Part shown: piece by piece, positions 1-64,000 of the stretch | Layout: the number at the start of each line of letters is the position of its first letter | Numbering within the stretch: the first letter of the stretch is position 1 | Assembly: GCA_942493245.1 (NCBI GenBank) | Contig: OW818685.1 | Location: 4,770,973-4,834,972 of the forward strand | Length of the DNA: 64,000 nucleotides | Direction of reading: 5' to 3' | DNA from: an uncultured Candidatus Sumerlaeota bacterium | GTDB lineage: Bacteria; Sumerlaeota; Sumerlaeia; UBA8349 | The notes under the pieces: generated by a model | Databases searched by the model: none | Seen by the model: only the letters and a program-made list of their open reading frames with translations | Told to the model about the DNA's origin: nothing | Program-made: the position numbers and the translations under genes

Positions 1-1730
1 GGCTCGGGGTCCGGTTCCTGTTTCTGAAAGGCCGCCACCACTTCCTCGAGATACGCTGCCGCGTCGAACATTACATCGAACACCTCGTCGCGCAGTTCGA
101 GGGCGCGGCGGCGCGCGCGCTCCAGAAGCGACTCGACCTTGTGGGTGATCCCCGCCGGGCGTTCGGCGCCGTACATCGTCAGGTTGCCCTTGATCGAGTG
201 CATCAGGCGGAAAACCGAGTCGGCGGTTTCGGTGTCGCGTTTCTCGTCGAGCGCCAGCAGTTCGCGATTCAAGCGGCCCAACATGGATTCGAGTTCCTGC
301 AGGAAGACCGAGTCGGGCAGCGCGCCTTCTCCCGCGTCCTCTTCCCCCGCCGCGCGGCGTTCGAGCGGCATGTGGCACGGCTCATCCGCACCTGCCTGGG
401 ACATCTCGCGCTTCGGTTTTTCGACGGCGCCGGACGGGGATACACCTCCCTTGAAACGCCCCACGGCGCTCCGGGCGTCCACCTCGACCTCGCGGCCCAG
501 AGTCAAGGTGAACAGTTCCGGCAAGTCAATCACCATGCCCAGCTGCCGCCCGCTCAGGGTCGCGGTACCCAGAAGCCCCTCGACCTTCAGCCCTTCATCA
601 AATTCCGAAATCACAATTTTCTGCGGGCTAAGGAAGTCGGAAACGCAGTAGGCAAGCCGTTCTTTCTTGTGCTCGATGATAATCACGCGCAACAGGTCGT
701 CCTGTACCTCGAGGGGCGCCTCGCCAAACACCGCCATCAAATCGAAAAGAGGCAGAATGTTCCCCAGATACATGATCGAACGGGCCCGACCCGTCGTGGT
801 CGTCACCTCCTTCACATTCACCGAAAGCGACGCCACAACCGCCGAAATCGGGAAAACAAACGTGTTGTTGCGCGCCCGCACCAGCAGCGAGTCGGAAATG
901 TTGACCGCCGTCACCAACGGCATCACCAGTGAAAAGGTCGAACCGCGTCCCGGCACACTCTGGACCCGCGTCTCGCCTCCGATGGCGGCCATCGCGTCGC
1001 GCACAACGTCCAGCCCCACGCCCCGACCCGACGTTCCAGTCGTTTCGCGAGCGGTCGAAAAACCCGGCTGGAATAGAAATTCGAACAAGGTATCCTCGGC
1101 CAAGCCTTCGGCTGTGGCTTCATCCACCAACCCCATCTCGACCGCCTTGCGCCGAATGGCGTCGAGTTGAAGCCCCCGGCCGTCGTCCACCACCTCAATG
1201 ATCGTGAAATTGTCCACGTTGCGCACCCGGACTGTAACCTCGCCCACCGGATCTTTTCCCACCGCCTGACGCGTTTCGCGATCCTCAATGCCGTGGTCTA
1301 TCGCATTGCGGATCTGGTGAGCCACCGGGTCGTAGATGCGCTCGGAGATTTTCTTGTCTATGCAGATCTCCTCGCCCTCCAGTTTGAAACGGATCGGCTT
1401 GCCCAGCCGCCGCGAGGTATCGCGCGCCAGCCGCCGGAACCGCGCAAACAGGTCCGACATGTCCACCGTCCGGACATCCGTCACCAGGTTATGGAGATCG
1501 GACGAGATGCGTGAGGAGGTGATCGCCAGATCCTTGGCGTCCTCGGACAGCATCCGGGACACGGACATGCCTTCGTGCAACTGGTGACTCAGGGCGTTCA
1601 GGTTCGCGCTGACAATAATGACCTCGCCCGCCAGTTCGAGCATCTTGTCCAACCGGCTCAGCCGCACCACCATGCTTTCTTCCCCCACGCCCACCAGGGA
1701 CGCGCGAACAGGTTCTCTGCTTTCAGACAT
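1..1730 (-). CDS. cheA: CheA-like chemosensory histidine kinase, C-terminus beyond window start. Domain order in the visible part is P3 dimerization, HATPase_c (P4), CheW-like (P5), then Hpt.
   Basis: My own translation of the minus strand from ATG at 1730..1728 runs with no stop to position 1. N-terminus MSESREPVRASLVGVGEESMVVRLSRLDKMLELAGEVIIV is the CheA P3/P4 junction. HATPase_c motifs are present (DDGRGL; GRGVGLDVVRDAMAAIGGETRVQSVPGRGSTFSLVMPL). A CheW-like block follows (LLVRARNNTFVFPISAVV...GRQLGMVIDLPELF). Near window positions 60-330 there is an Hpt domain (FLQELESMLGRLNRELLALDE...FRLMHSIKGNLTMYGAERPAGITHKVESLLERAR). The six-frame track does not list this ORF because it has no in-window stop. 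Confidence 0.8.
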   Translation of the reverse strand, partial: MSESREPVRASLVGVGEESMVVRLSRLDKMLELAGEVIIVSANLNALSHQLHEGMSVSRMLSEDAKDLAITSSRISSDLHNLVTDVRTVDMSDLFARFRRLARDTSRRLGKPIRFKLEGEEICIDKKISERIYDPVAHQIRNAIDHGIEDRETRQAVGKDPVGEVTVRVRNVDNFTIIEVVDDGRGLQLDAIRRKAVEMGLVDEATAEGLAEDTLFEFLFQPGFSTARETTGTSGRGVGLDVVRDAMAAIGGETRVQSVPGRGSTFSLVMPLVTAVNISDSLLVRARNNTFVFPISAVVASLSVNVKEVTTTTGRARSIMYLGNILPLFDLMAVFGEAPLEVQDDLLRVIIIEHKKERLAYCVSDFLSPQKIVISEFDEGLKVEGLLGTATLSGRQLGMVIDLPELFTLTLGREVEVDARSAVGRFKGGVSPSGAVEKPKREMSQAGADEPCHMPLERRAAGEEDAGEGALPDSVFLQELESMLGRLNRELLALDEKRDTETADSVFRLMHSIKGNLTMYGAERPAGITHKVESLLERARRRALELRDEVFDVMFDAAAYLEEVVAAFQKQEPDPE

Positions 1731-2160
1731 GGCTCATGGCCCTTTCGACGACCCGCTCGGCCAGCGGCGCCGTGAACGGCTTCGTCAGGTAATCGTCGGC
1801 GCCCATGCGCAACGCGCGCACCACATACTGGGCGTCCCGATGAGTCGAAATGACAATAACCGGCAGATGCCGCAGGGCCGGGCGGCGGCGGATTTCCTCG
1901 CACAGTTCGAACCCGTCCATCTCGGGCATCACCAGGTCGGTGAAAACCACATCCACCGGTTCCCGCTCCAGCACTTCGAGCGCTTCAAGCCCATTACCCG
2001 CCTCGAGGATTGTCATGTGGAGCGTTTTCAACACTTGAATTACGGCCTTGCGGATGGTCGCGTAATCCTCGACCACTAAGACGCGCAATTCCCGTTCCAT
2101 CCCGGGCCTGACAGCCTGACCCGTGGCAGAATCCCTCATATCATCTGGTGGCGTTTCCAT
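1723..2160 (-). CDS. CheY-like single-domain response regulator (receiver)
   Basis: ORF 1723..2217(-). REC motifs VLVVEDYA, VVFTDLVMPEMDG, VIVIST and TKPF. I prefer ATG at 2160 (METPPDD...), preceded by GGAGG 7 nt upstream. Alternative starts are 2100 and 2217. The stop TGA at 1725..1723 overlaps the CheA ATG (ATGTCTGA). Confidence 0.85.
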   Translation of the reverse strand: METPPDDMRDSATGQAVRPGMERELRVLVVEDYATIRKAVIQVLKTLHMTILEAGNGLEALEVLEREPVDVVFTDLVMPEMDGFELCEEIRRRPALRHLPVIVISTHRDAQYVVRALRMGADDYLTKPFTAPLAERVVERAMSHV

Positions 2161-2325
2161 CTCACCGCCTCCCCTCTCCCCCGATTCGTCCCTGAAGAAA
2201 CAAACAGTCCCGGGCACGCGCCTCCCTGTCGGCGCGGCGCTCCCGAAACAAGTAATACTTCCCCTCTTCTATCCTATCGGCCACCCAAGCGGAGACCTTG
2301 AGCGTTTTCCCCATAAAAGATACCA

Positions 2326-2577
2326 GGAACTCCTCATTGTCTAGTTTGCCTTTTCTGTTCGGGGAAAACAGAAACCATTTCTCCGTCATCCCCGCGAACG
2401 CGGGGACCCAGAGAAGCGCGAACCCGAGACAAGGAAGTCGTTCACGGCTCGGAAAAATCCAAACAGGGGGTTCCGGATCTGGGTTCCCGCTTCCGCGGGA
2501 ATGACGAATGAGGGAAAACCCCGAATAACCCATATAACCGGTAACATCATCGCTCGCCTATACAACGAGGAGTTCCT
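2326..2577. mobile_element. MITE-like non-autonomous element A, about 250 bp, with 15-bp terminal inverted repeats GGAACTCCTCATTGTC / ACAACGAGGAGTTCC
   Basis: Left TIR at 2326-2341 and right TIR at 2563-2577 are reverse complements with one mismatch. The same TIR bounds element B at 54647-54924. A TAAAAGAT motif is present in both flanks. The internal cargo is the 121-bp double-hairpin repeat at 2385-2505. Confidence 0.5.
2385..2505. repeat. Family-1 121-bp double-hairpin repeat, copy 1
   Basis: GTCATCCCCGCGAACGCGGGGACCCAGAG ... CTGGGTTCCCGCTTCCGCGGGAATGAC. The two ends are imperfect inverted repeats and each end is itself a GC hairpin. A second copy lies at 36273-36392. It generates the spurious ORF peptides VIPANAGTQ and WVPAFAGMT on both strands. 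Confidence 0.75.
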
Positions 2578-2643
2578 GTAAAAGATCCGGGCCACGCGAA
2601 ACGGTTTTCGAGTGGCCCGTACCTTCTGCGATTCTTTTCAAGT

Positions 2644-4110
2644 TCAAACCAGAAGATGTTCCAGACTGCGCAGGACGATTTCCGCGCCCGCCTTCGGGGT
2701 CAGACGGTCCATGTTCAGGATCAGGTCGTAGTTTTCGGCGGTATTGATATCGGCCTTGAAGAACTGACGGATGAATTCGGCGCGTTCGGCGTCGCCCTTG
2801 GCCAGGCGGGTTTCCGCCTCCTTGCCAGACAGGCCGTAGAATTCTTCCAGATTTCTCAGCCGCTTCTCTTTCGACGCAACCAAACGCACTCGCACCCCCT
2901 CGTGTTCCTCGAGGAGGAAGGGCGCCCCGCGACCCAGCAACGTCACCCCGCCCTGAACGATGAACGCACGGGTCACCCGCACCAGCGAACGGAAATAGTC
3001 ATCGCGGCTGATGTGCTGACCCTCGGTCAACACGTCGAGGAGGGCTTGAATGGCCCCCTGGGCGCGCTGGTCCAACCGGTCAATGATCCGCGGGCTGAGT
3101 TGCATGTCTTCGGCCACATGGTCTATCAGCTTGTAGCCGATGGTTTCGTACCCCAGCCGCTCGTGCAGAACCTCGCTGACCAGCCGCGATCCCGAACAGA
3201 ACTCGGGCATGAAGGCAATGCTGGGCAAGCGGTGGTGACCGCCTCCTTCCCCTTCCCCCATTTCGTCTTCATGCCAGAATTCCTTGAGCGACTCCTGCTG
3301 GCGGTACTCCCACTTGTCAATCTGGCGGCTGATGATGTCATGCGCGGATTCCTGGCGGCCCGTGCGCCAGATCGTGTCGCTGACACACTTCTGGTGCATG
3401 ACATCGAGAGCGCGCAGGATGATGTGCGCCGTCGTTTCCGGATTCAGACGGTCCAGGTTGATGACCAGATCGTAGTTGCACGGATCGTCAATGTCGAGTT
3501 TGTAATACTTCAGACTGGCGGCGGCGCGCTCCTCGTCGCTCTGGCGCATGCGCTCTTCCGCTTCCCGCGCCCCGATGTTGTAGAACTGCATCAGGTTGGC
3601 CACCCGTTTGTCTTCCGAAGCCGTCAAGCGGACCCGGATGCCCGCGCCCGGCCCCACCAGGAAGGGCGCGCCCCGCCCCACCAGAATGCAGCCCCCCTCG
3701 TGGATGAACACGTTGAGAACATGCACCAGATGGCGGAAATAGTCCTCCTGCTCGACATAACGTCCCTGCAGCAGTCCATCCACCATCGTCCGCACATAGG
3801 ACCGCAGCCGCTGGTCCATCCGGTCTATCATCTGGCGGCGCACGTTCATGTCCTCGGCCACTTTGTCAATGAGCGAGAACCCGAAAAGCCCATACCCGGT
3901 CCGCCGGCTCAAGACCCGGCTGACAATTCGCGAGGCGCACCCAAACTTGGGCGCCAGGGTGATGGCCGGCTTGAACGGACCCTTTCGGCCCGAGGTTTCC
4001 ACCCACGGCTGCGGACGCCACCCGACCGCCTCCTCGCGCCGTTCCTCCTGATCGCGTTCCAGTTCCCACTTCTCGATTTGATGATTAATGAAATGATCCA
4101 CACTGCGCAT
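2644..4110 (-). CDS. Tandem-duplicated cytidylate kinase-like family protein (two Cytidylate_kin2-like modules, P-loops degenerate)
   Basis: 488 aa with two homologous halves. Each has ...GRGAPFL..., VRVRL(V/T)AS(K/E)(E/D)KR..., and a (R/K)QFFKADI..ENYDLILNMDRL-type C-terminus, which matches the PF13189 family pattern. The P-loop GSGG is replaced by GCAS / CSGS. ATG at 4110 is preceded by AGGGGGT. Confidence 0.8.
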   Translation of the reverse strand: MRSVDHFINHQIEKWELERDQEERREEAVGWRPQPWVETSGRKGPFKPAITLAPKFGCASRIVSRVLSRRTGYGLFGFSLIDKVAEDMNVRRQMIDRMDQRLRSYVRTMVDGLLQGRYVEQEDYFRHLVHVLNVFIHEGGCILVGRGAPFLVGPGAGIRVRLTASEDKRVANLMQFYNIGAREAEERMRQSDEERAAASLKYYKLDIDDPCNYDLVINLDRLNPETTAHIILRALDVMHQKCVSDTIWRTGRQESAHDIISRQIDKWEYRQQESLKEFWHEDEMGEGEGGGHHRLPSIAFMPEFCSGSRLVSEVLHERLGYETIGYKLIDHVAEDMQLSPRIIDRLDQRAQGAIQALLDVLTEGQHISRDDYFRSLVRVTRAFIVQGGVTLLGRGAPFLLEEHEGVRVRLVASKEKRLRNLEEFYGLSGKEAETRLAKGDAERAEFIRQFFKADINTAENYDLILNMDRLTPKAGAEIVLRSLEHLLV

Positions 4111-4527
4111 AATCCCGTTACCCCCTGCAAGGATTTCTACCGAGACTCATTCCTCGACCGCGGCACCCCCGCGATATTTCCGGCGCTTCCCCGAGTCCCG
4201 GGGGATATGCCCGCGGACCGCCTCTCCAACAGACCCGTTTCCTCATCGGAGAAAACCGTCTGTTTCCGACCTTTTTCAACGTCTGCGGCTGTGTGCCCTC
4301 CATCCGGCTCCTGCCGAAATTCGCTTCGTTCTTTAGATTCAGTATCGCGCCGTGGGTCCGGGCCTGTCAAGGAGGGAAAACATTCATTTTTACCTGCTCC
4401 GCGCCCGGAAACAAAATCCTGTCCCCACATCTTTACCCCCCAAAAAGATGAAAACCGCCTTTATTCAGCCCATAAACTTGAAAATTTATTTTAGAGCAAT
4501 TGTCAGAAAGAACCTTCATTATTCCGG

Positions 4528-4611
4528 CTGTCGGTCCTGACGATCAGCCGTTCCGTCCCGGAGGGACGGCTGAAAAACCAGGGGTAACCGACAGCCGTCC
4601 CTCCGGGACGG
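4528..4611. other. Structured palindromic element: inverted duplication of a CCGTCCC-N3-GGGACGG hairpin enclosed by an 8-bp long-range stem
   Basis: CTGTCGGT (4528-4535) pairs with ACCGACAG (4587-4594). Hairpin CCGTCCCGGAGGGACGG is at 4553-4569 and its reverse-complement copy CCGTCCCTCCGGGACGG is at 4595-4611. It is intergenic, downstream of the giant gene and upstream of the CMP-kinase-like gene. Confidence 0.45.
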
Positions 4612-4817
4612 GGAAGACGGGTGTTCCGGAACCCAGCGCTGAAGCGCTCGGCTATTGTCAAAAGTCCCTGACGGGACTTGGGTCAGGAACACCTGACTCC
4701 GTGTCATAATGAAGATTCTTTTTGGCAAAGGCTATATCTCCAGAAAGTGGCTCTTCGATGGACGCCAGACAGACGCCTGGCGGTCCCGGGGAGTGGTATA
4801 TCCCCCTCAGGAAAAAA

Positions 4818-4862
4818 CCGGTTTCTGGGCAGGCGAGTGTCCCGCTTACCTGAGAGAAAACC
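4818..4862 (-). repeat. Family-3 short repeat (GGTTTTCTYTCAGG - GC hairpin - CCCAGAAA), diverged copy in reverse orientation
   Basis: The reverse complement reads GGTTTTCTCTCAGGTAAGCGGGACACTCGCCTGCCCAGAAACCGG. This aligns with the copies at 46731-46772 and 59203-59242. Confidence 0.55.
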
Positions 4863-5002
4863 TTGCGAAAAGGGGGCAACAACGGTTTCCATGTTCATAA
4901 AAAGAAAAGGAGGGAGAAGGCCTCCGATCCGGATTCCTCTCCCTCCTGAACCTCTTGCTTCAACTCGTCAGACCCGTCCGCTCAGAAACCGGCCTCACGG
5001 GT

Positions 5003-8000
5003 TCATTCCACGATACCTGCCGCGCTCGTGTGGATGATAAACTGCGTGACAGGCGGTTGAGCCGGTTTGAACTTCGGCCTGGCTTTCGGATCGGTCGAAA
5101 TGAAAGCCTCACCCTCGATCCGGCCCGTTTTCGACGTGGTGATGCTCTTGATCCCGCCGGTGTAGACGGCCGTGCCGTCCTCCTGGAAGCCCGCGTAGAA
5201 CTGGCCCGACACCCCGTTCAGACCCGACAGAGTCGTGATACAGGAAATCGTTCCGGTCTTCGGCTGCGCCAGCACTCGCATGCGGCTCGGTTCCCACGGG
5301 AAGCCCAGGTAGCCGCCCAGATAGACGGTCCCCACCTTGACGGTCTTCGCCGACAGAAGCGCGATCGGTCCCGCGCTCTTCAACTCCGACGTCCTCAGGT
5401 TGCCCTGCAGGATCCGGGTGCCCACCGTTGTGGTGGCATAGGCGCCCCCGCTCACCATCACCTTTGCGACCGGCCCCTGCGTACCCTGCAGTAAGCCGAG
5501 CGCCACCGGTCCACCGGTGGATTGCACCAGCGCGAAACTCGGCGCGGAGAGCCAGGTGTCCTGAACCGACAGGAGCGTTCCGCCCTTGACATCCTTATCC
5601 ACGTCGCCCAGGGCGCCGATACCCGCCTGGCTGAAGCGCTTTTCCTTCGTGGCCGAGTCTTTGAACTTGCGCGTGGCCACCTTGACGTACTTCACCGGCT
5701 GCGAGGTCAAAAGGCCCTCGAGCACTGCGCCGTTGATCGCCACCGACAGGGGAATACTTCCCACCGTCTGAATGGAGGTGACGCCAAACTCGGTAAAGTT
5801 CGTCCGCGACGAATTGTATGACGCCGTGATCTTCAACGTCCCGACGTCCCCGCCCTTGTAATCTTCCAAGCCGTTGGCCGCTGTCACCGACTTGACCGAA
5901 GAGGCCTGCATCCGGTAGATCGGCGCATCCGAGGCGAACGTGCCAAAGAGGCCCGGAATCACAACCGACGGAATCTCGCGCGTTTCGAGGTATGCGGTCC
6001 CCGGTTTCGCCACCGTGCCACTCGCCGTTCCGGCAGGCAGTCCCTTGGGCAGCCACTTGATCTTGATCGCGCTCTTGTCCGTGGTGCCGTTCAGGGTCAG
6101 GCCACCCGTGGTCGGAGTATCGAATGCCAGCGTGATGTCCTTGCTGTACGTGATCTTATACGCGCGCAGTGGCAATGTCGGGAGGAAGAGCCACCCCTGA
6201 GCCGGACCGCCCAGAGCGCCGGCGTTTTCACCCGCCGCGCCGTTGGCCGCCTGCACCCAGTAGTAGTACGTCTGACGCCGCTTCGCGGTCACATCCTCGA
6301 AACTTGCGGAGGACTGCCACAAACTGATCGCCTGCGGCGTGTCGGTCGGCGATTCGGCGCGATAGACCCGGTAGTAATACCCGTAACCCGCCAGGGGTTG
6401 CCACGAAACGTTGACCCTGCTGCCCCATTCGCCCTGACTGGCCGCCAGACCGCCCGGCGTCGGGATCGGCGCCACATAGAGCGTCGTGAACGTCCAGACC
6501 GGTCCACTGGTACTGCCAATGGCGTTCTTCGCCACCACCTTCCAGTTGTAAACCGTGTTCGATTCCAGTGAACCCGACGGCGTGAACTGCGTTCCACCCA
6601 GATCGCTCGCCATCGGCGTGGACGGCGTCGGATCGGCCGGTTTCCACAGATAGAAGTCGTGGCTCAGAGCGTTCGAGCCGCCACTCCAGTAGAACGTGGG
6701 AGTCAGCGACACATCCACCGCCCCATTCGACGGGTTGGGCCAGCTGGGCGCGCCCGGCGCCCCGACAACCCGCGTGACAAACGTGAAAATGTCACTCGAC
6801 GTCTGTCCCGCCCAGTTCACCGCCGTGACCTGCCAGGTGTACGTGGTCCCTCCCTGGAAAGTCGGACTGTTCCACCAGTAATAACTCCAGGTCGCCGATA
6901 CCGTCGTGGGGGTGGCGTCGCCCTGTTTCCAGACCGACAGAATGTAACTGTCGGCGTTGGCCGCGTCGTTCCAGTCGAAGGTGGGATCTTCCAGCACGCC
7001 TTCGGCGTTGTTCTCCGGCGAAATCAACTGCGGTTTCTCCGGGGTCACAATCGCCCGCGTCGTGAAACTCCACTCCGGACCCGGCGTTTGCCCCACCATG
7101 TTGCGAGCCACCACCTGCCACTTGTACGTTGTGGCGCCCTCGAGCATCGCGGACGGCGTGTAGTGACTCGCGGTCAGATCGGTCACGGTCGGTTGCGCCG
7201 GTTTGGCGTCCGTGGACTTCCAGAGGTACAGATCGTACTTCGAAGCCGCCGACGAGTCGGCCCAGTCCAGCGCGGTCGTCGGGAGAACCGCCGTGGCCCC
7301 ATCCGACGGAGTCGGTCCGCCCGGCTCACCGGGCAGCGCCGGCGTCTCGGTCGTGAACGACCACAACGCCCCGAGCGTTTCACCCTTGGCGTTCCCGGCA
7401 GTCACGAACCAGTAGTACTTCGTATTGCCCTCGAGCGCTCCCGCCGGTTTGAACGAACTGGCGGTCAGCCCCGACGTGGTCGGAACCGTCGGACGAGGTT
7501 GCGCGGACGGCCACAGGTACACGTTGTACCAGAGCGCATCGGTCGCATCGGACCAGTCGAGCGTCTTATCCACCGACACGTTCGTTTCACCCACATAGGG
7601 GGATGGACTGTCGGGAATCACCGGCTCGGGCGAACCCACACGCTGGGTACGGAACGTCCAGACCGGCCCGACCGTATCGCCCGTCGCGTTGCGCGCCACC
7701 ACCTGCCACTTGTACACCGTGTTGTACGCCAGATCGCCCGGATCGTACTCGGTCGAGTAGGCATAGTTGGGCCAGCCGGGTTTTCCATCCACCTCGCGCC
7801 AGACATAAATCAGGTAGTAACTGCCGGCCCGCGCGGACGCTTCCCAGGCCAGATTGATCGCCACCGAAACGCCGGTGGAATTATCGGGTGGGTTGAGCAG
7901 CTTCGGTACGCTCGGCGCGCCCTCGATATGGGTCCGGAAACTCCACTCCGGTCCGGCCTTCTGGTTGGTCTTGCCATTGACCACCACCTGCCACTGGTAC

Positions 8001-11000
8001 TCGGTGTCGAAGTCGAGATCCGCCGTCGGCTTCCACGCCGGGTCAGTCAAACCTGTTATTGTCGGCGCGACCGGCTTCGCCTGAGTCTTCTTCCACAGGT
8101 AGAGATCCCAGGAAAGCGCTCCGGCCGAACGGCCCCACGTCATCGTCGCATCCACCGGAATGGAAAGCGAAGCGTCTTCCGGGTAGGGCGAGAAGGGCGC
8201 CTGAATGTCCGTGCGGAACGTCCAGACCGGTCCTTCCGTCGAATCCACCCGGTTTTTCGCCACCACCTGCCACGAATACGTCGTCAGGTAGTCGAGGGCG
8301 GCGGGCAGCGGATACTGACTGACCGACAGCGCCTCGGCGGTGAACGTGGTGGGCACAGGTTTGTCGGCCCGCCAGAACTTCAGGTCGTAAGATGTCGCCA
8401 TCGGCGTGTCGGCCCAGTCCAGTTGCAACGCGACCGATGCGGTCGTTGCGCCGTCCGCCGGAGCGGGTTGCGCCGGGGTCTCGGGTTTCAGCAGGATCGT
8501 CGTGAAGGTCCAGGTCGGCCCCTCGGTCCCCCCCGCCGTGTTGCGCGCCACGACTTTCCACTTGTAACTGGCGTCGTAGGGCAACGTCTGCGGCGGCGAG
8601 TACTGACTCACCGTCAAACCCGACGTGGTGGGCGACCAGGGTTGCCCTTCCGTCGCTTTCCAGAGATAGACGTCGTAGGTCGCCACGCGCTTCGAGTCCG
8701 CCCAGTCCAGCGTCAAGGTGACGGGCGCAGTGGTTGAATTGTCCTCGGGGTTGGGCGTCGTGGGCGCTTCCGGCGCAGTCAGATAGATCGTCCGGAACGC
8801 GGATTCCGTACTCGCCACCGTTCCCTGTGCGTTGCGCGCCACCACCTGCCAGCGGTAATCCGTCCAGTAGGCCAGACCGCCCGGTACCTGGAAGGTCTTG
8901 CCCATCAGCCCCGCCTGAGTCGGAACAACCGGTTTGGCCTCATTCGACTTCCACAGATAGAAGTCATACGAATCGGTCAAGCCGCCGCCGCTCCAGTTGA
9001 AGGTCACATCCGACTCGACGTTGGTGGCGTTGTTGGCCGGGGTCAGCAGAATCGGGCGTTCGGGCCAGATGGACGGCGCAAACGTCACCTGATCGACCCA
9101 CCCGGCGTTACTGCCCGCCGTCCACCACCCACGCGTATAGACCCACTTGAGCGAGTGCGATCCGGCGGGCACCTCGACGGTCTGTGAGGTCCAGCCCACT
9201 TCGCCGTTGATCGAGACCTGTTGCGCATCGTCAATGTAGAACCGCAGCGTGGTGTCGGTGTGCGCCGAGAGTTTCCACCAGAACGTCAACGTGCGATGCT
9301 CGGTCGTCGAGATGTCGGCGCGCAACGTGCTCGGCACGTTATAGCCCGTGTTGCCGCTCTGCGCCGCATCAACGCCGTCGTGCGTCACCTCGGTCTGATA
9401 GAACCACGTTGCGTCCCCTTCGGTGGACCATGTCATGGGCAGCAGGTTCGCATCCACCGAGTTAGCCAGATTCTTCGGATAGACGCTCAACAGCCACGAT
9501 TCTTCGTCCGAACCCAGTTCGTTCGTGGCGCGAATGGTCACCGTGGTGACCCCCTCGGTCGCCGAAGCCCACGAGACCACGCCGGTGCCGGCGTCAATCG
9601 TCATGCCCTGCGGACCGGCCACCAGCGACCAGGCGATCGGCTGCGCGCCCTGAACCATCTCCGGTGTCGGACCGGTATAAGATTCACCGACCGAGACCGA
9701 AGCGTCGGGAATTTCAACAATGACCGGCGCCTGCGGATCAATGATATTCAGAGTCACCTGCGTCTGCATCGCGGTGCCAAGCTCCACATACCGCGCGGTC
9801 AATGTGACCTGGGATGGGGTCGGAGCATCCGGATCAATCGTGATCTCGACTCCGTTAATCTCAACATAATCCGCCGGAGCCGCCTCGAACTCGATCGTCG
9901 AGGTCACGTTCAGACGCGTACCGTTCACATAGTTGACAAACGCGCGTCCGTTGATCACATTGCCCGGACTGACGTTGATCTCAGTCCCTTCGGCCATCGC
10001 CTTCGACACCACCCGACCCACTCCGTCTTCCACCTGCGCGGAAAGCGCCTTGAGGGTCGAGGACGTCTCGGGGAAGTCCAGATAGACTTCGAGGTTGCCC
10101 GCCAGGACGCGGTGATAGAGCGACACGTAGCCCTCGCGCCAGCCGATCATCAGCGTCTGGTCGTTGTTGCTGAATCCCACCGACGCTGCGCCGATGTTCT
10201 CCTCACCCATACCCGAAGCCGGCAGGAACTCGCGGATCGTCGAGCCGTCGTTCATGTTGATGAGCCGCACCGGGCGCGCCGATTGCCCCGGCTTGCTGCC
10301 GCCCGAAACACCCACCAGCGCCAGCGTCCCATCCTCGGAAATGGCCACGGTGAAGGACGCGTCCACCGACTCGCCCATCAGCGCATCCACCGTCACACTC
10401 ATGATGAAAATATCATTGACCAGAGAGGGACCGGCGACCAGGTCCGAAATGTCGTAGGTCTCCAGATAGTACATGTGGGTCTGTTCAATATCGTCTCCCG
10501 AGACCTCCTCGGTCACGGCCACACACCGTGTGCCCAGTTCGTTCACAAACAACTGCAAGGGCGAGTGGCGCGTCTTCATGCCGTTGAACAACAGACCCGC
10601 GCTGTTCCAGATCCCGATAAACCGTTCATTGTACATGCCGCCCAGGAAGTGGTTCTCGAGGCGGAAGTCAAGAGCGCCCGCCACACGGGATTCCTCGCGA
10701 ATCTGGCTCAGGTTCGCCAGATCCCACAGCCGCACCTTCGAGTCCGCCGTCACCATCCGCGTTCCCTGCGGCGAGATGGCAAACGCAGACGCCGGGGTAT
10801 GCAGCGTTTTCCAGAGCAGATCGTTGGCCGTATCGTACATGAAGATCGAAACGCCCACGCGCGTGGCCAGTTTCGAACTGTCGTTGGTAAAGTCCATGCC
10901 CTCGAACTTCGGGTCAATGAAGTACCCGGTTTCCATCAGGCGCGTCGCGGTCATATCCACCCGGTTTGTCCCCGGTGTCCACTTCATGGTCCGCTTCGGA

Positions 11001-14000
11001 TCCTGCGTGAAGACCGTCTTGCCGTCTCCGGAGATATGCGCGCCGCTCATCGGGAAACTGTGCGCCAGCGACCCTCGGAAGATCCCGCGTCCGACTTCCC
11101 AGAACTGGAACGACGAAAATTCGCTGATCTTTTCTTCCTCGCCGATGTCCATCCCCATGAACGACACACCCACCGTCTTGCGGCCCGTCGTGCGGCCCGT
11201 CACCACATACTGACCCGACGGATCCACCAGGTAGTGGACAATCTTGCCTTCTGCCGGCGGGTGGTCCAGCCACCGCAACAACAGCCCGTCCTTGTTATAG
11301 ATCCAGGTCGAAACCGGGTCGTTCGTGGCCACATACAACTGTTCGCCGATCACCTTGGCCGCCGTCACAGCCGCCGGGTACTCGTAACGGTCTATCACCT
11401 CGAGGTCCGACTTGCGCCAGCGCGTCAGGGTCTGGTCTTCACCCGTCGAATAAAACCCGTCCGTCCCGAGGTAACCCACCGCCGTGACCGGCTTGGTGTG
11501 AACCAGCAGACCGCTCGGGCGCACCCGGGAACCATCCGTCCGGTTGAACACCATGACGACGTTATCCGCGCCACCGCTCAGCACCTGCGTGCTGTCGAGC
11601 GCCACACTCTGCGTCTTGCCCGTGTGGGCCGGCTTGAGCCATGTGAAGACATTCGTCGAGAGGTCGAACAAACCCACGCGTCCGATCTCATCGCCCACCG
11701 CCAGCATCGCCGTAGCGCCCGAACCCGAGAGCGCCGCACAAACAATTCCCGCATCGTGCGTGAACACGGTCAACGGTGTCGAGGTCGGCACATCCACAGC
11801 CCAGGTCTTGATCGTACCTTCGCCGCCCACCGTCACAATACGCGCCGCGTCCAGATACGCCACGAAGGATATCTGTCCTTCGTGCGCCATGATCACCTGT
11901 TTGATCTGGTACTGCGACGGCGTCACCCCCACCTCGTAGAGGTTGATCGCGCCCGAGCTGCTTCCCAGGGCCAGATTTTTCCCATCCGCGCTGTAGGCGC
12001 CGGACAGACCGTACCCGCCACCCGTCACCTGATAGCGTTCCCACTCGGTCTTCGGGCCGTACAGCGTCACCACCGTGTCGGTCGTGATCGTCTCGCCCGA
12101 CAGCGCCGTGTAGGAACCCGTCACGAGGTAATTGCCCGGACGGGCCGTGTAGTTCACCTTGACGTTCTGCCCCAGAATCTCCATATCCTCGGGCTTGTCC
12201 GCCGTGAGCGTCACATCGGCCGAGACGTCGGCGCTGTAGCCGTCGTCCCACCACGCCGTGTACCGGATGTTACGGAACACGCCGGGGTTCAGGGACAGGT
12301 GATTCGGATCGGCCACCAGCGACACGACCCGGGCGCCGTCCTCATTCACCAGCACCCGCGCTTCGCCGGTCAGGTTCCGGCCACTCTCGCGGTACTGGGC
12401 GCGCAGGACAAACTCACCTTCGGCGCCCGGAGCCACTGTTACGACATTCCCCTCGAGGGTGGCCATCGAGGCCGGTTCGACCTCGATCGTCACCGACGTG
12501 GCTTCCACGCCGCTGCGCGGCGTGATATCGCGCCGGGTGCTGTCGTCATAGACCAGTTCGACCGTGTAGTCCTGGCTCTCGCCCGGTTTCAACACACGCA
12601 GGCTCGGGGTGATTTCGATGCGATCGGCCTGCGAGCGCTCGTACGTTTCCACGTAGTTGTAACTCCAGGCGATCATGATCAACGAGTCGTTGCGCGCGAA
12701 TTGGACCGACCGCACCCGCACGTCCATCAGGCTCGAGTGCATCGGGTAGAAGTAGCGCAGAATGCGGCCCGTCTTGACGTCGTAGAGCCGCACGGTGTTG
12801 TCGCCGCCGATCAACAACAGCGACCCATCCTGCGAAAGCGCCGCATCGTAGTTTGTCCCCTCGAACCGGTACAACCCCACCGGCAGCTGTTTCGGCATGT
12901 CGTACATCTGGACGCCGGTGTGCGCATCCACCATCCCCACTCGTTTGCCGTCGGGGTGGTAAAGCATCTTGTAGGGCGTGTAGGGATTCGTGTTGGTCAT
13001 GTTGTACAGCACGGCGTTCGGGTCATTGGTGCGCAGGGTGATGAGCGACTTGTTGTTGGCGATCGCAAAACCCCACTTCGATCCGTCGCCGCTGAACGCG
13101 CTCTGGTAGTTGCCGTCCGGGCTGGCGTAGTTCGCGAACAGGTCACCCGTCTTGGCCGAATAGAGACGGTCGCCCAGCGCCGCCAGATTGCCATCGGGCG
13201 ACAGGCTGATGTTCGTGTAGTAATAGGTTCCCAGCGTGCGGTCGAGCACCTTCGAGAAGCCTTCGTCACTGACCGCTTCGATCTGGAAACGCCCACTCCA
13301 TTCGTTCGTGATCCACGCCACTTTCGAGCCGTCGTTCGATACATCGAAACCGTAAATTCCATTCAACCCGTCCGAGCGCCGGATCGTCTTGCCCGATTCG
13401 CGCTGCAACAGGTTCATGCCCCAGTTGGTCTCATAGAACAGCCGCGCGCCGTCCTGCGAAAGTCGCGGACGAGCGCTGTTCCAATCCGAAAAGTATCCCT
13501 GCGGACCATACTGCCCGACAAAGGAACCGTCGGAAACCAGGAACACCGCCGACGGCGCCCAGCCGTTCCCGTTCGAATTCACCATCACCCGCTGACCCGC
13601 GTCGTCGAACGTCACGTTGTCGAGGCTGCCGCCCCAGTTCCCACCCGACACGGTATTCAGGTTGATCTGATAAAGTTCCAGTCCCAATTCGTCGTACATC
13701 CGCAACATGGCCTGGTTACCCGTTCCGGTAATCATGCAAATGCGCTTGCCGTCGAACGAAACCGCGGCGCCCTGCGCATTCTGGCCCGTCAGAGAGATCG
13801 TACGCACCGGCATGTGGGTGGAGATTCTCCAAAGTTGGACCGTGGCGTCAGTCGAAGCCGTCATGAGGTGGCTGCCGTCACCCGTGAAACCCACCGCCGT
13901 CACCGCCTGGCTGTGGCCCAGGAACGCCTGCCCCACCTGTACGCCCGTTTCCGAGTTCACCAGGTACGCAAAATTGTCGCTCGTTCCCACCGCAATGGTC

Positions 14001-17000
14001 TGCCCATCCGGCGAGTACGCAATCGCGTTGACGGTCGCATTGCCCGGCACAAACTCCCAGAGTCGCCGCTGCGTGTCAATGTCAAGCAGCATTCCCTTGC
14101 CCTCGGTGATGACCATCAACTTGCTGAAGTCGGGGGACGGCACCGCATAGGTCACCAGCAGGTCGGCGAACATCGCCGAACGCAGCGAACCGGACGTGTT
14201 CAAGTCCCAGATATAGACCGCGCCATCGCGGCTCACCGTCACCGCCGCCGAGTCGTCGCTCGAGAAACCCGCGTACCGCACCTTGTCGTAGTGGTCCTTG
14301 AGCATGATCAACGGCGTATTCGACTCGGAATCGAACACCCAGGCCGAGCCCGTGTCGTAGCCCAGAATCACCCGGTTGCCCGCGTGGTTGAAGCGCCCGC
14401 TCACCCGTGTGCCACCCGGGCTGCGGTAGGTCAGCGTCCACTTCATGTTCTGGTTGGGGTTGTCGCCCAGCCCGCTGCCGACCACAAGCCGCGCCTCGGG
14501 CGCCGTGCCCGAAACCATCTGACCCGCGCCCACCCCGATTCCCTCCGACCGGATCGAGAACGTGATCTCGTCGCCGTTCTTCAGGTTCGCGAAGTTAGCC
14601 ACGGCGATCATGTCGCCGCGCGAGACAAAGGACGCGTCGAACAGGAGCGTTCCCGCGCCCGTCTCCGTGATCTGCAACTGGCCGTCACCCACCACCAGTT
14701 CGTCGCCTGCATCCACAACTCCGTCGCTGTTCTTATCCCAGTACACCCGCGCACCGCTGATGTCCGCGATCTCGATCCCCGTCATGTTGGACATATCGAG
14801 TTGGAGCGACTGCGCCTCGATGCCGGCGGGAGCCAGTTGGAACCCGAGAATCGGCACGTCGTCCTGAGACGCGCTCGCGCCGAAATTCGTCGGCGCCTGC
14901 CAGGCCGCGCTCTTCGAGAGCTGTAATGGATACTTCACAATATGCGTCACCGCGTCCGCGGCGCCGCTCACCGTAGCGGTCCCCACCAGTTTGATATCCG
15001 CGGTCGAGAGTCCGATCTTGAAACGGTTGCCACCCGACAGGTACGCAAAATCCGCCACCACCAGGTAAGCGCTTTCGGTCGCGAACGTCTGGCGGCTGAA
15101 CTCGATCGTACCGCTGCCACCCGAAACACTCACCTCCGGCGCACCGCCCACAGTCCCCTCGCCCGCATCCACCACGCCATTGCCATTGGCGTCAGCGATC
15201 AGGCTCACGCTGCGAATCTTCTGCGCGGTCAGGCCCTCAACGTTCGACAGACGCACGGTCAGGCGCTCGACCTGTTTCGTCGCATCGCCCTTCAACTGGA
15301 AGCCCAGCAACCGCACATCCTGCTGCGCGGCATAGGCGTTCAACTGGTCGGACAACTGTCCGTCCACCGGATTCGACAGAATCACCGCCGGACCCGCCAC
15401 GTGCCGCGCCGAATCCGCTTCCGTCTCGATACCCGTCCCCGCCGGAACCCGGCAGAACCGGTCGTTCAGTGACACTGTAAATCCCTGCCCCGCAACCACA
15501 TCGCGCGCGTCGGCCAGCAGAATGTACGCGCCCGACGGAGAATTCTCCGACACGAACGGGTCGGAGAAAACCACCGACTGGTTCGAGCCTTCCGTCAACA
15601 ACAACCCCGCTCCGCCCACAGTCGTCTGTTCCGAACCGCTGATGCGCCCGTCGCCATTGGTGTCCACCGCCAGGCGGAAGTTCGCCATCTGGCTCCACTG
15701 GAAGTTCCCGGCAGCCTCGCTCAAACGGAACCCGACCTCACGCACCTGCGACGCCTGGGGCGTCACCCGGAACGCCAGCAGTTCCACCGCCGAGAGCGCC
15801 GAACCCACTTCCAGATTGGTGCGTTCCTGACCCGTCACCGGGTTCACGAACCGCACCATCGGGAAAGACGGCTCCAGACTCAAGCCCGTGTAATTCACAT
15901 AATCGGTCACCGGATCACCCAGACCCGCCGCGTTGCCCACATGCCGCGGTCCGGTCGCAGAACCCCACCAGTTGTCCGGCGCGTCGAAGGCCGTCTGCGT
16001 GTTGTTGTACACCGCATAGTTCGAACTGTTCTCGAAGAAGTTCCCCGTCAGGGTCGGCGCAGTCGCCATCGCACCGGTGACCCCGTACGTGTTCCCCGTC
16101 CAGATCGTGTAGGCGTTGCCCACGAACCCACTGCGGGTCACTTCCCAGTTTCGATCCGTCTGGAACAGCAACGCCATCGGCGTTATCGTGCTCTCACAAT
16201 TCACCGACGTGAAGAAACAGCCGTCCGCGTACAACTGACCGCCCACGAGACTGTTCGCCGTATCCGGCGGCGCGACCCACACATGCGCCGCCCACCAGTT
16301 TATGTCGGTTGTTACATTGGCTTCATGCACGTAGAAGCTGCATGTTTTCAGGTTCGCCGTCCCACCGGCGTACACTTCCAGCGGACTCACTCGCGAGGAG
16401 GCGTAATACAATCGGGCCGCGCGCCCCAGGAACGCCGTCCCGGTGGCCTGCATCGTCCCATAGACCCGGATCGACGCCACCGAATCCACTTCGACGTCCG
16501 TCAGGTTCAGCGTACCGCCCGCCTCCACCACCAGCAACCGGTTCGGATGGTCCGTGACCAACGTACTGCTTGTTTCGAACGTCAGCGTCCCACCGGCCTT
16601 GACCACCACCGTTCCATTGCTGGAATACTGATCCGCATTGGTGTTGTCGAACAGGATCTGTGTGCCTTTGTTGCGTACCACCGCCGTGCCTGTCACATCC
16701 CCCCAGATCCGCACGTTCGACTGGCAGTCCTGGAACTGGCACACTCCCACGTTCTGAACACCCGTGCCGAACTTCCACCCGATGCCGTAGCTGAACCCTC
16801 TGAAGGAACAGGGAATGGGCGTCGCCTGCGTGGTGTCGTCCCCGATGCTCGCATTCGGCAGCAACCGCATCTGGACGCCAAACGATGTCCGGTTGCCGCT
16901 GAGCGTGTTGAGCGACTCGAACGAGCATCCCTTCACCTGAATCGAACTCGTGTCCGACGACGTCACAATCGCCGACCATCGCCAGTTATCCGTATAATTG

Positions 17001-20000
17001 CGCTCGATGGATCGCAGTGAACAGCGGTTCAACTCCACATTGCCGCCGTTCAGAACTTCGACCCCGTTGAACCGCCAGCTGTCGTAATACTCCGCGCGTG
17101 TGTAGAACTGGAAGTCCGCGTCAGACGCCACCAGCGTCCCACTCACCTTGATGGCCGTGAAATCCAAAGACCCGCCGTGTCGCACACGGACTCCCGGCCC
17201 GATCGTCAAAGTGACTCCAGCCGGAACCACCAGCTGCGACGTGATCAGATAATCCTTGGTCGTATCATTCCAATTCGTATTCGCCGCCAGAGTCCCTCCG
17301 ACGACGTTCTGGGCATCGTCGTCCATCTCGACCACCTGGACCTGTTTCGACACGACCCCAACCGTTGAACCGGACTCCGCGATCTGGAACTGGGTGGTTC
17401 CATTCGCCGAGTCTCCATCCGCCGCTGCCGCCAGCGTTACGGCCACCGGTGTGTTCCACGCAGACGGTTGAATCTGGAACGTCGCGCCACTCGAAACCGT
17501 CAGATCGGCGTCGCCCCCGGCCACCGCCGTCACCGCCAGCGACACCGGCGCCGAAGGCATCGCGCTGAGCCACACGTGGAAAACCGTCGTGCCCGCTTCA
17601 GCCACCGGCATCTCATCCAAATCGGTCATGACCTCAACCACAGCCGCCACGGCGGGCGAGGCATCCGCCACCCCCATCACTTCGGCGGTCAACAGGTCGT
17701 TGTCGCGGTTCACATCCTCAACCACGCTCGCATCATCGCTCCGCACGTCAAACTTCGCCGGCGTTTCCGGCGACACACTGCCCGCAGGCAGATCCACCGG
17801 CACCTCGGCGCTCGTACCCGCCGCCAGCGCCGGGATCGAGGCCGTTGCCAAAGCCGCGCCACTCGCGCCTGCCGGGCGCACGCCCAGCGTCGCCACCGGC
17901 GACTCCGGTCCACCCGCGTTGCGCACCCGCACCACCAGCCGCGCCGAACCATCCGCCTGCGCCACAGACGAAACCACTTCCATCGGACTGAGGTCCGTGC
18001 CACCCAGCGTCACCCACTGCTGGTTGTTGTATTCGTTGAATTCCGTCACGGTCGAATCCGCGTCCACCACGGCGTACAGCGTGTGCGCGCCCACCGGTTC
18101 GGGGATCGTCCAACTCAACGCGACCGTCACCGACGTGCCGCCCTCGAACCAATCGCCCAGTACCCGCCGCGCCACTTCCACGCCGCCCGCCGCCGGGTTG
18201 CCGTCGTACACCACCACCGAGGCGCCCTGCACGGGCAGGTCGCCCGTGTTGCGCACCAGAATCTCGAAATCCACCACTTCGCCCGAGAGCAACGGGCCGG
18301 CGGAATAGGTCAGGTCGCCCGGCAGAATCGCCAGATCCTTCACCAGCGCCCGCTTCACCACCGCCAGATCCGCCTGGCCGCGCGTCGGCACGCCACCGAT
18401 GGTCACCGACCCGCCGCCATCCAGCGCGATCGTTTCGGTTGTCAACGAAACCGCCTGGCGGTTGTACGCCACGGTCAGGTTCCCCAGATCGTCCCACGCC
18501 GGGGCGTACGCATACTCGATCGCCGCGTCCTGGAACAGCCGCCGATCCTGGCTCCAGACACCGGAGGCCGGATCATAGACCGTGTACATCGCGTTCGTCC
18601 CCTCGGCCGTCTGCGCCTGCCAGATCAACCCAAGGTTCCCGTCGGGATTCGGAGCCAATGCAAAGTCCATGAAGCCCATCGAGTTCGAGTTCGCCCGCAC
18701 GAGCGAGGTCGTCGTCTCGAAATTCTGGTTCATCACCAGGTCGCTGCCCATCTGCCACACCAGATACGTCTGGCCCGTAGCCGTCACGGCGGCCCGGATC
18801 GAATCGTCCAGAACCGCGTTGTTCGTCAACCGAGCCGGCGCGCTCCACGATGAGCCGTTGTATTTCGTGTAATACACTTCCGTGTCTTGCGTCGAGCTGG
18901 TCGCCAGATCGAGTTCGCGCGTATAGGCGTACACGGCCAGATTCCCCGCGCCCGCCAGCGTCTCCGCGCGCTCGCCGGTCAGGTTCGCCACGAGCGCAGC
19001 CGGGGCCGACCAGGTATTCGCATTCGCGTCGAACCGCGCCCAATGCGCCGTCGTCGGAGCCGCGTCGCTCCCGACGAAATAATTTTGCGCGTTCGACTTC
19101 CACGTCAGCAACACGCTGCCGTCCGCCATCGGCCCGCACAACTGCGGACACTGGTCCAGGTACGCGTTGTCCGTCAACGCCACCGGTGTTGACCACGTGT
19201 GGGCCGAGTGGTCCCACCGCGCCCAGACGATCTCATACAGCGGCATGATGACGTCCAGGTTCGCGGTCGTCAGGTTCGGATCCTTCACCCGTTCCCACAC
19301 GGCCACCGCGTCGCCATCGCCGTCGAACGCCACCTGGGGCGCGAACTCACCCTGAGTGTTCGTCTGGATCGGCGCCGGGGCCGACCAGGTTGTCCCGTTG
19401 TAATACGTCCAGTGAATATCCGCGAACTGCAAGTCCGCCCCACCATTGTCCGCCGAATAAAGCAACATCAACGTCGAGCCGTGCGAGGCCAGCGCCGGAG
19501 AGGAATCCGGGTACACATTCGTCACCAGCGTCAGGTCCGCCTGCTCCAGACCCGACGTCACACTCTCTCCGTCCGCCTTGACCAATCCCTCCGCCGCAGC
19601 CCGCACCGGCTGCGCACCCGACGTTCCCAGCATCCGGAAACGATCCAGCGGCGTCTCGCCCGATTCGGCAGACTGAATACCGACCGATGCGCCCGAGGCC
19701 ACAAACTGGCTCGGACCGTTGGCCAGGTAGGCCCGCGACACGGGCCGCTGCCCCGTTACAGAAACGCCATCGGCCAGGAGCGAATTGGGACTGAAGAGCG
19801 CGACGATCCCTTCGCCTCCCTCTGACGGGTAGGTCAGGAACGGATACTCGCCCTTGACCACTTCCATGTCTTTCCACTTGAAGATCGCCCGGACCAGCGC
19901 CTTGAACTCGATCCCCTTGAATTCCGGAATCTGCAAGATGCGCGTTTTCAGCGCCCCCTCGCCACCCACCGACAGCTCCGCCGTCAGCGCCTTATAGAGG

Positions 20001-23000
20001 CGTGGGTTGTAAACCGCGCTGAGCGACGCGCCGAGCTCCGTATCCAGGTTCTCGATCCGCACCGGGGACACGCACAACTGCGCCTCGCCCTTGCCACTCA
20101 AGCCCCCCACAATGTCGAGCCGCTGGATCGAATTGATGTCGAATTTCCACTTCTTCAGATAATCCAGGAACCGGGCAATCTGACCACCCGGGAAGAGGTC
20201 CGTCAGGAGAAACGAAATGATCGTGTCCTTGAACGCGACCTCCAACCCCACCACCGCCTTCTCGAACGACACCCCGGCCAGCGGTGTCGCCTTGCCGCTC
20301 ATCGTGAACGACGGCTTGATCTCCACCTCTTTTTCTCCGTAACGGAACAGCACCTTGCGGTGGTTGTTCCGGTCGCGCTCATTGCCCCGGTAATACTTCT
20401 TCCCTTCGGACAACTTCTTCGCATCGTCGTCCATCGAGCCATTGATCCCCACCGACCACTCGCCGTTGGTCAGTTTATAGATCAAGCCCAGGACCACTTC
20501 GACTTCCGGCCCGAGATAGCCGAGGAAGGGCAGGTTCTTTGTGTTTTTCAGTTTGACCAGCGTCACCTCGCCGCTCAGGAACAGATCCAGGTCCGTCGGC
20601 GTCGTAGGAATCATAGACAGAATCAGACGGAACAGTTCGGGCAACGCCACCACGTTGATTGGCTCGACCCGCTCGGCCTTGCGGCCTTCCTGGTCCTCGG
20701 CCACCACCGTGATCGCGTAACGCCCCAGATTCGTCACGCCCGAGAACCACTGGCTCACGTCGAACTCGAGTTCGAAGAAGTCCGGCGCAGGAGTCCCCAC
20801 TTCAATTTCTTTTGTCTCTTTCGTATCGTTCGACGAGAACGTGACCTTCTTCGGGGTGCCCCCGTTCCAGTTCACGTTCACCACATACTTGTCCCTGAAA
20901 TTGCTCAACCCGGCCAGCAACACGCTCTCGCCGCTGCCGTAGCTCAGTTTGCCCGCCGCGATGGACGGTCCCACCGTCTGCTCCGGCAATGTCAGGTCTA
21001 TCACCACCTGTGCCCCGTTCGACGGAGGCTCGATCGGAAGGGCGTTCTCCCCGTAGCCGTTCTTCGACACCGTCACCACCCGGGCGTCGCTCTCGACCAG
21101 GTCTGCCAACTGGTACTTGCCGTCTGCGCCGCTCAACACCTCGCGCGACGGCGGCTGATTCTTGCGAATCCGCGCCGCCACCGTAGCACCCGCCACCGGC
21201 TTGCCGTCTTTGTCGGTAATCGTTCCCACCACGGTGAACGGTTTGGCCACGGTCAGGACCGACAGGCTCTCGCCCGTCAGTTTCTGTCCCCCGCGCGTGT
21301 TGGCCGAAATGCTGTACCGGATCGGGTACGACCCCGGCTCGAGCGTCTTCCCCTCGGGCAGGGTATAGGTTGCCACCCACTCACCCGCGCCGTCGGACCA
21401 TTGCAGTTTCCCTTCGCCCCGCGCCGTGCCCGAGTTGTCCGTCAGTTTCCACGTAAATTCGTCCGCGTTCTGGTTCGTGATCGGCTGCTGGATCAGATCC
21501 GTCGCTCGTGCCCGGACGTCTAGCGTCCGCGTCAGACGGTTGTAGTTCTCCGACGATTCGATCGTTACACCCGACGAAAGGGAACGGTAATAGACCCCCG
21601 CTCCTTCCTTCCAGACGTAATCCGCGGCGCTCGCGCTGCGCGCCGCCATGCGCTCGAACGCCGGCGACCCTTCACTGTCCGAAACACTCTTGGCCGCCTT
21701 CAGGTCGCTCGCGTTGCACGAATAGATCTGAGCCGGTTCGCCCGCCACACCTTCGTACATCCAGGCAAAGAATTCCTTGCCAAAGCCCCCCGCCACCTCG
21801 GGATACCGCGCCGCATACGAAAGCAGCGTCGGCTCCCTGACCCCGGTTCCCCCCAGGTTCACCGGGTCGCCATTCGACTCGATCCGCTGCCAGTACATCG
21901 CGTTTGAGGTCGAACACCACACAATATCCATCTGACGCGCGCCGCTCGAAGCGATCTGCGGACCGCCGTAGGTCACCAACACATTCCGATCGGGAGAAAT
22001 CTCATGGTAGAGTTTCCCCTTCCACTTCAACCCCTTGCGCGCATGGACCACCGACCAGGTTGTCCACGCCGGGTCAGGAGCCGCCCCCTTGGCGTCTTCC
22101 TTGTGCCGCCATACCACGTGCAGGTTGCCCGTCGAGTCGTATGCCAGGTCCGGACGCCCGTAGCCATCGAACGAATAACTCCCGAACGCCACACCAAACT
22201 TGCGCGAGAACGGCGCCCACCGCGTTTCGGTAATCGGATTCCCATCGGTCCCCAGTTCGACCGTCGCGATGAAATTGATGCCGTTGGGCGCCGGGGTCGC
22301 GTCATCGTACACCCGCCCCTCGCACACCACGATCGGCTGTCCCGCCGGGGTCAAGGCAATCGCCGGCCAATTGTATTCCTGGTTTTTGTATGTCGAGGAC
22401 GGATAGATCTGGAACGCGCGCGACATCTTGTACACGCCGTCTTCGATCCGGATGTAGTTCAAAATGCTGCGGCTCGTCGTCGCGTGGACCACATGCACGA
22501 CGCCCGCCTTGTCCACCGCAATGCGCGGCACCAGCACCGCCGAACTCGACGAGCGGTAGATTTCCTTGGCCGGCACCACCACCTGGTAATCCTTGTCTAT
22601 CTTCGTGTACCACAGGTTGTTGTTGGCCTTCCAGATGATGTGCGCATTCCCCGCGCCGTCAATCGCCATATCCGGCACCGACGCGTTCTGTCCCTCGGGG
22701 CTGACCAGTTTCGCCGGATACTGGTCGTTATCCAGGATCGTCAGCGTGTGGACGTTGTTCACCCCGATGTCCACATTGCCCGGCGAACCGGTCACCGTTG
22801 CCACAATTGTCTCTTTCTTTTCCTTCTCCTGATCGTCCACAATCGCGAAGTTCAGGAAACTCGAACTGGTCCCCTTATAAATCGTCACCGTCATCTGAGA
22901 CGGGGGGTAGTAATCCTTGTCCGCCTGCGCCGTACCACTCAGCGCGTACTGAATCGCGATGTCTTCCGGAGCGACCTCCGACAACGTCACCGTCGCCGTA

Positions 23001-24241
23001 AACGACCCGATACTCTCGAGCGCCGACGCCTCGGTGGCCTGAAACTCCACCCGCGCCTTCTCGTTGTCCACAATCGTCATCGTGTGGGTCGCGATTTCGC
23101 CCAACCCCGCGTTGCCCGGCTTGGCCAGAGTCAACCCGACCGTTTCCAACCCCTCGAACTCGGTGTCTTCTACGATCTTGATCGGAATGTCAACCTGAGC
23201 CGTTCCCGGCTGGAAGGTCACGCTCGACACCTCGGGCGCCTGGTAGTCCTGCCCGTTGCCACTCGGCAACGCCGTCCCGCTCAACCCATATTGAACGACG
23301 ATTGTCTCGGTCGAGGCGCGCGACAGCTGCGCCACCACCGTCACATCGCCCGCAGACTCCAGCACCCGCGAATCCGCCTTGAAGAAACTGACCGTGGGCG
23401 GCTCATTGTCCTTAATCAACAACGTGAAATCCGGCGCACCGCCGACCTGATAGGGCGGCACACCGCCCGACGCATCCGCCGGCAGCAGTTCCAGCACGAC
23501 ACTCTCCGTCTGGATTTCCTCTTCTGTGTCATTGGTCACCTGAATCGGAATCGTCACCGACTCCGCGCCCGTCGGAACCGCCAGCGTTCCCGTCAACGTC
23601 CCATAGTCCACACCCTGCGACGCCGTTCCCGTCACGCGGTACGCCACGTTGATCGGACCGTCCGGCGCGGGCGAGAGCGCCACCTGAACGGCCACCAGTC
23701 CGGCATCCTCCTTCACCGTCCGCGCCGAAGTCACAAACGACACGCTTGGCGTGTCGTCGTCGCGAATCTTGAGCGCAAACCGTCCGCTGTTGCCCGGCGC
23801 TCCGGCCTCAGCCTGAACCGCGTCGGCCAACTCCAACTCGACCGTCTCGGTGTTTTCCGGCTCAGCGTCGTTGGTCAACGCCACCGCAATCTCAGCCACC
23901 GCCGCCGCGCCGCCGTTGGCCACGACCGCGACGGAACCGCTCAGGGCCGTATAATCGGCGCCTGGCGTCGCAGTCCCCCCGACAGTGTAGTCAATCGTCA
24001 GCGGTTGGGGCAACGGATCTCCGGTCAACGATTCCACCAGCACGTTCACCTTGACCGTGCCCGCGCTTTCGTTGTACGTGGCCTCGGGCGCCAGGAAACG
24101 CGCCGAGATCTCGGCGGCCGCCTGGCACTGTCCCGCCAGACTCCACCCCAGAAGCAGACACAGCGCCCCGGCGCCGATGCCCCGGCTCCAAGACCCCGCG
24201 CGCCCCAAGAATCCCGCTTTGGATGTGAACTGAGAAAACAT
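5003..24241 (-). CDS. Giant (about 6,412 aa) secreted multidomain surface/adhesin-like protein
   Basis: Single uninterrupted frame (ORF 5003..24472). The likely start is ATG 24241 (MFSQFTSKAGFLGRAGSWSRGIGAGALCLLLGWSLAGQCQA, a signal peptide) with AGGAAAGG about 10 nt upstream. Domains recognised, N- to C-terminus:
- about 4 Calx-beta repeats
- BNR/sialidase-like propeller
- Ig-like plus CarboxypepD_reg-like (TVVGTITDKDGKPVAGATVAARI)
- a Lys-rich lower-GC module
- a second BNR-like propeller (YYNGTTWSAP, SAHTWSTP, NANTWSAP, NGSSWSAP)
- CARDB
- right-handed beta-helix (NxxS/T-rich)
- dockerin/VCBS-like Ca loops (DANGNGVVDAGEG, DKNSDGVVDAGDE)
- WD40/TolB-like propellers flanking a Big_2 domain
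- about 10 Fn3 repeats (TYxWQVVA(R/K)N)
- an about 400-aa C-terminal region of unknown type. Confidence 0.9.
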   Translation of the reverse strand: MFSQFTSKAGFLGRAGSWSRGIGAGALCLLLGWSLAGQCQAAAEISARFLAPEATYNESAGTVKVNVLVESLTGDPLPQPLTIDYTVGGTATPGADYTALSGSVAVVANGGAAAVAEIAVALTNDAEPENTETVELELADAVQAEAGAPGNSGRFALKIRDDDTPSVSFVTSARTVKEDAGLVAVQVALSPAPDGPINVAYRVTGTASQGVDYGTLTGTLAVPTGAESVTIPIQVTNDTEEEIQTESVVLELLPADASGGVPPYQVGGAPDFTLLIKDNEPPTVSFFKADSRVLESAGDVTVVAQLSRASTETIVVQYGLSGTALPSGNGQDYQAPEVSSVTFQPGTAQVDIPIKIVEDTEFEGLETVGLTLAKPGNAGLGEIATHTMTIVDNEKARVEFQATEASALESIGSFTATVTLSEVAPEDIAIQYALSGTAQADKDYYPPSQMTVTIYKGTSSSFLNFAIVDDQEKEKKETIVATVTGSPGNVDIGVNNVHTLTILDNDQYPAKLVSPEGQNASVPDMAIDGAGNAHIIWKANNNLWYTKIDKDYQVVVPAKEIYRSSSSAVLVPRIAVDKAGVVHVVHATTSRSILNYIRIEDGVYKMSRAFQIYPSSTYKNQEYNWPAIALTPAGQPIVVCEGRVYDDATPAPNGINFIATVELGTDGNPITETRWAPFSRKFGVAFGSYSFDGYGRPDLAYDSTGNLHVVWRHKEDAKGAAPDPAWTTWSVVHARKGLKWKGKLYHEISPDRNVLVTYGGPQIASSGARQMDIVWCSTSNAMYWQRIESNGDPVNLGGTGVREPTLLSYAARYPEVAGGFGKEFFAWMYEGVAGEPAQIYSCNASDLKAAKSVSDSEGSPAFERMAARSASAADYVWKEGAGVYYRSLSSGVTIESSENYNRLTRTLDVRARATDLIQQPITNQNADEFTWKLTDNSGTARGEGKLQWSDGAGEWVATYTLPEGKTLEPGSYPIRYSISANTRGGQKLTGESLSVLTVAKPFTVVGTITDKDGKPVAGATVAARIRKNQPPSREVLSGADGKYQLADLVESDARVVTVSKNGYGENALPIEPPSNGAQVVIDLTLPEQTVGPSIAAGKLSYGSGESVLLAGLSNFRDKYVVNVNWNGGTPKKVTFSSNDTKETKEIEVGTPAPDFFELEFDVSQWFSGVTNLGRYAITVVAEDQEGRKAERVEPINVVALPELFRLILSMIPTTPTDLDLFLSGEVTLVKLKNTKNLPFLGYLGPEVEVVLGLIYKLTNGEWSVGINGSMDDDAKKLSEGKKYYRGNERDRNNHRKVLFRYGEKEVEIKPSFTMSGKATPLAGVSFEKAVVGLEVAFKDTIISFLLTDLFPGGQIARFLDYLKKWKFDINSIQRLDIVGGLSGKGEAQLCVSPVRIENLDTELGASLSAVYNPRLYKALTAELSVGGEGALKTRILQIPEFKGIEFKALVRAIFKWKDMEVVKGEYPFLTYPSEGGEGIVALFSPNSLLADGVSVTGQRPVSRAYLANGPSQFVASGASVGIQSAESGETPLDRFRMLGTSGAQPVRAAAEGLVKADGESVTSGLEQADLTLVTNVYPDSSPALASHGSTLMLLYSADNGGADLQFADIHWTYYNGTTWSAPAPIQTNTQGEFAPQVAFDGDGDAVAVWERVKDPNLTTANLDVIMPLYEIVWARWDHSAHTWSTPVALTDNAYLDQCPQLCGPMADGSVLLTWKSNAQNYFVGSDAAPTTAHWARFDANANTWSAPAALVANLTGERAETLAGAGNLAVYAYTRELDLATSSTQDTEVYYTKYNGSSWSAPARLTNNAVLDDSIRAAVTATGQTYLVWQMGSDLVMNQNFETTTSLVRANSNSMGFMDFALAPNPDGNLGLIWQAQTAEGTNAMYTVYDPASGVWSQDRRLFQDAAIEYAYAPAWDDLGNLTVAYNRQAVSLTTETIALDGGGSVTIGGVPTRGQADLAVVKRALVKDLAILPGDLTYSAGPLLSGEVVDFEILVRNTGDLPVQGASVVVYDGNPAAGGVEVARRVLGDWFEGGTSVTVALSWTIPEPVGAHTLYAVVDADSTVTEFNEYNNQQWVTLGGTDLSPMEVVSSVAQADGSARLVVRVRNAGGPESPVATLGVRPAGASGAALATASIPALAAGTSAEVPVDLPAGSVSPETPAKFDVRSDDASVVEDVNRDNDLLTAEVMGVADASPAVAAVVEVMTDLDEMPVAEAGTTVFHVWLSAMPSAPVSLAVTAVAGGDADLTVSSGATFQIQPSAWNTPVAVTLAAAADGDSANGTTQFQIAESGSTVGVVSKQVQVVEMDDDAQNVVGGTLAANTNWNDTTKDYLITSQLVVPAGVTLTIGPGVRVRHGGSLDFTAIKVSGTLVASDADFQFYTRAEYYDSWRFNGVEVLNGGNVELNRCSLRSIERNYTDNWRWSAIVTSSDTSSIQVKGCSFESLNTLSGNRTSFGVQMRLLPNASIGDDTTQATPIPCSFRGFSYGIGWKFGTGVQNVGVCQFQDCQSNVRIWGDVTGTAVVRNKGTQILFDNTNADQYSSNGTVVVKAGGTLTFETSSTLVTDHPNRLLVVEAGGTLNLTDVEVDSVASIRVYGTMQATGTAFLGRAARLYYASSRVSPLEVYAGGTANLKTCSFYVHEANVTTDINWWAAHVWVAPPDTANSLVGGQLYADGCFFTSVNCESTITPMALLFQTDRNWEVTRSGFVGNAYTIWTGNTYGVTGAMATAPTLTGNFFENSSNYAVYNNTQTAFDAPDNWWGSATGPRHVGNAAGLGDPVTDYVNYTGLSLEPSFPMVRFVNPVTGQERTNLEVGSALSAVELLAFRVTPQASQVREVGFRLSEAAGNFQWSQMANFRLAVDTNGDGRISGSEQTTVGGAGLLLTEGSNQSVVFSDPFVSENSPSGAYILLADARDVVAGQGFTVSLNDRFCRVPAGTGIETEADSARHVAGPAVILSNPVDGQLSDQLNAYAAQQDVRLLGFQLKGDATKQVERLTVRLSNVEGLTAQKIRSVSLIADANGNGVVDAGEGTVGGAPEVSVSGGSGTIEFSRQTFATESAYLVVADFAYLSGGNRFKIGLSTADIKLVGTATVSGAADAVTHIVKYPLQLSKSAAWQAPTNFGASASQDDVPILGFQLAPAGIEAQSLQLDMSNMTGIEIADISGARVYWDKNSDGVVDAGDELVVGDGQLQITETGAGTLLFDASFVSRGDMIAVANFANLKNGDEITFSIRSEGIGVGAGQMVSGTAPEARLVVGSGLGDNPNQNMKWTLTYRSPGGTRVSGRFNHAGNRVILGYDTGSAWVFDSESNTPLIMLKDHYDKVRYAGFSSDDSAAVTVSRDGAVYIWDLNTSGSLRSAMFADLLVTYAVPSPDFSKLMVITEGKGMLLDIDTQRRLWEFVPGNATVNAIAYSPDGQTIAVGTSDNFAYLVNSETGVQVGQAFLGHSQAVTAVGFTGDGSHLMTASTDATVQLWRISTHMPVRTISLTGQNAQGAAVSFDGKRICMITGTGNQAMLRMYDELGLELYQINLNTVSGGNWGGSLDNVTFDDAGQRVMVNSNGNGWAPSAVFLVSDGSFVGQYGPQGYFSDWNSARPRLSQDGARLFYETNWGMNLLQRESGKTIRRSDGLNGIYGFDVSNDGSKVAWITNEWSGRFQIEAVSDEGFSKVLDRTLGTYYYTNISLSPDGNLAALGDRLYSAKTGDLFANYASPDGNYQSAFSGDGSKWGFAIANNKSLITLRTNDPNAVLYNMTNTNPYTPYKMLYHPDGKRVGMVDAHTGVQMYDMPKQLPVGLYRFEGTNYDAALSQDGSLLLIGGDNTVRLYDVKTGRILRYFYPMHSSLMDVRVRSVQFARNDSLIMIAWSYNYVETYERSQADRIEITPSLRVLKPGESQDYTVELVYDDSTRRDITPRSGVEATSVTIEVEPASMATLEGNVVTVAPGAEGEFVLRAQYRESGRNLTGEARVLVNEDGARVVSLVADPNHLSLNPGVFRNIRYTAWWDDGYSADVSADVTLTADKPEDMEILGQNVKVNYTARPGNYLVTGSYTALSGETITTDTVVTLYGPKTEWERYQVTGGGYGLSGAYSADGKNLALGSSSGAINLYEVGVTPSQYQIKQVIMAHEGQISFVAYLDAARIVTVGGEGTIKTWAVDVPTSTPLTVFTHDAGIVCAALSGSGATAMLAVGDEIGRVGLFDLSTNVFTWLKPAHTGKTQSVALDSTQVLSGGADNVVMVFNRTDGSRVRPSGLLVHTKPVTAVGYLGTDGFYSTGEDQTLTRWRKSDLEVIDRYEYPAAVTAAKVIGEQLYVATNDPVSTWIYNKDGLLLRWLDHPPAEGKIVHYLVDPSGQYVVTGRTTGRKTVGVSFMGMDIGEEEKISEFSSFQFWEVGRGIFRGSLAHSFPMSGAHISGDGKTVFTQDPKRTMKWTPGTNRVDMTATRLMETGYFIDPKFEGMDFTNDSSKLATRVGVSIFMYDTANDLLWKTLHTPASAFAISPQGTRMVTADSKVRLWDLANLSQIREESRVAGALDFRLENHFLGGMYNERFIGIWNSAGLLFNGMKTRHSPLQLFVNELGTRCVAVTEEVSGDDIEQTHMYYLETYDISDLVAGPSLVNDIFIMSVTVDALMGESVDASFTVAISEDGTLALVGVSGGSKPGQSARPVRLINMNDGSTIREFLPASGMGEENIGAASVGFSNNDQTLMIGWREGYVSLYHRVLAGNLEVYLDFPETSSTLKALSAQVEDGVGRVVSKAMAEGTEINVSPGNVINGRAFVNYVNGTRLNVTSTIEFEAAPADYVEINGVEITIDPDAPTPSQVTLTARYVELGTAMQTQVTLNIIDPQAPVIVEIPDASVSVGESYTGPTPEMVQGAQPIAWSLVAGPQGMTIDAGTGVVSWASATEGVTTVTIRATNELGSDEESWLLSVYPKNLANSVDANLLPMTWSTEGDATWFYQTEVTHDGVDAAQSGNTGYNVPSTLRADISTTEHRTLTFWWKLSAHTDTTLRFYIDDAQQVSINGEVGWTSQTVEVPAGSHSLKWVYTRGWWTAGSNAGWVDQVTFAPSIWPERPILLTPANNATNVESDVTFNWSGGGLTDSYDFYLWKSNEAKPVVPTQAGLMGKTFQVPGGLAYWTDYRWQVVARNAQGTVASTESAFRTIYLTAPEAPTTPNPEDNSTTAPVTLTLDWADSKRVATYDVYLWKATEGQPWSPTTSGLTVSQYSPPQTLPYDASYKWKVVARNTAGGTEGPTWTFTTILLKPETPAQPAPADGATTASVALQLDWADTPMATSYDLKFWRADKPVPTTFTAEALSVSQYPLPAALDYLTTYSWQVVAKNRVDSTEGPVWTFRTDIQAPFSPYPEDASLSIPVDATMTWGRSAGALSWDLYLWKKTQAKPVAPTITGLTDPAWKPTADLDFDTEYQWQVVVNGKTNQKAGPEWSFRTHIEGAPSVPKLLNPPDNSTGVSVAINLAWEASARAGSYYLIYVWREVDGKPGWPNYAYSTEYDPGDLAYNTVYKWQVVARNATGDTVGPVWTFRTQRVGSPEPVIPDSPSPYVGETNVSVDKTLDWSDATDALWYNVYLWPSAQPRPTVPTTSGLTASSFKPAGALEGNTKYYWFVTAGNAKGETLGALWSFTTETPALPGEPGGPTPSDGATAVLPTTALDWADSSAASKYDLYLWKSTDAKPAQPTVTDLTASHYTPSAMLEGATTYKWQVVARNMVGQTPGPEWSFTTRAIVTPEKPQLISPENNAEGVLEDPTFDWNDAANADSYILSVWKQGDATPTTVSATWSYYWWNSPTFQGGTTYTWQVTAVNWAGQTSSDIFTFVTRVVGAPGAPSWPNPSNGAVDVSLTPTFYWSGGSNALSHDFYLWKPADPTPSTPMASDLGGTQFTPSGSLESNTVYNWKVVAKNAIGSTSGPVWTFTTLYVAPIPTPGGLAASQGEWGSRVNVSWQPLAGYGYYYRVYRAESPTDTPQAISLWQSSASFEDVTAKRRQTYYYWVQAANGAAGENAGALGGPAQGWLFLPTLPLRAYKITYSKDITLAFDTPTTGGLTLNGTTDKSAIKIKWLPKGLPAGTASGTVAKPGTAYLETREIPSVVIPGLFGTFASDAPIYRMQASSVKSVTAANGLEDYKGGDVGTLKITASYNSSRTNFTEFGVTSIQTVGSIPLSVAINGAVLEGLLTSQPVKYVKVATRKFKDSATKEKRFSQAGIGALGDVDKDVKGGTLLSVQDTWLSAPSFALVQSTGGPVALGLLQGTQGPVAKVMVSGGAYATTTVGTRILQGNLRTSELKSAGPIALLSAKTVKVGTVYLGGYLGFPWEPSRMRVLAQPKTGTISCITTLSGLNGVSGQFYAGFQEDGTAVYTGGIKSITTSKTGRIEGEAFISTDPKARPKFKPAQPPVTQFIIHTSAAGIVE
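6250..9100 (-). repeat. Tandem array of about 10 fibronectin type III-like repeats inside the giant CDS
   Basis: Repeated about 95-aa units ending ...Y(K/R)WQVVA(R/K)N..G.T.GP.W(T/S)F(T/R)T. Confidence 0.7.
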
Positions 24242-24680
24242 GGTGGACCACCTTTCCTGACCCGGCGACCGTCTTGAACGGCCCTCCCGGGTTCTTTGAA
24301 AAAAATACCCTCTGCGCCTCGATAGATCTTCCGTTCGGAAACGCAAAGACGATGAGTCGGGCAGGCGCACTTCGCCCGCCGGTTGAAAAAGCGCCCGGTC
24401 ATTCCACAACCAGACGCCAAAACCCGTCTGCAAAAGACGGGGGAAAACCAGACACACAGGGTGTTGACGCAACTGCGGGGAACCGGCCCGGGGAACACCC
24501 TCATCCGAGACTCGTTCGCGGGGGACAAAAGCATTCCCCCATCTCGCCCCGGAAAACCATTCCGACTTTTGATGACTGTGTACAGACCTCTAACGGTTCT
24601 TCTGTCACAAAAAAACCGCCCCATCCCCACGCACAAGAAATTTGGAAAACCCGCGCAAAACCACACTCTTCCACATATAT

Positions 24681-24709
24681 AGGATACAGCCACCCCTTGA
24701 GCCTGTCAA
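24681..24709 (-). promoter_or_regulatory. Candidate sigma70-type promoter for the giant gene (TTGACA-17-TATCCT)
   Basis: On the minus strand, CTTGACAggctcaaggggtggctgTATCCTatatatg. The -35 is at 24709..24704 and the -10 at 24686..24681. This would give an about 430-nt 5' UTR. Confidence 0.35.
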
Positions 24710-24799
24710 GCGGAACCCGGGAAACGCCGGTCAGCCCGGAGGGGAAACGAGTCGTCCTGGCGCTCGCGATCTGGATCGTTTCAGGAGGCCCCCTCCCCG

Positions 24800-24839
24800 A
24801 AAAAAACCACCCCCTGTGGGTTGAAACCACAGGGGGTGG
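24800..24839 (-). terminator. Rho-independent terminator downstream of nrdJ
   Basis: On the minus strand there is a 13-bp perfect stem (CCACCCCCTGTGG / CCACAGGGGGTGG) with loop TTTCAAC, followed by TTTTTTT. Confidence 0.7.
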
Positions 24840-25107
24840 GACCAATTGCCGGGGAGGTGGGAGATTTAGAGAGGTTCCACAGGAGGGGGAACCATCATAA
24901 GAGTAATCACTTGGAGGGAGAGAGAAAGGAAAGTGATTGGGAACGCGAGCCGGAATCAGAGGGAGGCGTCGCGCGCTTTTTCCCCGGCAAACTTTGACGT
25001 GAAGGACCGACTCGGGGCAAATACACCCCTTCTGCCAGCCCGTCCCCGTCTAAACTATCAAAGAACCCGGCGCGCGGCCCGGAGGCTGCGCCCGCGCAGA
25101 CTGTCCG

Positions 25108-28100
25108 TCAGGAGCACCCCATGGACTGCCCGCAGTTCAAACACTTGTAACACGATCCGTTACGCACGGTGATGTGCCCGCACATGTCGCACAGGGGGGC
25201 ATCGCCCGCCGCGGCCAGCTGGTAATCCACCGGCGAAGCCATCCGCTGCGCCTCCTGTTCGAGAAGGATCTCAACATACGGATCGGAGTCCGGCTTTTCC
25301 ATCTCCTCGAACGCGGGCGCATAAACAGCGTCCTGAGCCGTAGCGCCCCCATTCGACCCACTCGAACCGTTGCGCGGCGCGCCCGTCTTCAGTTCCTGCA
25401 AATCTGGCCGCGACGCGAATCCGGGATCTTCCTGGGCCAGTTTCGCGGGCTCCTTCACCACGGGTCCGCGAATCACCTTGGCGCGCGGCCACACGGGCGT
25501 TCCCAACCCCGCCGTCACGCCCACACGCTCGCGGTCCTTCTCCCAGTCGGGCTTGACCTGGCAGAACTCCGTGCGGCCCAGATACTCGAGACCCAGCACG
25601 CGGAACACATAATCAATTACCGACGTGGCCATCTTGATGTTCGGGTGGTCGCACACCCCGCGCGGTTCGAAGTTCGTATAGGTGAACGTGTCCACGAATT
25701 CGCGCAGCGGCACGCCGTACTGAAGCCCCTTCGAGACGGCGATGGACAAGCACATGATAAGCGAACGGAAGGTCGAGCCTTCTTTGTGCATATCCACAAA
25801 AATCTCGCCCAGGCGTCCGTCTTCATACTCGCCCGTGCGCAGATAAACCTTGTGGCCGGCCACACGCGCCTCGACGGTGATGCCCCCGCGGCGCTGTGGC
25901 AGGAAACGGCGGCGCGGCTCGCCCTCGACCAGTTCCGGGAACATCTCGAGCTGGCCCGTCTCGCTGCGCACCGGCGTCAGGTCGCTCTTCTTTTTCTCGT
26001 CTTTCTTCTTCGACGAGAGCGGTTGGCTGCTCTTGCTTCCGTCGCGGTAAATGGCCACCGCTTTCAGGCCCAGTTCCCACGACTGGCGATACACCTGTCC
26101 GATCTGGTCGGCCGTGGTCGAGTGGGGCAGGTTGACCGTCTTGCTGATCGCGCCGCTGATGAACGGCTGCACCGCCGACATCATCAACAGGTGCCCCTGC
26201 GGCAGAATCGCCCGCACCCCGAGCGCCCCGCACCGGTTCGCGCAATCGAACACCGGATAATGCCGCGTCTCGAGGTAAGGCGCACCCTCGATGGTCATGC
26301 TCCCGCACACCACCCGATTCGCCTCTTCCACTTCGTAGGAAGTGAACCCGAGCGCCTCGAGCAGGTTGAACTGGGGCTTCTTTTCGTAATCCTCGTTCTT
26401 GAACCCGAGCCGACGCATCCCGTCCGGCCCCAGATTGTGCGGCGAGAACGCGTGTTCGAGCCGCACCACGCCATGCAGCGCCTTTTCAATCCTGCGAATG
26501 TCCGTCAACTCGAGACCCTTGTCCAGCAGGGTCTTGACGTTGATCACCGGCGCGTTTTCCAGTTCCTGCGTTCCGAGCACATACTGCAGAATCGCCTGAA
26601 CATGATCCTGCGCATAACCCAACGCGCGCAATGCGCGATTCACTGAACGATTGACAATCTTGAAGTAACCGCCCCCGGCCAGTTTCTTGAACTTCACAAG
26701 CCCGTAGTCCGGTTCGATGCCCGTTGTGTCGCAATCCATCAACAGGCCGATCGTGCCCGTGGGCGCCAGCACACTGACCTGCGCGTTGCGGAAACCCCAC
26801 TTCAATCCGCCCTCGATCGCCGCCTCCCACTGCTGGCGCGCGCTCTCGATCAGCGTATCGGGGCAATACTTTTCGTTGATCTTCTCGACCGCATGGCGAT
26901 GCTTCCGAATCACCTTCAGCATCGGCTCGCGGTTCTCTTCGAACGCATCGAAGGCCCCCTTGCTCCCGGCAATCTCGGCCGACACCCGGTAGGCGTAGCC
27001 GGTCATGATCGCCGTGAGCGCCGCCGCCCAGGCCCGGCCGCCGTCGCTGTCGTAGGGCAGCCCCTGCACCATCAGGAGCGACCCCAGGTTGGCGTATCCC
27101 AACCCGAGCGGACGGAACCGATGGCTGTTGGCCGCGATCTCGCGAGAGGGATAGGACGAGAAATCCACCAGAATTTCCTGCGCCAGGGTGAACACCCGGA
27201 TCGTCTGGAGGTATCCCTCGATGTCGAAAACGTCATCCTCGCCCATGTACTTCAACAGGTTGATGGACGCCAGGTTGCACGCCGTGTCGTCCACAAACAT
27301 GAACTCCGAACACGGATTGCTCGCCCGGATCGGCCCGCTGTTGGGGCACGTGTGCCACTCGTTGATCGTCGTATCGAACTGCAATCCCGGGTCTGCGCAC
27401 TCGTACGCCGACTCACAGATCTCGCTCATGAGGTCCGCCGCCGGAAACGTCTCACAGACCTCGCCCGTCGTGCGGAAACGCGTCTTCCAGTCGCCCCCGT
27501 CCTGGCAGGCCCGCATGAACTCGTCGCTGACGCGCACGGAATTGTTGCTGTTCTGACCCGAAACCGTGTGGTACGCTTCGCCGTTGAAATCGGACGGATA
27601 GCCCGCCTCGATCAGCGCCCGCACCTTCTTCTCTTCTTTGCTTTTCCACGCCACAAAGTCCCGGATCTCGGGATGGTCCGCGTCCAGACACACCATCTTG
27701 GCCGCGCGCCGCGTCGTCCCGCCGCTCTTCGTCGCGCCCGCCGCCCGGTCGTACACTTCGAGGAAACTCATCACCCCCGACGACGTGCCGCCGCCCGACA
27801 GATGCTCCTGCCGCCCGCGCAGGCTCGAAAAGTTCGTGCCCGTGCCGGAACCGTACTTGAAGATCCGCGCCTCTTTCTTCATCAGATCGAAGATGGACAT
27901 CAGATCGTCATTGACCGACTGAATGAAACACGCCGAGCACTGCGGACGCTCGTAATTGTGCGCCAGTTCAACCGCCTGACCGCTCGCCTCGTCCCACGCC
28001 CAGTTGCCCCCACTGCCCTGAATGCCATATTCATCGAACAACCCGCAATTGAACCACACAGGCGAGTTGAACGCCGCAAACTGGTGCAGCAACAACCAGA

Positions 28101-28443
28101 TCATCTCCTGCTCGAACACCGTTGCGTCCTCGGGCGAGTCGAAATACCCCCCCATGCGCTCCCCCGCCGCGCGAATGGCCCGCGCGATACGACCCACCAC
28201 CTGCTGGACGCTTGCCTCATGATCCAGCACCCCCTCGCGTCCGCCCGAAACTCCGGCCTTGCGAATGTATTTCGAAATCAGAATGTCACTCGCCAGCTGC
28301 GACCACTTGGAAGGCACCTCAATGTCATGCATCTCGAAAACAGGTGAACCATCCGCATTCCGAATGACGCAGCTGCGCTTCTCGTACTCGACGGTCTCGA
28401 ACGGATGGACATCCGGGGTTGTGAAACGGCGCTTCAGATTCAA
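25108..28443 (-). CDS. nrdJ: Adenosylcobalamin-dependent ribonucleoside-diphosphate reductase (class II RNR) with C-terminal Zn-ribbon
   Basis: 1111 aa with class II RNR motifs and a C-terminal CDMCGHITVRNGSCYKCLNCGQSMGCS. The start is TTG at 28443..28441, preceded by GAGGAAAGG. Confidence 0.9.
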   Translation of the reverse strand: MNLKRRFTTPDVHPFETVEYEKRSCVIRNADGSPVFEMHDIEVPSKWSQLASDILISKYIRKAGVSGGREGVLDHEASVQQVVGRIARAIRAAGERMGGYFDSPEDATVFEQEMIWLLLHQFAAFNSPVWFNCGLFDEYGIQGSGGNWAWDEASGQAVELAHNYERPQCSACFIQSVNDDLMSIFDLMKKEARIFKYGSGTGTNFSSLRGRQEHLSGGGTSSGVMSFLEVYDRAAGATKSGGTTRRAAKMVCLDADHPEIRDFVAWKSKEEKKVRALIEAGYPSDFNGEAYHTVSGQNSNNSVRVSDEFMRACQDGGDWKTRFRTTGEVCETFPAADLMSEICESAYECADPGLQFDTTINEWHTCPNSGPIRASNPCSEFMFVDDTACNLASINLLKYMGEDDVFDIEGYLQTIRVFTLAQEILVDFSSYPSREIAANSHRFRPLGLGYANLGSLLMVQGLPYDSDGGRAWAAALTAIMTGYAYRVSAEIAGSKGAFDAFEENREPMLKVIRKHRHAVEKINEKYCPDTLIESARQQWEAAIEGGLKWGFRNAQVSVLAPTGTIGLLMDCDTTGIEPDYGLVKFKKLAGGGYFKIVNRSVNRALRALGYAQDHVQAILQYVLGTQELENAPVINVKTLLDKGLELTDIRRIEKALHGVVRLEHAFSPHNLGPDGMRRLGFKNEDYEKKPQFNLLEALGFTSYEVEEANRVVCGSMTIEGAPYLETRHYPVFDCANRCGALGVRAILPQGHLLMMSAVQPFISGAISKTVNLPHSTTADQIGQVYRQSWELGLKAVAIYRDGSKSSQPLSSKKKDEKKKSDLTPVRSETGQLEMFPELVEGEPRRRFLPQRRGGITVEARVAGHKVYLRTGEYEDGRLGEIFVDMHKEGSTFRSLIMCLSIAVSKGLQYGVPLREFVDTFTYTNFEPRGVCDHPNIKMATSVIDYVFRVLGLEYLGRTEFCQVKPDWEKDRERVGVTAGLGTPVWPRAKVIRGPVVKEPAKLAQEDPGFASRPDLQELKTGAPRNGSSGSNGGATAQDAVYAPAFEEMEKPDSDPYVEILLEQEAQRMASPVDYQLAAAGDAPLCDMCGHITVRNGSCYKCLNCGQSMGCS

Positions 28444-28602
28444 GAGACAAACCTTTCCTCACGTCCACATAGGGACATTGCCCCGCAGACGACAGCACTT
28501 CAAACGGCACCGACCCTCGCGTCAGATTCCCTCCGGCGTCCTCCGGCCCCTTCTCTGAAGACCACCGAAAAGACCCGGTATGCCCGTCCTGACTCGATCC
28601 CC

Positions 28603-28655
28603 CCACACGCGGCGATGTGTTCGAGTATTCATTGGAATCGCCACTACATGTGTGG
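28603..28655 (-). promoter_or_regulatory. Two NrdR-box-like palindromes in the nrdJ leader
   Basis: On the minus strand the boxes are CCACACATGTAGTGG and ACACATCGCCGCGTGTGG, about 35 nt apart, just downstream of the candidate promoter. Confidence 0.35.
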
Positions 28656-28668
28656 CTTGAAGGCTAAA

Positions 28669-28697
28669 TAGATACTACTCCTTGTATCGTTTGTCAA
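28669..28697 (-). promoter_or_regulatory. Candidate sigma70 promoter for nrdJ (TTGACA-17-TATCTA)
   Basis: The -35 TTGACA is at 28697..28692 and the -10 TATCTA at 28674..28669, in an AT-rich patch. This would give an about 220-nt leader. Confidence 0.4.
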
Positions 28698-28946
28698 GAG
28701 GGGAGTTATATCTTGTATTTCTCCGCAGGCGCTTACCAGCACCCGACTTAGAAACAGGGGGCGAAAAAAGGCAAAAAAAAATCTCCGAAAGAAGGGGAAA
28801 ATTTGCGTTTCCTCCTTCCCGCGGAGATTCGTCCGTTAAACGGGAACTCTGACAATTAAGATTGGAGCGAATGATAAACCCGACAGGACTTATTTGGGCG
28901 ATTCTGAATGGCGAATCCCGAACAAAAAGGGAGTCTCTCCATCTCC

Positions 28947-29828
28947 TCATCGCCACCGCAACCGGCGCATTTCGCCGTCGCGCTCGCGTTCGCCCCCCAC
29001 GACGCGCAGGGTGAAGACCCCCTCCTCTTCTCCCAACGCCGCTTCGACCCACCCCACCGGTTCCTTCCGGGCAAAGCTGTACCCCATCGCGGGTAGATTC
29101 ACCAGATGCAGGCCGTCCTGTTCGGCGTAACCGTAAACGTGTGAATGTCCGAACACAATCGCCTTGACCTGCGCGGCGGGCCGCGCGATCTCCAGCAGGT
29201 CGGGCAAATCCTTGGGCGTGTGGTGGACAAACAGCAAAACAGGCTTCCGACTCGTATGCTCTTTCAGAAAGTCGCCCAACCACACCTTTTGCGCCTCACC
29301 CAGTTCGCCCGCGTCCACATTGACCCCCTTGTTGGAATCCAGAACAACCAGTGTGCAATCCTTCCCTTCCTCAACCAGGATCCGTCTCCCGTCCACCGGT
29401 TGAAGTCTTTTGTGTTTTTCCGGGAAGGTTTTCGCGCAATTATCCCGGCTGTCGTGATTGCCAAGTGCCAGCAGAACCGGCCCGCGTTTTTTCAAAGGCT
29501 CGAGTATTTTCCGAATCAGGACATAATCGTTAGCCTGACCGGTCAGGCGCGCCAAGTCGCCGGTAACGACAGATCCCCCGATCTCGGGCCGGGCGACAAT
29601 CTGCCGGACCGCCTGCTCCAGATTTTCCGCCGGACCGAAGTGAAACAAACTCGACGACGGGCTGGGTGGCGTTCCCTCGCCCGGAATATGGACATCGCTC
29701 AGAAACGCCCAGACTCGCGCCTGCGACGAATGACGGGAAAACGAGGAACACCCAGTCAAACCCCATACCGCTCCCGCGGAACAAAGTCCCCCGAATAAAA
29801 ACGCGCGTCTTGTGATTCGATTCCGCAT
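28947..29828 (-). CDS. Calcineurin-like metallophosphoesterase (CpdA-like) with Tat signal peptide
   Basis: MRNRITRRAFLFGGLCSAGA is a twin-arginine signal. Metallophosphoesterase motifs are present: LSDVHIP, GNHD, VLLFVHH, GHSH. AAGGAG lies 7 nt upstream of the ATG. Confidence 0.85.
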   Translation of the reverse strand: MRNRITRRAFLFGGLCSAGAVWGLTGCSSFSRHSSQARVWAFLSDVHIPGEGTPPSPSSSLFHFGPAENLEQAVRQIVARPEIGGSVVTGDLARLTGQANDYVLIRKILEPLKKRGPVLLALGNHDSRDNCAKTFPEKHKRLQPVDGRRILVEEGKDCTLVVLDSNKGVNVDAGELGEAQKVWLGDFLKEHTSRKPVLLFVHHTPKDLPDLLEIARPAAQVKAIVFGHSHVYGYAEQDGLHLVNLPAMGYSFARKEPVGWVEAALGEEEGVFTLRVVGGERERDGEMRRLRWR

Positions 29829-29888
29829 CGCTCTCTCCTTACTTTTTCAGATGAAGTGGGAACGGATTGTTTGAAAGGCCGGAACGGT

Positions 29889-31688
29889 TCACTGGTCCAG
29901 ACACCGCGCCACCGCCGCCGCCAGATCGGCTTTCGCCACCGGCTTGACCAGATACTCGCGAATCCCCAGGTCGGCAGCCTTCTGGGCGTCGAACGTCTCA
30001 CTGAACCCGGAACAGAGCAGAATGGGCAGATCGGGCCGGACCGACAAAATCCGCTGCGCCAGATCGGCCCCCGACATCTTTGGCATGGACATATCGGTAA
30101 TCACCAGGTCGCAAAGTGAAGGATCCTTCAGAAACATCGCCCAGGCGTCCACGGGGGACGTCAACGTCTGGACCTGATAGCCCAGGCTTTCCAGGACCCG
30201 TTGTCCCAACCGAGTCAGCGTCTCCTCATCATCCACAAAAAGAATCCGTCCGGTTCCGTGGCGAGGCGATGCCGAATCGTCCGAAACAGGCGGCGGTTGC
30301 GTTTCCTCTTCCGCACGGCAACAGGGGAAATACAGACTGAACGAAGTCCCCGAGCCGACCCGGCTTTTCATCGAAATATAGCCTCCCACACTCTTGACAA
30401 TCCCCAGAACCACGGACAACCCCATACCCGTCCCTTCTCCCCGGCCCTTCGTGGTGAAATAGGGATCGAAAATTCGCTCCAGATGCGACTCCTCGATACC
30501 GCAACCCGTATCGCTGACGATAAGCCGCACATAATCGCCCGCGGGTACCTCGCCCTCGACACAAACGACCTCGCGATCCCGCAGCGAGACAGGGGACAAC
30601 GACACGCGCAGGATGCCGCTTCCCTGTTCGCGCATCGCGTGGTAGGCGTTGGTGCATAGATTCATAACAACCTGATGGACCTGTGTCGCATCGCACCGGA
30701 TAACGCCACACCGCCGATCGAGAGATTCCTCGATCTCAATCGTCGAGGGGATCGTGGCGCGAATGAACCGCACCGCTTCCTGCACGACCGGTCGGATATC
30801 GGCGGGGAGAAACTTTTCCTCTTCATGCCGGGAAAATCCGAGGATCTGCCGCACGATTTCCTTCGCCCGGTGTCCGGCCTTGATAATCTCGTCGTAGTTG
30901 CTCACATCGAGATTCGCCGCCAGCAGATCCTCTCGCCCCAGATCGGCATATCCGATAATCGCCGTCAGAATGTTGTTGAAGTCGTGCGCGACCCCGCCCG
31001 CCAGCGCCCCCATCGCCTCCATTTTCTGGGCTTGCCGCAACCGCTTTTCCTCTTCCTCGCGCATTTGTTCTATTCTTTTCCGTTCGCTGATGTCGCGTAC
31101 CACCGCGATCACCCGCAGTTCGTCTCCCACTTCAAAGCGGCTCAGGGCCACCTCGACCCAGAAAACCTCTCCATTTTTGCGCCGACACTGCCATTCAAAA
31201 AGTTGGGGACCTTCCTGGGACGCCTGGCGAATCCGCCCGCAGGCCGTTTCCTGATCGTAGGACGACTGCCCTGAACTCAAGTCTCCCACCGACAGGTTCA
31301 ACGCTTCCTCCCGCGTGTATCCAAACGTGTTCAACATCGCCTGGTTCACATCCAGGATTTTCCCCTTTTGTGCGTCATGGATAAAAATGGCTTCCTGCGT
31401 TGAATTGAAAACCATCCGATAATTCGCTTCCGCCTGTCGCAACGTCTCCTGCGTTTGGGCCTCTTTCTTCAACTCTCTTAAAAAAAGCATATAGAGAATC
31501 CACGCCAGAACCGCCGTGTACACCCACCCCTTCACCATGGAAGCAATGGAAGCCCAGTCGCGATCCGGAATCAGCCACGCCACCAACTGATCGGAACACA
31601 GAATCCACAAGGCGGACAAAACCGCGTAGATCCCCGCAATACGCAAGGCGCTCTTCGCCGGAGAAGAGGGGGGTACGAGAGGCGTCAT
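29889..31688 (-). CDS. Membrane-anchored PAS sensor hybrid histidine kinase with C-terminal receiver domain
   Basis: Two N-terminal TM segments, then PAS, HisKA (HDFNN), HATPase_c, and a canonical REC (ILFVDDEE, DLVITDMSMP, KP). I prefer ATG 31688 (GGAGGGGGAC upstream) over the ORF-track start 31805. Confidence 0.85.
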   Translation of the reverse strand: MTPLVPPSSPAKSALRIAGIYAVLSALWILCSDQLVAWLIPDRDWASIASMVKGWVYTAVLAWILYMLFLRELKKEAQTQETLRQAEANYRMVFNSTQEAIFIHDAQKGKILDVNQAMLNTFGYTREEALNLSVGDLSSGQSSYDQETACGRIRQASQEGPQLFEWQCRRKNGEVFWVEVALSRFEVGDELRVIAVVRDISERKRIEQMREEEEKRLRQAQKMEAMGALAGGVAHDFNNILTAIIGYADLGREDLLAANLDVSNYDEIIKAGHRAKEIVRQILGFSRHEEEKFLPADIRPVVQEAVRFIRATIPSTIEIEESLDRRCGVIRCDATQVHQVVMNLCTNAYHAMREQGSGILRVSLSPVSLRDREVVCVEGEVPAGDYVRLIVSDTGCGIEESHLERIFDPYFTTKGRGEGTGMGLSVVLGIVKSVGGYISMKSRVGSGTSFSLYFPCCRAEEETQPPPVSDDSASPRHGTGRILFVDDEETLTRLGQRVLESLGYQVQTLTSPVDAWAMFLKDPSLCDLVITDMSMPKMSGADLAQRILSVRPDLPILLCSGFSETFDAQKAADLGIREYLVKPVAKADLAAAVARCLDQ

Positions 31689-31974
31689 GAAACCGTCCCC
31701 CTCCCCAGTGGGGTCCACATTCTCCTCATACTCCCCTTCCAGAAACCCACCGCGTAGAGAATCATCGAGAAGGCGCTCCCAAGGATATTCAAAGACAAAA
31801 ATCAAAAAACTCTTCCTGTACCAGGGAGAAGCCTACCCTTTTCGTCCACCTGCCTCAAGCAAAATCATAACACGCAAAAAGGCCGCGTCCGAAATTACGG
31901 GGACATGATCTCTCCCCTTCCGGACCGGCCTCGTTGCAAAGATGGAAACCTTTTCCATCCGCCGCGCCGCACAC

Positions 31975-34479
31975 TCAAATAAACAGGTTCACCTGCCCTG
32001 CCGAAGCGGCGCCCAGGTACATGGCCACGCCTCCTTCCTCGATTCCTTCGATCAATTCCTCACGCTTGATCCCCATCAAATCCATGGACATGGAACAGAC
32101 CACCAGCCGCGCGCCGCCCTGACGGGCCGACTGAATCAATTCGCCCAGCGCGGGCACCTTCTTCTGGCGCATGATCCCCTTGATCATAGCCAGTCCCATT
32201 CCGGCCATCTGCATTTTCGACAACGCCAGTTTTTCCGGCCCGCGCGGCATCATCCACCCGAACATCTTCTCGACCAGATTCTTCTGTACCGGTGGCGGGT
32301 TGTCGCGCCGCAGGATATTGATTCCCCAGAACGTGAAGAACAGCGTCGGTTTCAGCCCCATCGCCACCGCGCCATTGGCAATGATAAACGCCGCCACCGC
32401 CCGGTCGAAATCGTTGCTGAACACCACAATCGTCATCCCCTGCTGGCCCGGCGTCTGAGGCGCCGGACAAACCGCCGGAACAGCCGAGGCGCCCGCCACC
32501 GCCTTTTTCACGATCGCCCGGTTTTCTCCAGCGCCCGGCGTCACCTCGACCAGCGTGTGGCCCGTCGTCCGGCACCACGCGGGCAAATCGTTGCAGAATG
32601 CCGAGTCGGATGTCAGAATCTCGACCGCATCTCCCACATTCACCCCATCCACCGCTTCCTTGAGCAGCAGAATGGGACCCGGACATTGCAGCCCCCGCGC
32701 ATCCACCCGTTTGGTCACTGTCGGAGCCGATGCGCCACCACGGGAGTTTCCACTCGGTGCCGACGTGAAGGATGCCCCCGATTTTGATCCCGTATCGTCG
32801 CGCAGCGGCCCGCGCGGCTGTTTCGCCGTCTGGTTCTTCGCCATCAGGTACGTCTTATATCCCCCCGTCAAATTCCGGCAGGCAAATCCCTTTTGCGCCA
32901 GAATCCGGCACGCCAGATACCCGCGCAACCCCACCTGGCAATACACCAGAACTTCCTTGTCACGCGGAATCTCGTCCAGCCGCCCGCGCAATTCGTCCAC
33001 CGGGATGTTGTTCGCTCCGGGAATCGCCCCAGCCGCCACCTCGGCGCCCGTGCGCACATCGAGCAACCATTCGTGTGGCTGCGGGTCAACCACATCCTCG
33101 ACATGACACACCCGCATGTCGCCTCGCAACACGTTAGCCGCCACGAAGGCCGCGAAATTGACCGGATCCTTCGCCGACCCGTAGGGCGGCGCATAGGACA
33201 ATTCCGTCTCCTCCAGATCGAAAACCGTCATCCCCGCCTGAATGGCGGTGGCGAATACATCAATCCGTTTGTCTATTCCCCTCGGTCCTACCGCTTGCGC
33301 CCCCAGCACCCGACCGTCCGACGGATCGAACAACAACTTCAGACTGATCTGCGTCGCACCGGGATAGTATCCGGCGTGGTGAGCCGGGTGAACATAAATC
33401 TTCTCATAGCACCGGCCCAGCCGCTTCAACACCTTTTCGCTCGACCCGGTCATGCCGATGGCCAGCCCGAACACCTTGCAGATCGCCGTGCCCTGGGTCC
33501 CCCGCCACGGGCGCGGACGCCCGAACAGGTGATCCGCCACCAGTCGCCCTTGCCGGTTCGCCGGACCCGCCAGCGGCAGCAGCGCCATCCCACCGCTCAT
33601 AAAGTCCCGCGTCTCGATCGCATCGCCCACCGCATAGATAGCCGGGTCGGACGTGCGCAGATACTCGTCCACCGCGATCCCGCCCAGCGCGCCAATCGTC
33701 AGCCCCGCCTCGCGCGCCAGTCGCACCTCGGGCTTGACCCCAATGGCGAGAACCGCCAGTCCGCAGGTCAGTGTGTCGCCCGTGCTGAGGTGAACTTCCA
33801 GGCCCGTCTCGGTTTCCTGAAACGCGGTCACCGAAGTCTCCAACCGCAGATCCACCCCGTGGCGTTGCAATTCATCATGGAGAGGCGCCACCATCTCGGC
33901 ATCCGCCGGTCCCATCACCTGAGCCGCCAGTTCGACCAAAGTCACCTTCAACCCCCGCTCGCAGAGCGCCTCAGCCATCTCCAGACCGATATACCCACCC
34001 CCGACCACCACGGCGGACCGTGTGGCCGATTCCCCCAGGATGGACAGAATCCCATCCATGTCCTCCATGTTGCGCAAGGTGCGCACGGAACCGCTTTCCA
34101 CGCCCGGAATCGGAGGACGCACGGGTTCCGCGCCCGGACTCAGCGCCAGCGCGTCATACGCCTCGGTGTACTCGCGCCCGGTCTCCCGGTCGCGCACCAC
34201 CACCTGACGGTTTTCACGATCAATTCGCAATACCTCGTGGCGCACCCGCACATCCAGGCAAAACACCTGCTTCAGCCGCTCGGGTGTCTGGACCAGCAAC
34301 CGATCACGCTGCTCAATCACCCCCCCGATGTGGTAGGGCAACCCACAGTTGGCGAATGAGACATACGGCCCGCGTTCGAGCAGCACAATCTCCGCCTCTT
34401 CGTTCAACCGCCGCGCCCGCGCGGCGCAAGACGCCCCGCCCGCCACTCCACCCACCACCACCAGCTTGCGTACAGACAT
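31975..34479 (-). CDS. CoA-disulfide reductase / NADH oxidase-family flavoprotein fused to rhodanese, TusA-like and DsrE-like domains
   Basis: FAD/NAD(P) Rossmann motifs (VVVGGVAGG, VVVGGGYIGLE). Redox Cys in SFANCGLPY. Rhodanese active-site YCQVGLRG. TusA CPGP motif (LQCPGPILLLKEAV). The C-terminal DsrE/DsrF-like domain begins MTIVVFSNDFDRAVAAFIIANGA. Confidence 0.88.
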   Translation of the reverse strand: MSVRKLVVVGGVAGGASCAARARRLNEEAEIVLLERGPYVSFANCGLPYHIGGVIEQRDRLLVQTPERLKQVFCLDVRVRHEVLRIDRENRQVVVRDRETGREYTEAYDALALSPGAEPVRPPIPGVESGSVRTLRNMEDMDGILSILGESATRSAVVVGGGYIGLEMAEALCERGLKVTLVELAAQVMGPADAEMVAPLHDELQRHGVDLRLETSVTAFQETETGLEVHLSTGDTLTCGLAVLAIGVKPEVRLAREAGLTIGALGGIAVDEYLRTSDPAIYAVGDAIETRDFMSGGMALLPLAGPANRQGRLVADHLFGRPRPWRGTQGTAICKVFGLAIGMTGSSEKVLKRLGRCYEKIYVHPAHHAGYYPGATQISLKLLFDPSDGRVLGAQAVGPRGIDKRIDVFATAIQAGMTVFDLEETELSYAPPYGSAKDPVNFAAFVAANVLRGDMRVCHVEDVVDPQPHEWLLDVRTGAEVAAGAIPGANNIPVDELRGRLDEIPRDKEVLVYCQVGLRGYLACRILAQKGFACRNLTGGYKTYLMAKNQTAKQPRGPLRDDTGSKSGASFTSAPSGNSRGGASAPTVTKRVDARGLQCPGPILLLKEAVDGVNVGDAVEILTSDSAFCNDLPAWCRTTGHTLVEVTPGAGENRAIVKKAVAGASAVPAVCPAPQTPGQQGMTIVVFSNDFDRAVAAFIIANGAVAMGLKPTLFFTFWGINILRRDNPPPVQKNLVEKMFGWMMPRGPEKLALSKMQMAGMGLAMIKGIMRQKKVPALGELIQSARQGGARLVVCSMSMDLMGIKREELIEGIEEGGVAMYLGAASAGQVNLFI

Positions 34480-34566
34480 ACGAATGATTCCTCCCTCAAT
34501 GTGTTCCGGAATCGGCTTCCCGCGGCCGGGTCATCCGGGATCGAACTTCTCATACGACTCAATGCC

Positions 34567-34893
34567 TCAACCTGCGCCCGCTCGATCTTCCGGTGAGGAC
34601 TCGATTCCACAGGCGAAGCGGATACAATCGAGCATCCGCGGCAACCGGGGATTCACCACCCGGTAATAAACAGCCCGCCCCCGCCGTTCGCTCCCAAGCA
34701 AACCGTGCCCCTGGAGCAATCGCAGATGCCCACACGTCTGATGCTCCGAAAGACCGCACAGCCGCGCCACCTCGCGCACCGGGTATTCCCCACCCAACAG
34801 AATCTCCACCATGCGCAGACGCGCCGGGTGCGCCATGAGGCGAAAACATTCAGCGGCTTTCTCAAGTTGTTCGTACGGAATAGATTCTACCAT
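34567..34893 (-). CDS. ArsR/SmtB-family regulator, BigR/SqrR-like (candidate persulfide-sensing repressor)
   Basis: Winged HTH ...HPARLRMVEILL....VREVARLCGLSEHQTCGHLRLL. Cys residues sit in AECFRL (N-terminal helix) and LDCIRFAC (C-terminal). The gene lies directly upstream of the Cdr-rhodanese-TusA-DsrE gene on the same strand. Confidence 0.8.
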   Translation of the reverse strand: MVESIPYEQLEKAAECFRLMAHPARLRMVEILLGGEYPVREVARLCGLSEHQTCGHLRLLQGHGLLGSERRGRAVYYRVVNPRLPRMLDCIRFACGIESSPEDRAGAG

Positions 34894-34945
34894 ACCCCAC
34901 CCCTCGCCAGGCAAACTGAAAACGGGACATCTACGCCCCGCACAG

Positions 34946-34983
34946 ATATTGATATATCAAGACCTCTCGATATGTCAATATAT
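34946..34983. promoter_or_regulatory. AT-rich palindromes upstream of the ArsR gene (candidate operator)
   Basis: A perfect 12-bp palindrome TTGATATATCAA (34949-34960) and TCGATATGTCAATATAT (34967-34983) lie in the promoter region of the ArsR-Cdr operon. Confidence 0.4.
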
Positions 34984-35286
34984 TTCTCTATGCCTTGACC
35001 CAGACACAGGGAACACAGAAACGACACCCACCCGAAGGGATGCCCCCAAGACGCCCGTGCCACCTCCTGCGCGCGTCTGCGCTCCCTCACAGATCCGGAG
35101 TTTTTCAACCTTGCTTGACACGCCCACCCCGGACGTTTATGATTCCAGATAGACTGAGGGGTGGGGCATTCCGGGCACAACGAGATTGGGGACACACACG
35201 GTGAACTCCCCGTATCGGCCAGGTGCCTCGAAAACAGACCTGATCCCCATCCCCCAATACGTCACACGACAAGGAGATCTGCTTCG

Positions 35287-36084
35287 ATGGTGTTTCATCG
35301 GATTTTGGGCGGCCTGATCCTGGCCGGGTTATTGAGTGTTGTCTGCGGTTGCCGTCACTCCTCCCCCTATCGCTACGCCGATGGGGTCTTCCAGTACTCG
35401 ACCCTGCAGGCCCTGCTCGAGGGAGTGTACGACGGGGAGTTGGAGTGCGGCGAACTGCTCTCTCACGGCGACCTGGGAATTGGAACCTTCAACGCGCTCG
35501 ATGGGGAAATGATCGTTCTGGACGGGCAATGCTATCAGGCGAAAGCGAATGGCTCGATCCAGCGCGTCCCGGGAAACTGGAGCACCCCCTTCGCCACCGT
35601 CACCCCGTTCGACGAAGACGAAATTCTGCACCTGGGACAGGTCTCCTCTCTGGATGTCTTCACCGCCACGATGGATAAGGCCGCAACCAACCGCAATCTG
35701 CCCCTGGCGTTTCGCGTGGACGGAACCTTCACCTATATCAAGACGCGCAGTGTGCCTGCCCAGAAAAAACCCTACCCGCGTCTGGCCGACGCGGCCAAAC
35801 GGCAAAAAGTCACGGAAATCAAGAATGTGACCGGAACCATTGTCGGATTCCGCCTGCCACAGTATCTCAACGGCGTCAACGTGGCGGGGTACCACATGCA
35901 CTTCATTGACTCGAAACACCGCTGGGGCGGGCACGTACTGGATTTCTGGGCGCCTGCGCTGCGCGTGGCGCTCGACCCCTCGACCGATCTGCGCATCGTC
36001 CTGCCCCAGACCGACGAGTTCGCCCGGGCGAAACTGACTGAAAGCAAGGAAGCCGAAGTCCAGGCCGTGGAACGCGGAAAATAA
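35287..36084 (+). CDS. alsD: Alpha-acetolactate decarboxylase with N-terminal signal/lipoprotein-like peptide
   Basis: GVFQYSTLQALLEGVYDGE...GDLGIGTFNALDGEMIVLDGQCYQ is the ALDC signature. ATG 35287 has AAGGAG 11 nt upstream. The N-terminus is MVFHRILGGLILAGLLSVVCGC. Confidence 0.85.
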   Translation: MVFHRILGGLILAGLLSVVCGCRHSSPYRYADGVFQYSTLQALLEGVYDGELECGELLSHGDLGIGTFNALDGEMIVLDGQCYQAKANGSIQRVPGNWSTPFATVTPFDEDEILHLGQVSSLDVFTATMDKAATNRNLPLAFRVDGTFTYIKTRSVPAQKKPYPRLADAAKRQKVTEIKNVTGTIVGFRLPQYLNGVNVAGYHMHFIDSKHRWGGHVLDFWAPALRVALDPSTDLRIVLPQTDEFARAKLTESKEAEVQAVERGK

Positions 36085-36085
36085 G

Positions 36086-36157
36086 AGGGGACACGGGCGT
36101 TCCGCCCGTGAAGCGGTTTGGATCATGGGTGGGACGCCCATGCCCCCTTTTTTTATT
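36086..36157 (+). repeat. Family-2 REP-like palindromic element (a), doubling as an intrinsic terminator after alsD
   Basis: GGACACGGGCGTTCCGCCCGTGAA ... GGTGGGACGCCCATGCCCCC is followed by TTTTTTT. It shares the CAYGGGCG-N3-CGCCCRTG core with the elements at 42976, 54724 and 56578. Confidence 0.6.
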
Positions 36158-36272
36158 GTGTCAATCGATCCTTTTGCAAAAGTCGTTGAATGACTCGATT
36201 TTCAGGTGAGCATTGAGGGTTTATCCTTCTCCGATCTTGCGACTTAAACCTCCCGGCACTCGTCTCCCTTTT

Positions 36273-36392
36273 GTCATCCCCGCGAACGCGGGGACCCAGA
36301 GGAGCGCGAACGGGAAAACAGGGGGGGAACTCAGGGGAAACGCAATCAACCAGAACGTCCCGGATCTGGGTTCCCGCTTTCGCGGGAATGAC
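36273..36392. repeat. Family-1 double-hairpin repeat, copy 2
   Basis: Near-identical ends to copy 1 (GTCATCCCCGCGAACGCGGGGACCCAGAG ... CTGGGTTCCCGCTTTCGCGGGAATGAC). It is flanked at about 100 bp on each side by the perfect 12-bp palindrome CTTTTGCAAAAG (36171-36182 and 36473-36484). Confidence 0.75.
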
Positions 36393-36515
36393 GAAAAGTG
36401 GAATGGCGTTTAGACCCGAATGTAAAAAACATTCAAAACGATCAACCCAACTTTGTCGCCGTTTACTCCATACTTTTGCAAAAGGCTCAATCACCTCGAA
36501 AAGGAGACCGGAAAG

Positions 36516-37085
36516 ATGCCAACGCTTCACGAAGTCGCCCAGAAACACCGCACGGTGGAACAGGGAATTCTGCCCGAACTGGTCTTGCGGTGGTCGCCGC
36601 GTTCGATGACCGGCGAAGCGCTCACCCGCGCGGATCTGCTCCCTCTCTTTGAAGCAGCCCGCTGGGCGCCGTCGAGTTACAACAACCAGCCTTGGCGCTT
36701 CCACTACGCCTTGCGCGGCACGCCCGGTTTCCAAAAACTCTTCGCGCTCCTGATGGAGGCCAACCAGGCGTGGTGCAAGAATGCCGGCTGTCTGATGGTG
36801 GCCGTGTCCAAGAACACCTTCGATTTCAACGGCCAGCCAATGGTCACGCATTCGCACGATACGGGCGCAGCCTGGCATGCGATGGCCATCGAGGGCGTGC
36901 GGCGCAACCTGCTGGTCCACGGCATGTCGGGTTTCGACTACGAAGCGGCGGCCCGGGCGCTGGCGCTCCCCGAGGGGTTTTCGGTCGAGTGCATGATCGC
37001 GGCTGGGTACCCTGCCGAAGGGATCGAGCAGGAGACGGTCAACGACCGTAAAACGGTGGATGAAATCGCCATTGAAGTTTCCTGA
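36516..37085 (+). CDS. Nitroreductase-family oxidoreductase
   Basis: Family-like motifs include RWSPRSMTGE, RWAPSSYNNQPWRF and HDTGAAWHAMAIEGV. ATG 36516 has AAGGAGA 8 nt upstream. Confidence 0.85.
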   Translation: MPTLHEVAQKHRTVEQGILPELVLRWSPRSMTGEALTRADLLPLFEAARWAPSSYNNQPWRFHYALRGTPGFQKLFALLMEANQAWCKNAGCLMVAVSKNTFDFNGQPMVTHSHDTGAAWHAMAIEGVRRNLLVHGMSGFDYEAAARALALPEGFSVECMIAAGYPAEGIEQETVNDRKTVDEIAIEVS

Positions 37086-37218
37086 TATTCCGGGTAAAGA
37101 GAACGGGTGATTTCTGGCATTCAGGCGTTGAAAAGCGCCGGGTGATCCAGAAAATCCGCATCCGGCCTGGTCCGAATGCACCCGCGTTCGATTTTTCTGT
37201 CAATGGAGCGACTCCTCG

Positions 37219-38898
37219 ATGGCTCAGCAATATGTATTTACGATGTACCGCATGACGAAACGCTATGGCACGCGTCAGATTCTTCAGGACATCAATCTCT
37301 GTTTCTACCCGGGCGCCAAGATCGGCGTGGTCGGCAACAATGGTTCCGGTAAGTCCACCCTGCTGCGCATCATGGCCGGAATTGACACCGAGTTCGACGG
37401 CCAGGCGGCTCCCGAGAAAGGGGTGCGGGTGGGGATGGTCGCCCAGGAACCCTATCTCGATCCGGAGAAGACCGTCCGCGACATCGTCGAAATGGCTTTC
37501 TCGAAGACCAAGGATCTCCTGACCGAGTACGACGACCTGACCGCGAAGATGTGCGAGGACCTCTCGGACGACGAAATGCAGAAGGTCATGGACCGCATGG
37601 CCCGGGTCCAGGACGCCATTGACGCTGCGGACGGGTGGGAACTCGACCGCCAGATCAGCGGCGCCGCCGACGCGCTCGTCCTGCCGCCCGACGACTCCTC
37701 CGTCAATGTCCTCTCGGGCGGCGAGCGCCGCCGCGTGGCCCTCTGCCGCGCCCTGCTCGAAAAACCCGACATCCTCCTGCTCGACGAGCCGACCAACCAT
37801 CTGGACGCCGAAACGGTCGAATGGCTCGAAGAACAGCTGCGCGAATACCCCGGTACGGTTATCGTGGTCACGCACGACCGCTACTTCCTCGACAACATCA
37901 CCAAATGGATTCTCGAACTCGACAACGGACGCGGAATTCCCTTCGAGGGGAACTACTCCTCGTGGCTCGAACAGAAACTGGCCCTGCTGGTGGCCGATGA
38001 AAAGAAAGACTCCGAGCGCCGTAAATCGCTCGAACGCGAACTCAAGTGGATCCGCATGAGCACATCGGACCGCTTGGAACTTTCGCGCGCCCGCGTGTCG
38101 GAGTACGAGCAGTTGGTGGCCCGCGAAGCCGCCGCCAGCGCCGAGGGGGAACGCGGCGTGATCGAGATTCCGCCGGGGCCGCGTCTGGGCGACAACGTCC
38201 TCGAATTCAAGAACGTCACGAAGGCCTACGGCGGCAACGTGCTGATCCAGGATCTGTCGTTCATCGTCCCCAAGGGCGCCATCATCGGAGTGGTCGGCCC
38301 CAACGGCGCGGGCAAGACCACCATGTTCCGCATGGCGCTGGGACTGGAAGCCCCGGACTCGGGAACCGTCTCGATGGGCGAGACGGTGGAATCGGCCTAC
38401 GTGGACCAGATGCGCGACGACCTGAACCCGGAGAATGCCGTGTGGGAAGAAATCACCGGGGGCCAGGAAGAATTTCTGCTCGGGAACCGTTCGGTCAATT
38501 CGCGCGGGTACGTTTCGCGTTTCAATTTCCGGGGACAGGACCAGCAGAAGATGGTCGGCAATCTCTCGGGAGGTGAGCGCAACCGGGTCCACCTGGCCAA
38601 ATTGATCCGGCGCGGCGGAAATTTTCTCTTCCTCGACGAACCGACCAACGACCTCGACGTGGGCGCGTTGCGCATGCTCGAAGACGCCATCCAGAACTAC
38701 TCGGGCTGCGCCATGATCATCAGTCACGACCGCTTTTTCCTCGACCGCATCTGTACGCACCTGCTGGTGTTTGAGGGCGAAGGCGTCGTGCGCTGGTTCC
38801 AGGGCAATTTCCAGGACTACGAACACTACCGCCGCGAGCAACTGGGGGGCGATCTCTTCAAGAACCGTCGGAAACGCTACCGCAAACTGGCGCTCTGA
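37219..38898 (+). CDS. ettA: ABC-F ATPase, energy-dependent translational throttle EttA
   Basis: 559 aa and close to collinear with E. coli EttA/YjjK (GAKIGVVGNNGSGKSTLLRIMAGID..., LSGGERRRVALCRALLEKPDILLLDEPTNHLDAE, HDRYFLDN, EGNYSSWLEQK). Confidence 0.95.
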   Translation: MAQQYVFTMYRMTKRYGTRQILQDINLCFYPGAKIGVVGNNGSGKSTLLRIMAGIDTEFDGQAAPEKGVRVGMVAQEPYLDPEKTVRDIVEMAFSKTKDLLTEYDDLTAKMCEDLSDDEMQKVMDRMARVQDAIDAADGWELDRQISGAADALVLPPDDSSVNVLSGGERRRVALCRALLEKPDILLLDEPTNHLDAETVEWLEEQLREYPGTVIVVTHDRYFLDNITKWILELDNGRGIPFEGNYSSWLEQKLALLVADEKKDSERRKSLERELKWIRMSTSDRLELSRARVSEYEQLVAREAAASAEGERGVIEIPPGPRLGDNVLEFKNVTKAYGGNVLIQDLSFIVPKGAIIGVVGPNGAGKTTMFRMALGLEAPDSGTVSMGETVESAYVDQMRDDLNPENAVWEEITGGQEEFLLGNRSVNSRGYVSRFNFRGQDQQKMVGNLSGGERNRVHLAKLIRRGGNFLFLDEPTNDLDVGALRMLEDAIQNYSGCAMIISHDRFFLDRICTHLLVFEGEGVVRWFQGNFQDYEHYRREQLGGDLFKNRRKRYRKLAL

Positions 38899-39062
38899 CC
38901 GATTGACCCCTTCCATAGTCCGGGCTTTCAGTGCTTGTAAATAAAGGGACATCCATCCTGGTGCGACGCTTCGTTTGCCCCAGGCGAAAATTTATCCGCG
39001 CCGTTGGCGCGCTTCAACTGCGGTAAATGGGAAAACATTCTCCCCGGACGGGGTTCGCAACC

Positions 39063-40265
39063 ATGCAACGCCAGATTCTGCACATGGACATGGACACGTT
39101 TTTTATCTCGGTCGAGCGGTTGCGCGACCCCTCTCTGTGCGGAGCGCCGGTGGTGGTGGGATCGGACAATCCGATGGCGCGGGGAGTGGTGGCCAGCGCC
39201 AGTTACGAGGCGCGGCGGTTTGGCATTCGGTCGGCCATGCCGCTGCGCGAGGCGTATTACCTCTGCCCTCAGGCCCGTTTCGTGAACTGCACGCCGGGGG
39301 CTTACTCGGAGGCGTCGCGCGCGATTCGCTCCCTGTGCGAGGAGGTGGCGCCCGTGGTCGAGATGGCCTCGGTGGACGAAGCGTACCTGGACCTGACGGG
39401 AACCGACCGGCTCTACGGCCTGGCCGGGTGTGTGGCCGACCGGTTGCAGCAGCGGATTGCCACGGAGCTGCGCCTGCCGGTTTCGTTCGGCTGGGGCGAG
39501 AACAAACTGCTGGCCAAGGTGGCCTCGGCGTACTCGAAACCCCGCGGGCTTTTCCGCGTTTTTCCAGGACAGGGGCGGGCCTTTCTGGCGCCGCTCGAAC
39601 TGCGCCGCCTGCCGGGAATTGGCCCGAAAAGCGCCGCGCTGCTCGGGCGGTACGGCCTGAAGCGGATCGGCGATCTGGACCGGATCGGCGAGCGGTGGCT
39701 GGGCGAAACGCTGGGCGAAGGCGGGCGTTCCCTCTACCACCACGCCCGGGGCGAGGACTCCTCGCCGGTCGTTCCCTGGCGCGCCGCGCAGTCCGTCAGT
39801 CGCGAACATACCTACGATAGCGACACGCCGTGCCGTTCCGAGCACCTGGCCACGCTTTCTTTCCTGAGCGAGCGTGTGGCGGCAGGCCTGCGGCGCGAGC
39901 AGAAACAAGCCCGCCGCGTCACACTCAAACTGCGCTACAGCGACTTCCAGACACTCACACGGGCCACCACGCTACCGGCCTCGACGGCGGACGACCGGGT
40001 GATTTACCGCACGGCCGTCGCCGCGCTCGATGCTCTCTGTCAGCGCCCCGTGCCGGTGCGGCTGTTGGGCGTGTGCGCCAGCGAACTGGAGAGCGGCGAC
40101 GGGTGGGAGCAGTTGGATCTTTTCGCCGCGCCGCGCGACGAACGGTTCGAGCAGGTGGCGCACGTGATCGGCCGCATTCGCGATCGGTACGGATTCAGCG
40201 CCATTCTGCGCGCACGCTCCTGGGAGGCGAAATCCCCCCCTGGGCCGGGTCGTCCGGCGAAGTGA
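39063..40265 (+). CDS. dinB: DNA polymerase IV (Y-family)
   Basis: MQRQILHMDMDTFFISVE..., GIRSAMP, SVDEAYLDL. I prefer ATG 39063. Confidence 0.9.
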   Translation: MQRQILHMDMDTFFISVERLRDPSLCGAPVVVGSDNPMARGVVASASYEARRFGIRSAMPLREAYYLCPQARFVNCTPGAYSEASRAIRSLCEEVAPVVEMASVDEAYLDLTGTDRLYGLAGCVADRLQQRIATELRLPVSFGWGENKLLAKVASAYSKPRGLFRVFPGQGRAFLAPLELRRLPGIGPKSAALLGRYGLKRIGDLDRIGERWLGETLGEGGRSLYHHARGEDSSPVVPWRAAQSVSREHTYDSDTPCRSEHLATLSFLSERVAAGLRREQKQARRVTLKLRYSDFQTLTRATTLPASTADDRVIYRTAVAALDALCQRPVPVRLLGVCASELESGDGWEQLDLFAAPRDERFEQVAHVIGRIRDRYGFSAILRARSWEAKSPPGPGRPAK

Positions 40266-40473
40266 AGCGTGAGTGTCGGGACAGTAAAAAAAACCGGAAG
40301 TCTTTGGACTGGGGTGTTCGCTTTCCCTTGCGTTGGGTAGGGGAGCGGGCATAAAATACACGTGGATAGAGATTCGAGAACCGCTCTATGGCCGATTTTC
40401 AGTAAATGTCCGCCAGAAAAGAATCCGAGCGGCAGGGGTTGGTCTTTCTCCAGAGAATGCGAAAGGAGACGTG

Positions 40474-41229
40474 TTGTTGCAAACATTAGCCGTTCAGGGA
40501 CTGGTGAAAAAGTTCAACTCGCGCACAGTAGTCAATCATGTGGACTTGCAGGTCAACGACAACGAGATCGTGGGATTGCTGGGTCCGAATGGAGCGGGAA
40601 AGACGACCACTTTCAGTATGATTGTCGGGATCACGCGACCCAATGAGGGTCAGATCCTGTTCAACGATACCGATATCACCCAATTGCCCATGTACAAGCG
40701 TTCTCGCCTGGGGGTGGGATATCTGGCCCAGGAGGCGTCGGTTTTTCGAAAACTGACCGTAGAGGAAAACGTCCTCGGCATCCTGGAAACCATGAAACTG
40801 AGCCGCGCCGAGTGCCGCGACCGGCTGGAGGTTGCGCTTGAGGAACTCGGGCTGGCGCACCTGCGCAACAGTCCCGCCTACACCCTCTCGGGTGGCGAAC
40901 GCCGCCGGGTCGAGATTGCCCGGGCGCTGGTGACGGAACCGAAATTCATGCTGCTCGACGAGCCGTTTTCCGGCGTGGATCCGCGCGCGGTCGAAGACCT
41001 CCAGGTCATCATCCGCCAGATGCGCGCCAAGGGCCTCGGCGTGCTGATCACCGACCACAACGTGCGCGAGACGCTGACCGTCACGGATCGCGCTTATGTG
41101 ATCCATGAAGGAAAAGTGATGATTTCCGGAAACGCGGAGACGCTGATCAACGACCAGCGCGCCCGTGAGCTTTACTTTGGCGAAGGATTCTACATGCGCC
41201 TCGACAATGAAAACGGGGAGCAGAACTGA
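40474..41229 (+). CDS. lptB: LPS export ABC transporter ATP-binding protein LptB
   Basis: GLLGPNGAGKTTTF, YLAQEASVFRKLTVEEN, LSGGERRRVEIARAL, LLDEPF. The start is probably TTG 40474 or 40477, after GGAG. Confidence 0.9.
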   Translation: MLQTLAVQGLVKKFNSRTVVNHVDLQVNDNEIVGLLGPNGAGKTTTFSMIVGITRPNEGQILFNDTDITQLPMYKRSRLGVGYLAQEASVFRKLTVEENVLGILETMKLSRAECRDRLEVALEELGLAHLRNSPAYTLSGGERRRVEIARALVTEPKFMLLDEPFSGVDPRAVEDLQVIIRQMRAKGLGVLITDHNVRETLTVTDRAYVIHEGKVMISGNAETLINDQRARELYFGEGFYMRLDNENGEQN

Positions 41230-41373
41230 GAGAAAGGAGGCGGTTATTTTATAAGCGGAGCAAAGCGGCATCAAGGAACCCGGTGTTTCGCGGCTTCAGC
41301 CCTCAGCCCGGAATCCGGGGGGCATCCAGCCCCAGGTTGGGGCGTTCCACATCGCATAGAAGGAGACGTTTCC

Positions 41374-41973
41374 ATGTCCCCACGTATCATGTGTCACCAT
41401 CATGAATTGAGCGATCTGGATCGCGACATGATTACCCACAAGATAGGGAGCCTGAAGAAGTTTTTCGACCGGATCCGCGAGATCAGCGTGATTCTGGACG
41501 AAGTACGGCACGAGTGCCATGCCGAGCTGTTGATTTTCGGACCGCAGCTGAGCCTGCGCGTCAAGGAAACAGCCGAAGACATGCGCACGGCGTTCGAGGG
41601 GGCGTTGAACAAAGCCGAACGCATTCTGGCCAAAACAAAAGACAAGAAGTGGGGAGGAAAGAAGCACGTCGGAAACATGACCATCCGGCGATTCGAGCCG
41701 ATCACGGGCGAACCCGTCCCGGCCACTGCCGTCGTTGCGGAAGCGGAACTGGCAGTGGAACATCTCGAGCCGGAACTTCTGACGCTCGATCAGGCTCGCG
41801 ACGAGGTACACCGCCGTAAAAACGGCATGCTGGTGTTCGTCAACCAGAAAACGGACGAAGTCAATATCCTCCACCGGAACAGCAGCGGCCAACTGGAATT
41901 GATCGAGTTGACGGGAACCGTCCTCTTTCAGCCCACCGCACTGGACCTGGCCGAAGCGGTCGAAGGAGTTTGA
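41374..41973 (+). CDS. hpf: Ribosome hibernation-promoting factor, long form
   Basis: 199 aa with an N-terminal RaiA/HPF fold and the C-terminal dimerisation domain of long HPF. AGGAGA lies 7 nt upstream. Confidence 0.88.
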   Translation: MSPRIMCHHHELSDLDRDMITHKIGSLKKFFDRIREISVILDEVRHECHAELLIFGPQLSLRVKETAEDMRTAFEGALNKAERILAKTKDKKWGGKKHVGNMTIRRFEPITGEPVPATAVVAEAELAVEHLEPELLTLDQARDEVHRRKNGMLVFVNQKTDEVNILHRNSSGQLELIELTGTVLFQPTALDLAEAVEGV

Positions 41974-42116
41974 AATACCCTCCGAACCGGACGTCGCGCA
42001 AAGGCTCCGGTTCGGGAGTTCCATCCGGAATGAACGCATCTTTCTCTTCCGGTTTTCAGCGGATTTCATAACAGCACGGGTTTGAGGATCGGGTTGGATT
42101 CATGAATACCGCTTCT

Positions 42117-42164
42117 TGCCGCATCCCGCCCCCTTCGGAGAGCGGGGTGCGGCAATCTCTTGTT
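42117..42164 (+). terminator. Candidate intrinsic terminator after hpf
   Basis: A GC-rich imperfect hairpin (CCGCATCCCGCCCCC TTCG GAGAGCGGGGTGCGG) is followed by AATCTCTTGTTT. A 10-bp stem CCGAACCGGA/TCCGGTTCGG also lies at 41986-42022. Confidence 0.4.
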
Positions 42165-42185
42165 TAACGCAAAGGTGGTACGCAC

Positions 42186-42953
42186 ATGGAATGGATTCAG
42201 GAACTCCTCAAAAGAGTGAGTCCGGAAACGCTGCTGTTTCTGATTCTCATCGCACTTTCCCTGCTCTCCCGCCTCGTGCAATACGTCGGGGTTTTTCTGC
42301 GAAAGGTCTCGAATGGAGCAAAACCGACGCCACAGCAGGAAGTGCATGGATCCCTTCGCGAACCGCGGGCGCGGTCTGCCGAACCGGGCCAGTCGGAACC
42401 GGCCCGCGCCTCAACGGTCCCCGAGAATCCCGTCCCGGAAGCCTCGACGCGTCCGAACAAGCCTCTGTCCGGGCGTCCATCCCTGGAAACGCTGGCCGAG
42501 AAAATGATCCGGGAAATCGAATGGGCGATGAAAGAGCCCTCCTCCAGCGAGACCCCGCGCAATGCTCCGCCCCCCACCCCTCCGGAGGAGGCCCCACCCA
42601 AGTCGGCCCCGGCCCCCGTTCCCAAACCCGTTGCCGCCCCGCAGCCCTCCGCTGTCCTGAGCCGTTCCGCCTTACCGCCGCGCAGATCGAAAGGCTTGTC
42701 CGTCCGGCCTGTGGCGGTTCCGCCTCCCCCGGCGATGACCTCGCGTGCCATACAGACAGCCGCCGATGGGCGCCGCCTGACCGATTCCGGCATTGAAATC
42801 CAGGAAGCCGCCGTGATTCAGGAGGCCCGCTTCGAGCACCTCGCCGTGCTGCGCTCCCCCGAGGACATCCAGAAGGCCATCCTGTTGCACGAAATCCTCT
42901 CGCCCCCCGTCTCGATGCGCCCCCGCCGGTTTGTGCATTCGCGCGCGTCCTGA
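42186..42953 (+). CDS. Hypothetical single-pass membrane protein with a Pro-rich low-complexity linker
   Basis: An N-terminal TM helix (LLFLILIALSLLSRLV) is followed by a Pro/Ala/Ser-rich region and a structured C-terminal segment. AAGGTGG lies 8 nt upstream. The overlapping minus-strand ORF 42247..43587 is an Arg-rich antisense artefact. Confidence 0.55.
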   Translation: MEWIQELLKRVSPETLLFLILIALSLLSRLVQYVGVFLRKVSNGAKPTPQQEVHGSLREPRARSAEPGQSEPARASTVPENPVPEASTRPNKPLSGRPSLETLAEKMIREIEWAMKEPSSSETPRNAPPPTPPEEAPPKSAPAPVPKPVAAPQPSAVLSRSALPPRRSKGLSVRPVAVPPPPAMTSRAIQTAADGRRLTDSGIEIQEAAVIQEARFEHLAVLRSPEDIQKAILLHEILSPPVSMRPRRFVHSRAS

Positions 42954-42975
42954 CGCATCGAGAGTGTTTCAAGAA

Positions 42976-43137
42976 GAGGCACGGTTGTCTTGCCCGTGAA
43001 GCAAGAGGAGGCACGGGCGTTCCGCCCGTGAGTCGGTTTGTCCCGCCGGCGCGGTTCCGATGGAAACTCGGGGGAAGGTTCCAGATTTCGGAGGCCCTTA
43101 TAATATGGACAACATGGTCGGGACGCCCATGCCACCT
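42976..43137. repeat. Family-2 REP-like element (b)
   Basis: The left end has a tandem of GAGGCACGG...GCCCGTGAAG and GAGGAGGCACGGGCGTTCCGCCCGTGA. The right inverted partner is GGTCGGGACGCCCATGCCACCTC at 43118-43137. Confidence 0.6.
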
Positions 43138-43300
43138 CATACGTGCCCCCGTCTTTTCAAGACCCGGAGTCTCTTGACAGAACCATTTCAAAGAAAAACA
43201 CCCACTGATACAAATATCAAAATCCCCCGATGCGAAAGATAACGAGACCCACCCCATCATGACTTTTTTCCCCCACGCCTGCCCGACCGAATCCATCGCG

Positions 43301-44278
43301 ATGGACCGCATCCGACTCGACGACGCCACGTTTGCCCTGCGCGTCGAGCGTCCCGACGAAGCGGCCGACCTGCGCGCCTCACTCGAACGGGTGGGACTGT
43401 TGCACCCGCCTCTCGTGCGCGCGACCAGCCAGGGGGATTTCCAGATCGTCTGCGGGTTTGCGCGCCTGCGTGTCTGGCGCGCCATGGGGCAGCCGAATGT
43501 TCTGGTCCGGATAGCCCCTGAGACGGCCTCCCCCGCCGACCTGCTGCGGGTCTCAATCGAAGAGAACCGCGCCTCGCGCGGGCTCAACCCGGCGGAGGAA
43601 GCGCTGGCGCTCGATAAACTGTCCGTTCACCTGCCGCGTAAGGTTCTGGTCACCGAGGTTCTGCCGCAGCTGGGCCGCAAGCCCGCCGAGGTTATCCTCG
43701 ACCGCCTGCTCGGCTGGCGCCGTCTGCCCGATGCGGTGTGGCGCGCGCTGGCCCTGGGTGAGATTGCCGAAAGCGCCCTCGACCACCTCAAACCGTTCTC
43801 CCCCGACGATCAGGTCATGGCTATCCGGTGCGTGGCGGCGCTGCGTCTGAGTTCGGGCGCGACGCGCGACTTCTGCCGCCAGGCCTTCGACGTGACGCAA
43901 CGCGACGGCGTGACGCTGGACCAACTGACGCGCGAACTGGGGTTGAACCTGGAGGTAGAACCGGAATTGTCCGATCTGCCGACTTTGCGTACGCGCTTTC
44001 TCGACGCATTGCGCCGCCGCCGCTGGCCGGTCCTGACGCGGCTCGAGGCGACCTACGCCGAACAGCACCGAGCGTTGCAACTGCCAGGCACGATCCGGTT
44101 GCGTCCACCGAAAGATTTCGAAGGTTCCGACTGGCGGCTCGAAGCGACGCTCACCAGTCCCACCGACCTGCGCCAGGCGATCGAACTGCTCCTCAACCGT
44201 CTCGACACGCGCACCGAAGAAGTTCAGGGGCTTTTCGACCTGCCGGTGGAAAAGCCGGGGGGGGGTGATCATTCCTGA
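43301..44278 (+). CDS. ParB/Srx-like N-terminal domain protein with uncharacterised C-terminal region
   Basis: RIRLDDATFALRVERPDE...LRASLERVGLLHPPLVRATSQGDFQIVCGFARLRVWRAMG matches the ParB-like nuclease/CTPase N-domain pattern. An alternative start is 43259. Confidence 0.65.
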   Translation: MDRIRLDDATFALRVERPDEAADLRASLERVGLLHPPLVRATSQGDFQIVCGFARLRVWRAMGQPNVLVRIAPETASPADLLRVSIEENRASRGLNPAEEALALDKLSVHLPRKVLVTEVLPQLGRKPAEVILDRLLGWRRLPDAVWRALALGEIAESALDHLKPFSPDDQVMAIRCVAALRLSSGATRDFCRQAFDVTQRDGVTLDQLTRELGLNLEVEPELSDLPTLRTRFLDALRRRRWPVLTRLEATYAEQHRALQLPGTIRLRPPKDFEGSDWRLEATLTSPTDLRQAIELLLNRLDTRTEEVQGLFDLPVEKPGGGDHS

Positions 44279-45162
44279 TTTCGCAGGCGTCCGAGCAATT
44301 TTTCCAGTTCGAGCGACAGGACCATCTCGCATTCGCCCGGCTGCGGGAAAGTGACGGCGACGATTTTCGCCTCGCGCACGGCTTTCTCGACCGTCGCCCG
44401 AGCGTCCGGATCGGTGGCCATGCGCATGCGCACGGTGTAGTTGGGTGTCAGCATTTCCTCGCCCACCTGTTGCAGCAGGACCGCGCGGGCGTCCTTCTGC
44501 GCCACGCGGTAGGCTTCGCGATCCTCGGCGGTCTGCGCTTTCTGAATCCGGGCTTCCTTGCGCGGCTGGGCGGGTTTGGTGGCGGCGCTTTCGCCCGCCA
44601 CCAGATCGGCGAGGGGCGCCAGATCCAATTCCGCCTGCAGGCGGTAGGTGTCGGCATTCTCGGTGGTTGAGATGTCCTTGAACCGCGTTTTGGTCCGGAT
44701 GGTTTCCTCGATTTTCCGCTGGAGATCCGGACGCGTCTGCATCAGGTGGGCCAGGGGCTGTTCCGCCGTGGCGGGCAGCTGGAGCACCCGCGCGGCCAGC
44801 CGCCGCAGCGCGGCGTCGCTCGCCTGACGCCGCGCGGTCAGCATTGCCTCGACGGGGGTTTGCGCCCCTTGCGGCAGCCGGGCTTCTCCCGGCTCCTCCA
44901 GGGTTTCCCGCGCCCAGTTGGGCAACACCCCCGGGGCTTTGGCGGTTTTGGCCTCCGGCGCGCTCAGCGTTTTCGCGTTGCCAAAGGAACCGTGGCCGGT
45001 GGCGAAGAGCGGTTCCGTTTCCGGGGTCTTAAACCGGGAACACGCCGTCATCAGGCTCAAGGCCCACCCCAGCGCGGCAGCGCACATGAGTATGCGCCCC
45101 ACGCTTACGCCCCTGCGGGATCCGAAACGCGCGATTCTGCTGGCGATGCGGGAAATATCCAT
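44269..45162 (-). CDS. Hypothetical lipoprotein
   Basis: Signal peptide with lipobox (ALSLMTAC). A strong RBS AGGAGG lies 7 nt upstream of ATG 45162. Its 3' end overlaps the 3' end of the convergent ParB-like gene by 10 bp. Confidence 0.7.
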   Translation of the reverse strand: MDISRIASRIARFGSRRGVSVGRILMCAAALGWALSLMTACSRFKTPETEPLFATGHGSFGNAKTLSAPEAKTAKAPGVLPNWARETLEEPGEARLPQGAQTPVEAMLTARRQASDAALRRLAARVLQLPATAEQPLAHLMQTRPDLQRKIEETIRTKTRFKDISTTENADTYRLQAELDLAPLADLVAGESAATKPAQPRKEARIQKAQTAEDREAYRVAQKDARAVLLQQVGEEMLTPNYTVRMRMATDPDARATVEKAVREAKIVAVTFPQPGECEMVLSLELEKLLGRLRNQE

Positions 45163-45438
45163 ACCCTTCCTCCTGGCCGATTCCCTCTATATTTGCGGGG
45201 AGAATCTCCGAAACATTCCCTTGGAACTTGCGCCCTCGACAGTCTCCTGTCCCCTGATCGGCACGCGGATAAACTCGCCCCAATCCGCCGTCATTATAGG
45301 AAGGCCCTCCTTCGGGCGATAGTTTTTTTTCCGGTCCGTGACACGCGTTCTGAACGGTGAGCCGGCTGAAGAACGGCGCGCCCACGGATTTTCCGGAGCG
45401 CGCCGTTTCAACCTGGCTTTCGAGGCTAAAAGCCGTCG

Positions 45439-46017
45439 TCAGAACTGGACCTTGGGCGCCTCGCGTTCGGCGGCGTCCTCGACCTCGAAGAACTCGGCGA
45501 TCTGGAAGTTGAACATCCCGGCGATGAGGTTGGACGGGAACATCTGGATCTTGTTGTTAAAAAGCATGACCTGATCGTTGTAGAACTGACGGGCGAAGCC
45601 GATTTTGTTTTCCGTGGAGGTCAGTTCCTCCTGCAGCGCCAGAAAGTTCTGATTCGCCTTCAGTTCCGGGTAGTTTTCCACCACCAGGAAGAAACTGCCC
45701 ACCGCCCGGCTCAACGCCGCTTCGGCCTTGGCCTGTTCGCCCACGCCGGAGGCCTGCGCCGCCAGGTTGCGCGCCTGCGTGACACTTTCGAGCGTCCCGC
45801 GCTCGTGCTTCACATACCCCTTGGCCGTCTCGATCAGATTCGGGATCAGATCGTGGCGGCGCTTGAGCTGGACGTCAATCTGCGCCCAGGCGTTCTTGAC
45901 CTGATTGCGCAAGCCGACCAGCGCGTTGTACAGCACCACAACCACCAGCGCCAGCAACCCGACCAGCAAAACCAGACCGCCCACCCCCACCATTGCCAGA
46001 AACGCCAGTCCTTTCAT
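45439..46017 (-). CDS. lemA: LemA-family protein
   Basis: MKGLAFLAMVGVGGLVLLV..YNALVGLRNQVKNAWAQIDVQLKRRHDLIPNL...ENYPELKAN... The start at 46017 follows GGAG. Confidence 0.88.
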   Translation of the reverse strand: MKGLAFLAMVGVGGLVLLVGLLALVVVVLYNALVGLRNQVKNAWAQIDVQLKRRHDLIPNLIETAKGYVKHERGTLESVTQARNLAAQASGVGEQAKAEAALSRAVGSFFLVVENYPELKANQNFLALQEELTSTENKIGFARQFYNDQVMLFNNKIQMFPSNLIAGMFNFQIAEFFEVEDAAEREAPKVQF

Positions 46018-46068
46018 TCTGTTCTCCTGCCCCCGCGGATGCGCCATGTCTCGGGCACCCCGCTGCTC

Positions 46069-46527
46069 TTAAGATTGAGAAGATGGAGGGGGGACCAGTC
46101 CCCCGGTTTCCGAGCCAAAAAGATCTTTCAGAAAATCCGAAACCGTCGCGTTGTTCAAAGCGCCTCCCTGGCGCAGAACCGTGGCCAATTCGCCCCGGTC
46201 GAACCACAGGCCGTCGCCCTGCGGGCAATGGTCGAAAAGAACGGGCGTTTCGCCTGCGACCAGTTCCTTGGCCATCTTCTTTCCGCAGATCGGGCACGGG
46301 TGCGGTTTTTCGCCGCCGGAATAAGCCGCTTCCCCCCGGCAGGCCAGAAAATCGCGCCCTTCCTGCTCGTCGCTGAACAGCAGTTCGAGTTCCCCGGCGT
46401 CGAGCCAGACGCCCCCACAGGTCGTGCAATAATCCACCTCGACGGCGTCATATTCCAACACAACCATTTGTTCCCGGCAAACAGGACATTTCACGATCCC
46501 GCCAACCTTTCTCTCAGAAGTTTCCAT
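46069..46527 (-). CDS. Double zf-TFIIB-type zinc-ribbon protein
   Basis: Two copies of CPxC...YCxxCGGVWLDAGEL / CPICGKKM...HCPQGDGLWFDRGEL. Confidence 0.75.
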   Translation of the reverse strand: METSERKVGGIVKCPVCREQMVVLEYDAVEVDYCTTCGGVWLDAGELELLFSDEQEGRDFLACRGEAAYSGGEKPHPCPICGKKMAKELVAGETPVLFDHCPQGDGLWFDRGELATVLRQGGALNNATVSDFLKDLFGSETGGLVPPPSSQS

Positions 46528-46730
46528 AAGACCAAACCGAAAAGACTTTAGTGAAGCGATGGGGATATTGTCAAGCGAGAACCGTATGCCGCAAGTTTAC
46601 CGGATGGGTGGCTCGGTTGACGTTAGCGGGTGTGGCGGTGGAAAAGAGGGCCGCTGAGCAACAGGACAATTTGGGGGTTCAGGAGGATCGGGAACCGGAT
46701 CGTTTAAAAAAACCGCAGGAAACGCCTATA

Positions 46731-46772
46731 GTCCGGTTTTCTTTCAGGCGGGCGTGACGGCCGCCCTCCCAG
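46731..46772 (+). repeat. Family-3 short repeat copy
   Basis: GTCCGGTTTTCTTTCAGGCGGGCGTGACGGCCGCCCTCCCAG. Compare 59203-59242. Confidence 0.6.
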
Positions 46773-47003
46773 GAACTGCGCGCCGCTGTTTGAGGGATGT
46801 TCCAGGGGCGCGCTTTTTATGCGCGAGTGCTCACTATTGAGCATGTTGCTCAGAAACGGCTACCGGCGTGCCTGATTGTGATTAATAACAACCGCTCAAA
46901 TTGGGGGGAGATAAAGTAGTCTGATCTTCACCTGTTCCGGAAATAATTATTCAGAGATCTCATAATAAAGCGATTATGTCACGGATCAGGGTCTTTGTTT
47001 TTC

Positions 47004-47018
47004 TGGCCCGGATCTTGC
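47004..47018 (+). promoter_or_regulatory. Candidate sigma54 (-24/-12) promoter upstream of gspE/pilB
   Basis: TGGCCCGGATCTTGCGC against the consensus TGGCAC-N5-TTGCW. GG is at 47005-47006 and GC at 47017-47018. It sits about 190 nt upstream of ATG 47211 in an AT-rich intergenic region. Confidence 0.4.
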
Positions 47019-47210
47019 GCAAAAATGAGCAGGCGTTTTCACCCTCCGGCGGAGAGGGAACGTAGTGAAAGGCTTTTTGATCAGATGCTGAAATAAAAGA
47101 TACATAAAAACTGAAAATAAGTATAGCAGAAAACAGACTTGTATTATACGCTCTTGAATAGAGAATGGTTCTTTGCGGTTTTATTGAGAACATAAGGTGG
47201 CGCGATAAAA

Positions 47211-48971
47211 ATGAACTTTGAGCCTGTTAACACCAAAAGACCGGGTATGCGGGGTAAGGGGGAGAAACTGGGGGATCTGCTCTTGAAAAAGGGAGCCATT
47301 TCGCCCGAGAATCTCAAAACCGCCTTGAGTTACCAGCGTAGCACCAAGGAAAAGCTGGGACTGATTCTGCTGGAGATGGGTGTGACCAGCGAAGCAGATC
47401 TAGCCGAGGCGCTTGGGGTGCAGTTCGATTTGCCGTTTGTCATGGTTTCACAAGAGGAGATCGAGCCGCAGGCCCTCAGTGTCATTCCCCGGGAAGTGGC
47501 GCTCAAGCACCAGATTCTTCCCATGCGGGTTCAGGGGAATGACTTGACCATTGCCATTTCCGACCCAAGCAATGTCTTTCTGCTCGATGAATTGCGCATG
47601 TTGACGCAGATGCGAATCCATGCGGTCATTTCCTTCAACACCGATATCACACGGGCGCTGTACCGTTATTACGGCGTCCCGGTTGAAACGACCAACAGTG
47701 TGGATGAAATTCTAAGTCAAATGGATGATGGGCAGGTCGAAGTCATTCAACGGTACGAAGATGCCAGCGAGGAAGAAGACACGGATTCGGCATCCCGCGT
47801 GAGTGACGCTCCGATTATCAAGCTTGTCAACGCCATCATTTCCGAAGCGATCCGCGCTCGAGCCTCCGATATTCATATCGAGCCGTTCGACGCGTCGGTG
47901 CGGTTGCGCTACCGGATAGACGGCGTCCTGCAGCAGCGTCCGGATCTGCCCCGCAGCCATCAGAACGCCATCATTTCCCGCATCAAGATTCTCTCGGGGA
48001 TGGATATCGCCGAGAGGCGGTTGCCCCAGGATGGCCGTTTTCGTGTGCGGAGTGGAGGCAGCTCCGTGGACCTGCGGGTCAACACCGTGCCCACGCCCAG
48101 TGGCGAAAAAGTTGTGATGCGGTTGCTCGATCAGTCCAATCTGATGGTGAACCTCGAGTCGCTCGGGTTCATGCCAGACGATATGGCGCGATTCCAGCAG
48201 GAGATCCACAAGCCGTGGGGGATGTGCCTGGTAACCGGGCCGACCGGCAGCGGCAAATCCACGACTTTGTACTCGGCTCTATCGAGTATCAACTCGCCGG
48301 GGAAAAATATCAGTACCGTCGAAGATCCGGTCGAGTACCGCCTGCCGGGGATCATTCAGGTGGCGGCCAACGACAACATCGGCCTGTCGTTCGCCTCAGC
48401 CCTGAGGGCGTTTCTGCGGCAGGATCCGGACATCATCATGGTCGGGGAAATTCGCGATCTGGAAACGGCCCAGGTAGCCGTGAAAGCCGCCCAGACGGGG
48501 CACATGGTGTTCAGCACCCTCCACACCAACGACGCGGCCAGCGCCATCAGCCGGTTGACCAATATGGGAGTGGAACCGTTTCTGATCAGCGGGTCTCTGA
48601 ACATGGTGGTCGCCCAGCGTCTTGTGCGGCGCATCTGCAAAAGTTGCAAAGAGTTTTATGAACCCTCGGAACAGATTTACAAAGACCTGGGGATGAACAC
48701 CGAAAAAATGATGCCGGCCTTGTACCGGGGGTTGGGGTGCGAAGCGTGCAGCATGAATGGCTACAAGGGCCGTGTGGCCCTCTACGAGGTGCTTACCGTT
48801 TCCGACAACCTGCGCGACGCCATCGTCGAGGGAGCCAATGCCACGGCGCTCAAGCGTCTGGCCCTCAAAGAGGGGATGCGCAGTCTGCGCGGATCGGGAA
48901 TTTTGAAAGTCGTCGAAGGAATTACTACGGCCGATGAAGTGCTGGCCAGCACTGTGATGGATCCTCTTTGA
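47211..48971 (+). CDS. gspE: Type II secretion / type IV pilus assembly ATPase (GspE/PilB family)
   Basis: 586 aa with an N-terminal GSPII_E_N domain, Walker A GPTGSGKSTT, Asp/His boxes, and a C-terminal tetracysteine (CKSC...CEAC). AAGGTGG RBS. Confidence 0.93.
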   Translation: MNFEPVNTKRPGMRGKGEKLGDLLLKKGAISPENLKTALSYQRSTKEKLGLILLEMGVTSEADLAEALGVQFDLPFVMVSQEEIEPQALSVIPREVALKHQILPMRVQGNDLTIAISDPSNVFLLDELRMLTQMRIHAVISFNTDITRALYRYYGVPVETTNSVDEILSQMDDGQVEVIQRYEDASEEEDTDSASRVSDAPIIKLVNAIISEAIRARASDIHIEPFDASVRLRYRIDGVLQQRPDLPRSHQNAIISRIKILSGMDIAERRLPQDGRFRVRSGGSSVDLRVNTVPTPSGEKVVMRLLDQSNLMVNLESLGFMPDDMARFQQEIHKPWGMCLVTGPTGSGKSTTLYSALSSINSPGKNISTVEDPVEYRLPGIIQVAANDNIGLSFASALRAFLRQDPDIIMVGEIRDLETAQVAVKAAQTGHMVFSTLHTNDAASAISRLTNMGVEPFLISGSLNMVVAQRLVRRICKSCKEFYEPSEQIYKDLGMNTEKMMPALYRGLGCEACSMNGYKGRVALYEVLTVSDNLRDAIVEGANATALKRLALKEGMRSLRGSGILKVVEGITTADEVLASTVMDPL

Positions 48972-48996
48972 TCCCCCGCTTTCCCCTTGAAAATTC

Positions 48997-49044
48997 CGGG
49001 CGTTCGGTTTTCCCATCGGAGAGCCGGACGCCCGACGGGTTTTA
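48997..49044 (+). terminator. Candidate intrinsic terminator after gspE
   Basis: Stem CCGGGCGTTCGG / CCGGACGCCCG (one mismatch), followed by ACGGGTTTT. Confidence 0.45.
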
Positions 49045-49127
49045 AAACACCCACCGAAACAGCAACATACTTTCTCTTACGCAAATCCATTGCATCCGCC
49101 CCCTCTCTGAGCTTATTCTAATTATGG

Positions 49128-51359
49128 GTGTTCTATTCAGTCGAGTGGGGGAGACACCGGGCCGTGGATGACTCGGAAAAAACACGCGAAGCGTTGCTTG
49201 CGGAAGTACGCGACTTGCGGCTTCGGCTTCAAGCCGCGGAAATCGAAAACCGGCGGGCCGACGCCTCCTGGTATGAAGCGACGCTGCACGCCTGGCAAAA
49301 CAGCGAGGAGCGCTACCGCCGCCTGGTGGAGTATTGCCCGGATGGAATTGCGGTCCACTGCGAAGGCCGGATCGTGTTTGCCAATCCGGCGATGGCGGAA
49401 ATCCTGGGAACGACCCCATCCGAACTTCTGGGAAAAACTCTCTGGGAAATCGTGCATCCGAATTGCTGGAACGTTGTCCGCGAGCGGCTCGATCTGTTGA
49501 TTCAGAAGGGCGAAACGGTTCCCCGGATCGAAGAGAAGATGGTCCGCCTCGACGGTTCAACGGTGGACGTGGATGTGGTGGCGTTGCCCTTTCTTTACGA
49601 AGACCGGCAGGCGGTTCAGATTCTGGTGCGCGATATCTCCCGGAACAAATGGGTCGAGGAGGAACTGCGCGAAAGCGAGAAACGCTTCCGGCGGATCACC
49701 GAGGCGGTGACGGATTACGTCTATAGGGTTTACGTGGATCAGGGCCGGCCGGTCCGGACCATTCACGGCTCGTCCTGCGAAAAAGTGACCGGTTACACTC
49801 CCGAGGAATTCGCGGCGGACCCATTTCTCTGGATCCGGATGGTTCCCCCCGAAGAGCATGAAATTGTCCACGCGCAGATTCGGCATGTTCTGGCGGGTGA
49901 GGAACCGGAGACGATCGAGCACCGGATCATTCGCAAGAACGGCGAGGAACGCTGGATCTGCAATACACAGGTGCCGCACTATGACCCGTCGGGGCAGGTC
50001 TTGTGTATTGACGGTTTGATTCGCGATATTTCCAAGCGCAAACGCGCCGAACGCGAGCGCAACGAGATGCAGGCGCTGGTGCAGTCGGCCCGCAAGCATG
50101 AGAGCCTGAGCGTGCTGGCGCGCGGCATTGCCCACGATTTCAAGAACATCGTGACGGTCATGTCGGGTTTCGCGGCAGTCGCTCTGGGGAAGATTCCGGG
50201 CGAACACCCGGTGACGGAGTGCCTGCGTCATATCCGGGCGGCGGGTGAGCGCGCCGTCGAACTGGTCAACCGGGTTCTGCTTTTCAGTCAGGACCGGGCC
50301 GAGGGAAGCCATCCCATGCGGTTTCAGGATGCGGCGAATGAGACCGTGGCCTTGCTCGACAGCATTCTGCCGCCCAAGGTCCATCTCCGGTCGCGGATTG
50401 CGCCGGATTGCAGCCACATTTGTGCGGACCCGATTCAGATTCACCAGGTGGTTATGAATCTGTGTACCAACGCCCTGCATGCCATGCAGGACGGGCGAGG
50501 GGGAACGCTGACGGTCGAGTTGGAAGAAGTGCGTCTGGATGCTCCGTGGGCGACTCGGCAGGTCACCCTGTTGCCGGGGCGCTATGTGCGCCTGAGCGTG
50601 GCCGACACCGGGTGTGGAATTCCCCCGGAGATTCTGGACCGGATCTTCGAGCCTTATTTCACGACCCGCAACGGGGGAGAGGGAACCGGTCTGGGGTTGG
50701 CGACGGTCCAAGGGATCATCAACAGCTATGGGGGAGCCATCACCGTCCAGAGCGAAGTGGGGCATGGGAGTGTTTTCCGGGTTTACCTGCCCACTTGCGG
50801 CACCCCGCCACTGGAACGGGCGCCCGAAGGCGAAGGCCAGGAACCGGAACTCGTGATGGATGCGGTCTCGGAAGAACGATCCCCGGAGCCGCCTGTCGAG
50901 GAGCCGTTCGAGTCGCTCCCGCCGGTGTCCGGACGCCCCTGGATTCTTCTGACCGATGTGGACTCCGCCATTCTGAATCTGGGGCAAATGGCACTCGAAT
51001 ATATGGGGTACCGGGTGTTGCCTTTCGATTCTTGCGAGGACGCCCTGCAGGCCTACCGCGAGGCGCCGGATCGGTTCGACCTGGTGGCGACGGGTCTGAT
51101 CTTTCCCGATCGCTCGGGATTCGATTTCCTGCGCGAAGTGCGCGAAATCTGTGAAACACAAGTGGTGGTCCTGCTGGCCGGGGAAGATCAGATTCTGGAC
51201 AGCAACGAAGTCTTGGACGTCGGTTTCGACGACTGGCTGGAAAAACCCTTCTCCACAGAGGCCCTCGTGGATTTCGTCAAGAAAACACTGGCCCGTTTCC
51301 CGAAGAAAACGCGGGAAGAGAAAGAGCCGGGAGAACTTCCGGAAGACGCAATCTACTGA
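49128..51359 (+). CDS. Cytoplasmic multi-PAS sensor histidine kinase with C-terminal pseudo-receiver domain
   Basis: PAS/PAC repeats, HisKA (ARGIAHDFKN), HATPase_c, and a REC-like C-terminus in which the phospho-acceptor position reads DLVATGLIFPD (Gly in place of Asp). GTG start at 49128. An alternative start is GTG 49164. Confidence 0.82.
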   Translation: MFYSVEWGRHRAVDDSEKTREALLAEVRDLRLRLQAAEIENRRADASWYEATLHAWQNSEERYRRLVEYCPDGIAVHCEGRIVFANPAMAEILGTTPSELLGKTLWEIVHPNCWNVVRERLDLLIQKGETVPRIEEKMVRLDGSTVDVDVVALPFLYEDRQAVQILVRDISRNKWVEEELRESEKRFRRITEAVTDYVYRVYVDQGRPVRTIHGSSCEKVTGYTPEEFAADPFLWIRMVPPEEHEIVHAQIRHVLAGEEPETIEHRIIRKNGEERWICNTQVPHYDPSGQVLCIDGLIRDISKRKRAERERNEMQALVQSARKHESLSVLARGIAHDFKNIVTVMSGFAAVALGKIPGEHPVTECLRHIRAAGERAVELVNRVLLFSQDRAEGSHPMRFQDAANETVALLDSILPPKVHLRSRIAPDCSHICADPIQIHQVVMNLCTNALHAMQDGRGGTLTVELEEVRLDAPWATRQVTLLPGRYVRLSVADTGCGIPPEILDRIFEPYFTTRNGGEGTGLGLATVQGIINSYGGAITVQSEVGHGSVFRVYLPTCGTPPLERAPEGEGQEPELVMDAVSEERSPEPPVEEPFESLPPVSGRPWILLTDVDSAILNLGQMALEYMGYRVLPFDSCEDALQAYREAPDRFDLVATGLIFPDRSGFDFLREVREICETQVVVLLAGEDQILDSNEVLDVGFDDWLEKPFSTEALVDFVKKTLARFPKKTREEKEPGELPEDAIY

Positions 51360-51488
51360 GCCTTTTACAAAAGTAATTGGGTCTGCGGCGAAAAAGCGGG
51401 GAGATTTTTTGGCGAGAACGCATGTTCATTCACCTTTACCGCTCAGATCGCCTTTTTTCGACTTTTTCAGAGGTTCGATACTATTCAG

Positions 51489-51705
51489 GTGGCCCCGAAG
51501 GGGCCTCCCGATCAGTAGCCGTGGGTGACCGAAGGGAACCCACGGACAGGGAATTGCCTATTTCGCACCCTGAAGGGGTGCCCCAACGAAAGTGAAATCA
51601 ATGATTGGGGAACCCCTTCGGGGTTTGATTTATTATGGGGACATATTCCGTAGGTTCCCTTCGGTCACCTACGGCTACTGAAGGGGAATCCCTTCGGGAT
51701 TCAAC
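51489..51705. repeat. Cluster of six GC hairpins with CGAAGG/CCTTCG loops; two 32-nt units are inverted copies (MITE-like, family 4)
   Basis: U2 AGTAGCCGTGGGTGACCGAAGGGAACCCACGG (51514-51545) and U5 CCGTAGGTTCCCTTCGGTCACCTACGGCTACT (51648-51679) are reverse complements with 2 compensatory changes. Four further hairpins (GGCCCCGAAGGGGCC, GCACCCTGAAGGGGTGC, AACCCCTTCGGGGTT, GAATCCCTTCGGGATTC) lie between and around them. Confidence 0.55.
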
Positions 51706-51847
51706 AACAACATCTTTCCTTTGAGCCTTTAAAAAGTATCCGGTAAACAGCGAAGACTTTTGCAAGAGGCTCTACTGAAGAATCGAGAAAATCCCCGAGT
51801 TTCCGGTAAAGCCGCTCTTCTATTGTGCCGATAACATGTTCGTGGGC

Positions 51848-51876
51848 TTGAGATTTCAGGCGCACAGAGGTAAAAT
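51848..51876 (+). promoter_or_regulatory. Candidate sigma70 promoter for the comEA-like gene (TTGAGA-17-TAAAAT)
   Basis: -35 at 51848-51853 and -10 at 51871-51876, about 65 nt upstream of ATG 51945. Confidence 0.45.
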
Positions 51877-51944
51877 AGCGTTCCGCTGTGGCGCTCAGGT
51901 GAAGCAAGCCGCGCACGAGCGATCCGGAATCCGGGAGAGGTGGC

Positions 51945-53264
51945 ATGGTCAATCGAAACACGGAAAAACGCGGTACAAACGGGTGGCGCCAGTGGGCGCC
52001 GTTTGTGGGAATTCTTGCGTGGGTGGGACTGGGTCTTTTTTTGCCAGACCCGACGGTACGAGCGGTTGACACGCCGTCGGGGAAAGCGCCGGTTTCCGTG
52101 GCGTTGCCTTCGGCAAGCGCGAAGGCTTCCCTGGGAAAATCTGTTCCGGCTCAATCGGCCAACGGGACCCCTGATCGAACGGTAAAACCCAAAACCGCGA
52201 AATCCGAGGCGAAAGCGGCAAAACCGGAGAAAGTCTCCACCCCGGATGCGACCGTTCCCCGCAATGCCGCAACTCCTGCGGCAGCCCCCCTCCAAGGGCC
52301 GAAAGTGTACCCGATCACCAGCGTTTTTGTGAAAGAAGAATTGCCGGAAGAGAAAACATTGCCCCCGCCTCCGCCCCCTGCGCCGCTGGATCTGGGAGTG
52401 GCGCCAGAAGTGCAGCTGTTTCCGGAGTGGGCCAGGTCGGCCACCTCGGCAACCCAGTCTCAACCATTTCCGTCCGGAGCGGTCGCCGATGCGCGTGTCT
52501 CGACCCAGACGGCTGTTGCGAAAACGCCCGAACCGGCTCCTGCTGGTCCTCCGGAGCCTCAAGACCCTGAGGGGGCTGCTCCCGGGCAATCGAGCGGGGT
52601 GAAAGCCGTGTCGGCCCCGGCATCGGTTCCTTCGAAGGCGGATTTCGTTCTGGCCGCCTCGGAAACAACAGGAACACTGAATTCGACTCCGCTTGCGACA
52701 CAACCGGCGCAGATTGCCGCGGCTGCGCCTACCGCAGTCGTTGTTCCTAAGTCTGGTCCTGCAACCGCCAAAGCGCTCACCGCAAAGAACGGCCAAAAGG
52801 GATCTGGGGTCAAAGTTTCTCCGTTCCCAACACCGTCCATCAAGCCTCCGTCGCCCACCGCGCCCACAAAAGAAAATCCGCTCGACTTGAACACGGCCAC
52901 CCGCGCCCAATTGATGGAGTTGCCGGGTGTGGACGGAATTCGGGCCGATTTGATTCTGGCGCATCGCCGCGCCATCGGATCGTTTCGGGCAGCCACCCAG
53001 CTACGCGAAGTGTATGGGATTTCCGACACGATCTGGGAACAGGTGGCGGATCTGGTGATCGCGGTTCCGGGCGCAACAAGTAAACCGGGCAGGGCTGCCT
53101 CGGCTTCGAGGTTGCCGCTGGACAAGGTACTCAAACCCGCGCTCCCCCAATCGCCCGTCCGTCCGAAATTGCCCACCCCCCCTGCGCATCCTGTCGCGCC
53201 AGCCGGGACGGCGTACCCGGATTTGTCCACACGGCCTTCGGCTACTCCCCTTGCCGGGAAATAA
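51945..53264 (+). CDS. ComEA-like helix-hairpin-helix DNA-binding protein with N-terminal TM anchor and long Pro/Ala-rich linker
   Basis: The TM segment is WAPFVGILAWVGLGLFL. The HhH core is LDLNTATRAQLMELPGVDGIRADLILAHRRAIGSFRAATQLREVYGISDTIWEQVADLV. GGAGAGG RBS. Confidence 0.8.
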   Translation: MVNRNTEKRGTNGWRQWAPFVGILAWVGLGLFLPDPTVRAVDTPSGKAPVSVALPSASAKASLGKSVPAQSANGTPDRTVKPKTAKSEAKAAKPEKVSTPDATVPRNAATPAAAPLQGPKVYPITSVFVKEELPEEKTLPPPPPPAPLDLGVAPEVQLFPEWARSATSATQSQPFPSGAVADARVSTQTAVAKTPEPAPAGPPEPQDPEGAAPGQSSGVKAVSAPASVPSKADFVLAASETTGTLNSTPLATQPAQIAAAAPTAVVVPKSGPATAKALTAKNGQKGSGVKVSPFPTPSIKPPSPTAPTKENPLDLNTATRAQLMELPGVDGIRADLILAHRRAIGSFRAATQLREVYGISDTIWEQVADLVIAVPGATSKPGRAASASRLPLDKVLKPALPQSPVRPKLPTPPAHPVAPAGTAYPDLSTRPSATPLAGK

Positions 53265-53335
53265 GGGGCCGGTTTCCGCCCCCCGATACCCCGGTCTGAA
53301 AGCGCCTTTCTGTCCACTCGTTCTCGGAACACGAT

Positions 53336-54586
53336 ATGGAGATCCCCGGTTTGCCGTCTGAAGCATTACCCCGCAAACGTCCGGACAACGGAACGCGGTT
53401 CGGGCTTTATGTGCATGTGCCCTTCTGTCTGTCGAAATGTCCGTATTGCGACTTCGTTTCGTTTCCCCCCGAAATTCTGGATGATGCGGGACGGGACGTG
53501 TTAATGCGCGCTCTGGAGGCCGAACTGGCGCTGGCGTTGCGCTCGTTTCCCGAACTGCGCGGGCAGACGCTCGACACTGTGTATTTTGGCGGCGGAACCC
53601 CGTCGCTCCTCGAACCCGCCACAATCGGCCATCTGTTGGATCTGGCCCGCTCGGCGTTCCAGTGCGGCGATCTCGAAGTGACGATCGAGTGCAACCCTGT
53701 GACCGCGCAGGTGGAACGTCTGGCGGCTTTTCAGGCGGCGGGGGTCAACCGGATCAGTCTGGGAATTCAAAGTTTCGATCCTGAAACCCTGCAACGTCTG
53801 GGCCGCCGCCACTCCGCCGATGAAAGCCACGACGCCTGCCAGCGCGTGCGGGATCTGGGGTTTCGGTCGTGGGGCCTGGATCTGATATTCGGGGTACCGA
53901 CCCCTTCTGAGGATCGCCAGACACCGGGCCATCCGGTGCCGAATAAGGATGAGGAACTGGAGCGTTTCGCCCGCGACCTCGAAACCGCCATCTTGTGGCA
54001 ACCACCGCATCTGTCGGTCTATGGAATGACGCTCCATGAAGGAACGCCGTTTCACGAGCGGCATGCCGCGGGAAATCTGGTTCTGCCGGACGAGGAAACG
54101 CAGCGCGATCTATTTCTTCTGACCCGGCGGCGGTTGACCGAAGCGGGGTGGCGCCATTATGAGATTTCGAATTATGCCTGGCCGGGGCACGAAAGCCGCC
54201 ACAACACGCTTTACTGGACCGGGGGCGAATACCTGGGGCTGGGCGTGAGCGCGCATTCGTATTTCGCGGGTCAACGCCGGGCCAATCCGCCGGAGGTTGC
54301 GGTGTATCTCGGCCGGGTCCACGCGGGGTGTTACCCGGCGGAGGCCGAAGCGCCCCCGTGCGAGCGGTCGTTGCGGGGCGAGCGGATCATGCTGGCCCTG
54401 CGGCAGGTCGAGGGGGCGCTCCTGGCCGAGCTGGACCGTTCCCTGGGGTGCCATTTCCGCAAAACCTACGCGGTCGAACTCGCGCGCCTGTGTGAAAACG
54501 GTTTATTGTGGATGGACGAGAACCGCGTCGCGTTGACCGAAGAGGGGCTGCTGCTGTCCGACAGTGTATTTGAAGAATTCTTTTGA
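53336..54586 (+). CDS. hemW: Radical SAM heme chaperone HemW (HemN-like, oxygen-independent coproporphyrinogen oxidase family)
   Basis: YVHVPFCLSKCPYCDF (CxxxCxxC), GGGTPS, and a HemN C-terminal domain. Confidence 0.9.
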   Translation: MEIPGLPSEALPRKRPDNGTRFGLYVHVPFCLSKCPYCDFVSFPPEILDDAGRDVLMRALEAELALALRSFPELRGQTLDTVYFGGGTPSLLEPATIGHLLDLARSAFQCGDLEVTIECNPVTAQVERLAAFQAAGVNRISLGIQSFDPETLQRLGRRHSADESHDACQRVRDLGFRSWGLDLIFGVPTPSEDRQTPGHPVPNKDEELERFARDLETAILWQPPHLSVYGMTLHEGTPFHERHAAGNLVLPDEETQRDLFLLTRRRLTEAGWRHYEISNYAWPGHESRHNTLYWTGGEYLGLGVSAHSYFAGQRRANPPEVAVYLGRVHAGCYPAEAEAPPCERSLRGERIMLALRQVEGALLAELDRSLGCHFRKTYAVELARLCENGLLWMDENRVALTEEGLLLSDSVFEEFF

Positions 54587-54646
54587 TCCAACACGGAATG
54601 AGACGCGTGTTGATTTTTCAACGGGTTTTCCGGTCCCGGGTCTGCG

Positions 54647-54924
54647 GAACTCCTCATTGTCTATATGACCTAAAACCAAGATCTCCCATCTTCGGGCCTT
54701 CACACAGGGAGAAAGGCGGTTCCGAGGTGGCATGGGCGTCTCGCCCATGAAGGGTCTCCGGAACAAAAGACCCGAAATCCCCGGTCCTGCCGATGAGAAC
54801 GTCGGCAATTCACGGGCGGGACGCCCGTGCCACCTCCGGGCCATCTCCATTTTGCAGGACGAGGGACTTCCCTGTATCCCCCCTCGAACGACAACCTCAC
54901 AATTCGCCGGACAATGAGGAGTTC
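54647..54924. mobile_element. MITE-like element B, 278 bp, with perfect 15-bp TIRs GAACTCCTCATTGTC / GACAATGAGGAGTTC, flanked by a 14-bp direct repeat GTCCCGGGTCTGCG
   Basis: TIRs are at 54647-54661 and 54910-54924. The direct repeat GTCCCGGGTCTGCG lies at 54633-54646 and 54927-54940, a target-site-duplication-like arrangement. The internal cargo is the family-2 REP pair (54724-54836). The same TIR bounds element A at 2326-2577. Confidence 0.6.
54724..54836. repeat. Family-2 REP-like element (c)
   Basis: GAGGTGGCATGGGCGTCTCGCCCATGAA ... TTCACGGGCGGGACGCCCGTGCCACCTC. The terminal 28-bp arms are inverted repeats. Confidence 0.7.
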
Positions 54925-55021
54925 GTGTCCCGGGTCTGCGTATTTTCCAGTTTTCCCTTGCAATTGCCCGGCACGGTTCCCACAATCCCTTCATTATTGG
55001 GTCGGGAGGAAATGACCGAAA

Positions 55022-55786
55022 ATGGCCGGAAAGATTCAACTGCGTAAACGCTTGAGTGAAGACACGGAATACTACGATCAGGATGTGATCGAGAAGTATA
55101 TTGATTTTCTGGAGGAGAAAGGGCGGCTCGAACGAGTCGGAAACCTGCTCCTGGACGCCCAGGCGTTGACGCGCCCCTTCGCCTGCGATACGGCGCAGTG
55201 CGTGACCTGTGGCAAGGGGGGACGCGGACGCAAGAAACTCAGTTCCTGCTGCGAGGTTTATACGCCGCGCCTTTCGACCCGCGAGCGCGAGTGCCTCGAC
55301 GCGATTCTCCCCGCGCTCTACGAGCGATTCCCCCGTCTGGAAAAGGCGATCGAGAAGGCGGGCGGGTATTACGAGTGGGACGAAGGGTACGACCGCATGG
55401 TGAACAAGAACGGCAACGGCCTGTGCGTCTTCATGACGCCGGACACCGACGAGTTCGGGTTCCATGCGTGCAAGATCCACGCCTGGTGTCTTGAGACCGG
55501 TAAATCGCCTTTCGACTACAAACCCTCGGCGTGCGTGATGTTTCCGCTCTTTCTGCTCGAGACGGGCCGCGACGATGGCACCGTCCTGCTTTCGGTTCAC
55601 AGCAAGGAAATCATGACGATGGGCGAAACGGACGACGGGAGCTATCAGGAGGTCGGGTGCCTGAAAACCTCCAGGTTGGATGCTCCGCCCGCCTATATCG
55701 AAATGCGGTCCACCATCGAGAATATGTTCGGCGCCCGGGTGTGGCAACAGATGGATCGGGCTCTGAAAGCGCGTGTCGAGAAATAA
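55022..55786 (+). CDS. YkgJ/UPF0153-family Cys-rich (putative Fe-S or Zn-binding) protein
   Basis: CDTAQCVTCGKGG...SSCC and LCVFMTPDTDEFGFHACKIHAWCLETGKSPFDYKPSACVMFPL match the CxxCxxCC / CPFL...C.IY..RP..CR.FP family pattern. Confidence 0.75.
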   Translation: MAGKIQLRKRLSEDTEYYDQDVIEKYIDFLEEKGRLERVGNLLLDAQALTRPFACDTAQCVTCGKGGRGRKKLSSCCEVYTPRLSTRERECLDAILPALYERFPRLEKAIEKAGGYYEWDEGYDRMVNKNGNGLCVFMTPDTDEFGFHACKIHAWCLETGKSPFDYKPSACVMFPLFLLETGRDDGTVLLSVHSKEIMTMGETDDGSYQEVGCLKTSRLDAPPAYIEMRSTIENMFGARVWQQMDRALKARVEK

Positions 55787-55861
55787 TCGGTGGCTCGATC
55801 GCGCCGTCCCGGCCCGGGAGGCCGGGTTTTCCGTTCGCTCCAGAAATTGAAGGATTTGCCG

Positions 55862-57808
55862 ATGGATAGCATGCCCCCGGAGGCCGTCGCCCCGTGTGTT
55901 GTGACTCGACGCCCCTCGAGCGGCGGAACGGGGCGTTTTTTTCTGCTGATATTCGGGTTGGCGCTTCTGGTGCGGGTGGCTGGGTTGGACGTGTTTCCCC
56001 CGGGGCTGTGGATGGACGAAGGGCTGAAGGGCATGGACGCGTGGCGCACCTGGCACGCAACGCGCTACGGTCCCGCCACCGGTCCCCTCTGGATCTATCC
56101 GGACATTTTTCCCCGCGAGCCGTTGTTTGTCTGGATTCAGAGCGTGGCGGTCACGCTCGGCGGGCCACGGGTGATCGTCCTGCGGTTGACGTCGGTGTTG
56201 ATCGGCTGTCTGGCTTGTCTGGCTTTTTTCGGTCTGGTGCGCTCGCTGGAACGGGAACGCGGCGCGCGGTTCGCGCTTGTGGCGGCGTTTGTGCTCTGTA
56301 CACTGCACTGGCATGCGCATTTCAGCCGATTGATCTTCCGGACCAATCTGGTCCCCCTCGTGGCGTGCTTGCTGGTGTGGGCGCTGTCCGCCGCCCGGCA
56401 TCGAGCGAACGCAGACCGCACAGGCGTGTTGCCATGGATCGCAGCCGGACTGTTCCTGGGTTTGGGATTTTATACGTATCTTTCCTGGTATTTCTTCCTG
56501 CCCGTGGCCGCCGTGTGGTTCTGGGCGCTGGCGGGAGGGGGTTCGCAAGCCCAGGAAGGTGACATGGGTGTTCCCCGAGGTGGCACGGGCGTCCCGCCCA
56601 TGAACGCAGTTGAAAATCATTCTCAGTCCCAGGAGGAACCCCTCACGGGCGAGACGCCCGTGCCACCTCAAACGGTCCCTCCTCTGGTTGTACAACCTCC
56701 GTTCGTACCTCCTCGGAAGAGGACAACTTTCTGGACCGCGCTGGCCGGAGTGTTGATCGGGGCGGTTCTGATCGTCTCGCCCCTGGTGGCGCATTATCTG
56801 TCCTCGCCCGGCGATCTGGTGGGGCGTCCGCAGGCGGTTTCGCCCCTTCAGAAGGGGTGGAAGGCCGGGTTGCAGCTCATGGGGCGCAATGCGCTGGATG
56901 TGGCCCTGATGTTCTCCTTCCGGGGCGACCATGTGGGGAAACACAACATTCCGGTCGAGACCGCCGAGGGGGAACGCCCCTATGGCAAGCCGGTTTTCGA
57001 TCTTGTGTGGTCCTTGTTCTTCTACGCGGGGTTACTCCGGGCGGGGTGGGAGGTCGTGCGCCGGGGCAAACAGTGCCGGCAATCTCTTGCCTGGTTCGCC
57101 TGGTTGGGGTGCATGTCGTTGCCGTCGGTGGTCACGCAGACCGATTCGGTCAACATGCTGCGCAATCTGGGAGTGACGCCTGCCGTGGCGTATTTTGTCG
57201 CGCTTGGCTGGTGGTGGGGGTATGAATCGGTTCAGCGCCTGGGCGCGGCGGTATCGTCCGAGGCGCTCGCGAGACGGAAACGGCTGCTGGGGGCGCTGCT
57301 GATCGGCCTGCTGGTCTATGGGGCCGGGTATCAGGTCTATAAGCTCTGGTACCTGCACCCGCAGGCGCCGGGGATGCAGGACCAGTTCAATTTCTACCAC
57401 GTGGCGCTGGCGGAGATGTGCGAAATCCCGCAGGACGCCCCTCAGACTCCCTCCGTGACGTTTGTACCCACGGACTACTACGAGCACCGGACTTTCGGGT
57501 TTCTGACGATCGAGCGCGGCGACATCCTGCCGCTCGACCCCGTGGCGCTTCTGTCGCGCCCGCTTGCGGGCAAGGCCCGTGTGGACCACCGGGTGATCTG
57601 TACGGACTACAATCCGCGCAATCTCAAGAGTTTGCGGACGCTTTTTCCCGACGCGTGGGTTGAGTCGAACACAATTCTGGTGCAGCCGCCCGGTGGCGGT
57701 CCCGAACAACCGGTGGCGCTGATGCTCCACATCCCCGCTGACAGTCTGTTGCCGCGCGCCGAGGCCAAACGCCAGGCGGCGCGGTTGCAGTTGAATACGC
57801 GGTACTGA
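55862..57808 (+). CDS. GT-C fold membrane glycosyltransferase, PMT_2/ArnT-like (GT39/GT83-like), carrying an in-frame REP insertion
   Basis: Multi-TM N-terminus with a DE-containing first periplasmic loop (GLWMDEGLKGMDAWRTW) and a soluble C-terminal domain. I prefer ATG 55862 (GAAGGA 7 nt upstream). The repeat at 56578-56669 is translated in frame as ...GDMGVPRGGTGVPPMNAVENHSQSQEEPLTGETPVPPQ... Confidence 0.78.
   Translation: MDSMPPEAVAPCVVTRRPSSGGTGRFFLLIFGLALLVRVAGLDVFPPGLWMDEGLKGMDAWRTWHATRYGPATGPLWIYPDIFPREPLFVWIQSVAVTLGGPRVIVLRLTSVLIGCLACLAFFGLVRSLERERGARFALVAAFVLCTLHWHAHFSRLIFRTNLVPLVACLLVWALSAARHRANADRTGVLPWIAAGLFLGLGFYTYLSWYFFLPVAAVWFWALAGGGSQAQEGDMGVPRGGTGVPPMNAVENHSQSQEEPLTGETPVPPQTVPPLVVQPPFVPPRKRTTFWTALAGVLIGAVLIVSPLVAHYLSSPGDLVGRPQAVSPLQKGWKAGLQLMGRNALDVALMFSFRGDHVGKHNIPVETAEGERPYGKPVFDLVWSLFFYAGLLRAGWEVVRRGKQCRQSLAWFAWLGCMSLPSVVTQTDSVNMLRNLGVTPAVAYFVALGWWWGYESVQRLGAAVSSEALARRKRLLGALLIGLLVYGAGYQVYKLWYLHPQAPGMQDQFNFYHVALAEMCEIPQDAPQTPSVTFVPTDYYEHRTFGFLTIERGDILPLDPVALLSRPLAGKARVDHRVICTDYNPRNLKSLRTLFPDAWVESNTILVQPPGGGPEQPVALMLHIPADSLLPRAEAKRQAARLQLNTRY
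56578..56669. repeat. Family-2 REP-like element (d), intragenic and in frame within the GT39-like gene
   Basis: GAGGTGGCACGGGCGTCCCGCCCATGAA ... TCACGGGCGAGACGCCCGTGCCACCTC. The arms are 25/27 inverted repeats. The length is 92 bp, which is not a multiple of 3, so either the local frame is preserved only together with adjacent sequence, or the predicted protein skips the element. Confidence 0.65.
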
Positions 57809-57899
57809 GCCTTCCGGCTCGAAACCCGCGCGATAAGGCCATCTCGCGGCACTCGCGGGGCCTGTTCCATCTTCTCCGCTGAAGGAAGGTCTTTCACCC

Positions 57900-59003
57900 A
57901 TGTATCATCCCGCGCCGAAATGCGCCTTTTTCCGCTCTTCTCTTTCTTTTCTGTTGAGCGCAATTCTGCTCTCGATATGCGCCTGTGCGTCGCCGAAAAG
58001 CGCTCCCGCCTCCCCGATAGTCGTTCAGGACGAGCGCGTCCCGCAGGACCGCAGCGTACTCTATGAACAGGTCACCCAGGCCTGTGTCGAGATTCTGTCA
58101 GAGGGGCATCTGGCCGGAAGCGGATGGTTCTGCTCACCCGACGGGCTGGTGATGACGGCGGGGCACGTCATGGAAAAGCCGGATATGGACCTGGAAGTGA
58201 TTGCGGCGCCGGACAAGCGGTACAAGGCGCATCTGGTGGCGCTGGACCGGGGACACGATCTGGCGTTGCTCCAGGTGGAGGACGCGAAAGGGCCGTTCTC
58301 CACCCTGCCGCTGGCCCAAAGCATGCCCGCCGTGGGCGAGGACGCGTTTGTCTTTGGCATGCCGATCTACCGCCATGCGGTCCTGTTGACCGGGCAACCG
58401 GCGCGTCAGGGAACCACGTTCGAGTGGCTCGGGCCGGAAACGTCCTACGCCGAGATCGTCCACTTTCACGGGGCTTCGCCGCAAGGCACGTCGGGCGGAC
58501 CGTGGATCAATCCTCAAGGAGAAGTGATCGGGCTGCAATCTTCGATGATGTCGCTCAACGACGCCCCGATGGGGATCGCCTTCGTCGCGCCGCTGGGAGC
58601 CATCCGGCGCCTGATCGAAACCCGTCGGCACGCCGAGACGCCCCATCTGGGGTGCGCGTTCGATGAACTCTGGGAGCACGACCCCGGTTTCATCCGCTCG
58701 TTCCCGGCAGGCACCGAGGGGTTGGTGGTGCGCATGCCCGCGAAGGACAGTCCAGCGGCCAGGGCGGACCTGCGAGAACTCGACTGCATCACCGCCGTGG
58801 ATGGCAAAGCGGTGCGCTACCGGGATCAGGTGGTGGGCGCCATGCGGGCCAAAAAACCGGGCGAGACGATCCGGTTCTCCGTTCTGCGCAAAGGGGAGGC
58901 CGCCCGAACGGTCGAAGTCGTCCTGAGTTGCCTGGAAAAAGACTGGCAGGCGGGGAAGACACAGAGGACGGAACCGGAAGCCAAGGAAGAAGCGGAAAAG
59001 TAA
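57900..59003 (+). CDS. Trypsin-like serine protease (S1C/HtrA-like) lipoprotein with C-terminal PDZ domain
   Basis: Lipobox LLSICAC. Catalytic triad context MTAGHV, DLALLQV, GTSGGP. A C-terminal PDZ-like region. GAAGGAAGG RBS. Confidence 0.85.
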   Translation: MYHPAPKCAFFRSSLSFLLSAILLSICACASPKSAPASPIVVQDERVPQDRSVLYEQVTQACVEILSEGHLAGSGWFCSPDGLVMTAGHVMEKPDMDLEVIAAPDKRYKAHLVALDRGHDLALLQVEDAKGPFSTLPLAQSMPAVGEDAFVFGMPIYRHAVLLTGQPARQGTTFEWLGPETSYAEIVHFHGASPQGTSGGPWINPQGEVIGLQSSMMSLNDAPMGIAFVAPLGAIRRLIETRRHAETPHLGCAFDELWEHDPGFIRSFPAGTEGLVVRMPAKDSPAARADLRELDCITAVDGKAVRYRDQVVGAMRAKKPGETIRFSVLRKGEAARTVEVVLSCLEKDWQAGKTQRTEPEAKEEAEK

Positions 59004-59202
59004 ACCAAGCCCAGAAAAGAAGAACAGGGAGAACCGCAGCCCTCTCCCCCGTCAAACCGGTCGAGCGGATTTCCCGCATCTGGCCTTTCTTCTGACTCTC
59101 GCCCCAAGGCATGCGGATTGACCAGAGCGCCTCATACTGATTGCTTGTCCATAAACCTGAGAACCGCGGTTGAACCTGAATACCGCAGTTGAACGCCTGT
59201 CG

Positions 59203-59242
59203 TCCGGTTTTCTTTCAGGCGGGCGGGACGCCCGCCCTCCCA
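59203..59242 (+). repeat. Family-3 short repeat copy
   Basis: TCCGGTTTTCTTTCAGGCGGGCGGGACGCCCGCCCTCCCAG, with a perfect GGGCGGG-ACG-CCCGCCC hairpin. Confidence 0.6.
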
Positions 59243-59476
59243 GAAAGCCCACCCAAAGGGAGAACGGATTGCCCTCTTTTTTCCCCTCTTTACATGGCGT
59301 CAAGACCCGTTTCTTCGTTTCAACTGCTGTCTTTGAGATAAATAGTTATCACTTTTCTCAAAACGATCATCGTGGCAGCCAGCACCGCCAACCTCGGATA
59401 AGAGCGGGTTTTTGACCGGTCTCCTGCCGCAAGAGATGTTGAAGAGACCCTGCCCCATCCCTTGTGAGCGATTCCC

Positions 59477-60220
59477 TTACGCCTTCTCGATCTCGCTGCG
59501 CCAGGCGGCGACTTCGGCCCGGATAGCGCGCAGCACGGCGAGCGACTCGTTGCCCAGAAGGGGGTGCGCTCCGGCGACGGGAGAAACATCGCTGAGTCCC
59601 CGATCGTCATGGTCGCCCAGGCCCGATGTCCCGAGATGGCGCAGGTAGGTCATAATCAGGTCGCGCAGTTCGGTGGGACGTCCGATGCCGCGAAACACGG
59701 CCTGATTCAGCGCGCCGCTTTCGTAGGGATTCTCCGGGTTGGGGGCCGAGCCCCGCCCCGCCGTGTCCACCACCAGGTCGTACAGTCCGAAATACCGCTG
59801 GACCGGTCCCTGCTCGATGCGCATGTTCTGGATGTTCTCGAACGTCAGGGTCACCTCCCGCACTTCGATCACCCCCTCGCGGATGCGCAAGCTGCGGTCG
59901 GTGATGAGGTAGAAACGCATCTCGTAATCCAGGCGCGTTACGACGTAGAAAAACACGGTCTTCCCCACCGCAAAAAACAGAATGGCCACCGCGGCCAGGA
60001 GACCGAGCCAGGGATTCGCCACCAACAAGACCAGCGCAACAACCGCTTCGGCAATCAGGACGGGTACCAACCCCATCCACATCATCAGCATCCGGTAGCG
60101 CAGATAGGCGGGCGCGGCGCGGAACACCTGCACGGAATCGTGCGACCCGGCGGGTGGGTCCGGCGGCTCGTGCGGAGAACGCAGCAGGTCGAGAACAATG
60201 CCTTTCAACTGTTCATACAT
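59477..60220 (-). CDS. Membrane-flanked bacterial PH-domain protein (bPH_2 / YdbS-like)
   Basis: Two TM helices, then YLITDRSLRIREGVIEVREVTLTFENIQNMRIEQGPVQRYFGLYDLVVDTAG. I prefer ATG 60220 (MYEQLKG...) with GGGGAG upstream. Confidence 0.78.
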   Translation of the reverse strand: MYEQLKGIVLDLLRSPHEPPDPPAGSHDSVQVFRAAPAYLRYRMLMMWMGLVPVLIAEAVVALVLLVANPWLGLLAAVAILFFAVGKTVFFYVVTRLDYEMRFYLITDRSLRIREGVIEVREVTLTFENIQNMRIEQGPVQRYFGLYDLVVDTAGRGSAPNPENPYESGALNQAVFRGIGRPTELRDLIMTYLRHLGTSGLGDHDDRGLSDVSPVAGAHPLLGNESLAVLRAIRAEVAAWRSEIEKA

Positions 60221-60242
60221 GGGTTCCGACTCCCCACTTTCA

Positions 60243-61754
60243 TCAAGGTTGCGTTCGAGGCACAAAGATCGTCTTGGGGCGCGTCTTTCCCCCGCTGACG
60301 GGCCAGAACACATCGGGCCGGGGAAAAACCGGCCCGGCTTCCTCATAATACTGATCCCATCCATGCGGAAGAGAATGTCCATCAAACAGAATTTCGGCAA
60401 AACGTTGTTCTCGAACGGCCTGATTCAAACTTTCCCAGACACAGACCGGAACCTGTTCTTTCCCGCCGGCAAGAACGCGAAATGGAGAATAGTAGGTAGC
60501 CCGAATCGGTTTCCCTGCCATGGGACCAAGATGGCCGTGGAAGGCGACCCAAACATCGCCTTCCACGTGTTTCAGACGTTCAACCAAGGCCTCCCCCGCC
60601 TCACGATCCGCCCGGGACGGTACTCGGATGCGCGGGTCGTAGGCAACCAGGGCAAATTGGACAAGAAGCAAAAAATAAAACGCCATCTGGATTTTGGGGG
60701 ACTGGAACCTTTGGGCCGCTTTCTGGAACAGGATTCCCACTAAAAGCGCAAACAGGGCACAGTCGGGCATGAGGGAATTTTCAGCGCCCCCTTCCGACCA
60801 TTGGCCAATCCAGGACGCAATAAGAAATCCGCCTCCCAGAGTCGGCAGGAAGAGTTGCTCCCGCCAGGTTTTCCAGTTCCGTATCCCCAGATACAATCCC
60901 CCGAGCGCGGCAATGGAAACAATCGGCATCTTGATTGCGACATGACGTGTCCAGAAATCAAGCCCGTGGCCGATGCGTAACGAATGCTCAAACAGATAAC
61001 CCCACATATACGGACAGAACCACCCCTCTTGCCAGACATCCATCGCGAAGGACCCTCCGACCACGAGTAAGCCAAAGGGGAGCAAGAGCCATCCGGCACG
61101 ACGGGGATGGAGGACGGAGACGATGCACAAAACAGGAAGAGAGGCGGGTAACGCCGTTTGTTTCGTGAAGACCGCCAGAGCCAGAAGAATTCCTGTCGAT
61201 ACGTCCGCCAGGGGAGTCTTTCCGAAACGAAGCAGGTACATCGCCGACAAAAGAAGAAAAAGTAGCAACGAGTCCACCCGCGCCACATCGAACCACCCGC
61301 CGCAAACTCCGTAGGAGGCCGCATAGAAGCCCGCGGAAAGAAACGCGAAATAACGGGAGTCCGTTTCCCGTCGGACATAGGCAAAAAGTATCCCGAGACA
61401 CCCCACGGACGCAACCACGGAAGCCAGGCGCAGCACCCACAGATTAAACCCCAGGCACTGGGCAAGACCAGCCGAAAGATAGTAATACAGGGGAGGATAA
61501 ATACTCGGAGAATAATCCAGAGACGGTTTTGCGTAGAGGGGCAATCCTTGCAGGATTCGAGAAACGTGATCCGCCAGAACCCCCTCGAAAATCTCCAGTT
61601 CGAACGGGTACCCGATCCGCAACAGAACCAGCCCGAAATAGAGAAGAAGCGAACCTGTCGACGCAACCAGGAGCGCCCCGCGCATCAGGCGAACGCCCGG
61701 GGTGGGGAGGGTGGGCTTGTGTCCCGGCAGGACCGCCGAAGTTTTGGAATGCAT
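60243..61754 (-). CDS. Polytopic membrane protein with C-terminal periplasmic domain (putative GT-C-like glycosyltransferase), paralog B
   Basis: 503 aa with about 11 hydrophobic segments. Paralogous to the upstream gene: shared LLRIGYPFELE(I/T)FEG..ADHVSRILQG, YPPL(Y/F)YYLSAGLA, WFDVARVDSL, and GAENSLMPDCALFALL(V/M)G. Its ATG overlaps the upstream stop (TGATG). Confidence 0.75.
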   Translation of the reverse strand: MHSKTSAVLPGHKPTLPTPGVRLMRGALLVASTGSLLLYFGLVLLRIGYPFELEIFEGVLADHVSRILQGLPLYAKPSLDYSPSIYPPLYYYLSAGLAQCLGFNLWVLRLASVVASVGCLGILFAYVRRETDSRYFAFLSAGFYAASYGVCGGWFDVARVDSLLLFLLLSAMYLLRFGKTPLADVSTGILLALAVFTKQTALPASLPVLCIVSVLHPRRAGWLLLPFGLLVVGGSFAMDVWQEGWFCPYMWGYLFEHSLRIGHGLDFWTRHVAIKMPIVSIAALGGLYLGIRNWKTWREQLFLPTLGGGFLIASWIGQWSEGGAENSLMPDCALFALLVGILFQKAAQRFQSPKIQMAFYFLLLVQFALVAYDPRIRVPSRADREAGEALVERLKHVEGDVWVAFHGHLGPMAGKPIRATYYSPFRVLAGGKEQVPVCVWESLNQAVREQRFAEILFDGHSLPHGWDQYYEEAGPVFPRPDVFWPVSGGKTRPKTIFVPRTQP

Positions 61755-63328
61755 CAGGCTTGTCCCCCCGATTCCGTCTGGGCCGCCGGTTGCGGCAGGG
61801 ATGGCTCGGTTTCGTTGCGGGGCCGGGGGACAAAGATTGCCTTGGGCCGCGTTTTGTAACCGGTCACCGGCCAGAATACGTCGCGCCGTTCAAAGACCGG
61901 CCCGGCGTCCTGATAGTAGGCGTCCCATCCCTCGGGCAGGGAGTGCGCGTCGAACAGAATTGCGGCGAAGCGTTGCTCGCGGACGGCGCGATCCAGACTT
62001 CCCGGAAACGATGCCGGTTTGGGTTCTCCCAGGGAAGACATCGAAATCAGAGGTTGATAATAGATCGCCCGAATCGGTTTCCCGGCCATCGGTCCGAGAT
62101 GACCGTGAAAGGCAACCCACACGTCGCCCTCGATTCCCTTCAACCGCTCGATCAGCGCTTCACCCGCCTCGCGGTCCGCCCGCGAAGGAACCAGTGGACG
62201 CGGATCATAGACCACCAGACCGAATTGAATCAGAACCAGGGCGTACAGGAACGTCTGCTTCCGGGGCGAGGTTGTCTGTTCCAATCCTTTCTGGAGCAAA
62301 ACCCCCATCAGAAGCGCGAAGAGCGCGCAACTGGGCAGGAGAGCGTTTTCGGCGCCCCCGACTGACCAGCGACCGATCCAGGCCGTTGCCAGAAGCCCCA
62401 GCGCCAGCGCGGGCAGAAAGAGCCGATCGCGCCAGTTTGTCTGGCCAGAAAAACCTCTCCAAAGCCCCAGCAGCGCGGCAATAGAAATGAGAGGCATCTG
62501 CCGGAAAACATGCCGGACCCAGAAATCCGCTCCCTGCCCCGGCCGCAAAGCGTGTTGAGCCAGATGTTCCAGAACATACGTCCGATACCACCCGCCCTCA
62601 TGCAAACGGTCCAGGAGAAAGGAACCTCCCCCCAGAAGCAGTAAAAAGGGAACCAGACACCAGACCGCCCGGCGGGGCCGGGCTAACGTGACGGCGCACA
62701 GGGCGGGTAGAACCGCTGAAAACGCAGTCTGTTTGGTAAACGCCGCCAGAACCAGTAAGGCTCCCGCCAGGAGACCACCCCCTGGCGTTTTCTGGAAACG
62801 AAGCCCATATACACCGGCCAACAGAAAAAACAGGTACAGAGAATCCACACGCGCAACATCGAACCACCCCACGCAAATTCCATAGGTGGCCGCGTAGAAA
62901 CCCGCGGAGAGAAACCCACAAAAGCGAGAACCGGTCTCGCGCCGGACATACCCATAGAGAATCCCCAGACAGCCCACCGAGGCGAAGACGGAAACCAACC
63001 GCAAGACCCACAAGTTCACCCCAAAGACCCACGCCAACCCCGCCGAGAGATAATAGAAAAGGGGCGGGTAGATGTTCGAGACAAAATCCACCGACGGGGC
63101 CACATAGATGGATTTTCCCTGGAGAATCCGGGACACATGATCCGCCGTCAACCCCTCGAACGTTTCCAGTTCGAACGGGTAGCCGATCCGCAACAGGACG
63201 AGAATTGCATACAGCAGAATCGAGCCGCCCGCCGCCACCCCCACTGCTTTACGCAGCAGACCGGACATTGCCGACGACGACCACCCGGAGCGCCACGGCG
63301 CGAGGGATGGGGTTTGTTCCGGATTCAT
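61754..63328 (-). CDS. Polytopic membrane protein with C-terminal periplasmic domain (putative GT-C-like glycosyltransferase), paralog A
   Basis: 524 aa and collinear with paralog B, including the C-terminal EGDVWVAFHGHLGPMAGKPIRA(I/T)YY...FDxHSLPxGWDxYYxxAGPVF motif. GGAAGGG RBS upstream of ATG 63328. Confidence 0.75.
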   Translation of the reverse strand: MNPEQTPSLAPWRSGWSSSAMSGLLRKAVGVAAGGSILLYAILVLLRIGYPFELETFEGLTADHVSRILQGKSIYVAPSVDFVSNIYPPLFYYLSAGLAWVFGVNLWVLRLVSVFASVGCLGILYGYVRRETGSRFCGFLSAGFYAATYGICVGWFDVARVDSLYLFFLLAGVYGLRFQKTPGGGLLAGALLVLAAFTKQTAFSAVLPALCAVTLARPRRAVWCLVPFLLLLGGGSFLLDRLHEGGWYRTYVLEHLAQHALRPGQGADFWVRHVFRQMPLISIAALLGLWRGFSGQTNWRDRLFLPALALGLLATAWIGRWSVGGAENALLPSCALFALLMGVLLQKGLEQTTSPRKQTFLYALVLIQFGLVVYDPRPLVPSRADREAGEALIERLKGIEGDVWVAFHGHLGPMAGKPIRAIYYQPLISMSSLGEPKPASFPGSLDRAVREQRFAAILFDAHSLPEGWDAYYQDAGPVFERRDVFWPVTGYKTRPKAIFVPRPRNETEPSLPQPAAQTESGGQA

Positions 63329-63367
63329 CGAACGCGCCCTTCCGCTTTTTTCGGGAAGTTGCCCATT

Positions 63368-63967
63368 TCAGACCTCGCTTTTTTCAACCGAATCGGTCTG
63401 TGGGGCCGGTTGGGAATTCCGGGAGGCGGACTGAAGGCGGCGCAGAGCGGCCAGGTCGGTGTGGATGGCGCGCAGGAGTTCCAGCGCTTCTCCGTCCGAT
63501 TGCGCGACGGACGGGGCGGCCGTGCCGGAGACCGCCGTCTCGGACGCATCGAGACGCCGTCCCCGCATTTTTCCATAGAAGAAATCGCGCAGGGCCTCGT
63601 ACTCCTCGATCCCCTGGATACTCATTTCGGCTCCGGCGGCGCCCGAGGCGGTCTGCACCTGGAGCGTGGCCAGTCCGAACCAGCGTTCCAGAATGCCCCG
63701 TGTGAGGTGGATATCCTGAATCCGCTTGTAGGTCAGGTTGATTTCCTTGCGGAACAGGATGCCCCAGCTCATGCTCACCCCTTCGGCATCGAAGCGGTAG
63801 CGCAGGGTGTGGTACTTGAAAAACATGGGAGGGAAAACCAGAGGAAATAACACATTGGCCAGGAGACTGCGGATGAAATAATAGTACAACAGTTTCTGTG
63901 AAGGCCGTGTGATCGAAAAAATACGCGCCTCGGAGGGAGCGTGGCGGGTCGTGGCGGGATTCAACAT
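63368..63967 (-). CDS. Membrane-flanked bacterial PH-domain protein (bPH_2 / YdbS-like), second copy
   Basis: YRFDAEGVSMSWGILFRKEINLTYKRIQDIHLTRGILERWFGLATLQVQTASG. ATG 63967 has GGAGAGGTGG upstream. Confidence 0.72.
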   Translation of the reverse strand: MLNPATTRHAPSEARIFSITRPSQKLLYYYFIRSLLANVLFPLVFPPMFFKYHTLRYRFDAEGVSMSWGILFRKEINLTYKRIQDIHLTRGILERWFGLATLQVQTASGAAGAEMSIQGIEEYEALRDFFYGKMRGRRLDASETAVSGTAAPSVAQSDGEALELLRAIHTDLAALRRLQSASRNSQPAPQTDSVEKSEV

Positions 63968-64000
63968 GGGAACCACCTCTCCAATGGATAATGGACAATT

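Follow-up and report, generated by a model that had tools for sequence, protein, structure and literature searches.

The stretch between positions 55022 and 63967 of the window, the 64,000 nucleotides of DNA from an uncultured Sumerlaeota bacterium analyzed here, raises the question of whether its seven genes form one envelope glycosylation system, as the initial annotation had supposed. All seven open reading frames listed there were confirmed, coordinates included, and the region holds three separable pieces, not one conserved system.

Gene content and layout of the locus

Three genes, referred to here as the trio, lie on the plus strand. The first (55022–55786) encodes a Cys-rich cytoplasmic protein of 254 amino acids that is DUF3109/Rv0495c-like. 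Its score for PF11307, 31.1 bits, falls just under the gathering score of 33.5, and PF11307 is carried by members of its 90% cluster in precomputed Pfam data. The YkgJ family (PF03692), to which this protein had been likened, gave no match at E ≤ 0.1, the sole match being DUF3109/PF11307. The second gene (55790–57808) encodes GT672, a GT-C glycosyltransferase of 672 amino acids as an ORF, with a PMT_2 score of 29.3 bits. Because the database version of GT672 has 648 amino acids, covering 96% of the ORF, the true start is probably M25 at 55862. GT672 contains a D-E motif, LWMDEG, read from the sequence after the first transmembrane helix (TM1), and a Pro-rich insert at approximately residues 245–310. 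Its close homologues number only about 28, and all of those named to a taxon belong to Sumerlaeota; compared with GTc2, described below, GT672 shows just 31% identity across 124 residues. The third gene (57900–59003) encodes an HtrA/DegS-like serine protease of 367 amino acids with a signal peptide and one PDZ domain (Trypsin_2 78.7 bits, PDZ_2 46 bits). By eye, its N terminus, LLSICAC followed by AS, fits a lipobox, with Cys29 as the probable lipobox cysteine, in line with the S1C/PDZ lipoprotein protease first proposed. Its best NCBIfam matches are DegP/HhoA/DegS, and at 110 bits for TIGR02037 it scores far under the equivalog cut-off and is not the equivalog of any named member.

The trio is kept in four loci of related genomes (L089–L092), on contigs other than those of the bPH cassette from the same samples, and is not retained at 47–51% identity. 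It is grouped only among close relatives and never adjoins the bPH cassette in them. The trio is thus a unit of its own, restricted to close relatives, and only in this genome does it lie next to the cassette, in convergent orientation, which contradicts the earlier view of the 9 kb as a single neighbourhood system.

The cassette occupies the minus strand and comprises two bacterial PH-domain (bPH) genes with two GT-C genes between them. The first visible gene of this operon, bPH_A (63368–63967, 199 amino acids), is YdbS-like and starts 33 nt from the window end. It is separated by 39 nt from GTc2 (61754–63328, 524 amino acids), the upstream one of two tandem paralogs encoding ArnT-like GT-C proteins. 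The stop codon of GTc2 overlaps the start codon of the downstream paralog, GTc1 (60243–61754, 503 amino acids), in a TGATG at 61752–61756 that was read directly in the sequence (gcctgatgcattcc) as described by the initial annotation and points to translational coupling. A further 22 nt separate GTc1 from the last gene, bPH_B (59477–60220, 247 amino acids). The two bPH genes are therefore co-oriented but have 3.1 kb of GT-C genes, GTc2 and GTc1, between them. Neither a promoter nor a terminator could be identified convincingly; co-expression of bPH_A, GTc2, GTc1, and bPH_B is plausible here.

GT-C fold and conserved residues of the tandem paralogs

GTc1 and GTc2 share 64% identity over 481 amino acids. 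Both, as well as GT672, exceed the PMT_2 (PF13231) gathering cut-off of 26.1 bits, with 35.2 bits for GTc1 and 36.1 bits for GTc2. The proposal that the three large proteins are GT-C enzymes was thereby borne out, and the paralogs, described at first as not assignable to a family from sequence, could be placed in the PMT_2-type GT-C group. The PMT_2 matches of the paralogs are modest, 35–36 bits over only ~145 residues, and sequence comparison detects no solved structure for the GTc family; both points would agree with the paralogs being transporters, or polytopic proteins of another kind, whose likeness to PMT_2 is one of composition. We consider that reading highly improbable, as a high-confidence AlphaFold model of GTc2 (pLDDT 92.1, pTM 0.92) fits ArnT over an alignment of more than 500 columns. 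In a Foldseek comparison of this model with the PDB, the best 33 matches are all GT-C-fold membrane proteins, consisting of glycosyltransferases and the GT-C-like GPI transamidase subunit, with ArnT first and STT3, ALG9, AglB, PglB, Pmt4, AftA, and Emb also among the leading matches. Transporters, a confident assignment to which had been named at the outset as the finding that would speak against a GT-C identity, appear only at a probability below 0.15. The fold was tested on the GTc2 model; GTc1 is assigned by its 64% identity to GTc2 and GT672 by profile.

The conserved residues also argue against a transporter. As in GT-C enzymes, the loop right behind TM1 carries the conserved acidic residues of the GTc family: among 99 homologues, E55 and E58 never vary and E53 reaches at least 90% conservation, and neither paralog lacks any of the three. 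For GTc2, the residues E53, E55, E58, D157, R160, D162, and K199 are 90–100% conserved, and the 99 homologues and both paralogs share the conserved motifs YPFELExxEG, WFDVARVDS, and TKQ. Of the 56 positions conserved in the family, GTc1 retains 54, every charged one among them. GTc1, GTc2, and GT672 are PMT_2-type GT-C glycosyltransferases and not transporters, and GTc1 and GTc2 both retain the conserved residues and are probably active.

The GTc family, with members of ~500 amino acids, has 366 relatives in the scanned species-representative genomes, spread over many phyla, which identifies a large uncharacterised ArnT-like GT-C family that extends into mostly uncultured phyla. At the 79 GTc-family loci outside Sumerlaeota, an HMM search found no bPH gene (0/79).

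The bPH pair and its interruption in one Sumerlaeota clade

As the initial annotation had it, a bPH-domain protein caps each end of the paralog pair, both passing the bPH_2 (PF03703) profile test with 64.6 bits for bPH_A and 58.4 bits for bPH_B. bPH_A consists of a short hydrophobic hairpin and a PH domain, its hydrophobic segment (residues 25–50) lying under the hydropathy threshold used. bPH_B has a conserved N-terminal segment, a transmembrane hairpin, a cytoplasmic PH domain, and a C-terminal helix; its AlphaFold model (pLDDT 82.4) shows helices at residues 37–68 and 70–100 followed by a beta sandwich, and the best Foldseek matches of the model are the bacterial PH domains 3dcx, 3hsa, and 3b77. 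The two proteins are only ~30% identical, and this within the PH domain alone.

The bPH_B family has at least 543 homologues, annotated by JGI as YdbS or YdbT. At all 68 assessable metagenomic loci of the 80 containing a bPH_B homologue (the upstream sequence of the remaining 12 is shorter than 260 nt), a bPH_A-like gene lies directly upstream on the same strand, usually overlapping bPH_B by 4–8 nt, mostly by 4 or 8 nt. The bPH_A of the window is 50–58% identical to the gene found directly upstream at these 68 loci. A GTc-family gene was found at none of the 80 loci, and the uninterrupted pair is also found in other Sumerlaeia. An overlapping bPH_A-bPH_B pair is the ancestral state, and such single-PH pairs constitute a very consistent two-gene module outside Firmicutes. 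In several species, YdbS- and YdbT-like genes have been described as pairs that share an orientation (PMC8657885).

The bPH pair is interrupted by GT-C genes only in one shallow Sumerlaeota clade, and the content between the two halves differs in all four configurations. The window has GT-GT; L088 has bPH_A-GT-X623-GT-bPH_B; L001 has GT-X'(opposite strand)-DUF6798-X594-GT-bPH_B; and L173 and L174 have intact bPH_A and bPH_B genes around a decayed, internally deleted, chimeric GT remnant of 193 or 213 amino acids. At least one intact GT-C gene adjoins each bPH gene in three of the four configurations, and the spacers of the intact configurations are short and conserved (39 nt and ~22 nt). The predicted conservation of the bPH-GT-GT-bPH order thus holds in part: it recurs in close relatives, as bPH_A...GT...GT...bPH_B in L088 and as GT-bPH_B in L001, L002, and L008, and is absent from the 79 GT and 80 bPH loci. 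As all split-pair loci trace to a single clade, the comparative evidence amounts to one evolutionary event and is only weakly informative either way. The findings as a whole point to an ordinary gene-order novelty in one Sumerlaeota clade that is made of known kinds of parts.

The initial annotation had taken the bPH proteins for accessory subunits of the transferases. In such a model bPH_A and bPH_B would be dedicated accessory or regulatory subunits of a four-protein membrane glycosylation machine, in which cytoplasmic PH rings scaffold or gate the transferases. The four genes share a strand, are tightly spaced, and include a TGATG overlap, which would agree with this, as would the recurrence of their order in close relatives and the accumulation of further polytopic genes at the same spot. 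However, the two modules are common apart, the overlapping bPH pair is ancestral and adjacent in 68 of 68 cases, the arrangement has a single phylogenetic origin, and L173 and L174, close relatives, retain intact bPH genes around a deleted GT. Moreover, the PHb domains of related families of membrane proteins have a predicted intracellular location and may assemble into oligomeric rings (PMC2817789); by analogy with ArnT, the GT-C active site would instead face the periplasm. On these grounds dedicated subunits appear quite unlikely.

Alternatively, the gap between the bPH genes could be a tolerated insertion site, with GT-C, X, and DUF6798 genes hitch-hiking neutrally, gained and lost by chance and without a tie to the bPH pair. 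The four differing inserts, among them the opposite-strand gene of L001 and the deleted remnant of L173/L174, would be consistent with this, as would the lack of an insert of any kind in the 68 uninterrupted pairs elsewhere. Against it, neither window paralog is decayed and the two retain almost every residue conserved in the family, the GTc genes are translationally coupled with short spacers, and all known cargo consists of large polytopic membrane proteins and not of random genes. This repeated gain of polytopic membrane genes (X, DUF6798) suggests that the position is not functionally neutral, and we regard purely neutral insertion as having only a minor chance of being correct.

The system first proposed is split into independent parts, and the explanation that we find reasonably probable is that a GT-C gene was inserted into the bPH pair and duplicated, the products being GT-C enzymes with a predicted lipid-linked donor, for which the bPH proteins are not obligate partners. 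In one shallow Sumerlaeota lineage, a GT-C gene would have entered a widespread YdbS/YdbT-like bPH pair, landing between two genes that normally overlap, and at some point would have been duplicated in tandem to give GTc2 and GTc1. By analogy with solved GT-C enzymes, GTc1 and GTc2 would each transfer a sugar from a polyprenyl-phosphate carrier to an envelope acceptor at the outer face of the inner membrane. The conserved residues suggest that the chemistry would be carried out by E53/E55/E58 just after TM1 together with D157/R160/D162/K199. The two paralogs may differ in specificity or act as a heterodimer. Co-transcription with the bPH pair in this lineage is expected from the layout, and through it the GTc enzymes would probably share the regulation of the pair. 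Three observations run counter to this explanation: the intact GT-C genes that adjoin the bPH genes at short, conserved distances in three of the four configurations, the recurrent acquisition of X and DUF6798 genes at this spot, and the lack of a GT2 partner and a flippase in the window.

A stronger connection, to which we attach a low probability, would be a functional tie, within this lineage, between the GT-C enzymes and the bPH pair. In that case the PH proteins might sense or organise the membrane, for example in envelope stress, and control a variable polytopic set (GTc1/GTc2, X, DUF6798), with GTc1 and GTc2 forming a Pmt1-Pmt2-like heterodimer. If true, this would be the first link of the widespread, functionally obscure YdbS/YdbT-like pairs to envelope glycosylation and would offer a handle on the role of bacterial PH-domain membrane pairs.

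Comparison with known systems

The best match of the GTc2 model is ArnT (GT83), the undecaprenyl-phosphate-L-Ara4N:lipid A transferase (PDB ID 5EZM and 5F15; Foldseek E 1e-6, TM 0.56). The proteins are of similar size (~500–550 amino acids), match PMT_2, combine a polytopic N-terminal module with a small C-terminal soluble domain, and conserve acidic as well as basic residues within their first outer loops. In contrast, sequence identity between ArnT and GTc2 is ~12%, and the GTc family is also found in Chloroflexota and many other phyla; lipid A modification would not be expected in Chloroflexota and many of the phyla that carry GTc genes. As to ArnT orthologues, GTc1, GTc2, and GT672 have no NCBIfam ArnT match, and the window contains no arn genes, including arnBCADEF-type neighbours.

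The protein O-mannosyltransferases (GT39; yeast Pmt1-Pmt2, PDB ID 6P25, and Pmt4) are likewise of the GT-C fold and belong to the same Pfam clan (PMT_2/PMT), and Pmt1-Pmt2, a heterodimer of paralogous GT-C proteins, is a possible analogy for tandem GTc1/GTc2. Pmt structures rank under ArnT, OST, and ALG enzymes in the GTc2 fold search. For PMT (PF02366), GTc2 reaches 20.0 bits against a cut-off of 22.7, GTc1 and GT672 have no match, and there is no MIR domain; with ArnT as the best structural match, the mannosylation-type activity suggested initially is not borne out, and nothing points to a protein acceptor.

The window protease resembles HtrA/DegS (S1C) in pairing a Trypsin_2 domain that carries the His/Asp/Ser motifs with just one PDZ domain, but differs in scoring far under the equivalog cut-offs, in being a predicted lipoprotein, and in a linkage to GT672 that does not extend beyond close relatives.

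YdbS/YdbT of Bacillus subtilis and DdE/DdF of Enterococcus faecalis (bPH_2, COG3402/COG3428) are co-oriented, adjacent genes for PHb2 membrane proteins with the small one upstream (PMC8657885), and bPH_A has a YdbS-like size and layout. Unlike YdbT, with three PH domains and six transmembrane helices (PMC8657885), bPH_B has one PH domain and two transmembrane helices. The window organism is not a Firmicute and no bacteriocin genes are nearby; the window pair is 3.1 kb apart, whereas bPH_A/bPH_B homologues elsewhere overlap in the manner of an operon pair.

In Gtr-type three-component systems (GtrA flippase, GtrB GT2, GtrC GT-C), a GT-C enzyme on the outer face uses a polyprenyl-phosphate sugar, as GTc1 and GTc2 may do by analogy. 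These systems differ in having GT2 and GtrA-like genes beside the GT-C gene; no GT2 donor synthase or GtrA-like/flippase gene lies near the cassette within the 64-kb window, and the sequence upstream of bPH_A is outside the window. A small GT2 gene occurs within 4 kb at 6 of the 79 GTc-family loci in other phyla, a weak association. In the relative L173, GT2 and LAB_N protein genes are found on the strand of bPH_A, ~5 kb upstream of it, and the functional unit may thus reach past the window end.

Gene content of the region and its surroundings

The genes described in the initial annotation were all recovered in an ORF list combined with a Pfam scan. The plus strand carries a trio consisting of a Cys-rich protein of 254 aa (55022-55786), the polytopic 672-aa protein GT672 (55790-57808) and a 367-aa protease (57900-59003) that combines Trypsin_2 and PDZ_2 domains with a signal peptide and the lipobox-like sequence LLSICAC|AS. 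As the database version of GT672 comprises 648 aa, its likely start is 55862. The minus-strand cassette, which converges on the trio, contains bPH_A (63967-63368), GTc2 (63328-61754), GTc1 (61754-60243) and bPH_B (60220-59477). It is packed like an operon, with 39 nt between bPH_A and GTc2, a TGATG overlap of one base between GTc2 and GTc1, and 22 nt between GTc1 and bPH_B. The two paralogs align over 481 residues with 64% identity, and bPH_A and bPH_B share ~30% identity that is confined to the PH domain. The YkgJ label given earlier to the Cys-rich protein was rejected, since no YkgJ family profile matched; instead, DUF3109/PF11307 ("Rv0495c" in newer Pfam) scored slightly under threshold, and the cluster mates of the protein carry Sumerlaeota annotation. 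A promoter and terminator scan gave counts that were not convincingly over the shuffled expectation, with no useful signal in the convergent gap (59004-59476), and an Rfam search of 54-64 kb gave no match. An 813-aa ORF on the minus strand (54503-56944) overlaps the genes for the Cys-rich protein and GT672 in antisense; it is rich in Arg, Pro, Gly and His, has no coding signal and is a shadow ORF of the kind typical of high-GC DNA, not a gene.

Three further features of the window were observed. A single 6489-aa ORF (5003-24472, minus strand) contains four Calx-beta domains, CARDB, CarboxypepD_reg, WD40 beta-propellers and Big_10, and probably encodes a giant surface or adhesin-type protein. 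An 834-aa fusion of pyridine-nucleotide-disulphide oxidoreductase, rhodanese, TusA and DsrE-like domains (31975-34479, minus strand) is a predicted sulfur-trafficking multidomain protein, unrelated to the cassette. The intergenic element at 51487-51705 (~200 nt) is built from nested palindromes whose stems end in GAAGG/CTTCGG loops. Inside it lies an inverted repeat of 26-35 nt (51515-51540 and 51678-51653), and its computed fold has -139 kcal/mol (z = -10.95). It has no tRNA or Rfam match and no second copy in the window. A segment of L173, a locus from a relative, matches it over 187 nt with 79% identity (L173:15603-15781) and lies in a different gene context. The element may be MITE-/REP-like or a structured RNA.

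Fold and family of the large membrane proteins

GT672, GTc1 and GTc2 all score above the PMT_2 gathering threshold. The earlier view that the paralog family could not be assigned from sequence therefore does not hold as stated, a PMT_2 assignment being possible by Pfam, and the proposed GT-C nature of the three proteins is borne out. We gathered 109 homologues of GTc2, and an alignment of 99 sequences (both window paralogs and 97 of these) was used for an AlphaFold model of GTc2 (pLDDT 92.1, pTM 0.92). In a Foldseek comparison of this model with the PDB, ArnT (5ezm/5f15) was the top match (E 1e-6, TM 0.56), followed by STT3, ALG9, AglB, ALG12, PglB, Pmt4, AftA and Emb. The alternative that the paralogs are transporters was rejected, because GT-C folds lead this list and transporters appear in it with probabilities <0.15 throughout. 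Despite the fold that GTc2 has in common with ArnT, no ArnT NCBIfam model matched, and ArnT orthology was rejected; PMT/GT39 membership was likewise rejected, as PF02366 remained sub-threshold. When the PDB was searched by sequence, with GTc2 or with its profile, chance matches alone came back and no solved relative was found. GTc1 and GTc2 are thus ArnT-like in fold, and neither ArnT nor GT39 PMTs.

Residues E55, E58, P78, Y87, R110, D157, D162 and K199 are invariant in the 99-sequence alignment, which shows the family motifs YPFELEWxEG (immediately following TM1), WFDVARVDS and TKQ. Conservation reaches at least 85% of the non-clade sequences at 56 positions; of these, GTc2 kept 52 and GTc1 kept 54, including every charged one in both, and therefore both copies look catalytically competent. 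GT672 is a separate PMT_2 lineage, with 31% identity to GTc2 in a 124-aa alignment; of its ~28 close homologues found, all those with a taxon name are Sumerlaeota.

A scan of one genome per species identified 366 relatives of the GTc family in many phyla, including Ignavibacteria, Zixibacteria, WOR-3, Calditrichota, Polyangia, Eisenbacteria, Chloroflexota and Acidobacteriota, the closest genome match being a Candidatus Sumerlaeota MAG at 71% identity. The neighbours that recur form a weak and mixed set, with a polytopic protein of unknown kind at 10 of 79 loci and GT2, sulfatase-family and GT4 genes at 6 of 79 each. Such neighbours fit a glycan-related role and define no pathway. Same-strand adjacent paralog pairs were also seen in Zixibacteria (L010:8440-11488) and Eisenbacteria (L083:8205-11413), so duplication is recurrent within the family, and these pairs hint at repeated duplication or at a role as heterodimers.

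The bPH pair and the inserted GT-C genes

The normal arrangement of the bPH genes was determined from 80 metagenomic loci retrieved with the profile of the bPH_B family, which has at least 543 homologues. A shorter second bPH gene lies directly upstream on the same strand in 68 of these, mostly with an overlap of 4 or 8 nt; the other 12 have <260 nt of upstream sequence and were left out as not assessable. All 68 partners are bPH_A orthologues (best 50-58% identity; median bit score 167 against bPH_A and 42 against bPH_B), and the uninterrupted pair is also found in other Sumerlaeia (L175/L176). The two genes capping the cassette are therefore halves of one conserved, translationally coupled pair, split by GT-C genes in this clade alone. 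Around the pair only antisense shadow ORFs recur, real genes being common to at most 9 of the 80 loci.

The bPH_B model (pLDDT 82.4) begins with a conserved N-terminal segment, continues through a TM hairpin (37-68 and 70-100) into a beta sandwich that has a capping helix, and ends in a C-terminal helix. Structural matches of the sandwich are the bacterial PH domains 3dcx, 3hsa and 3b77. Residues 1-36, ahead of the hairpin, carry the strongly conserved motif MYExLK...PPEPPAGSHxSVQVFRA. A short beta strand at residues 31-34 of the model might be the beta-1 suggested to be missing from related membrane-anchored PHb families (PMC2817789).

The initial annotation treated the bPH proteins as accessory subunits of the transferases. 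This is not supported by the distribution of either family: a bPH_B relative occurs in 1 of the best 80 of the 366 GT loci, a Sumerlaeota locus, an HMM search found no bPH gene in the other 79, three contexts inspected singly were likewise without one, and none of the 80 bPH_B loci contains the GT family. The bPH-GT-GT-bPH order was thus encountered elsewhere only as variants in one Sumerlaeota clade. Four states were seen between the bPH genes within this clade: GTc2-GTc1 in the window; GT506, X623 and GT492 at locus L088; a GTc2 orthologue, X' (opposite strand), a DUF6798 protein, X594 and GT505 at L001/L002/L008; and a 193/213-aa GT remnant ORF in two independent assemblies (L173:9447-10028 and L174:373-1014). 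Over its first 131 residues the remnant shares 72% identity with GTc2 residues 21-151, and its tail corresponds to the C-terminal end of the GT. In the DNA alignment, L173 follows the window from 63937 to 62844 and resumes at 60346-59475, which corresponds to loss of the interior of a tandem pair, so that the 5' part of the first paralog now runs into the 3' part of the last. The bPH genes around this remnant are intact (79% and 82% identical to those in the window), and L173 and L088 share the upstream synteny of HtrA-479, a DUF4332-like protein and bPH_A. In neighbour-joining trees all Sumerlaeota GT copies form one clade, within which full-length and C-terminal alignments disagree on paralog order, with low bootstrap support. 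The states seen and the shared synteny fit one insertion in an ancestor, with duplication, gain and loss occurring later. The GT-C and bPH modules are distributed independently, the insertion being a derived state of a single clade.

The X family, which sits between GT paralogs in relatives and is absent from the window, comprises polytopic proteins of ~570-620 aa with an ERPFWDG motif conserved after TM1 and a C-terminal soluble domain (L088:5274-7145, L001:4859-6643 and L001:844-2544, minus strand). It was rejected as GT-C (profile-profile probability 1.3% against the GT family) and had no Pfam match; PDB sequence searches with X and the DUF6798 protein gave no match.

The trio was also found apart from the cassette. 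It recurs in four related loci (L089-L092), followed there by unrelated genes and not by the bPH cassette. Two of these loci share their samples with cassette contigs (L089 with L088, L091 with L002), and a GT672 homologue at 47-51% identity stands alone. The trio is therefore a separate unit with shallow conservation, and its position next to the cassette is specific to this genome. Of the initial interpretation, the GT-C assignment stands and the single 9-kb system with bPH accessory subunits does not.

Proposed function and relation to known systems

By analogy with ArnT, GTc1 and GTc2 would use polyprenyl-phosphate sugars at the periplasmic face. Their C-terminal domain would be periplasmic, given a basic loop (SPRKQ) before the last helix, the same arrangement as in ArnT. 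A universal lipid A acceptor seems unlikely, since Chloroflexota and further phyla also have members of the family. No GT2 or flippase gene was found within the window. Relatives have genes for a small GT2, a membrane protein with a LAB_N domain and an HtrA-like protease of 479 aa (L173:2485-5658, L088:3-323) upstream of the DUF4332-like gene and bPH_A, all on one strand, the L173 GT2 and LAB_N genes being ~5 kb upstream of bPH_A; the equivalent region of the source genome, beyond the window end, could hold donor-synthesis genes. The four cassette genes would be co-transcribed, in which case the transferases would follow whatever regulation the bPH pair has. Functional coupling of the bPH pair to its GT-C cargo is improbable in our judgment: the case for it comes from a single evolutionary event, and in one natural variant the enzyme has been lost while both bPH genes are kept.

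PHb domains of related membrane families are predicted to be intracellular, possibly forming rings (PMC2817789). Functional data on such bPH proteins come from Firmicutes only and comprise membership of the sigma-W regulon, by title the subject of PMC3498285, a claimed association with antibiotic resistance and export of leaderless bacteriocins (PMC8657885). The bPH pair resembles YdbS/YdbT, whose genes are also paired and co-oriented in several species (PMC8657885), with the difference that YdbT has three PH domains and bPH_B one. All parts of the region are of known kinds, and what is new is the lineage-specific gene order and an uncharacterised, widespread ArnT-like family.
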